From assembly GCA_000934665.2 (NCBI GenBank), contig KZ539003.1, positions 1 to 36,863 on the forward strand: a stretch of 36,863 bases of DNA, given 5' to 3'. Position numbers and translations under genes: made by a program. The notes beneath the pieces are model-generated. The model was not told where the DNA came from and searched no databases. It saw only the letters and a list, made by a program, of their open reading frames with translations. Of the stretch, positions 1 to 36,863 are shown piece by piece (position 1 is the first letter of the stretch; each line of letters begins with the position of its first letter). This DNA comes from Catajapyx aquilonaris (lineage: Eukaryota).

Positions 1-483
1 GAGTGTTATAACCTAAAATGAAACATGTAAAGAGCGCTCCCCCCTGCAAAAGGGCCCTTAAAGCCCCGCAGGTGAATAAAACTTACTTACTTTAAACTTA
101 CTTACTTACCCCAGCAGCATTATTAATAACACTATGCAACAAAAATAAACTTTTTGTCCATTGAAAATCATAGCACTATTACATGTTCCTTAGGTCGCTC
201 GCAACACATAATGAGCATTCATTTTGTATGAACTTTGTTTTTGACCTTGGGGCAGTCATAAAACAAAATTCCTGGAAATATTGGGGTCATTCTGAATCAA
301 GTGAGCTGAAATGTTGCTAGACCATCTCGGATTTTGTGGACAAAAATCACACTGTATGTACACAATGTGTTCCATCTGAATTGTCGTGTGGGAGATATCA
401 ATCTTTTGGTCCTAATTTGTTTATTACAAAGCAGTTACTTTAGACCAGCCCACGGACACTACCCCTATCTTCTGGGCTTATCA

Positions 484-770
484 CCTGCCGGGGGATTATG
501 CACCGGGTGCTCACCTGAGACCACCACGAGACATTTCCCAGAGCATTTATGTGGCGACCCTACCGGACTAAGGCTGAACTTTACAGGTACGAAAGGGGAG
601 GGCTACATTGGGGGGCCCAACATGGCCGCCGGCGGCCATGTTGGGCCAGCATGTAGCCACCCTTTCCTACCTGTAAAGTTCAGCCTTAGTCCGGTAGGGT
701 TGCCACATAAATGCTCTGGGAAATGTCTCGTGGCGGTCACAAGTGAGCACCCGGTGCATCCCTCGGCAGG
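484..770. repeat. ~290-bp near-perfect palindrome (fold-back/MITE-like)
   Basis: Centre at 630/631 (CCAACATGGCCGCC|GGCGGCCATGTTGG). Arms match in reverse complement, e.g. GAGACATTTCCCAGAGCATTTATGTGGC vs GCCACATAAATGCTCTGGGAAATGTCTC. No clear TSD seen. Confidence 0.85.
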
Positions 771-1205
771 GGGTGGGTGGGGAGTGACCTAACCTGAGTC
801 TTCTACAGCCATGCTTTAGACCTAGCTTTGGGTTTATTAAAAATTTCAGCTGCTTCCATTACGTTGAATCCTTTACAAATGCTGCAGTAAGGTCTAGCCT
901 TTTTTTTAAAAAAGGTTCAACCACCGACCCTGGTGACCTTGAACTCAGGTGCTTCCAAATGGGTCATTACCAAAGGCATAATCTCAAATATACATTGCAA
1001 TTCAGGCCTGATGGAATAAGTCCATTCAGACTAAGATCAATGGAAAATACATTTCCTAACCTCTAACAAGTAATAGTAACAGTGCAATAGTAACTAGGCT
1101 ACTTAATGATAAGGTGCTAAGTGTCCAAAGATGTGCTAAGTACACAAAGATTCGTTAACCACCATAGACAATTTCGTGTTGGAACTCACAGTCTAACACA
1201 TTTAA

Positions 1206-1660
1206 AGGGACACTCCACTCAAAATACAAGTTGGGTTCTAAAAATCGGGCAAAAAATCCTGATTCCGAGGGTACAAGCAGTTTTTCTTAGAGACGAACGG
1301 TAAGGCCAGCGTGAAAGCTGGAAGTGTGTCGTTCGAAAACCGCGCGCGGGGCTGTGGGCGCAGGTGGCGACGCCTGGCGACCGCCACCGGAGGGGAACCG
1401 GGTGGAACTGGAGCAGGCACTCCTGGCGCGGCAGGTGTTTACTGTGAGCTGTGCCTGCTCCATTTCCCATTCCTGCCGACAGGCGGCGAGGGTGTCGTGA
1501 ACAGTAGCATACGGTTGCAACCGTATCGCCAAAATACGCATAATGATCCGGTTCCCCTGGGGTCATCGTTCATCGGAAAAAATAATTATTGGTGTCGTTG
1601 GAATCGTATTTTTTTGCCCGATTTTTGGGGGCCAACTTGTATTTTGAGTGGAGTGTCCCT
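1206..1660. mobile_element. Non-autonomous DNA transposon, Kolobok-type (TTAA TSD)
   Basis: TTAA at 1202-1205 and 1661-1664. TIR AGGGACACTCCACTCAAAATACAAGTTGG / CCAACTTGTATTTTGAGTGGAGTGTCCCT. TTAA plus AGGG termini are typical of Kolobok. Confidence 0.75.
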
Positions 1661-1842
1661 TTAAAACATTCCACAAACCCTTCAATTTACTAAAAGGCGC
1701 TTAAAATGTTGTGGTGGAAATTGTCAATTAACTAGATCCAATCGAAAACAAATGAATCGTGCAATACATCAAGGGCCCAATTGTGATAACTTCACTAATT
1801 TATTGAAACCGATAATGAGCTGGATTTTAATTTTGGCACATA

Positions 1843-2405
1843 CAGGGTGGTCGGTAAATGGTGCACAAGCTTCAGGTAGCGACATTCCTTGTGAGAAACC
1901 AGTATATGGAAGTGAAGGTGATATTGCTCTACGAGGCCTGGTTAGGGCTCACGAGGCCTCCAAAGTTTGGGCCAAATCATGACGTCCCATCCGCCCGCGA
2001 AATTCTAACACTTCCGTATCGCTAATCCTACGCGGTGTGTTGCTAGGCGTTGCCATGTTGACATCCTCCACGTGTTCACCAAACAATGGTACCGTATGAA
2101 CTCGCGGGGACGTTGCCATACCGTCGTATAAACTCGCGGAGACGAAGGTATGGCAACGTCCCTCCGAGTTTATTTGGTTCCATTGTTTGGTGAACATGTG
2201 AGGGATGTCAACATGGCAACGCCTAGCAACACGGTAGTGTTTGAATTTCGCGGGCGGATGTGACGTCATGATTTGGCCCAACTTTGGAGGGCTCGTGAGC
2301 CCTAACCAGGCCTCTTAGAGCAATAGGACCTTCACTTCCATAATACTGGTTTTTCACAAGAAATCTCGCTACCTGAAGCTTGTGCGCCATTTACCGACCA
2401 CCCTG
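1843..2405. mobile_element. Palindromic MITE, Tc1/mariner type (CAGGGTG ends, TA TSD)
   Basis: TA|CAGGGTGGTCGGTAAATGG ... CCATTTACCGACCACCCTG|TA. Inverted symmetry runs through almost the whole element. Confidence 0.85.
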
Positions 2406-2758
2406 TATAGATCAATTGAGGTTCTAATCCGCTACAGCACAGATATTTTAGTTCTGTTCCGACACATGCAGGAAGAGTTTTAGACGGTTTATTTGGATTC
2501 CTAGAAAGTTTGGTTTTCCACACTTGGGCCCTTGATGTATTGCACGATTCAAATCTTTTATTAGTGAGAAAAAAAATCATATCTTTGCATTAGAAACCAG
2601 GAGTCAGTTTTTGTCTCACTGCTAAAACTTTAGCAGAACCAGTGTCAACAACTAATAACCACAGAACCCTGAAAACGTTTATGGGCGAATCCTCACTAAC
2701 AGAAGCAGGCTGATAGCAGTAGGATGGAAAACCCCTCCCAGATTTTGATGTTTATTAC

Positions 2759-3263
2759 CTGGAAAACATCAGATGACGCACACAAAATGAGGCGGTGCGC
2801 TGGATATTCAACTCCACCCACTACAACACATAAATCACTCATCAGTCGCTCCGCATACAAGTTGGCAATTTTGTCAACAATTACAGTTGAGTTATCAATC
2901 TGAAACCAAGAAGAAACCAATTAAGAACTTCGCATCCCACAACCCAAATGACACCCTACATGAAAATATCATTTGCATGCTTGTGAACACTTGCCATATT
3001 TATCATTTTTGGTTCAAATATTGTTAAGATATGCACCCATCCCCTTGGCACTAGATATGTCAAAACATATAAGATGTAATTAAAGCCATTCCTACTTCTA
3101 CTTATACAGAATCACTAACCTGTACACTATTTCCAGGATAGTTTAATTTTGTAGGTGGTGTCCCTTGCTTCTCGCCTCTATCCCATCTACAACCTAAGTA
3201 GCCTGAGGTTGATGGCTGGTTTGGTTCAGGTGGGTTCAACATGTTTTGAAGCCGAGAAAACAT
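2759..3263 (-). CDS. BTBD17: 5' coding exons of a BTB/POZ(-BACK) domain protein, BTBD17/Tango10-like; gene continues past the left edge of the window
   Basis: Exon 2759-2899 (141 nt, phase 0-0, TTTCAG acceptor, GTAATA donor) encodes IDNSTVIVDKIANLYAERLMSDLCVVVGGVEYPAHRLILCASSDVFQ, a clear BTB N-terminus (SD..xxxxG..YPAHRLIL..SSxVF). Upstream exon 3120-3291 (TTTCAG acceptor, ATG at 3263, CAG|GTTAGT donor in phase 0) encodes MFSRLQNMLNPPEPNQPSTSG...NSVQ. The orthologue name is from motif recall only. Confidence 0.8.
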
Positions 3264-3396
3264 TCTCTGCCACAAATAACAAGTTTTTTCCCTGAAAATC
3301 ATATTAGATAGTATCAGAAATGGCCTGACAAAAATATAACTTACAAGATATGACACATTAAGGAATCACATAATTATTAGATTAATCTCTTGTGTA

Positions 3397-3811
3397 CAGT
3401 ACCCTGCATTAATGGCCATGCACAGACATCGCCACCTGGCCAGATTGAGCGGAACTAGGTGTCCGGTGGGCTGTGTCCAAAAATACTTTGATGATCAAGA
3501 CTGCTCACGAGTCCGCTCTAGACGGCTCAAGATATCGCTGTGGATTAACAGGCATTCACTTGGTCCATGTAATAACTGGTTCACAACCTCAATTCACAAC
3601 CTCAATACATTGATAGGAATCGGAATGGCCTTATAATTCATCCCACAGATATATCTGTGATCCGCTGTGATCCATCTTTGTAACAAGCATTTGAATCTAC
3701 CGCTATATCTTGAGCTGTCCAAGTATTTTGGACGCACCCCACTGACGCCTATTTTCACTCGTTCTTGGACAGGTGGCGATGTCTGTGCATGGCCATTAAT
3801 GCAGGGTACTG
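3397..3811. mobile_element. MITE with TA TSD (Tc1/mariner/pogo type)
   Basis: TA|CAGTACCCTGCATTAATGGCCATGCACAGACATCGCCACCTG ... CAGGTGGCGATGTCTGTGCATGGCCATTAATGCAGGGTACTG|TA. TIRs are perfect for >40 bp. Confidence 0.88.
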
Positions 3812-3862
3812 TACCATTAAAATCAGTAAATTACTTTAAAAAGTAATGCCAATTACATTGTA

Positions 3863-5215
3863 CAGGGAAACCTGCCCTAATGGACCCTGGATACAGTGGA
3901 AACCTATCCATTACGGAATTTTCTCCTGGAACGACCATATGCATAGGGCATACAATGTATTTTTGACGGATATAACGGAACCTGCCCAACGCGTAAAACC
4001 AAAGGGATTTTTGGCTCTCTTCAGAGAAAATCCCTGTTCATAGCAGATATCAAAAGGTTAGCATTATATCTGCGAGTCACAAAAATAGAAACTAGAAATA
4101 GAACTATCGGTAATTCCAGGTGGCCTCTGAGTAACCCTTTTTGGACCACTGTGTGTCTAGTAATTTCTGGAATTGCTATGGTCTTGAAGATAAAGTGTGA
4201 GGTGAGGGGGACTATTTTTGGTTGCAAAAGTCGCAAATCGGCTTTCTGGACGGGCCAAGAAGATGTGACTCATGTGACTCGTAGGTGCCTCTTAGTTCAC
4301 GGTTCAGTCCAGTTATGTCGGGAAGACGAAGGGGTTAATGCCAGCTTGGAAACCCGGGGTAAATGTTCCCCTCCAAATAATGGGACTTACTACTCACGTA
4401 CTAAGCCACCACGTTGGGCGCCATTGTCATGCCCCTTCGTTACTTACCTCCAGGGCAAGGCCCGATCCACTCCTCTCAGGGGGGTTCCAATAATAAGTAC
4501 TAATAAGGTAATGATCACTTACACTCAGTGGCGGATCCAGGAATTTTTTCTGGGGGGGGGGGGGGGGGGGGGGCATTGGTGGCAAAAAGGTTCCCAAATA
4601 GAGGGAAAAATATTTCTTNGCAAAACGGAAAATAATTACCCATAGAACAGTGCAATTTGGCACTGTTCTAGAGGGTTTTTGCGCGTTTCCCCCCCCGTTT
4701 TTTTTTGTTTTTTCCCGTTTTTTCCCCTCTGGGGGAGCTCTTGGGGAGAGCACGTGCCCCCGTGCCCTCCCCCCCCCTAAATCCGCCACTGCTTACACTC
4801 CTTTATTCCTCCTTACACTTCTTATCCTGCCAACCCTCTCTTGGCCAACCCTCACTCCTCACTATCCCCCAGGGTATCCCCCTTGCCGCCGACCAGGGTA
4901 GCCAACAGTTACCAGGTCCTCCTGCCCACGCTACCCGGCCCTCACCGTTGCCAGCTCCTGCCACGTTGCCACACTCTTATACGTGGCAGGGTTCAACATA
5001 TTGCCCGAGTCCGGGCTGATGGTCCAATGGAGCAGGCAAAATGATGATTTTGCACCATATTGAGGTAATGTGATTATTTTTGCTCTCCCCATTTTCCTCT
5101 CTTTCTCGCGAGCAAAAAAAATGAGTAACGTCCTTGATCTGGTTATAGCGGAAACCTGTCCATAACGTAAAATTTTTGGGGTCCCGTGCAATTCTGCTAT
5201 ACACAGGTTTCACTG
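3863..5215. mobile_element. Degenerate pogo/Tigger-like non-autonomous element
   Basis: TACAGGGAAACCTG and TACAGTGGAAACCT at the left, CAGGTTTCACTG at the right, with repeated GGAA(A)CCTG-CC subterminal motifs. Boundaries are uncertain. Confidence 0.4.
4526..4791. mobile_element. hAT MITE (CAGTGGCGGAT family)
   Basis: TIR CAGTGGCGGAT/ATCCGCCACTG with 8-bp TSD CTTACACT (4518-4525, 4792-4799). G and C homopolymer runs inside. Confidence 0.9.
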
Positions 5216-6224
5216 CACCAAAATCCTAATATGAGGCTAAATTTCATCAATGTTTAACCTGTAATTTTCGAATTATTGACAGCAGTAGTCCTAAAAGCAT
5301 TTTGGTTTAATTCTAACACCTGCTACAAGAAATTCCAAATCTGCTTGGAATTACTATTACCAGCTCTTGCTATTACAAGATGACACAATACTCTTTGGAC
5401 CATAAAACAAAAACCTTTAACTGTTACCATAAACATAGATGCTAATACTAGGCCAAGGCCAAATTGAATCATCTACCTATGTTTGGAATTGCAAAGAACT
5501 TTTTCAATTAGGGCTTTCCCATTGAAACAACTGGAATAAATATCAATGAGGCACGTTACATGACGCCGCTTCGAGGCGGTTCGGAAAGGTTACAGAGCAG
5601 CATCACGGGCATGTAACATGTGAAAATGCGCATCAACTGAACTGAGCAGCCAGTGAGCCGCAGCCAGTTTAACAACCATATACCTGCACATCAAAAGGTT
5701 TGATGCGCACCACTCACCTTTTAGAGGATTACTACTGCCTTATCGCTCGACCCTTCTTTTCTCCAACTCCAAAATTTCCCAAATTACTGGTTTTCGAAGT
5801 GGATGGGGATCAGCAGCGGGAGGGGGAGAAGGGGCCAGGGGGACTCCACTGCTTTCAGAGGCCAGACATCACATGTAACACGTTGCCGAAGGGGCACCTT
5901 TCCGATTCGTATTGAAATAGAAGCGACGCGACTGTCCATGTAACGCAGCTCAATGCTAACACTCATTTATGCAGGCCAAACTCCAATGCAGGTGGTAAAA
6001 GGGATGGGTCCACGCAACCTAATAATATCAGATAGTACTTTTGATGACCACTAGGAGGAACTATTCAATGTAACTGCTTCACAGCAGAGTGTTGAAAATT
6101 GCTAATCACCTAAGAAATTTTAATTGGAATACCCTTTACAACAGGAAAACGTTGAAAATCCTGCACTAGGACTAAACAAACTTCTGTAATAGACAATTTC
6201 CTGCTGTATCCCTAGTCCATAATA

Positions 6225-6345
6225 CAGGGTGTTTCTAGTATGGCTAGCGGGAGTCAGCGTATTCTTTGTCCCAAGCGCCCAACCCAAGACGAAAATGTAG
6301 GGGGGAGATACGTTGAGGGACGAACCTGTAACGAAGTAGACCTTT
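6225..6345. mobile_element. One-ended fragment of the MITE family seen at 8213-8730
   Basis: TA|CAGGGTGTTTCT start. AAAATGTAGGGGGGAGA..TTGAGGGAC.AACCTGTAACGA matches 8275-8325. Confidence 0.55.
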
Positions 6346-6518
6346 TCTTTTGGCCCTGGGCAAAGTGGGAATTGCAATAATTCTGTCTGGATACGTAGGT
6401 ATAAAAGCTTTCCCCCCACACTTGCTTCATAGGGCTATGCTCACGCTACATTATTACAACTGCAAATACAGCACATTCCATGCCCAATGATGTACAACAC
6501 ATCCACTCTCTCATTCTA

Positions 6519-7755
6519 CGAGGGCCGTACTAAAATGATTTACAAATTATTTTTTGGCCACAAATACAGTGCCCCTATAGGTCGGCAGATAGTCACATAT
6601 TATACAGGGTGGACGGAAAGTTTCGGACCCCCCCCNNCCCCCCCAGGTTTTTTAACCCTACTTTTCACAGCGTCTTTTCACATCTTTTAGAAGTCCACAA
6701 GCAGTTCTAATGTACACTTATCTTTTGAAGCATAATCTTGAGAACATCTGAGCACCTTCGCTCTTGCAATTCCATTAATAACTTCGCCTCTGTGACTCAT
6801 CTAAACATCCTATCTGTTTTGCGTTTATTTTGCTTGTTGCCATGGAGGACCCCTGGTCATATTCTGCGTCAGATAAGGTTTTTATGACCCTTTTCCATGA
6901 GTTCCCCTTCATGCAAATGTTGTGAACTCACTCCTGACCTTATTTTTCGCATTGGTCCATAACCTGATCCAATAAAAATTTGAAAAGGAATGCATGAAAT
7001 GGCGGACCCGGATGCATTACTTTCGAATTCTCACATTGGTACCATCACATTTGTCTCCACTTTTACTTTCAAATAATTTTTGGTGCGAAAGGACGTGAAA
7101 GAAAGGATGTGTCATGTTGATTAATTTACCAAGGTAGGACTGTTTACTGTCCTTTCCCACCAAAAATTTATTTTAAAGTAAAAATGGAGACAAATGTGAT
7201 GGTACCAATTCGAAAGTAATGCATCCGGGTCCGCCATTTAATGATTCCTTTTCAAATTTTTATTGGACCAGGTTATGGACCAATGCGAAAAATAAGGTCA
7301 GGAGTGAGTTCACAACATTTGCATGAGGGGAACTCATGGAAAAGGGTCATAAAAACCTTATCTGACGCAGAATATGACCAGGGGTCCACCAAGGCAACAA
7401 GCAAAATAAACGCAAAACAGATAGGATGTTTAGATGAGTCACAGAGGCGAAGTTATTAATGGAATTGCGAGAGCGAAGGTGCTCAGATGTTCTCAAGATT
7501 ATGCTTCAAAAGATAGTGTACATTAGAACTGCTTGTGGACTTTTAAAAGATGTGAAAAGACGCTGTGAAAAGTAGGGTTTAAAAACCTGGGGGGGGGTCC
7601 GAAACTTTCCGTCCACCGTGTAGATAGAATCCTCCTGGAGCCGAATACACCGGAGTCATTGGTGTGAAACCTCTCTGTGGCCTCCAGGAACCAATTTTTG
7701 GAGGTTCGGCGCACCCCTTCCCGGACAACTGCTTACAGTCAACAGTGTTCTCGAA
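6519..7755 (-). mobile_element. Truncated mariner 3' end (same family as 10661-14028), interrupted by the 6605-7620 palindrome
   Basis: TA|CGAGGGCCGTAC mariner-type terminus. 6519-6602 aligns with ~10661-10750, and 7621-7755 (AGAATCCTCCTGGAGCC...) aligns with ~10755-10885. Confidence 0.65.
6605..7620. mobile_element. ~1-kb fold-back MITE (CAGGGTG ends, TA TSD)
   Basis: TA|CAGGGTGGACGGAAAGTTTCGGACCCCC ... GGGGGTCCGAAACTTTCCGTCCACCGTG|TA. Arms of ~490 bp are nearly identical around a short loop at ~7095-7150. Confidence 0.9.
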
Positions 7756-7958
7756 ATTGCAGTAGGATAAGTATAATGATCAAAATCATGAGTGGACTTC
7801 CAGCCATATTGAGATTTTCAACATCATGAGCAATTCATCAATTCACAAGCGAACTTGACATTAAAACAATTTCTCAGATTTATAAGTGTAATAGATTGTA
7901 ACTCAAGTGGAGGTCATAAATCTGAATCAATGTGATAAAACATATGCCATCTTCCAGG

Positions 7959-8195
7959 CAGAGCTGGGCACGCTAATCGAAATTTTTAGTTCAGCTAACA
8001 TCTGCTAACTCCAAAGGCTAACTCCTAATTCAGTTAACAAACCGTGGGCGGCGCTAAATCGCTAATGATAAACAGCTAGAACAATTAGGGGGATTTCCAC
8101 TAACCTTTGCAGCTGTTTAGCATTAGCGATTAAGCGATGTCCATGGTTTTACTGAGCAAGTTAGCTGTAATCGAAAGTTAGCGGTGTCGCCTCTG
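7959..8195. mobile_element. hAT MITE with GCTAA subterminal repeats
   Basis: CAGAG...CTCTG termini, 8-bp TSD CTTCCAGG (7951-7958, 8196-8203), many GCTAA/TTAGC motifs. Confidence 0.85.
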
Positions 8196-8212
8196 CTTCC
8201 AGGTGAGTTATA

Positions 8213-8730
8213 CAGCGTGTTTCTTACTAGTAAGTCATCCCGCCGGTAGCTTATTCATTGGCCCAAACCACAGATAAAATGTAGTGGGGGAGAAATATTG
8301 AGGGACCAACTGGTAACGAGGTAGATGACCAGAAACATAGGCCCCTCAACATATGCGGCAACACACATACCGCCTCTTTGTAGGGAGGTCTCCTGGCAGA
8401 TGGACATGCGCGCCTTATAGCGGTTGCCTAGGGAGCAGGATATGAGCGTGATAATCACTTCTCTGAAAGAGGCGATCTCGCAAAATCCCGCCAGTCATGA
8501 TTATCAAGCTTATATCCTGCTCCCTAGGAAACCCCTGTAAGGCATGCGTTTCCATCTGCCAGGAGACCTTCCTACAAAGAGGCATGTGTGTTTAGGGGTA
8601 GACCAATGTTTCTGGTCATCTACCTCGTTACAGGTTGGTCCCTCGACATTTCTCCCCCCTACATGTTAGACTTCGTTTGGGCCAAGGAATACACTGCCAG
8701 CTGGATGACCTACTAGTAAAAAACACTCTG
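8213..8730. mobile_element. Older palindromic MITE (CAGGGTG-like ends)
   Basis: CAGCGTGTTTCTTACTAGTAAGTCATCC ... GGATGACCTACTAGTAAAAAACACTCTG. Diverged inverted arms throughout. Confidence 0.8.
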
Positions 8731-8849
8731 TGTCAGTTGCAATGTTAAGTGATTTTTATCCTTTTCCCACAAAATTCCATGTTATGATAGCTAACTGAAA
8801 TTCAATATTATCACCAGATTCCCTGTGTCTTCCTCTTTAATATCAACTA

Positions 8850-10552
8850 CCTTACCCAAATCCCTTGGTTTACGCGCACCCCCCAGTTCACGAGTTTTTG
8901 CGGCGTAACTTGCATGAAAACTGGGTCAGTGATCATTTCTGCATAAAAAAAACGTGCGTTAACATGTCAGAAAGGAAATGCATGTGCCAATGGTTTGATT
9001 GGGTCCAAACACAAGGGTCACAATGGGTTCATATGATGGGCCACCCGATACACAGGGGAAGTAAAATTACGCGCATCCCCCTAACACACGATATCAGCAC
9101 TGTGTGGCCATGTGCCATTGCAAGGAAACGTAACTCCCATGATCCTCAGCCCATCTTGGCTATAAAAGGCATGATAAATCGCTGCCTATGACTCATCACA
9201 GCGAAGAACCATGGCGAGAAGAGCGTTGCCTGTTGCACTGAGAGAGATCATCATCAAAAGGCATCGGGATGGTGTTCCCCTTCGACAGATAGGCCGGGAA
9301 CTGTTGGTTCCAGAGTCTACAATACGCACGTTCCTAAAGCATTACAAGGCCACCGGAAAAGTTGAGCGGAAGAAAAGTCCAGGGCGACGAAAGTCGACAA
9401 CAGCACGAGAAGACCGGATGCTGCTCTGGATTGTTAGGAAAAAGAGACCAGGCTCTTTTTCGGATGCTGCAGCATTGTGGCAGGAAAGCCTGGGGCGTCC
9501 AATTTCTACAAAAATAATCATTAAGAGGCTGAAAGACAAGGGGTACTGGACCTACAAGTCTCAGAGGAAACCACTCATCACTCGAGTCCAGCAGAAATGG
9601 CGCTACCAATGGGCCCGGGACCATCTACACTGGACTACCAATGACTGGAAGAAGGTTATTTGGTCTGACGGATCACCATTTGAGGTGCTGTATGGAAACA
9701 TCGGTCGTAGAGTCATTCGGCAGAAGGGTGAAGGACTCTGAGGTGACTGCGTAAAAAAGGAGTGCAAGTTTCCTCTGAAGGTGGGTTTGTTAATCCTAAG
9801 TTATACCCGCAGTACGTCAACATCTTTATGCGCCCATTACAGGTGCAAATATGGGGATGTTTCCGACATCGTGCAGTGGGCAACATGGTCACGTACAGCA
9901 ATACCATCAATGCATGTCGGTACCAGGCCATCCTTCAGGATCATGTTCTGCCCTCCATTCCACGACTGATGTGCAGAAGCAAGTACAATTTCCAGCAGGA
10001 TGGCGCAACGGCGCATACTTCGCACACAACTAAGGCCTGGCTGCAGGGTCATAGGATCGAGGTTCTGGACTGGCCAGCCAATTCGCCAGACCTGAACCCT
10101 ATTGAGGATTTGTGGAAGGTTCTGAAGAAAATGGTCAGGCGGCGCAAGCCCAGGAACAAGGAGCAGTTGACGAGGGCCTTGGAGGAACAGTGGTGCAAAA
10201 TTCCTGCTGAGAAGTGCAGAGAACTGGTGGAAACCATGCCCCTGCATGTGAGGGACGTGTGTGCTGCTCGAGGAGGGCCGACCAAATGGCGACTTTTCGG
10301 GCATGTGCAGGATGTGCGTAATATTACTTCCCCTGTGTATTGGGTGCCTATCATGAACCCATTGTGACCCTGGACCCAATAAAACTATCGGCACATGCAT
10401 TTCCTTCCTGACATTTTTTTACACACGTTTTACACACGTTACGCACGTTTTTTACACAGAAATTATCACTGACCCATAGTTTTCATACGAGTTACGCCGC
10501 AAAAACTCGCGAACTGGGGGGTGCGCGCGTAAACCAAGGGATTTGGGTAAGG
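8850..10552 (+). mobile_element. Full-length Tc1-family (DD34E) transposon with ~230-bp TIRs
   Basis: TA|CCTTACCCAAATCCCTTGGTTTACGCGCAC ... GTGCGCGCGTAAACCAAGGGATTTGGGTAAGG|TA. TIR similarity extends to ~9075 and from ~10315. TATAAAA at ~9161 precedes the ATG. Confidence 0.93.
9211..10292 (+). pseudogene. Tc1 transposase with a 62-nt intron and a premature stop
   Basis: N-terminal HTH (RQIGRELLVPESTIR, SPGRRK), WSD, WGCF, QQDGA...SPDLNPIE (D-34-E spacing counted), GGPTKW end. In-frame TGA at 9739-9741. GT..AG intron 9781-9842 joins the two ORF-track frames. Confidence 0.85.
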
Positions 10553-11101
10553 TACATCCATGGAAAAATATTTTAGCCATGTGTTGATGAGCAGGAGGCG
10601 ACATCTTGAAACTGCCTTACTTCTTTTCCGCACTACCGTATCACAATTCATAAATTAGTATCAGGGCTGTACCATAGTGATTTACAATAATTTCTTCTTT
10701 TTTTGCCAAAACTTTAGGGCCCTTACAGGTTGGCCGATAGGCACACATTATTGACAGAATCCTCCTGGAGCCAAATACACTAGTGCCAATGGTGTGGCAG
10801 CCTCTCCAGGCCCTCCAAGAACCACAATTTGGAGGTGCAATGCACCCACTCCTGGACAACTGCTCTCAGTCAACAATGTTCTTCAAATGGCATCATGAAA
10901 GGGGTATTTTCATGTCTTGGGACAAGAAAGGAACTAACTGGAACCAGGCACTACCATCAGCAGCCCAGCATGCATGGCAACCCTCCATAGTTTGTGGCAC
11001 ACCATCCAGAAAGAATGGCCAGGGGAAGGTGTGCTCTTGCACCACGACATGTGTGGCCCAATGGGAGCCAGGAAATGACAGCTGCCATTGCCAAGTGTGG
11101 G

Positions 11102-11941
11102 CAGGGAGCATATACTACATAAGAGGCGCAACCATTCGATTTTTGCGTCTCTCTGTTTATAGGGCGTTGCCAAGGCTGGCGGCCATCTTGAAGTGTGGTG
11201 CGCCAATGAGGTATAAATAGGGTACAGGCAGGCCGTCAAGGTCCGCGGGGTCCGCCATCTTTGATGGTTTTGGCTGCCATGGCAATACACGGTAATAACA
11301 ATTTACTTACCCATTCCAATATCGAATTAAAATTCGCGCGTGTTCTTGCCGTGTAGTTGCCATGGCAGCCAAAACCATCAAAGATGGCGGACCCTATTTT
11401 TGCCTGTACCCTATTTATACCTCGTTGCTGATGTACCACACACTTCAAAATGGCCGCCAGCCTAGGCAACACCCTATAAACAGACAGACGCGAACATCAA
11501 AGGCGCCGACAGAAGTTTGCGCCTCTTATGTTATACAGGGTGGTCCAACTTTATTGTCCGAACAGCTATTGACAAATTCGGCCTAAGCTGCTTATGTTGT
11601 AGTGCGTTACCTGGCAACCCCGTCCGGCGGGCCAATTCAAACATCAGCCCATGGAGACTGCTTCCATTGTTGCCACTGTTTACTAATTGAGTGAGTGACG
11701 CGGATGACCCAGCGACGGATCTCTTCTGCCTGCGCACTCACTCATTCGATTTGTAAACAGTGGCAACAATGGAAGCGCTATCCATGGGCTGATGTTTGAA
11801 TTGGCCCGCCGGACAGGGTTGCCAGGTTAACGCACTACAACATAAGCAGCTTAGGCCGAATTTGTCAATAGCTGCGTGATAGCTGTTCGGACAAAAAAGT
11901 TGGACCACCCTGTATATATGTTATATTATGTATATGCTCCC
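11102..11941. mobile_element. Palindromic non-autonomous element (GGGAGCATATA ends) inserted in the mariner ORF
   Basis: CAGGGAGCATATACTACATAAGAGGCGCAA ... TTGCGCCTCTTATG..[MITE]..TATATGCTCCC. AAGTGTGGG is repeated on both flanks. Internal palindrome 11115-11530. Confidence 0.7.
11536..11912. mobile_element. Palindromic CAGGGTG MITE (TA TSD)
   Basis: TA|CAGGGTGGTCCAACTTTATTGTCCGAACAGCTAT ... ATAGCTGTTCGGACAAAAAAGTTGGACCACCCTG|TA. Arms ~160 bp. Confidence 0.88.
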
Positions 11942-13002
11942 AAGTGTGGGTTTCAGGTGCTTTCACACCCACCACACTTCCCCAACCTGGCCCCTAGTGA
12001 CTTTCACCTGCTTGGAGCCATGAAAAATCCCTTTCACTTATGAAATTTCATGGGCATTGTTGAACTGCAAGTGGTTATCTGGCAGTAGGTGCGCCGCACC
12101 TTCTAGGCGTGGTTCCTGGAGGACCTGGAGAGGCTGTCACACCTGTGGTGCCACTGCATTCGTCAGAAGGAGGATTCTATCAATAACAGGGCTGCAATAC
12201 TAAACTAAATGAAAGATCAGTTTCGTTCCGACGGAAACGAAACCAAACATGTTAGCTATACCATTTCGGTTCGGAAACGAAACTATATGATCCGGACCAC
12301 GTTCTGTTTCGTTACGGAAACTAAACGATTCTTAGGAACTAAACTGGCTGTTGGAAACGAATCTCCTTCTTGTCCTGTTTTCGTTACGTTCCGCCGGATA
12401 AAGCTAATCGTTTCGGGAACCAAACATATCGGAACCTGGGTAAGCGGTTTCGTTTCGGGTACTGAAACCGGTGCTTTGCCGCCTACGTGGAGGCAGCGCA
12501 CTGGTATGTTGTGTTGTCAGTTTGCCACATCTGAGTTTTGAGGAATCCTGGCCAAGAGTACAGGCCATACTGGATGACGGTTGGCAGTACGGAATATTAT
12601 CATTAGCGATGTCATGCGTGCGATGGGCTCCTCGGTCTTATTTGACTACCTCCATCCTGCTGGTGACGAGACTAGGCTGCATCGAAAGATTATTTCAAGA
12701 TGAGTTACAGCCAAGGGAAGAGGTATATATATGGACAACCCCCATTAGACTTCATCAGAAAGTATTTTGCGTTCGATTCCCACACCAATAAGTCCACTTG
12801 CTGCATTGCCAACTGCGGCACTTTTATCTTCGTGGAACACCCGGTTAATCAGTTTCAGACAGGTTTATAGCCTACTTTGTTTCAGGAATCCTTGATTACG
12901 ATTAACACAAATAAGCACATAAGACACTGACATGATGAGCACATTCATTCATATACAAACAACGAGCCCGCATGTACAATGAGAATCAGCACAAACCTGA
13001 AA

Positions 13003-13525
13003 CCATGGAGGTAGGAATACTATATGGGATGAGGTGGTGTCCCCTATCCCCACCATCCATATGAAAAATCGTCCTAGGGGGCGTGGCTTAATCTGGAACG
13101 GTGGCCATCTTACCATGGACCAGAAAGTAGCTGGGGGAGCCTACTTAGGTGTCAAGTTCGTGACGTCACACCACCTCCGTAGTTTCCTACCTCCATGCAG
13201 TGGCGGATTGGGGGGGTGGGGGGGGGACGGGCAAAGATGAGAAAATTAGAGGCCTCTGGCCTATTCACTGTTCCTTGGGCACAGGGGCACATCCCCCCCC
13301 CCCCAGAACTCCCCCAGAGGAAGAAAAAGGGNNNNNNNNNNNNNNNNNNNNNNNNNNNNNNNNNNNNNNNNNNNNNNNNNNNNNNNNNNNNCCCCCCCCC
13401 CGAGAGAAATTTTTGCATGCACCACTAACAGCGACAAATGTGGGCCCAAAGACACCTGTCTGCACAGGTCTCTATAAGCGCCCCCACCCCCGAAAAAATT
13501 TCTCGATCCGCCACTGCCTCCATGG
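13003..13525. mobile_element. Small TIR element (CCATGGAGGTAGGAA ends), right TIR interrupted by a hAT MITE
   Basis: CCATGGAGGTAGGAATACTA..GAGGTGGTGT vs ACACCACCTCCGTAGTTTCCTACCTCCATG(G). GCACAAACCTG occurs near both flanks but is not a clean TSD. Confidence 0.6.
13198..13516. mobile_element. hAT MITE (CAGTGGCGGAT family, related to 4526-4791)
   Basis: CAGTGGCGGAT/ATCCGCCACTG TIRs, 8-bp TSD CCTCCATG (13190-13197, 13517-13524). Contains a 60-N gap at 13332-13391. Confidence 0.88.
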
Positions 13526-14340
13526 CACAAACCTGTCCGAACTCCGAACAGTGAAGCCCGTGACACGTTAGGACAACGAAAATAAATAACATGGCGAGAA
13601 CACGAGCATGAGTCGCAAGTCGGCCTCCTTCACCACGGGGAGCCAACACCGCAGGTACCGGTACGTCCCAACGCGGCCGCAATGGAACGACACGCTGGTT
13701 ACAGCTACATCATAGCTCATGTCACAGGAAACGAAACCAAATCGGTTCGGTTACCTAAATCACTTTCGATTCCCGAATTGTTTCGTTCCGAGAACCCGAA
13801 GTTTTGTTTCCTTGACTTTCGTTTCCAGCATTTTGTTCCTGCATTTAGTTTCGGTTCCAGAATCGTTTCTGTGAACAGAAACGCAGGACATACGGTTCTT
13901 TCAGTTTAGTTTAGTTTCCTTTTGCAGCCCTGATCAATAATGCGTGCCTATCTGCCAACCTGTAATGGCCCTGCATTCGTGGCAAAAATAAATAAATTAT
14001 AAATCAATATGGTAGCCTACGTCTCTCGTATAACTTCGGCTTTGATATAATTTTGTGAAATCTTCATATTATGTTTTTCATAAAATTGTTTGAGGGATTC
14101 AGCCACACCTTTCATTTTGAAAATTGACTTGGTCCGGCACATATGGAATGGTTATCCTTAGAATATTGCCGTTACAATGGGCAAAAATTATTGTCAACAA
14201 TATAAAAATTGAAGACGTGTGACATGAGTCTTATAATAACCCTGAAGCCAAAATCTGTAGAATTTCCCTCTTTGCTACTTGACACTTCTGCTTGCTGTCA
14301 TCCATCTACTACTGATCACCCCATATGCTGACCAACATAC

Positions 14341-14530
14341 CTCCAGTGAATTGTCTCACTGGCTGGACAAGTAGCTGAGCCCGAAGCTAGTAGTGTTGTC
14401 TCCCTCCCCCTGCCTTCCTTTGGATGTTTAGCGGTGTTATAGTCAGGACCCGGGGCGTTATCTTCCAAAAGAGGACGACGTACACACCTTTGTTCTACTA
14501 GGCGCCGCCATCTTGCGTCATCGACACTGT
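14341..14530 (-). promoter_or_regulatory. Putative first exon / transcription start region of the BTB gene
   Basis: GC-rich non-repetitive patch next to an AT-rich tract. The minus strand reads TGACGCAAGATGGCGGCG (YY1/Pho-like AAGATGGCGG). Candidate donors AAG|GTGTGT (~14487) and GAG|GTATGT (14341/14340). Inference only. Confidence 0.35.
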
Positions 14531-16644
14531 TGCCAATTTAGAACATACGGTGCCGTATTAGTCAAATAAAATAGGCTTAATTATACATTATTTTATTATT
14601 TACTATTATGATTTTATTTAACATAAGTTAATTAAATGCTAGTCATCGGATAAGAAAACATTGGGATATTGATAATATTTGTCGATATCGGTCGCAATCG
14701 ACATGAAGCGCCTCTAGCGTGCCTCTAGTGCTAGCATATCTATGCGGGGGAAATATGAACTTAACACCGGTCTCGAACATTTTTGTTGTCGCAGGACCCT
14801 TCATTCTCCGTTAAACTTTGGTTAAACACTGCCAAAAATTTCGTGCCAACTTTAAAGTAGCATATTAGCCGTATTAACTCCCTGGAAAGGTGAGATTAGA
14901 CCTCCCCCTGCCCCTCGACTGCCTTCCAGGAGTAAGCTGAAAAACTCAGTGGAAATCTCACTACAATTTTGTCTCAATTTCGGAAAATTGTATGTTTTTG
15001 AAGGTCAGGCGAGACGGGCGAGACTGTCAGAATTTGAAAAAACTGTAACGGAAATTATTATTGGTTATTGAAAATTATGCACCTGGAGTTGAAAACCTGT
15101 TTTTACTATTTTTGGTAAAGTCTGGGAATGACTAAATGCATCGATTCGACATAAGCGCTTGCGGTAGAAGTAGAATTTTGAGTACTATACACAAATACAC
15201 AACATATTACTGCATATACGTATATGGGAGAAACAAAATTATGGCAAGAGAAACGAGCAGAAGAAATTATAGTTTTTCCAAGTAGTTGCTAGACTAGATT
15301 TTTAGTTTAATAAAAAATCAAAAAATAGGGCCTCCATGAAATGCAGATTGTCAGCGCCACAAAAGTATTTATGGGAAGACACGTGGATTATACTGTTACT
15401 GAAAATTATTCGATTGTGAACGTCAACAGAAACGGGTTATTTCCAGACATTTTCGTACACTGCAGTAGATACGATTAAAAATAAGTTATAATAATATTTT
15501 TTAAACTGGCACAGCGGGATGTACATTATGGCTGATAAAGAGCAGTAAAATATACTGTGTGTATAGCAATGTTACCGATCAACTTCTAGAGTGTACACCT
15601 AGTCACCAATTGAACACTTCACGTAAATGTGTCATTTGGTCTCCGCAGTCTAGATACCGAGATAATTCGCATGAAACACAGAGCGCATTATGCCATCATT
15701 TATGGCGCGGACACAGCCCGTGGCACTTCTGTTGCCTCGGCAACTACATGTAAAACCTGAGGAGTTCGTTGATTAATTTCGAGTGCACAGCAATAATACT
15801 GTAAGATTTTAATCAAAAGGACAAAGTCGCACAGACGCGACTCATACCTGCCATGATTTTTTTTTCTCGTTCCCTGAAACGAAGCTGAAGAAACCAAATG
15901 ATCCTGTAGTCTGCAGGAGTTAGCCCTAGTTTATTGTCACTGTTTGGAACAATAATACATATTATATCGATTTTGTTACCCAAAGGCCAAGCAATATTCA
16001 TGACAAAAACATGAGATGCATGTTAACACCCACATTGCTGCAGCAAACAAATCTTAAAAGGTTAAAGAGACAAGGAGTACAGGATTTGCCAATGTAAATG
16101 GTCAGCGAGTATAGCCTAAAATAAGGAAATCAAATACCATAAACGCTGGGTCTCCATACATTAATTCCACATCTTTAAAATGAAGGCATTGAATGCAATC
16201 TCAGAAAATAATGATATCACACCATTTTTAGGCTTTAGATTGCAAGTTCTAAATCACATTCGTGTTTCTGGGTTGTCCCCATAAATCAAGCAGAAACTGG
16301 TTTGGTTTTATGAGATAGTGGTGAAAATCTTCACTTTTATCCTACCTCAGTTACATAAGATAAAGTGGTGGTGGGGAGGGGTGGTATTTTTACTCTTATA
16401 TCTTGACCAAGCTGTCTGTTTTTTTTTACAGTAGCCTATACTGATATATTGCGCAGCTCATCATTACAAAATGACCTCAATAAAGGTTAACAGGTATAAG
16501 ATGATAACATGATAATTCAAGTGTCTTTTTGTCTCGAGAAAAATATCAACTAATCTGATCACTGATACAGAAGTATAAGCTGTGGTAATCATCAATCATG
16601 TAGGTAAGAAGGATAACATTATGACATCTGTCAGCCACTGATAT

Positions 16645-16653
16645 TATATAAAA
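16645..16653 (+). promoter_or_regulatory. TATA box of LPMO paralog 1
   Basis: TATATAAAA ~55 nt upstream of the ATG at 16703. Confidence 0.55.
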
Positions 16654-16702
16654 CTGTTCACAAAACATTCCAAGCTTGATCGAAGCTACCCCCGACTACA
16701 CA

Positions 16703-17555
16703 ATGTCTGCTCTAAAATTTCTCCTTCCTTGTGCCCTCCTGATAGTAGGAGCCCTAGGCCATGGGAGAATGATGTTTCCACCTGCAAGAAATTCCATGTG
16801 GCGATTGGGATTCGACACACCTGTTAACTATGATGACTGCGGACTAAATTGTGGTGGTATTGACGTAAGTCTCCCTATACTATTGCAATTTAAGCATACC
16901 GTATAAGCATACTGTTCTGTTCAAAGGTTCAATGGAAACAAAATGACGGCAAATGTGGTGAATGTGGAGACGCTTATAACCTGCCTCGACCACGAGAAAA
17001 TGAAGACGGAGGAAAGTATGGAACTGGACTTATTGGCAACAAATACACCAAGGGCTCCGTGCTGGTGGCTGCCATTGACATTATCAGAAACCACAAAGGT
17101 TGGTTCGAATTCCGCATTTGCCCCAACAATGACGTAAAGAAGCCAGTCGAGCAGTCTTGTCTGGACCAGCATATTCTCCCAATTGTTGGCGCAACTGACT
17201 CTCCAACTCGCTTTCATCTGGAGGCACCATTCCCTGATGACCACTGGTACAATATCAGCCTTCAGCTTCCACCCGATCTCACCTGCACTCAGTGTGTCTT
17301 CCAGTGGTACTACAGAGCAGGTAACGTACTTGTTCCAAATGTTGAGTTTTTACACCATTGCATTGCTGTCACATACTCACTGGTCAATGGTGTTATGGTA
17401 ATGAGTGCATTTTATACCTTATTGCACATGTTAATATTGGTTCTTTAATTTTCTCTTCAGGCAACAATTGGGGTATCTGTCCCAATGGCACCGGCGCATT
17501 AGGTTGTGGACCACAGGAATCCATTGTCAATTGTGCCGACATTGGCATCTATTAA
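16703..17555 (+). CDS. Secreted AA15-type lytic polysaccharide monooxygenase (LPMO/chitin-binding type-4 fold), paralog 1, 216 aa
   Basis: Exons 16703-16864, 16927-17320, 17461-17555 (all GT-AG; 651 nt). Signal peptide MSALKFLLPCALLIVGALG, then His1 HGRMMFPPARNSMWRLGF; GKCGECGD; RNHKGWFEFRIC; CTQCVFQWYY; NNWGICPNG..GCGPQESIVNCADI. AATAAA at 17572. Confidence 0.93.
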
Positions 17556-18456
17556 GTCCAACTGTCTTGCTAATAAATACCGCAAAACTTGTAAATGTGT
17601 CACATAGCTAATGTTACTAAAATACTGCAAGCCTGCAGTTGCTGTTTTTCAGCAGGTGATAGTTCTGTTGTTGTACACAGCCTTGGAAACACGTAATCGA
17701 TCCGAATGGCTTGTGATATACACAAATGTTGCTCTCTGTAGGCCTTTCTCGATACTAATAAAATATTATGTCAATAAGATTTGAGGTCTTTATTTACATT
17801 GAGGTCTAATGTGAAGGGTTACATAATTATAACAAATTCCATTGAAGACAAATAAAGTTCAAGATGAAGATTAGTACAAGATGTAGGCTATATGTGATAA
17901 CGACATATTGTAATGTACTCTACACGAACGTATAATAAAAATTACACAGGTGCAGCACTAATTGGTGAATATAAGTTAATACTAAATTAACTGCACTCAG
18001 CATTGTAAATTATTTTCTGGTTGACTCTCCTGACGGGCATTGTAGTGATGCAAGAAAACTTCATTATTGAAGAGACCGAAGTGTTTTTGTGAAGTCACAC
18101 GGACATTTTCGAACTGAAAGTATACAAAGAGAATGAGCATGTAATCTTGATGCACTGAAATTCTTTACGCTTATAATGTTTGCTTTGTAATGCGCATACC
18201 AATCGAACACTGGTGTATTTGCATCTGGAAAAAAGAGCCGTACCTTATGAGAGTGCAGCAATCAACATGCACTCTAACAATAATTGAATCAGCTCGCCAT
18301 AAAATTTATTTATTCATACTTATATTAGCATTTATCGTTTTTATTTGTTACCTTTTACCTCTTTGCAGGAACTTTAAATCATTATACATTGCCCAAGTCA
18401 CCAGTTCTAAAGATGGATAGGGAGACAAGTTATACGGATTGTTTACCCCAGTAACC

Positions 18457-19365
18457 AGGGCCGGAGAGAGGTCTAGCCGGGCCCCAGGGACGACAAAGAT
18501 TCGGGTCCCCTTCGCTCGAATACAGACAGTGACACTTTCAAATTTTCGTTCGAAATATTGCTGTCCGCAAGAAAAAGGCATTGGGATTTTGAGGCACGAA
18601 AAAACCCAGAAATGAGCACGAAAAACCCATCAAATAGGCACTTAAATAGGCACGAAAAAACCTCAAATAGGCACCAAAAATTTTACTGGATGATAATATT
18701 ACAGAAAATAAAAAAGCTGGAACAATTTTATAGGCATTAAGTGTAAATATAAGGTCACAAACCAGAGAAAAACCCGAACAACAACAATAAACTGACAGGA
18801 AATTGCAAAACTTAGGCGAAAGACACAAAGTGCAAGCAAGTATGACTTGCGCTGGCTCTACCTCTTGTAGCCAGTTTCCACTTGCACAATATGTTGCCAA
18901 ATATTTTTCTGAATTTTCCTCTGTTCGGAACAATCAGAGGAAAACTTATTTGGCATACACGTCACAGCAACATGATTCGTAATATTACTTCTGAACAGTT
19001 TTTGTCCTTTCAGGAGCACAAAAAATACTCCGCAAAAAAACCAAACATGCATAATATGAATAAATAGGCCCAAAAAGTCCCGAAATTTGGAATTTAAAAA
19101 AAAGTCCCGTAATTGCTTCCAAAAGTTCAAAAACTATCATAAAAAAGGCCAAATAGGTATGAAAAGTCACAAAAAGCCAGAATATGCAAAATTGTACAAA
19201 ATAGTTCCCAAAACCACGAAATTGGCCATTTTAAAACGATAAAACCTACATTTTCCACATCCTGCACTTATGAAATGAATAGATCTCTACACAAAACCAT
19301 CACAACTGTTAAGGAACTAAATAGGCATTTGCCTAAAAATTCGGACATTAGCTAATAATAATCAG
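18457..19365. repeat. Degenerate transposon-derived sequence with AAATAGGC repeats
   Basis: CAGGGCCGG hAT-like start at 18457. A-rich tract with repeated AAATAGGCA(C) ending AAATAGGCATTTGCCTAAAAATTCGG. No matching second TIR found. Confidence 0.35.
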
Positions 19366-19482
19366 TAATAGGCTGTATTATTTATTGTCACCGCAAATAC
19401 TATACAGGGTGTATATTACAGCAGATGGCTATAGGCAGCGATAAGCCGGTAACTTTTGAAAAATTTGTAGTACCGGTATGTA

Positions 19483-19963
19483 CAGTAAAACTTCTATAAG
19501 CCAAATCTCCATGGGACCTGAAAAAACCTCGAGTTATAGAATATTCGAGTTAGAGAATTATGGATATTCTAAAGCACATAACTCAATAAGGAAGCCCATA
19601 TATACCTTTATATCCAGCGACGAAAGGTGTTCAAAACTTAAAAATAACTGTCACTATCACACTTACAATGTTCCTCGTTGCTTTGTTGTTAAAAAAAACT
19701 CCGTTATGGGCATTTGCCTACTCTTAGATTCAAGGATTCAATAGTCCCAATCGAGTCAAACACTTAACTTTCGGTGCGTCTGGTAGACGGAGATCAGGAA
19801 ATCGAGCCTTTCTGTACACGTGGCCTACTCTCGACCCTTCGGTTGGGAAATGAGAAAATTTTCCGTACTCGCCAACATGAACTTCGACTTAGGGAGACTG
19901 AAAATGCATTGATATCCCATCGTAAGGCCCTGCCTGCACTTCCAGTTATGGAGAACTTCGAGT

Positions 19964-20046
<83 letters not shown>

Positions 20047-20459
20047 TCATACCCCGTTATCAGCCTATCGGCTCTTTAGGGGGGAAGTTTTTGTTTTGCC
20101 TCGTGGAACTCTTTGCTTTCGTTTTACTGTGCTCTTTGGGATAGGATAGGGACGGAAGGAAGCGGCTGTGGCCTATTACTTACGGAAACAACTCCGGATT
20201 TTTCCTGGAAGGACCGTGGGAAACCACAGAAAACCACGGTCAGAGTTGCCGGCCCCGGGACTTGATCCCAGGACCTCCCGATTAGCAGTAGGACACCATA
20301 TCCCCTCCTCCAAACTGTTTCGGTACTTCGAGTTATAGAAATACGAGTTAGGGAAGTTTATTTCCTATTATTTTACATTGTGACCAACCAAGCTCATCAT
20401 TTTCGTCTACTTATAAAGAAGTTCGACTTAGGGAAGTTCGACTTATAGAAGTTTTACTG
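19483..20459. mobile_element. pogo/Tigger-type MITE containing a SINE
   Basis: TA|CAGTAAAACTTCTATAAG ... CTTATAGAAGTTTTACTG|TA, with repeated TTCGA(G/C)TTA motifs. Confidence 0.85.
19968..20324 (-). mobile_element. tRNA-derived SINE family A with (TTA)n tail
   Basis: Reverse complement of 20666-20959. Long (TAA)n at 19968-20045. Flanking duplication ACTTCGAGTTATA (19955-19967, 20325-20337). Confidence 0.85.
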
Positions 20460-20665
20460 TATAGCCGAAATTACGGAAAATTGGTCCAGGATGGCAAAAA
20501 TGTTGAAATGCAGCACATGAAATACTTCAGTGACTTGATCTTCTCATGATTCCTGTATGCACTGATGCACATACGACATACCCATGGGCACTACTGGGTT
20601 AACTCAACTTTTCTGGCCTTCCTCTGGGCGAATTCGTCAATGATGTCGTCGAAATTCAATTTTCG

Positions 20666-20959
20666 ACCGAAGCAGTTTGGAGGAGGGGATATGGTGTCCG
20701 ACTGCTAATCGGGAGGTCCTGGGATCAAATGCAGGGGCCGGCAACTCTGACCGTGGTTTTATGTGGTTTCCCACCGTCCTTCCAGGAAAATTCCGGAGTT
20801 GCTTCCGTAATTAATAGGCCACAGCCGCTTCCTTCCGTCCCTATCCTATCCCAAAGAGCACAGTAAAATGAAAAGCAAAGAGTTCCAGGCAAAACAAACT
20901 TCCCCCCTAAATAGCCGATGGCTGATAACGGGGTATGAATTATTATTATTATTATTATT
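20666..20959 (+). mobile_element. tRNA-derived SINE family A with (TTA)n tail
   Basis: 14-bp TSD AAATTCAATTTTCG (20652-20665, 20960-20973). Degenerate tRNA-like head, body GTGGTTTCCCAC..TCCAGGAAAA..AGGCCACAGCCGCTTCCTTCC, tail ...TAACGGGGTATGA(ATT)n. Confidence 0.88.
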
Positions 20960-21805
20960 AAATTCAATTTTCGGGCAAGAGTGGCATTAAGGCATAACAT
21001 TCCCAAGGAATTCAGTCACTGCTGCCCCATTGACGATCGTGTCTCTCTTTTTATTCTGGCTATAGCACTGAAGGATCGTTCGGCGCCGGAAACTGACATT
21101 GGGAGGGTACAGAATATAGGAAATTCGTCTTTTATTAATATTACCCACTTCCTCACATCCCCTTGAACTGGTGTATTAAACTGTATTATGCATAATAATT
21201 ATGAGAGTAAGTTCTAACTTATAAGAAATCACACGTAGGATACGAACTACAATTATTTTTACTGTAACTGTAAACAACTGGAAGAGAAACAAAGCCATAA
21301 ATTGGCTTTAGATGTTAGAATAAAATTGGCATTAGCGAAATTTGCCATAAGTAAAAGGACCCGAATATACTTGGAGCATATACTGAGTATCATTTATTGT
21401 TGAGCTGGTCATTTACTGCACGTCTATAAGACATCGATATATTATTTTTTTGTAAAATACAGAGAGCTTGAAAAATATGACACCAGCGTGATAGCACGGG
21501 TAGAACGTGCTATTCTGGATCGACAAGTCATATCTTGGGGCATCCTATCGCTTTTTCTGGTTACTTTGACCTGCAAGCGGCCTTTTTTAGCAAATGATAT
21601 CAGCTTTTGGTTGTATAACCGGTACCTGCGGACCAATCCAGTTTTCTGTATAGACTTATCTAAAATATTCGTCCAGCGTGCGGTAGCATAATATTAAGCA
21701 AGACAGAAGACACGACATTAAGAGTTAAATATGGCCAATAACTCGCTAATTGTCCGTTTGAAGCATTAAAATTTCTCCTGATCTCAACTTAATCAATCAA
21801 CTATA

Positions 21806-22230
21806 CAGGGTGTATCTGAACTCAGTGCCCCGACGTATATGACTTCCTTCCTAGCCACCAGAGGACCGATTTAAGTATAGGAGTCATTATGTCTGGCCGC
21901 CGCATTACTGAGATAATTGGCCGCAAACATGTAGTACAAAATATCCTGTCGGTTAGGCCACCCATCGAACCCTCCCCCAGTCAGAAGGCTCTGGAAGGTC
22001 TGGGGGCGGGACTTTGTTGGTTTGTTGCCCACAGGTGGTAAGGCCTCTTTGGCTAGTTACACCAGAAAATTCTATTTAAAAGTCAGAAGGAGCGATTAGG
22101 CAAAAATCGCTAAAGAGCGTATCTCAGTAATGAGGCTGCCCAGACATAATGACTCCTCTACATAAGTTGATCCTCTGGTGGCTAGGAAGGCAGTCACATA
22201 CGTCGGGGCACTGAGTTCAGATACACCCTG
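21806..22230. mobile_element. CAGGGTG MITE, copy 1 (upstream of LPMO paralog 2)
   Basis: ~90-bp TIRs CAGGGTGTATCTGAACTCAGTGCCCCGACG... Near-identical to 24353-24776. Confidence 0.9.
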
Positions 22231-22559
22231 CTATAGTTGAAAAGTACTGTATCTGCAAGATAGGTGTATATAGGAGGCAGATAACTTAGACACGTAATTG
22301 CATCTTATTTTCTTCAGGCGCAATCTTTCTCCTAGAGTACCTTTCAATTTGCTCAGTAAAACCAGGGCAGGTCAAACCTTTAATCACAACACTATAATCA
22401 TATTCCATATCACATTTCTATCTCAGATGATCTTTTCAGGTGACATTGTTTTTCTCCTCTATTATCTGCACCAATTGCTGAGATGTGCAAAAGGGGGATA
22501 AAAACCCTCTATATGGAATGCCAACAAACATTCTGGTTTCATTTGCCAAAGGTGACAAG

Positions 22560-23331
22560 ATGAAACTCCTTCTCTTCATCGTTGCTACCTCTATGGTGGC
22601 TGTAGAAGTCAGCAGCCATGGATATATACTGGAACCACCAAGCAGGTCATCCATGTGGCGTGTGGGATACAAAACACCTATCAACTGGGATGATGATGGC
22701 CTGAACTGCGGCAATGTTCCGGTATTATAGCACAGCCCTTGGTATATGAAGACACGTTAATATAATTTTTGATATTCAGACAGAAGATGGGCATGGAAAG
22801 TGTGGCGAGTGTGGAGATCCCTGGGCTGACCCCCGACCCCGAGAAAATGAAGATGGAGGCAAGTATGGCCTTGGAATTATCACCAGGAACTACCAGAAAG
22901 GACAGGATATCAACATCACAATTCATTTGACCACTAATCATATGGGCTGGTTTGAATTCCGTCTCTGTCCCAACAATAACGTCAAGAAACCTGTGGAGCA
23001 ATCGTGCCTCGACCAAAATCTTTTGGAAATGGCTGATGGCTCTGGTACTCGTTTCCATCTCAAGAACAAGCATGAAGAGGAAAATGACTGGTTTTATTTC
23101 CAAATCAAGCTTCCGGCTGACCTCACCTGCACACAGTGTGTTCTTCAATGGCACTGGCAATGTGGTATGATATTATGCCATTTTTATATCGTGTCCTGCT
23201 CTGCAAAAATAACTAAATACTCTCTACCATTTACAGCAAACAGTTGGGGTATTTGTCCTGATGGTCATGGTGCTATGGGATGTGGTCCACAAGAAACCTT
23301 CCGCAACTGCGTCGATGTTGCCATCCAGTAA
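22560..23331 (+). CDS. Secreted AA15-type LPMO, paralog 2, 213 aa
   Basis: Exons 22560-22721, 22780-23164, 23237-23331 (642 nt). Signal MKLLLFIVATSMVAVEVSS, then HGYILEPPSRSSMWRVGY; LTTNHMGWFEFRLC; ANSWGICPDG..GCGPQETFRNCVDVAIQ. AATAAA at 23366. Confidence 0.92.
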
Positions 23332-24102
23332 TACTCTTCTTGCAGTCTGTAAACCACGTCGATTTAATAAACTTCATATTTTTGCTCCACACATTTGCAT
23401 TCCAATCATTTTACAAGGTGAATTAGAGCATATGATTGTCTGTGTTATCTTGTTTCCTTGTTTTAAGAAGAAATCATATCGCCTTACTTGGGTGATAACA
23501 CATCATGCGCAGGAGTGAAGTTAATACATCGTGTTCCAAGACAGGTGTCAATTTTAGTTGAAAATTTTTCCGCCCTAAGTAGCTTCTTTCTAAGTAGTGA
23601 CTTTTAACCAGTATTTTTAGAAGTTACCATGAGTATTAGCTGATATTATTATATTAAAATTAACAATCAATTCATTCTATACGTTTAAGTGTAAGTATAA
23701 GTTGCAATGAAGTTCCGATTGGGATGGCTCATCAGCATGGGAACAGTGGGCATGAAACATCGATTATATTGAACGTAAGTTTTAGATGCTAATATCAGCT
23801 TGACTCCTGAAAGTTCTTTCTTACATGATAGATCAATAGAACCTCCTGAAGTTAACCTAATATTAGCAGATAATTTTTGATATTTGCTCAGAAAAATCGA
23901 TCCAAAGTGAATTTTTCAAAATAAGCAGAACAGGGAGAAAAGTAATTGCAAACTGTAATGGAATTGTAATAAGTTGTATAATGAAAACTGGGGAAGGTTT
24001 TATCTGATGATAAGCGTTATGTTTGTTGACTTATAACTCCAATTTTGCTTATAGGTGCGTGGTGGATAATAACTATATCCAGAACAAGTCAGTGGTTGAT
24101 CA

Positions 24103-24339
24103 TCTATATAAAAAAGCCGCTTGTGATCTGTCTGTCCGTCTGTCTGTCCGCCTGGAACGCCAACCGTCATTTGTCTGCCATCTGTGGTCCGCCTCCTACA
24201 CCTCCAACCTCTCCCGTCCTTCGTACCCGGCCTTCCGCTGTAATAATATTGAGATTCTTAATTACAAGTATTTTTTTTTACTTGTCCTTTTCAGCTTGTT
24301 TTCCATTCATTTCTTCCCAACGCCGGGTATCGCAGCTAG
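24103..24339 (+). mobile_element. Non-autonomous Helitron
   Basis: A|TCTATATAAAA 5' end, (CTGTCCGT/CTGT) microsatellite-like tract, 3' CCCAACGCCGGGTATCGCAGCTAG|T. Inserted between A and T with no TSD. Confidence 0.7.
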
Positions 24340-24352
24340 TACAGTTGTTATA

Positions 24353-24776
24353 CAGGGTGTATATGAACTCAGTGCCCCGATGTATATGACTGCCTTCCTA
24401 GCCACCAGAGGATCGATTTAAGTATAGGAGTCATTATGTCTGGCCGCCGCATTACAGAGATAATTGGCCGCAAACATGTAGTACAAAATATCCTGTCGGT
24501 TAGGCCACCCATCGAACCCTCCCCCAGTCAGAAGGCTCTGGAAGGTCTGGGGGCGGGACTTTGTTGGTTTGTTGCCCACAGGTGGTAAGGCCTCTTTGGC
24601 TAGTTACACCAGAAAATTCTATTTAAAAGTCAGAAGGAGCGATTAGGCAAAAATCGCTAAAGAGTGTATCTCAGTAATGAGGCTGCCCAGACATATGACT
24701 CCTATACTTAAATCGATCCTGTGGTGGCTAGGAAGGCAGTCATATACGTCGGGGCACTGAGTTCAGATACACCCTG
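24353..24776. mobile_element. CAGGGTG MITE, copy 2 (downstream of LPMO paralog 2)
   Basis: TA|CAGGGTGTAT...ATACACCCTG|TA. Same orientation and near-identical interior to 21806-22230. Confidence 0.9.
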
Positions 24777-25638
24777 TATATTGTTGGAAACAATATTCCA
24801 AACATTCACTGACAAGGATCAATCAATTGTTCAGGGTTTAATATATGATTGTATATTGCACAGCATAGCAGTACCTGTAGTGATCTTCAAGTTTCCAATG
24901 AAATGATGTTAATATAAAATACTCTGATTAAGAAGGAGACCTGTGCAATTCATATAATATTAAACGTTTCTCACAAAACGAGTCTAACAGCATGATTTTA
25001 TGGTAACAAAGCAAAATGGTTATGCGTTTTTTTTCTTCAAAATCTGGAAAATTAGTTTATTACATTCAGTGAACGTATGGTCATTAGGGTGGAGTGAAAA
25101 AAGTCAATATTTTTTTTTCAGAAACGGGTACCCTTCAATGACTGTGTATGAGACCTAGTAACAATTCTGTAAAATATTTAATTTTTACGACGTCATCTTG
25201 AGTCTGCACATTTGGCTTAAAGTTTGAAATTTTTTGAAATTTTTGATTTTCTTACAAAAAATTTTAAAGTACTTGAAACAAAAAAAAAACCTGACGGATA
25301 GTCACTAAATAGTTGAACAAGGCCTGAAATATAGACAGGATTTTTTAAAACATTTTTAGGTTGTGGTTTCAGTCTGCACATGAGGCTTAAACTTATCCAA
25401 ATATTCGTAAATGTCTGATATTTTTAACGTTTTATAATTTCTGATGTCCTCTTTTAATGTTATCAAAACTTGTTTATAATAGCTTTCGTTATTCAACTTT
25501 GCATTGTGCAACTCTTCGCTAGTTCATATTAAACTACCCAGGACTCACCACGGGGAGGTGGTTGCACCTCGAGTCCCACCCATGCCCTCCCAACCACCCA
25601 ACCATGAGAGCATGTATTTACATCTTGAAGAAAAGTCT

Positions 25639-26430
25639 TCAACAGGTAAATTGTTTCTTTATGTCATATATTGGACGGATATTTCTATCAAGCATTCTAG
25701 TTTTGATTAAGCTTTCTCTTTTCTTTTGATCACAGACCAATTTTGAGGAAGCAGTGACTACTTTGACGGCTCTTTCTACCGCTTGAGTGTGTGATGGGAG
25801 TTCTAAAAGAGTGCACTCAGAAGCTATGTTTACACTCTCGGTTTCCAGTAAAACCTTAGTTTGCAAATCCTGATTTGTCAAATGACTTGTGAGAGTTGGT
25901 TCTGTCACTTCCACATAATTCCAAACAATCGTATCGACATACTCTGATGCTCCAAAATTTATTTTCGGGATTTCAAACCGTCTTAGTGGTTTACTTGCTT
26001 GTTCTCTAGATCGAGTCTTGATGATACGTCTTAAAGCCAGTTTCTTTATATGATCTCTCTTATCAACCAACATAGCTATGAGAATGTTTTCATGGTGAGC
26101 AAAGTATCCATTGTCTTGGATACATTTGTGTACAATTTTCCGATTTTTCTCAGATAGGTAAGTCCAACAACTCTTTATGGTTTCCCACAAGTTTTGAGCT
26201 CCATCATAAGCTTTTGGATTACACTTGATCCTGAACCAACTAGGTGCATAAACTTTCAAGATGAAGGTTGCCAACTCTTTTAATGTTTGCGATGGAGTTT
26301 TTGTAGCTACGTATAATCTTAAAATTCTATTAGCTATAGTCAACCATCTGGCATGGGAGAGCTTTCCTGGACTTGTTTTCTAATTCTGGAGATATTTTCC
26401 CACTCGAAGCAGCTGTACAATAATTGTACA
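25639..26430 (-). pseudogene. C-terminal part of a hAT-type transposase (5'-truncated)
   Basis: PGKLSHARWLTIANRILRLYV...KVYAPSWFRIK...HHENILIAMLVD...PSHTQAVERAVKVVTASS. No N-terminus; frameshift near 26375. Confidence 0.8.
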
Positions 26431-26901
26431 GCTCACCATGAAAACATTCTCATAGGTCATAGCTATATGTTGGTTGATAAGAGAGATCATATAAAGAAAC
26501 TGGCTTTAAGACGTATCATCAAGGCTCGATCTAGAGAACAAGCAAGTAAACCACTAAGACGGTTTGAAATCCCGAAAATAAATTTTGGAGCATCAGAGTA
26601 TGTCGATACGATTGTTTGGAATTATGTGGAAGTGACAGAACCAACTCTCACAAGTCATTTGACAAATCAGGATTTGCAAACTAAGGTTTTACTGGAAACC
26701 GAGAGTGTAAACATAGCTTCTGAGTGCACTCTTTTAGAACTCCCATCACACACTCAAGCGGTAGAAAGAGCCGTCAAAGTAGTCACTGCTTCCTCAAAAT
26801 TGGTCTGTGATCAAAAGAAAAGAGAAAGCTTAATCAAAACTAGAATGCTTGATAGAAATATCCGTCCAATATATGACACAAAGAAACAATTTACCTGTTG
26901 A
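26431..26901 (+). pseudogene. Inverted duplicate of the transposase C-terminus
   Basis: AHHENIL...KKQFTC is nearly identical to the 25639-26100 copy. Confidence 0.8.
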
Positions 26902-28497
26902 AGACTTTTCTTCAAGATGTAAATACATGCTCTCATGGTTGGGTGGTTGGGAGGGCATGGGTGGGACTCGAGGTGCAACTACCTCCCCGTGGTGAGTCCT
27001 GGGTAGTTTAATATGAACTAGCGAAGAGTTGCACAATGCAAAGTTGAATAACGAAAGCTATTATAAACAAGTTTTGATAACATTAAAAGAGGACATCAGA
27101 AATTATAAAACGTTAAAAATATCAGACATTTACGAATATGTGGATAAGTTTAAGCCTCATGTGCAGACTGAAACCACAACCTAAAAATGTTTTAAAAAAT
27201 CCTGTCTATATTTCAGGCCTTGTTCAACTATTTAGTGACTATCCGTCAGGTTTTTTTTTGTTTCAAGTACTTTAAAATGTTTTGTAAGAATATCAAATAT
27301 TTCAAAAAATTTTAAACTTTAAGCCAAATGTGCAGACTCAAGATGACGTCGTAAAAATTAAATATTTTACAGAATTGTTACTAGGTCTCATACACAGTCA
27401 TTGAAGTTTCTGAAAAAAAAATTGACTTTTTTCACTCCACCCTAATGGTCATGTTAGAGGCGAACAAACAAGTGTGACATTATGAAATAGCCTAACACAT
27501 CACTTGTGATAATAATTTTTTTCTTGCTGTGACATTATACAGTATTGGTGTCACATCCTTTTCTATATGCACTTCACAATCGTGTTGTGTTGAAAGATCT
27601 ATCTTCATCCTTATCTGAAAGACTTGTATGCTCTGATAGCCAACCATGTCACTTAATACTCGTACTTAAATAATAATTATTGCATTTCAAGCTAACAGCA
27701 AGAACAGAGAGAGAGAAGCCTGCTAGAATGATCTCCCTCCCACATGTATTCCGAAGGAAACGTTGGTGTCATTTTTTTGAAACAGTGTCGCAGTTATTTA
27801 CTTTACAATTTTAGTCTAATGTTAAAGACCCTTATTAATATTATCCTGAGATATTCGATTCCATTAGAGCCGTGGTGTACCGACATATGCTATGGTGCTT
27901 ATGTAAATCAGACATAGTGGACATGGCCCCTCTAACAGCAAGAATCGATTATAGTATGGACTTCTGACTCTGCTCAAGAGCAGTAATCTTTATTGGTGTA
28001 TAAAGAATGGATAGTTATAGGCTACGTTAAAATAGTTATAGGTGCTCTGGTGAAAATGTTAAAAATAAACCTAACCAAAAACAACGCACTAACTTATGAG
28101 CAGGCCTGTATGTGCTATTATTATGACATATGATTTATGAGTGAGATATTTAATTATCAGGTTACATTTTGGGAATATTTTTAATGCAATGAATGAACAA
28201 AGAATCTTAGTTAGTACACTACGCAGAGCAAATAAAAGGCTGTCAGGTTAATACAACAATATCTGCTGCCACTGATCCAGTTTCATGGTGGAAAACCTCT
28301 ATATTACCTCCATGGCTGATTGCGAATTCACAAATATTTCGGTACTGGGATGATCCAGTATTAAAAGATACGTACTCATATCGGGGGGGGGTTTTTTTGG
28401 GGGGGGGGGGGAAATTAATCANGTTAAGAATAGGATAATCACTTCTCATGGCCAGCCATTAATGATGATACAAAATACATAATTTGGCGATGCAACA

Positions 28498-28561
<64 letters not shown>
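28498..28561. repeat. (TTA)n microsatellite
   Basis: ~21 perfect units, 260 bp upstream of LPMO paralog 3. No SINE body recognised next to it. Confidence 0.95.
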
Positions 28562-28564
<3 letters not shown>

Positions 28565-28823
28565 GTCGTAGAAAAGTGGATAATCAAGTACAAATTCGCG
28601 TTCCATCTGATAGCCTTAATACTACTGATAAATCTTTCATTTCTCGGTTATGATCTAAATCCTAGATTGCAACATCACTCCATCACAAGCTTATAATTGA
28701 TAAGGTACACCAATATAAATGCAGCTTATTGTTTTGTAAACGTATTATTTCTTCTTGATCCACGTCTACACAAACTTCTTTCTATAGTATATCCAAGAAG
28801 TGAAATAAAAAACAGGCTTCATA

Positions 28824-29736
28824 ATGAGGCTTGTCTACCTACTTGCCTTGGTGACATGGATGGTAGCTGAAATTTCAGGTAAGGCCACTAGGCATAACTT
28901 ATTCCTGCAGTCATAATTACCACTGTAATTATTTTCAGGACACGGTTACATGGAGGACCCTCCCAATCGATCCTCCATGTGGCGATTTGGATACCATACA
29001 CCCGTTGACTATGATGACAATGGTCTCAACTGTGGTGGAGTCGGAGTAAGTATATGAAATATCTGGGAGTCCTGTTACTTCAAAGGTAACCCTGAAACCA
29101 ATGAGCATGCAAAAATTCCCTGCTGCAGTTACCGGTCAAATAACATGCTTCCAACTATAGTAGCCACAGTAACAAATACTGTATTTTTCACAGACACAGT
29201 GGCAGGTGAACAACGGGAAATGCGGCGAATGTGGCGACCCCTACAATGTGCCGCGTCCACGTCCAAATGAAGATGGAGGCAAATTTGGTCTGGGAATCAT
29301 CACCCGCAATTACACTCAGGGACAAGCGATCACTTTGAAGCTGCTGCTCACCAGGACCCACAAAGGATGGTTTGAATTCAGAATCTGTCCCAATAACAAC
29401 GTCAAAAAGCCAGTTGAGCAATCGTGCTTAGACAAATACCTTCTTCAATTGGCTGACGGATCTGGCTCCCGGTTCTACCCAACTGGTCAAAGCCCTGTTA
29501 CCTTTAACATCCCTCTTCAACTCCCACAAGGACTCACATGCAGCCAGTGTGTGATGCAGTGGCACTATCATACAGGTAATAATTCATTTAGAATCTCAAA
29601 ACTGGACATTCAACTTATTGTTGTCACTGTCTTTATTGTAGCCAACAGCTGGGGGAAATGTCCCAATGGCACCGAGGCTATGGGCTGTGGTCCACAAGAA
29701 ACCTTCCGCAACTGTGCCGATGTTGCAATCATGTAG
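28824..29736 (+). CDS. Secreted AA15-type LPMO, paralog 3, 212 aa
   Basis: Exons 28824-28878, 28939-29045, 29194-29575, 29642-29736 (639 nt). Signal MRLVYLLALVTWMVAEISG, then HGYMEDPPNRSSMWRFGY; LLTRTHKGWFEFRIC; ANSWGKCPNG..GCGPQETFRNCADVAIM. AATAAA at 29775. Confidence 0.93.
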
Positions 29737-32381
29737 ATCATTCTCCAAGATGTCATAATTATAGTTACAAGTCAAATAAACTGAAATGAAAGGGATATAA
29801 TGTTTAATTTCTAGATCTTAACATAGAAAATAGTAGTCTAATCCAAAACAAATTATGGAATCCAGTCCTTATCTGTTATTTTGTAATATCTGTTTGATTA
29901 TGATAGAAGGTTCGCAGAAGAATATGCGAAGCTCATGCGAAGCAATTATATTCTCTTTCCACAAGTTCCTATAAGGTACTGACTTTTCCTGAAATATGAT
30001 CGTAAATGTTTCAATTTGAACAAATCATGAATTAAAGTTTGTGAGTTTCTTTGTGGGTGTGTTTGTTCGTTAAATCCAGCGAAATGCCCCTACACAACCT
30101 TAAACTATCATACCGGGGGTTACTTTTGTCGAGGAATTTACCGCTGCATGTTTCAGCTTCCGAAAATGAGCCTAATTCCCTCAACACCCTTTATCTCCTC
30201 TCCTTAGTAGTTCGATAAAATAGTTTTTCCGACCAGCACTTTGACATGCTCTTATAGGCCCCTCAAACGAAAGATAGCATCTTAAAATAACTAACCTCCG
30301 CATAACATTGCAAAAGTGTATCATAAGCCTTTTGGAAATAAAATAAAATGGTACTATTTTGGATTTCTTGCCTACTATTCCTTCATCTCAAGACTTCTGG
30401 GCGTTAAAGCGAAATCGAGGTAGTTAATATTGGGCAAAGGTATGATGGTATTTTGGGCGAAGAAGTGCTACAAAGGAAATTGAACTTGTTTGAGTGTTCA
30501 AATGAATGTAGGTTTCAATACAAATGAAGTTGGAGCTCTGATAAAAATGGCAATTTATTACAATAAAATAAGTATCATGGATCATTTCTGAATATATCGC
30601 AGAATGTCCTGGTTCCCTGACAATTTTATGATATTGTATATTAATATTTTTCCATGAATATGAAATTGCTTTTAATGGGAGAAAAGGATAATTATTATAA
30701 TCATAATGGAAGATACAGAGGCATCTTGACTGAATATTATCTGTATTGCTCGAGGCTTACTTAAATCTGAATTTTATGAGGAATTTTATTTACAGTAGGA
30801 AGATTTTCCATTATTGACATGAATGACATCTCAGTGAATACATTATAAAGTTTCATTCACATGGGACATAGTGTTTAGCATACACTCCGCATCTATAGCA
30901 TAATTATTAAGAAATGCATTGGGGACAATATTATTGCAACATTATTATTACGGTATATTCTTGTTTCGTGCATTTTAAGACGAACTTGTCAGTCAGAACG
31001 AAGGCACGTGGTGACGTGAATGAAAAGGAGGATGGTGACACTAACTTCTCGATACGTTTTGTACTTTCAGCCCAAAAGATGGGGAAAGAGATGTTACGCG
31101 CTGTTTTTTCCTGAATGTAACTAGTATATTTCTCGTTTTTTTTTTAAATTGGTAAACTATAAAATGGAAGTTGCTACACTGTATACAGGGAGTATGTTCA
31201 GACAACTACTTTAGTGAATTCTTTGACATCAAAGGACCACTTTATATAAAAAATATGTAATTTGGTCTCGCTACCTCGATATTCAGATAAATACAGTAGT
31301 ATCAATAAAAAGTGCATTATACTACCTCCTATACGTTGCAGTTACAGCCTGTGACACTTTATTAGAAGTTTAATTGAAAGTTTTAAGGTAACACCCGTAA
31401 TATAAATATTCAAAAGGTAAGGTGGCGCAGGGGGAAGAATGAATTCCTGTCAGAATACTTTATAGCTTGTTTTTGGATGTCCAGGAGTTATATATGAATA
31501 ATTTTGCATCACTACGTATATAGTATAACGACGCAACTTGAATAATTATTATCAAGAGTAATAATTTGTTTCTCGAATGAAAAAGATTTCCCTACCGTAC
31601 GTCCAAACATGACATAATAATCATTGTACAGTACAATAATTATGTGGTTATAAAACTTTAAAACATATAACAAAGATTAATTTTGCCAGTCAATGTTAGC
31701 TATAGAGATAAAGTTTATACGCCACTTACGTCCATGTAAAGTTCACACAAGTCACACTGCTGAATGTGTAGGTTATTATCTACTGAGGAAAACTTGGGAA
31801 TATATAGTGTAATGTACAGGTGGTACCAAAATAAATATAACCCAATTCTTTCCTCTTATGTGCGAGAATTGACTTCAGGTAGTCCAGTACAATGACCTTT
31901 ACTCTGTGATAGGCATTATTTGTCATTGTGTAGGTCAAGAATGATAAGGCACTGTAAAAACATTCTACCTTCACGTGCAAAATATTGGTATTAATATTTC
32001 TTTGGAATAGGCTATTAATATCTCACCATTCATAACAATAAATAAATTGAATTAATAAGCGATTAGTAACCAATCACGTATTAATTCAATTGATTTATTG
32101 TTATACAGTACAACTGTTGTACTGTACTATAACTGCGTAGTTTAAGATGGATTCCAAAATATCCACCAGCAATCATCTAATCTGTCTCCTAGCTAAATCA
32201 CCTTCAGAAGGAGAATCGGTATTGCCAAACTCAAGTAGCAGCAGTACACAACAAGCTCCAACTCTATGATAGCTGGAGAGTTGTCTTACCTAATCTCTCA
32301 TTTTTATCACCTGCCAGTCATCTATTTAAGACCCTAAACTTGACACCTGTCCGAAGTGTTCTTGGCATCAGAGTGACAGCT

Positions 32382-33146
32382 ATGTATCTCCTGCCCGTCA
32401 TTGCGTGCGTGCTTCTGGCCGTCCAAGTGAATGGCCATGGCTACATGGTTGACCCTCCAAGCAGATCCTCTATGTGGCGATTCGGTTACCATACGCCAAT
32501 AAACTACGATGACAACCAGCTGTTCTGTGGAGGCTTTGATGTAGGTTATTGTTTCAATTTTATGACATCATTAAAACATGTTTGTTTTTCACAGAGGCAG
32601 TGGACCCAAAACAACGGCAAATGTGGAGAATGTGGCGATCCCTGGGATCTGCCCCGTCCCCGAGAAAATGAAGATGGTGGTACATACGGACTGGGAATCA
32701 TCACCAGAAATTATACCAAAGGCCAAAAAATTGACATATCTGTCGACCTGACGGCCAATCACAGAGGATTCTTCCAGTTCCGAATCTGCCCAAACAATGA
32801 CATCAAGAAGCCTGTGGAGCAATCCTGCCTGGACCAGCATCTGTTGGTGTTGGGTGACGGTTCCGGAACTAATTTGCCCATCATAAATGGCAACAAGGGA
32901 ATATGGAAAGGTCAATTTCAACTACCCAAGGATTTAACTTGCACTCAATGTGTAATGCAATGGTATTACCATACAAGTACGTATGAATGTTGATGTGCAT
33001 TGATATGTATATTAGCCTGTAATTAACACCATAATTTTTCATGATATGCAGATACTCACTGGGGTACCTGTCCAAATGGAACCCAGGCTGACGGATGTGG
33101 GCCGCAGGAGACTTTCATTAATTGCGCCGACGTCGCCATCTACTAA
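32382..33146 (+). CDS. Secreted AA15-type LPMO, paralog 4 (most canonical), 211 aa
   Basis: Exons 32382-32540, 32595-32976, 33052-33146 (636 nt). Signal MYLLPVIACVLLAVQVNG, then HGYMVDPPSRSSMWRFGY..NYDDNQLFCGGF; LTANHRGFFQFRIC; NTHWGTCPNG..GCGPQETFINCADVAIY. TATTTAA at ~32323; AATAAA at 33188. Confidence 0.94.
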
Positions 33147-34474
33147 ATGACTAGAAAACAACTGACGTACACTGTAAAATGAATGACAATAAACTTTAGT
33201 TATCATTGCTTACATCTTTACAATATTGTTGTCTAGAATATATTTCTTGCAACGCCGCTGAGTGGGCCAGACAACCAATATGTCTGGCCAAAAAACGTAA
33301 GAGATTTGGGTTACACTTATTTAACATAATATGATGAAATATTCCTTTCTATTTAGGAACCCCACAGCGTTAGGTATGTGAATACTATGATCATAATTCC
33401 GTTTCAACTGTGCAGTTTGCGCCACTTTACAGGGGACTGCACTTGTGGGAATTATAGCTCAGTATATAGCCAACATGGCAACATTACTGTAGGGAACGTT
33501 GCGTTCGCGTTGGAAGGTGATGTGTCAAGTTAGGTTGGTGCTCCCTAGCTGCCTTGGCGGTGTACAAAAAATGTACCCTAATAATTCAGTGTTCAGATGA
33601 CGTCTTAACTAAGTGATTACTTGTTCTGCTGACATTCGTTTTGTTAAAATGTTGCATGTTGCTTGCTTTAACACATCCTAATGGAGATTTTTAAAATAAC
33701 ATTTTGTTTATTAGCCCACCACTCCACTTATTGGGGGGGGGGGGCGAACTCTATTGGGGTTGTGCAAGTAATATGGAAATAAACCACTGTAATAAAGATG
33801 ATTTTGTATGACAAATGATTGCTTTTAATTAATTATTACTCCTAATGACTTTCACTATTATGCGTTACTGATTCTACAGTATTAAAATTATTCATGTTTT
33901 GCAGGGCTTTTAGTATTGACCTGCATTATATCAGCCTGGCTAGAGCAAAGTATAGAAAATCCTTCTTGGCAGTTTCAAAACCAGGCTATCTTAAATTTTC
34001 AATCGATTATTGTGATTTTGTGTTTGGATAATGATTTCCGTGCTTTGGATATCGCATGTGATAGGCGACATGGCAAAGCATAATTTTAAAACATATTTTA
34101 GTTTTCACCTGGGCCGTGAAGAAAGCGCAAATTCAGACATTCGCGTTTCCTGATAATTCTGTTCTGAAATAGGTAGCCTGGTTTTGATAATGACATACTC
34201 AAAAATATTGAATTTCGCTTCAATGCAAAACCATCAATCTGATTTTTTAGCGATATAACTTACGTGTTCCAATATTAAACATGTAGGCTACCAATAACTC
34301 CATAATTTTATCAGCTTCAAAAATATGGCTACGTGAAATTTTTGGACTTTCCGTAGTTACCCACTGACACCCTGAACATTTTTGACTGGCCCATATAGTA
34401 ACACCTTGCTTTGTGTAGGCTACCAGTGCTCCTTAAAATATCAATTATGCTTATAACTCACTCTCCATATATGG

Positions 34475-34867
34475 CAGGGGTTCCCAACCAGGGGTTCCCG
34501 TACTAGGAGGGCCACCTTGTACCCCCTGGAGGTCCTCCAGGGGGTACGAGGTGGCCCTCTGGGGGTACGAAGCTAAGTACCCCTGAGTCCAAATCGAGCA
34601 ATTTTGGACATAGCACAGCCAATAAGACTAGTGGCTTGCACAAAGGAAAATAGCTGGATTATAATCGCAAAAATGACTTTAATTTTCTTTCACTTCATCA
34701 TATTCCTGGTCCCAAAATATTGATTATAATAAGGTAGTTATCACGATTATCAGGGATTAGTTAAATGTCAAGGATTCGGTAAATTTTTCATCCTAGTAGG
34801 GGGTACGAGAAGGACCAGCTGCTCTCAAAGAGGTACGAATAAGGCCCGAAAAGGTTGGGAACCACTG
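34475..34867. mobile_element. hAT/Charlie-type MITE
   Basis: CAGGGGTTCCCAACC ... GGTTGGGAACCACTG with GGGGTACG subterminal repeats. TSD only partly conserved (ATATATGG vs ATATAATT). Confidence 0.8.
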
Positions 34868-35110
34868 ATATAATTATGGCTAACTCAACACACTCTCTGC
34901 AGTGGCATTTGTGGTCTTCTCGGCGCCTTTGAATGAAGCCTTTATTTGCAAATCATGACATGAGAGCACCAGGAAATACCATTTGGCCTTTCATGTGTAG
35001 ATGTGGTCACTTTGCCGGTTAACCAATGATGCATTAGGCCAATCATTTTAGGGGGGGAAAAGGGCCAAACATCAAATCAAATTGTAACAAAAGCAAAGAT
35101 TAGGTTTTTA

Positions 35111-35363
35111 GGACGACACGGTGGCGTAGTGGTTAGTGCAGCAGCCTTCCACCTCTAAGGTCCCGAGTTCGATCCCTTGTCGGATGGAGGATACTTATGT
35201 GGATAGAGCTTCAATGGGTTCTCTCCGTGTTCGGGTGGATTTTCTCGGGGTTCTCCCGTTTCCTCCCACTATCAAAATCCATCACAGCAAAGGCAATGAT
35301 TAAAGACGGTCAACGAAAAGATGACCCCCTAAGAGGCCCAAGGAGGCCTATCACGGGGTATCA

Positions 35364-35429
<66 letters not shown>
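35111..35429 (+). mobile_element. tRNA-derived SINE family B with V-domain-like core and (TTA)n tail
   Basis: A box TGGCGTAGTGG, B box GTTCGATCC, core GTTCTCTCCGTGTTCGGGTGGATTTTCTCGGGGTTCTCCCGTTTCCTCCCAC, tail CCCCCTAA...ACGGGGTATCA(ATT)n. Confidence 0.85.
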
Positions 35430-35768
35430 TTATATACCCCGTTATAGGGCCATAGGCCCTTATAGGGGAGTGGGACACCACCATTTTTTCGTTCGATTTT
35501 CTATATTTTTCTTCCAACTCCGGTGCAAGGACGAAAGGACATGGGGTAAGGATAGGGATTTATTGGGGAGGGAACATAGGTGCAAGTGCAATGTCAACAA
35601 ATGGGTCATGTGCTGTCCCCCAGGAGGGTAGGTTGCCAGACACCTCCTTGGTGCAGGTCAGAGACCCTCCTGACGCAGGTGAAAGGAAAGTTCCCCAGGC
35701 GGGGATCGAACCTGGGGCCTTTCACTCAGCAAGCCGTGACGTTACCATCACGGCCACCACACCTCCCC
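35430..35768 (-). mobile_element. tRNA-derived SINE family C
   Basis: Minus-strand head GGGGAGGTGTGGTGGCCGTGATGG (A box) ... GGTTCGATCCCC (B box). Tail CCCCTATAAGGGCCTATGGGCCCTATAACGGGGTAT. (TTA)n on both sides. Confidence 0.82.
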
Positions 35769-35799
35769 ATTATTATTATTATTATTATTGTTAAGTAAG

Positions 35800-36863
35800 G
35801 GTCTTTCGACTTAGAAAACCATCCCAAACAACATATCAAAAGTCGGCAAATATCTAAACACGGGAAAGCCGCCATATTGGAGGCCATCTTGGATAGACTG
35901 AGACATCAGTAAAATGCACATAACTGACGCTATATGGCGTCGACATCCAGTACGGTTTTTTTTGGACTCAGAAAACTTTCGCAAGCAACATATCAAAAGT
36001 CTCGGAAAATCGAAGCATGGAAAATCCGCCATCTTGATCGCCATCTTGGATTGACTGTGAAATCAGTAAAATGGGCATAAGTGACTCGGAAAAGCTCCAA
36101 TTTCCTTCCAACATGTATCCAATGACAGTTCTTTGAACCAGGAATGTAAATACAGTGAAACATGTCCATAATGGACCCTGGGTTTAATAGGCCTTGAGCC
36201 AGGACCTCAAATTTAGGCTTTCGGTACCACTCGGGGGGACCGGTTCTATTGTGATTTTTTAGCAAGGTATGGATCCCTAGAGATGGAAAATAGGTGATAG
36301 CAAGTCATAACTCTCGGCCTTCTGTCTGAAATTATTGAATTAATAACCATAACCGAAAAAATCCCAGTTTTCATATTTTTCGCAAATATCGCACAAATTC
36401 ATCAGAATATTTGGACAAATAAATCTAATTATACTTGAGTAAGTTAATTCAATGCATATTTAAGCTAATTTAATTATTATATTTATATTTATATTTAAAA
36501 ATTTAAATTAAATATTAGTAGACTAGACGGATTTCCGAAAAAAGACCTCGGATAAGCATGTGAGGTGCATTTTTTAGTAGAAGTTGGGAACCACATTTTC
36601 TAACATAAATAGAATGCGCTGAATCCGATAGGCCCGGTTCCCAAGCCGAATTTTGATTGCTTGACCTCGTAATTAGCCAAAACAAAATGGCTGTCAATGT
36701 CCATAATAATTAATATGCAGGTATATTTCATAACTCTGGAACGGCTGAACGGATTTGATTGATTTTTTTCGGGTAATATAAAAGACCATAAATGTAGGTC
36801 AAATAGGTGGTTTGAGTAGAGGTCAAAGGTCAAGGTCAAAGGTCAAACGGTCAAAGGCGTTCC
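35800..36863. repeat. Unclassified interspersed repeat with internal tandem duplication, running off the window end
   Basis: Two ~160-bp related units (CAACATATCAAAAGTC...CGCCATCTTGGAT..ACTG..A.ATCAGTAAAATG at ~35829 and ~35986) and terminal (A)AGGTCA repeats. Confidence 0.5.

Follow-up and report, generated by a model that had tools for sequence, protein, structure and literature searches.

The role of the buried axial Tyr or Phe in LPMOs is debated, with copper tuning, protection from self-oxidation and packing all under consideration, and it has usually been probed with engineered mutants. In TdAA15A from Thermobia domestica (structure 5MSZ), His1 and His91 form the histidine brace, Tyr184 occupies the axial position without coordinating the copper, and Ala89 lies near the copper, as in AA10s; ten cysteines are conserved in the AA15 family (Sabbadin et al. 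2018, PMC5823890). For the insect LPMO15-1 enzymes, whose genes have a demonstrated role in moulting, Ala and Phe are listed among the essential residues (Qu et al. 2022, PMC9156745). The AA10 protein SmAA10A (CBP21) from Serratia marcescens, a model for activity on chitin, has an axial Phe at ∼4 Å from the copper that is not a hole acceptor, a role that falls to the conserved Trp (PMC11087555), and residues L110, T111, A112, and H114 of this protein respond to chitin in nuclear magnetic resonance (NMR) experiments (PMC4144037). Replacement of Tyr by Phe can lower activity ∼100-fold in one AA10 enzyme (PMC11137697).

The window, a 36,863-nucleotide stretch of DNA from Catajapyx aquilonaris, contains four tandem copies of an AA15 gene, all on the + strand, at ∼16.7, 22.6, 28.9, and 32.4 kb, which were located by tblastn with the product of the first copy, paralog 1. 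Paralog 1 consists of three exons with GT..AG at every border and an open frame that encodes a product of 216 amino acids. Both intron positions and their phases are shared by paralogs 2 to 4, and paralog 3 has one additional intron within its signal peptide. A first-pass annotation of the window had assigned paralog 1 to 16927..17555, a range that holds exons 2 and 3 but leaves out exon 1 (16703-16864), with the signal peptide and His1. Residues 1 to 19 form a hydrophobic leader, the signal peptide, which ends in Ala-Leu-Gly; His20 is the predicted first mature residue, and exon 1 continues to Asp54. An AATAAA is present at 17757-17762 in the 3' untranslated part. In the tblastn search a single C-terminal exon was found for paralog 1, so that no alternative last exon encoding Phe lies between 17555 and 22560.

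Table 1. Positions of the parts of paralog 1 and of its three sister genes, numbered from the first letter of the window
Feature	Position	Strand	Remarks
Paralog 1, 5' untranslated part	16671..16702	+	Starts at first base covered by the spliced X5 contig
Paralog 1, exon 1, coding part	16703..16864	+	ATG and GT donor; end confirmed by the joint 16864>16927
His20 codon	16760-16762	+	In exon 1 of paralog 1
TGC, Cys46, eleventh cysteine	16838..16840	+	Column is Asn in the family; Cys in 0/79 domains
Paralog 1, intron 1	16865..16926	+	62 nt, GT..AG, phase 0; skipped in the X5 contig, present in X1, X2, and X4
Paralog 1, exon 2	16927..17320	+	AA15 domain core with the second brace histidine; match to 5msz_A and Pfam LPMO_10
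ATC AGA AAC CAC, Ile107-Arg108-Asn109-His110	17083..17094	+	Family consensus Thr-Ala-Asn-His
Paralog 1, intron 2	17321..17460	+	140 nt, GT..AG, phase 1; joint 17317>17458 'cut +3' equals 17320|17461
Paralog 1, exon 3	17461..17555	+	C-terminal strand with Gln204-Glu205-Ser206-Ile207; stop codon 17553-17555
ATT, Ile207	17523..17525	+	Position of the TdAA15A axial Tyr184; Phe (codon TTC) in paralogs 2 to 4
Paralog 1, 3' untranslated part	17556..17805 (end approximate)	+	X5 contig extends 185 letters past 17620
Paralog 2	22560..23331 (exons 22560-22721, 22780-23164, 23237-23331)	+	LTTNH, QETF
Paralog 3	28824..29736 (exons 28824-28878, 28939-29045, 29194-29575, 29642-29736)	+	LTRTH, QETF
Paralog 4	32382..33146 (exons 32382-32540, 32595-32976, 33052-33146)	+	LTANH, QETF; canonical site

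In HMMER searches TdAA15A (5msz_A) was the single solved structure found by the translation of each exon, and the three matches jointly covered residues 1 to 192 of its chain. Residues 20 to 54, from exon 1, aligned to residues 1 to 35 of the structure (E value, 1.6e-08); the 131-residue translation of exon 2 matched residues 36 to 161 (1.4e-35); and the 30-residue translation of exon 3 matched residues 164 to 192 (2.5e-06). Exon 2 also scored 37.6 bits against the Pfam model LPMO_10, for which the cutoff is 23, and in a phylogenetic tree paralog 1 was placed among AA15 homologues. The product had been called an LPMO-fold protein in the first-pass annotation, and these matches are in agreement; by descent paralog 1 is an AA15-family protein, with a putative LPMO activity.

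The alignment with 5msz_A was free of gaps around both of the stretches that make up the copper site, so that residue 207 is expected to be the backbone position under the copper. His20 corresponded to His1 of TdAA15A, Arg108 to Ala89, His110 to His91, Glu205 to Glu182, and Ile207 to Tyr184. Because these equivalences fall on the brace, axial, and Ala residues described in TdAA15A (Sabbadin et al. 2018, PMC5823890), the earlier observation of a histidine brace and Glu retained together with Ile at the axial position and Arg at the Ala position is confirmed. The motifs from which it was made were also present as described, with IIRNHKG (ATT ATC AGA AAC CAC at 17080-17094 for its first five residues) and QESIVNC (CAG GAA TCC ATT at 17514-17525 for its first four) in paralog 1, QETF(R/I)NC in the other three genes, and LTANHRG in paralog 4. 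Paralog 1 thus has Ile207 where AA15 proteins have the aromatic residue of Q-E-x-[FY], and Arg108 where they have a small residue two positions before the second histidine.

The second brace histidine, found in 79/79 complete family domains, is His110 in paralog 1, which also keeps Gln204 (76/79 in the family), Glu205 (78/79), and Trp181 (79/79), as well as Tyr43 and Trp189 of the platform. None of the ten family cysteines is missing (Cys50, Cys64, Cys67, Cys119, Cys132, Cys174, Cys177, Cys192, Cys201, and Cys210), and the additional Cys46 lies three residues past Tyr43.

Five runs contain this stretch, and contigs assembled from four of them were compared with the window over 16650-17620. Because runs X1, X2, and X4 share one sample, which is possibly the source of the window, only X5, from a second study, is independent; the kind of run that X5 represents is not on record, and the comparison rests on assembled contigs, not raw reads. 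The contigs from X1, X2, and X4 covered the whole interval, introns included, with 0 differences. A 933-letter contig from X5 that begins at 16671 skipped 16865-16926 and 17321-17460 exactly at the GT..AG borders, also with 0 differences, and a second X5 contig carried the letters of paralog 2. This agreement therefore backs, independently of the assembly, the model of the gene as well as its spliced form and its Ile and Arg codons. Paralog 1 is an intact gene that is spliced into a transcript.

The rarity of Ile at the axial position was evaluated in two samples of related proteins. Sample A was made up of the best 150 of 1836 proteins (E value, ≤0.001) from an exhaustive search of 50%-identity cluster representatives with exon 2, together with the matches of a word-indexed search with the same exon, which gave 165 rows of domains belonging to 158 proteins. 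For sample B, the unusual protein P0106 was the query, and the resulting 71 rows are biased toward relatives of that protein. Among the 113 rows of sample A in which the axial column was filled and the next Cys was aligned, the axial residue was Phe in 103, Tyr in 6, and Trp, Val, Ile, and His in one each. Rows with both histidines and the C-terminal motif (n = 85) had Phe in 80 cases, Tyr in 4, and Val in 1, and the 79 complete domains had Phe (75) or Tyr (4). An intact brace with a nonaromatic axial residue was found in 0/84 of the other usable domains of sample A, which drew on the best 150 of 1836 matches.

Three candidate exceptions were rejected. The similarity of P0014, a spider protein with an axial Val, to a relative with 69% identity stops exactly at the last intron position, beyond which its sequence is unrelated, the mark of a faulty gene model. 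P0022, with an axial His, has a truncated or misaligned tail, and domain 1 of P0012, with an axial Trp, is degenerate and has Tyr in place of His1.

In sample B the axial column was filled in 53 rows, with Phe in 47, Ile in 3, Tyr in 2, and Val in 1. P0106, P0160 (83% identical to P0106), P0161, and P0213 made up the Ile and Val rows. P0106, which is also the axial Ile row of sample A, has lost both brace histidines; P0161 has Arg instead of His1 and Lys instead of the second His; and in each of P0106, P0160, and P0161 one or both brace histidines are gone. P0213 is a fragment that lacks the N terminus and keeps T-A-N-H. As three of these proteins are without the brace and the fourth is a fragment, loss of the axial aromatic residue elsewhere appears to accompany loss of the copper site. 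The brace-less relatives with axial Ile or Val also lack the invariant Trp (LQF replaces QW), which paralog 1 retains. Neither sample contained a full-length protein other than paralog 1 that combines an intact brace with a nonaromatic axial residue.

In published accounts, all LPMOs are said to bear Tyr or Phe at the axial place (PMC11137697), and an axial Thr in one AA15 is mentioned in the legend to Fig. 5 of Sabbadin et al. (PMC5823890). Of the sequences given in that paper, the one from Hyalella and the last two from Anopheles have Phe and are not the carriers of this Thr. An axial Ile is very rare among the sequences compared here.

The Arg at position 108 is less special than the axial Ile, judged by the same alignment. 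In the 157 rows with the second His, the Ala column held Ala in 117, Thr in 15, Ser in 12, Val in 5, Lys in 4, and Gly, His, Asn, and Gln in one each; Arg was found in 0 rows. Within the window the residue is Arg in paralog 1, Thr in paralog 2, Arg (AGG) in paralog 3, and Ala in paralog 4. To describe the Ala as conserved, as had been done, was therefore an overstatement, with 117/157 rows in the family and two of the three sister genes (paralogs 2 and 3) without it; the comparison with paralog 4 (LTANH) was correct, but the Arg of paralog 3 (LTRTH) and the Thr of paralog 2 (LTTNH) had been overlooked. Lys is found again at this position in P0098, P0146, and P0168, sea-slug proteins whose sites are otherwise canonical. 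A long basic residue is thus, on the evidence of the alignment, tolerated at the Ala position, as Arg in paralog 3 with an otherwise canonical site and as Lys in 4/157 rows. A third change at the site, absent from the first-pass annotation, is Ile107: Thr precedes the Ala column in 145/157 rows, and Ile never does. We read the AA15 consensus LTANH as the same stretch as L110-T111-A112-x-H114 of SmAA10A.

The 79 complete domains contained 43 columns in which one residue accounts for at least 90%. Paralog 1 departed from these at 2 columns, paralog 2 at 1, paralog 3 at 0, and paralog 4 at 1, and the two departures of paralog 1 were Thr107Ile and Phe207Ile. At the 96 columns with a residue at 60% or more, paralogs 1, 2, 3, and 4 departed at 15, 17, 14, and 11, respectively; away from the copper site, paralog 1 is conserved to the same degree as its siblings. 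Five residues of paralog 1 (Cys46, Asn92, Ile107, Arg108, and Ile207) were found in 0/79 domains. Departures were not significantly enriched at six published critical positions (2/6, given 15/96; P = 0.24, post hoc), and residues never seen in the family were found there more often than expected (2/6, given 5/96; P = 0.03, also a post hoc test). We regard the clustering of the odd residues of paralog 1 around the copper as no more than suggestive.

A quick maximum-likelihood tree, built from 74 rows, placed the four paralogs in one group (SH-aLRT, 91, not starred) adjoining two decapod crustacean proteins (support, 89). By this placement Phe is the ancestral residue at position 207 and Ile is derived; a single base change separates Ile from TTC or TTT. 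Between the paralogs, synonymous sites were saturated (pS, 0.75 to 0.85), and for this reason no dN/dS ratio is given. By these measures the duplications that gave rise to the four paralogs are old.

Our best reading of these sequence data is that paralog 1 encodes a maintained AA15-family copper protein, for which copper binding is predicted, with a remodelled copper pocket. In its fuller form this reading describes a live, spliced, and long-constrained gene, an old tandem duplicate that has been retuned and is still catalytic, and that would be sub- or neofunctionalized rather than a dead copy; we give this fuller form an even chance. The interpretation offered in the first-pass annotation, an LPMO-fold protein with altered redox chemistry or regioselectivity or else a nonlytic copper- or polysaccharide-binding protein, is partly supported.

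In the mechanism that we propose, cleavage of the signal peptide after Gly19 would free His20, whose amino group and side chain, with His110, would hold one copper in a histidine brace. Tyr43 and Trp189 would provide a flat platform on a chitin-like polymer, Gln204 and Glu205 would position the oxygen cosubstrate, and Trp181 would be the redox-active aromatic side chain close by. Ile207 would form an aliphatic, noncoordinating, hydrophobic floor beneath the copper in place of the ring of Phe or Tyr. Ile107 and Arg108 would replace Thr and Ala on the substrate-facing side, and the methyl group that usually restricts access to the copper would give way to the long cationic side chain of Arg108. 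This side chain could shield the open axial position, form a pair with Glu205, or contact the substrate. The expected outcome would be a protein that binds copper and carries out oxidative polysaccharide chemistry, with copper reactivity and substrate contact both altered. Because the Phe ring of the AA10 enzyme is not the hole acceptor, the protein may tolerate an aliphatic floor, at the cost of some change in the reactivity and stability of the copper site. The most specific version of the mechanism, a transcribed animal histidine-brace protein that performs oxidative polysaccharide chemistry with Ile207 rather than an aromatic residue below the copper and with Arg108 above it, flanked by Ile107 and near the unpaired Cys46, is a tentative proposal that we consider somewhat improbable.

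The near universality of the axial aromatic residue, with 80 Phe and 4 Tyr making up 84 of the 85 brace-bearing rows, is a general observation on the family that counts against the explanation that we prefer; the single exception is the faulty gene model. Also against it are the loss of the copper site in the other proteins with axial Ile or Val, the place of Ala and Phe among the essential residues of insect LPMO15-1 (PMC9156745), and the ∼100-fold drop in activity that even a change from Tyr to Phe can cause in one AA10 (PMC11137697).

It is also possible, although we think it rather unlikely, that paralog 1 is noncatalytic and retains its flat face and LPMO fold, and perhaps copper, as a chitin- or copper-binding protein, either in parallel to fungal X325/Bim1 or at the start of a path toward the brace-less AA15-like proteins. 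The main point in favor of such a protein is the association of axial Ile or Val with loss of the histidine brace in P0106, P0160, and P0161. Two of the six catalytically critical residues of insect LPMO15-1 (PMC9156745) are altered in paralog 1, and histidine-brace proteins with transport rather than lytic roles exist (PMC10952591). On the binding face, a bulky Arg next to the copper could also hold off a crystalline surface. However, the brace-less relatives have lost the invariant Trp, and paralog 1 keeps it, which is the main point against a noncatalytic protein; Gln204, Glu205, and Trp181, all of them kept, are residues of oxygen chemistry rather than of binding. Furthermore, Arg or Lys at the Ala position accompanies an otherwise canonical site in paralog 3 and in a set of proteins from molluscs.

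A site that is canonical in three dimensions, in which another aromatic side chain fills the axial pocket and the Ile reflects repacking of the core, seems improbable. Phe179, two residues before Trp181, stands where most of the family has Leu (Phe in 11/79), Phe25 takes the place of the Asp or Glu of the family (aromatic in 1/79), and Thr107Ile would add volume where Phe207Ile removes it, all of which could fit such repacking. Against this, the alignment with 5MSZ is gap free around both stretches, and Phe179 is not peculiar to paralog 1.

Paralog 1 might instead be a decaying copy under relaxed selection, with the changes at the copper site as early damage. Its end branch in the tree is the longest of the four (0.84, versus 0.44 to 0.58 for its siblings), and its identity to the siblings (53 to 57%) is lower than theirs to one another (61 to 62%). 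No ortholog was found by the word-indexed search with exon 2 (9 matches among 13 candidates; best, 53% identical) or among the best 150 of the 1836 matches (E value, ≤0.001) of the exhaustive search (best, 54% identical). However, paralog 1 has an open frame, intact splice sites, and a spliced contig, and it retains 41/43 of the highly conserved columns. Nonsynonymous divergence (0.26 to 0.28 between paralog 1 and its siblings and 0.225 to 0.237 among the siblings) is far below the saturated synonymous divergence, and Tajima relative-rate tests with two outgroups (6 comparisons) detected no significant acceleration of paralog 1 (m1, 22 to 27, versus m2, 18 to 27; P ≥ 0.24). The sequence gives no sign of decay, and a copy on its way to loss seems very unlikely. 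That the Ile and Arg codons are errors of sequencing or assembly, for which no supporting evidence was found, can be all but dismissed, because the contigs from X1, X2, X4, and the independent X5 hold 0 other letters over the interval compared.

If the remodelled-pocket reading is correct and the chemistry is oxidative with no axial aromatic residue, the second-sphere arrangement of paralog 1 would be one that is undescribed for any LPMO family, and it would contradict the published rule that Tyr or Phe is present in all LPMOs (PMC11137697). A cationic lid, if real, might indicate a substrate that is noncrystalline or anionic rather than crystalline chitin. If paralog 1 is instead inactive, it would exemplify, in an animal, the conversion of an LPMO to a binding function, a stage that precedes the brace-less AA15-like proteins of other invertebrates. 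By sequence, paralog 1 is a rare variant of a known enzyme family. The locus provides a natural matched set of Thr-Ala...Phe, Thr-Thr...Phe, Thr-Arg...Phe, and Ile-Arg...Ile in four genes that are 53 to 62% identical. This set could show the separate contributions of the Ala and the aromatic residue in an animal LPMO and whether a brace without an aromatic floor still cleaves polysaccharides. Because the locus itself supplies the controls, the case merits a bench test.

Several known systems resemble parts of this arrangement. Fungal X325/Bim1 proteins, the model for a noncatalytic paralog 1, combine a histidine brace with an LPMO-like fold and a proposed function in copper handling rather than lysis; they belong to an unrelated family with Asp at the fourth copper position (PMC10952591). 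Cellulose-active AA10s such as ScAA10C have an Arg-Glu-Phe motif in which the Arg head group lies near the second-sphere Glu (PMC11137697), and Arg108 beside Glu205 could form a similar pair. In that family, however, the Arg is contributed by a different segment of the chain and invariably occurs together with Phe (PMC11137697). SmAA10A, also of the AA10 family, has L-T-A-x-H with the second histidine where paralog 1 has I-I-R-N-H, and an axial Phe where paralog 1 has Ile.

Closer to paralog 1 by their axial Ile or Val are the brace-less AA15-like proteins P0106, P0160, and P0161, the nearest named relatives of which are rotifer proteins. They differ from paralog 1 in lacking His1, the second His, or both, as well as the invariant Trp, all three of which paralog 1 retains. 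The insect enzymes TcLPMO15-1 and LmLPMO15-1 have six critical residues (His, Tyr, Ala, His, Trp, and Phe; PMC9156745), 4/6 of which are present in paralog 1. The Phe-type site of insect LPMO15-1 and of the chitin-specific TdAA15B is common to paralogs 2 to 4, whereas paralog 1 lacks the Ala, the Phe, and the C-terminal cysteine-rich extension of LPMO15-1. In comparison with TdAA15A (PMC5823890), paralog 1 has two small insertions in surface loops and the additional Cys46, Tyr184 and Ala89 are replaced by Ile207 and Arg108, and the platform residue Tyr166 is replaced by Trp189, as in most AA15s. Size and cysteine pattern agree between the two proteins, and His1, His91, Glu182, and platform residue Tyr24 of TdAA15A have their counterparts in His20, His110, Glu205, and Tyr43 of paralog 1.

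The four tandem AA15 lytic polysaccharide monooxygenase (LPMO) genes, numbered as paralogs 1 to 4, differ at the residue two positions before the second copper-brace histidine. Arginine occupies this position in both paralog 1 and paralog 3, threonine is found in paralog 2, and only paralog 4, with alanine, has a fully canonical site within the array. Among homologues from the protein searches, lysine replaces the alanine in three AA15 proteins (P0098, P0146, and P0168). Two of them, P0098 and P0168, are sacoglossan sea slug proteins with the canonical Q-E-x-F motif; the sequence of P0146 ends ahead of it, and the first brace histidine is visible in P0168 alone. The lysine in these proteins indicates that, in one lineage or more, different species have retained a long basic residue at the alanine position.

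Paralog 1 also has a cysteine, Cys46, that is preceded by the platform residue Tyr43 at a distance of three residues. In the family alignment of 79 complete homologous AA15 domains, this column is most often asparagine (52 rows) and is cysteine in none. Because the number of cysteines in the protein is odd, the sequence suggests a free thiol at or close to the binding face of paralog 1.

The gene structure of paralog 3 differs from that of paralogs 1, 2, and 4 in that a 60-nt intron interrupts the region coding for the signal peptide. A sibling copy is also represented in run X5, the sequencing run from a second study in which one assembled contig corresponds to spliced paralog 1. A second contig (record 8) aligned to the conserved stretch at 16987-17021 with three differences, and the letters flanking the matched stretch are those of paralog 2, so run X5 includes paralog 2 too.

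Features of the LPMO array and its surroundings
Feature	Position	Strand	Remark
Single or double N	4619, 6636-6637, 28422		
Tc1/mariner-type transposon remnant	9178-10364	+	two domain matches in different frames
Assembly gap	13332-13391		60 N
Paralog 1 Cys46 codon	16838-16840	+	TGC; eleventh cysteine of protein
Trinucleotide microsatellite between paralogs 1 and 2	about 19950-20040	+	~27 Asn codons in one reading frame
Paralog 2 Thr, two before second His	within exon 22780-23164	+	
Paralog 3 extra intron, signal peptide	28879-28938	+	60 nt
Paralog 3 Arg, two before second His	within exon 29194-29575	+	codon AGG

G+C content was 0.41-0.49 over the first 14 kb of the window, whereas it was lower (0.34-0.42) across the LPMO array. 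In the Tc1/mariner remnant, HTH_Tnp_Tc3_2 (E value, 4.7e-13) was matched in one reading frame and DDE_3 (E value, 5.4e-15) in the next, which lies in another frame, and thus one or more frame changes interrupt the transposase.

The public spider gene model P0014, for an AA15 protein, has a wrong last exon. Its similarity to a close relative stops where the conserved phase-1 intron lies, and the sequence beyond is unrelated; the model thereby mimics a protein that lacks the Q-E-x-F motif.

Loss of the invariant tryptophan and of at least one brace histidine is seen in three AA15-like proteins (P0106, P0160, and P0161), whose axial residue is isoleucine or valine. These proteins appear to form a small lineage of copper-less "pseudo-LPMOs," and their closest named relatives are rotifer proteins.

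Follow-up and report, generated by a model that had tools for sequence, protein, structure and literature searches.

A tandem array of four single-domain AA15 LPMO genes in Catajapyx aquilonaris, two of which encode an unusual arginine at the predicted copper-capping position

Among described single-domain AA15 LPMOs are TdAA15A and TdAA15B of Thermobia domestica (5MSZ; PMC5823890), which are secreted and carry the His1/His91 brace, ten Cys residues and Glu182 (active-site residue numbers here follow TdAA15A). TdAA15B, with Phe at the axial position 184, is chitin-only (PMC5823890). Two termite AA15s are also reported to be chitin-only. The Thermobia expansion of about twenty copies typically has axial Tyr. 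Insect LPMO15 proteins fall into group I (moulting, with a Cys-rich tail), group II (membrane-anchored) and the catalytic-domain-only group III or LPMO15-3 (Tribolium TC016344-TC016350, Locusta LmLPMO15-3), the group I enzymes having the same pattern of axial Phe with Trp166 (PMC9156745). The seven Tribolium group III genes are expressed only in the midgut and have consecutive gene numbers (PMC9156745), from which a tandem layout is inferred, and a gut LPMO group of ladybirds has been lost in herbivores, two of its four genes dropping on a pollen diet (PMC11871716). In AA10, a bacterial family, there is natural variation at the capping Ala or second-sphere Arg (PlAA10 Ala-to-Ile, SdLPMO10A Ala-to-Gly, ScAA10C Arg-Glu-Phe), and such variation tunes copper geometry and substrate choice. 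In one AA10, the second sphere was not by itself enough to set specificity (PMC11137697).

The window analysed here is a complete contig (C2051; 36,863 nt) of the Catajapyx aquilonaris assembly, which consists of 20,583 contigs. As the initial annotation had described, it carries four intact, co-oriented AA15 LPMO genes; all lie on the + strand, with GT-AG introns and open spliced frames. Gene 1 (16703..17555; 216 aa) has coding exons at 16703-16864, 16927-17320 and 17461-17555; gene 2 (22560..23331; 213 aa) at 22560-22721, 22780-23164 and 23237-23331; gene 3 (28824..29736; 212 aa) at 28824-28878, 28939-29045, 29194-29575 and 29642-29736; and gene 4 (32382..33146; 211 aa) at 32382-32540, 32595-32976 and 33052-33146. 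The four proteins are 54-64% identical in pairwise comparisons. Two intron positions are common to all four genes, one in phase 0 that follows mature codon 35 (or the equivalent of the 36th codon) and one in phase 1 before the last 30 codons, and gene 3 has a third intron inside the signal peptide. The last coding exon had been called identical; this holds for its length (95 nt in all four) but not for its sequence, in which 60-75 of the 95 bases match. Judged by eye, this gene plan (the two intron positions and the 95-nt last coding exon) is also that of a Thermobia gut AA15 gene, GASN01030700.1.

A hydrophobic leader of 18-19 aa directly precedes His1 in all four proteins (a heuristic call from hydropathy and small −3/−1 residues), and Cys occurs at the same ten columns throughout, with an eleventh, unshared Cys in gene 1 (Cys27) and in gene 2 (Cys162). 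As stop codons lie 1-2 residues past the domain in every case, the products consist of the catalytic domain only, and the initial description of a leader ending exactly before His1, a second brace His, ten shared Cys and no C-terminal CBM or tail stands for all four. An AATAAA motif follows each stop codon at a distance of 17-42 nt (17572..17577 after gene 1; starting at 23366, 29775 and 33188 after genes 2, 3 and 4; all + strand). TATA-like boxes, by consensus match only, lie upstream of gene 1 (16645..16651, +) and gene 3 (28714-28720, +), and none with the same pattern was seen upstream of genes 2 and 4. No fifth copy or fragment was found in the window, where the only two matches outside the genes both had E > 0.5. 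Between genes 2 and 3 lies a fold-back DNA transposon (25085..27444) with an 8-bp target-site duplication, which is a spacer only and stands outside the enzyme system.

Membership of AA15 was borne out by a profile search, in which the main exons of all four genes matched Pfam LPMO_10 above the cut-off (E 1e-13 to 5e-9), so that the family match is not due to chance. With stretches of genes 3 and 4 the only PDB match at E ≤ 0.001 was 5MSZ (TdAA15A; E 5e-40 to 3e-50); in the comparison with TdAA15A/TdAA15B the gene 3 stretch searched showed 46% identity. A partial model of gene 3, made from a stretch without the first 35 residues of the mature protein but with an in-frame intron (pLDDT 82), had 5MSZ as top structural match (TM 0.79); the LPMO beta-sandwich fold rests on this model, a single-sequence model of gene 4 (pLDDT 41) having been set aside.

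In a 41-sequence tree the four genes form a clade of their own (support 97.5/98), and this monophyly falls to bootstrap 82 in an 11-sequence tree. The larger tree places the array weakly (88.6/67) beside single-domain proteins of insects, Thermobia, Artemia and odonates, a grouping that a further tree did not recover as one clade; neither of these last two trees contains the named Tribolium or Locusta group III sequences. Identity among the four genes is 0.36-0.44 at third and 0.75-0.82 at second codon positions, dN is 0.26-0.36, and dS, where computable, is 1.9-3.0 and elsewhere saturated (by NG86 it is undefined for five of the six gene pairs), giving dN/dS of about 0.12-0.17 where computable. 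Purifying selection, proposed initially from third-position differences, is supported, as is lineage-specific expansion, since the copies cluster together and do not pair 1:1 with the conserved clades. We read the array as an old, lineage-specific tandem expansion of a single-domain AA15 gene. A horizontal or microbial origin was rejected in view of the spliceosomal introns, which insect genes share, and of the arthropod top matches.

At the putative copper site the His1/His91 brace, Glu182 and Trp166 are present in all four proteins (in gene 1, on the + strand, His1 is encoded at 16760..16762, His91 at 17092-17094 and Glu182 at 17517-17519). The initial annotation did not mention the active-site substitutions of genes 1-3. 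Position 89 is Arg, Thr, Arg and Ala in genes 1-4 and axial position 184 is Ile, Phe, Phe and Phe; the usual small residue at 89 (Ala, Thr/Ser) is therefore kept in genes 4 and 2 and replaced by Arg in gene 1 (AGA, 17086..17088, +) and gene 3 (AGG, 29353..29355, +). Gene 4 has a canonical chitin-type site (Ala89, Trp166, Glu182, Phe184), gene 3 combines Arg89 with Glu182 and Phe184, and gene 2 has Trp24 and a shorter loop without Gln37-Trp38. As it occurs in two genes and with different codons, Arg89 was not taken for a sequencing error. Arg at the capping Ala89 was found in none of 378 homologous domains (Lys in five) and none of 64 published sequences; it does not occur in the 23 sequences of Thermobia or the 19 of Lepisma, and the literature searched did not mention Arg in place of the capping Ala. 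Judging from these comparisons, Arg89 appears to be an unusual feature of the two copies. The Ile184 codon of gene 1 (ATT, 17523..17525, +; a single assembly copy) has a counterpart in two of 319 homologous domains, both lacking His91, and in none of 251 with an intact brace. Across AA15 a small residue at 89 and an aromatic axial residue are usual but not absolute; Thermobia precedents exist both for the loop deletion of gene 2 and for a non-aromatic axial residue, so neither is unprecedented. With site 89 removed, the AU test accepts 14 of the 15 rooted topologies for the four genes, so that one origin of Arg89 or two would both fit, and an Ala-Thr-Arg series read as the order of duplication was dropped (node support 0.06).

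Compared with the described systems, the array shares with TdAA15A and TdAA15B the secreted single domain, brace, ten Cys and Glu182 but has Trp166 where the Thermobia entry has Tyr, Phe or Ile at the axial position, and four copies in an independent clade. With insect group III it shares the catalytic-domain-only plan, multiple copies and axial Phe. Position 89 is variable in Tribolium too (Ala, Thr, one Lys); Arg89 and Ile184 are absent from the Tribolium set, and orthology has the weak support noted above. The seven Tribolium genes also mean that single-domain AA15 arrays are not, as had been supposed, a Thermobia speciality. Groups I and II share with the array the catalytic domain, Phe184 and Trp166, but the array has neither Cys-rich tail nor membrane span.

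Genes of these last two kinds occur elsewhere in the same genome, which holds at least eight AA15 genes (main-exon queries gave more loci than the Pfam profile or the short last exon). Two group I-type (moulting-type) genes, assigned by motif and by-eye comparison with published sequences, lie on contig C314, each with two 6-Cys repeats; the repeat pattern occurs four times on that contig, and none of the window's six frames contains it. A group II-type (membrane-type) gene on contig C2897 falls inside the membrane clade (94.1/99). Among the 120 matches listed for its product, identity reaches no more than 67-68%, and crustacean, insect and chelicerate proteins are about equally near. COX1-like pieces in this genome are broken up between reading frames and were set aside. 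At least two GH9 genes are present, the one inspected having a leader and introns. No match to GH45, GH5 or GH16 was found in the genome, although the GH45 control was also silent and intron-split genes can escape such a search. GH18 matches (57 on 14 contigs) do not discriminate between the readings discussed below.

The reading to which we give about an even chance, from sequence comparison, is that the array proteins are chitin-cleaving gut enzymes acting on food chitin or the peritrophic matrix. Points in its favour are axial Phe in three of the four and Trp166 in all four, the pattern of chitin-only TdAA15B and of group I; the catalytic-domain-only architecture of group III, with its seven midgut-only Tribolium members; the ladybird gut LPMO group described above; the gene plan of the Thermobia gut gene; and the separate existence of group I-type and group II-type genes. 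Each protein would be secreted, leader removal exposing His1, and would bind one copper through the His1/His91 brace; the reduced enzyme with O2 or H2O2 would then make oxidative nicks at C1 in crystalline chitin and so give GH18 chitinases access to it. This would most likely take place in the gut lumen, on chitin of the food (prey cuticle or fungal wall), of the peritrophic matrix, or of both. Gene 4 retains the canonical chitin-type site; genes 1-3 have been kept with an altered second sphere, and we take these copies to have sub-functionalised in their substrate surface or in redox behaviour, the substitutions in genes 1 and 3 predicting altered substrate choice or reactivity. It should be noted that the axial residue is a correlate of substrate and not a determinant. 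As second-sphere Arg is unfavourable for chitin in AA10 (PMC11137697), Arg89, if it reaches the site, would make the products of genes 1 and 3 less likely to act on chitin. The secreted GH9 cellulase genes in the genome also count against the chitin reading.

Those GH9 genes are among the points in favour of a Thermobia-like digestive cluster used partly for plant cellulose without axial Tyr, in which the Arg89-Glu182-Phe184 of gene 3 would mimic the Arg-Glu-Phe of AA10, a motif present in 49% of 466 AA10s with cellulose or mixed activity, among which the backbone position that supplies the Arg head group can vary (PMC11137697). The three-exon plan with its 95-nt last exon is that of the Thermobia gut gene, TdAA15A falls in the sister group of the array in one tree (SH 0.89), and the Thermobia gut set includes non-aromatic axial residues and shortened loops. 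We nevertheless consider this unlikely. Tyr is found at the axial position in none of the four, the genome has eight AA15 genes (a lower bound) against more than 20 in Thermobia, GH45, GH5 and GH16 went unmatched within the limits of that search, and in ScAA10C the Arg is residue 212 with the capping Ala142 kept, so that Arg89 is not the homologous position (PMC11137697). The initial analogy with cellulose digestion in Thermobia is weakened by the axial Phe or Ile, never Tyr, and by a complement of only eight AA15 and two GH9 genes, both lower bounds. More speculative still, and in our view quite improbable, is that genes 1 and 3 represent a new AA15 site type in which Arg89 and Glu182 rebuild the AA10-like second sphere from another backbone position, giving an LPMO for a non-chitin substrate (cellulose or an anionic glycan) independently of the Thermobia axial Tyr, gene 1 being retuned further by loss of the axial aromatic; if this were true, the four genes would make up a natural series, in four steps, that ties the second sphere of an animal LPMO to its substrate.

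Activity outside the gut, in auxiliary remodelling of the cuticle or in defence (moulting fluid, glands, anti-fungal secretion), would suit chitin-type residues equally, since these fit any chitin target, and the closest named matches are single-domain proteins of spiders and horseshoe crabs; we rate it as rather unlikely because this genome has two separate copies of the group I type, which fills that role in insects, the array proteins have no Cys-rich tail and all single-domain AA15s so far tested from insects belong to the midgut. A further reading concerns gene 1, perhaps also gene 3, as a weakened or repurposed copy, whose product would either bind copper or chitin or act mainly as an oxidase that provides the neighbouring enzymes with H2O2, and is compatible with gut chitin cleavage by genes 2 and 4. 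Gene 1 is altered on both copper faces (Arg89, Ile184), has Cys27 (found in none of 382 homologous domains) and is the longest branch of the four; Ile184, as given above, was not seen with an intact brace, and axial substitutions are reported to tune the redox behaviour of ScLPMO10C (PMC12884475). On the other hand, gene 1 retains His1, His91, Glu182, Tyr24, Trp166 and all ten Cys, departs at four of 65 conserved columns where the median is three, and shares the low dN/dS; axial Thr occurs in one Thermobia and one Lepisma AA15, Lys89 in one Tribolium group III gene, and the Ile184 codon is one base from Phe and read from the assembly only. We see it as possible but on the unlikely side. Unexpressed relics or an assembly artefact, for which the fragmentation of the assembly might speak, are very improbable: the four open frames, canonical splice sites and poly(A) signals persist despite saturated synonymous sites, the copies are far too divergent for mis-collapsed alleles, and every gene is free of N out to 200 nt on either side. 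A look-up of RNA runs for the gene 3 region returned none, which speaks neither for nor against expression.

The array as such is one more case of a known pattern. Its four paralogs share their fold and gene plan, vary at the copper-flanking residues 89 (Ala/Thr/Arg) and 184 (Phe/Ile) and so constitute a natural experiment. The chitin-versus-cellulose rule for AA15 has been drawn from a small number of characterised enzymes and from the axial Tyr/Phe correlate, and the array is suited to a direct test of it, as well as of LPMO function where a long, positively charged side chain would sit above the copper.

Four co-oriented genes on the + strand, with ORFs spliced at GT-AG, make up the array: gene 1 (16703-17555, 216 aa), gene 2 (22560-23331, 213 aa), gene 3 (28824-29736, 212 aa) and gene 4 (32382-33146, 211 aa). 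Their proteins share 54-64% identity, and splicing and alignment bore out the initial annotation of four intact AA15 LPMO genes, each with a putative hydrophobic leader of 18-19 residues running up to His1 and with a second His, Glu182 and ten Cys at matching positions. Two introns are common to all four, gene 3 having a third in its leader, and AATAAA lies 17-42 nt 3' of each stop. The last coding exon, previously described as identical, is indeed 95 nt in every gene but matches at only 60-75 of the 95 bases. In a profile search, the check proposed for family membership, the main exon of each gene exceeded the Pfam LPMO_10 cut-off. With genes 3 and 4 as queries the sole PDB sequence at E <= 0.001 was Thermobia TdAA15A (5MSZ), and the structure predicted for the greater part of gene 3 fits onto it (pLDDT 82, TM 0.79). 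By every sequence test the proteins are AA15 members. No fifth AA15 copy was found in the window, which is the complete contig C2051 (assembly 285.6 Mb, 20,583 contigs).

Codon comparisons indicate that the duplications are old and that all four copies have been retained under purifying selection, as first proposed: identity is 75-82% at second and 36-44% at third positions, with a dN of 0.26-0.36 and a dS, undefined for most pairs, of 1.9-3.0 where computable; dN/dS for the computable pairs is about 0.12-0.17. The inter-gene spacers are full of mobile elements younger than the duplications. Between genes 1 and 2 lies an inverted pair of repeats, SINE-like by eye, ending in AAT microsatellites (20117-20324 and 20666-20873). 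Gene 2 lies between two TA-flanked miniature inverted-repeat elements, each some 430 bp long and 93-98% alike (21802-22230 and 24349-24780). Between genes 2 and 3 is a 2,360 bp fold-back DNA transposon (25085-27444), which we take to be hAT-like, with arms of about 1 kb that are 96-97% complementary, an 8-bp target-site duplication and, in each arm, the end of a transposase-like frame with no Pfam match. A repeat similar to the SINE-like pair, with a tRNA-like head by eye, follows gene 4 (35100-35430). Elsewhere in the window are a Tc1/mariner element with terminal inverted repeats (about 8850-10560, ends by eye), its transposase broken into one frame at 9178-9741 and another at 9747-10367 (HTH_Tnp_Tc3_2 and DDE_3 in Pfam), and an exon-sized BTB/POZ match on the - strand (2696-2920; Pfam, E 7e-7), which by this match belongs to an adjoining gene.

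Searching the genome twice with main exons gave the same set of at least eight AA15 genes: the array, two in tandem on contig C314 and one each on C2897 and C3056. The C314 genes (locus L012, 3700-7500, - strand) are of group I type, each having two 6-Cys repeats, a pair reported as the signature of this moulting group (PMC9156745; PMC12955341), and a linker that by eye agrees with published group I sequences; insects are reported with one group I gene only. The C2897 gene has a hydrophobic tail and falls inside the membrane-anchored group II clade (94.1/99). The C3056 gene (locus L015, 3400-6900, - strand) has a single Cys motif and a long linker rich in Tyr, His and Thr, and by eye is nearer a Hyalella protein than any insect protein in the Sabbadin supplement. 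Because the array genes form a clade of their own (support 82 in an 11-sequence tree, SH 0.99 in a 283-domain FastTree, 97.5/98 in a 41-domain IQ-TREE) and groups I and II are occupied by other loci, the four group together and not one-to-one with the conserved clades, and the lineage-specific cluster of the initial annotation stands. Deeper placement is weak (88.6/67 in the 41-domain tree, with single-domain Artemia, Thermobia, odonate and other insect proteins), the trees being without named group III references from Tribolium or Locusta. By its protein matches the animal is an arthropod that lacks close relatives in the collection searched. The array shares two intron positions and phases and the 95-nt last coding exon with the Thermobia gut AA15 gene, the only one sequenced from genomic DNA (PMC5823890 supplement, by eye). 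Each position also occurs singly in other AA15 genes of this genome, so only the combination is informative; it lends independent support to common descent with the gut-type genes. The array is not a member of group I, group II or the Tyr-type Zygentoma expansion, and is judged from its sequences to be genuine, old and lineage-specific. As an array it is ordinary: in Tribolium, seven single-domain AA15 genes are numbered consecutively (TC016344-TC016350; PMC5823890 supplement), the seven group III genes of this beetle being reported as expressed in midgut only (PMC9156745), and adjacent locus numbers among the listed homologues suggest similar clusters in one damselfly (three) and one dragonfly (two). 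Four homologues (P0008, P0015, P0021 and P0045; odonate and one unnamed) are single-domain AA15s with axial Trp and an intact brace.

The active sites were compared with 382 homologous domains from 374 proteins (the best 120 of 126, 120 of 169 and 150 of 1,836 matches, so that the set leans to close relatives). The His brace described initially is present; what had been missed are substitutions at positions 89 and 184. The residue at 89 caps the copper on the side facing the substrate; it is Ala in 299, Thr in 37, Ser in 24, Lys in 5, Val in 5, another residue in 8 and Arg in none of 378 homologous domains, and is Arg in genes 1 and 3. A single-base error is ruled out, as the two genes use different codons (AGA and AGG respectively). 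By eye, Arg89 was likewise absent from all 64 sequences of the Sabbadin supplement (23 Thermobia, 19 Lepisma, 5 Drosophila, 9 Tribolium, 3 Anopheles, 5 Hyalella), where one Tribolium gene has Lys89. The axial Ile184 of gene 1 occurs in 2 of 319 homologous domains, both without His91, and in none of 251 with an intact brace; axial Thr is found in one member each in Thermobia and Lepisma. In the literature searched (few subscription papers, and the supplement of PMC5823890 only) no AA15 or other LPMO was described with Arg at the copper-capping position. The Arg89 and Arg89/Ile184 sites thus appear to be a variant without counterpart in the sequences and literature searched. Gene 2 lacks Gln37-Trp38, a deletion seen in none of 252 near-full homologous domains, its loop resembling a similar shortening in two Thermobia proteins; gene 4 has a canonical site. 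Genes 1 and 2 each carry one unpaired extra Cys (Cys27 at 16838-16840, absent from the comparison set, and mature residue 162, respectively), through which a disulphide-linked dimer is conceivable.

The predicted secretion signal, brace and disulphide scaffold are read from the sequence; by analogy with the family, the enzyme would bind copper, be reduced, oxidise crystalline chitin at C1 with O2 or H2O2 and act in synergy with GH18 chitinases, which are present in this genome. In AA10 enzymes a capping Ala or Ile is reported to set copper geometry, natural Gly/Ile variants staying active (PMC10107554, PMC12385910), and the axial residue to tune LPMO redox rates (PMC12884475). A long cationic Arg89 cannot lie flat over the copper and so, we suggest, would either turn towards the binding surface or form a pair with Glu182. 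Since gene 3 holds Arg89, Glu182 and Phe184, genes 1 and 3 might be non-chitin LPMOs in which Arg89-Glu182 rebuilds the Arg-Glu-Phe second sphere reported for 49% of 466 cellulose- or mixed-active AA10s, where Arg disfavours chitin (PMC11137697). The AA10 Arg, unlike that of gene 3, is not at the capping position, and second-sphere residues alone are reported not to fix specificity (PMC11137697); we consider this reading improbable.

The initial analogy with Thermobia is weakened as regards cellulose digestion. TdAA15A, which is reported to cleave both chitin and cellulose, carries Tyr at axial position 184 together with Ala89, Tyr24 and Tyr166, and axial Tyr is typical of the Thermobia expansion (PMC5823890). 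The array, in contrast, has no axial Tyr (0 of 4) and Trp166 replaces Tyr166 throughout; the axial residue is Ile in gene 1 and Phe in genes 2-4, as in TdAA15B, reported to cleave chitin only (PMC5823890). The genome yielded eight AA15 genes and two GH9 genes (the one inspected has a leader and introns), and searches for GH45, GH16 and GH5 gave no match, these being weak negatives. These results therefore do not point to a cellulose system on the Thermobia scale. According to citing work, two termite AA15s cleave chitin only and a midgut AA15 of a locust remodels the peritrophic matrix. The herbivorous tribe of ladybirds is reported to have lost a gut LPMO group, and two of four ladybird LPMO genes to fall on a pollen diet versus insects (PMC11871716). 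Judged from their sequences, gut chitin is a likelier target than cellulose for the array enzymes, and by analogy the chances are about even that they work like the group III gut enzymes of insects.
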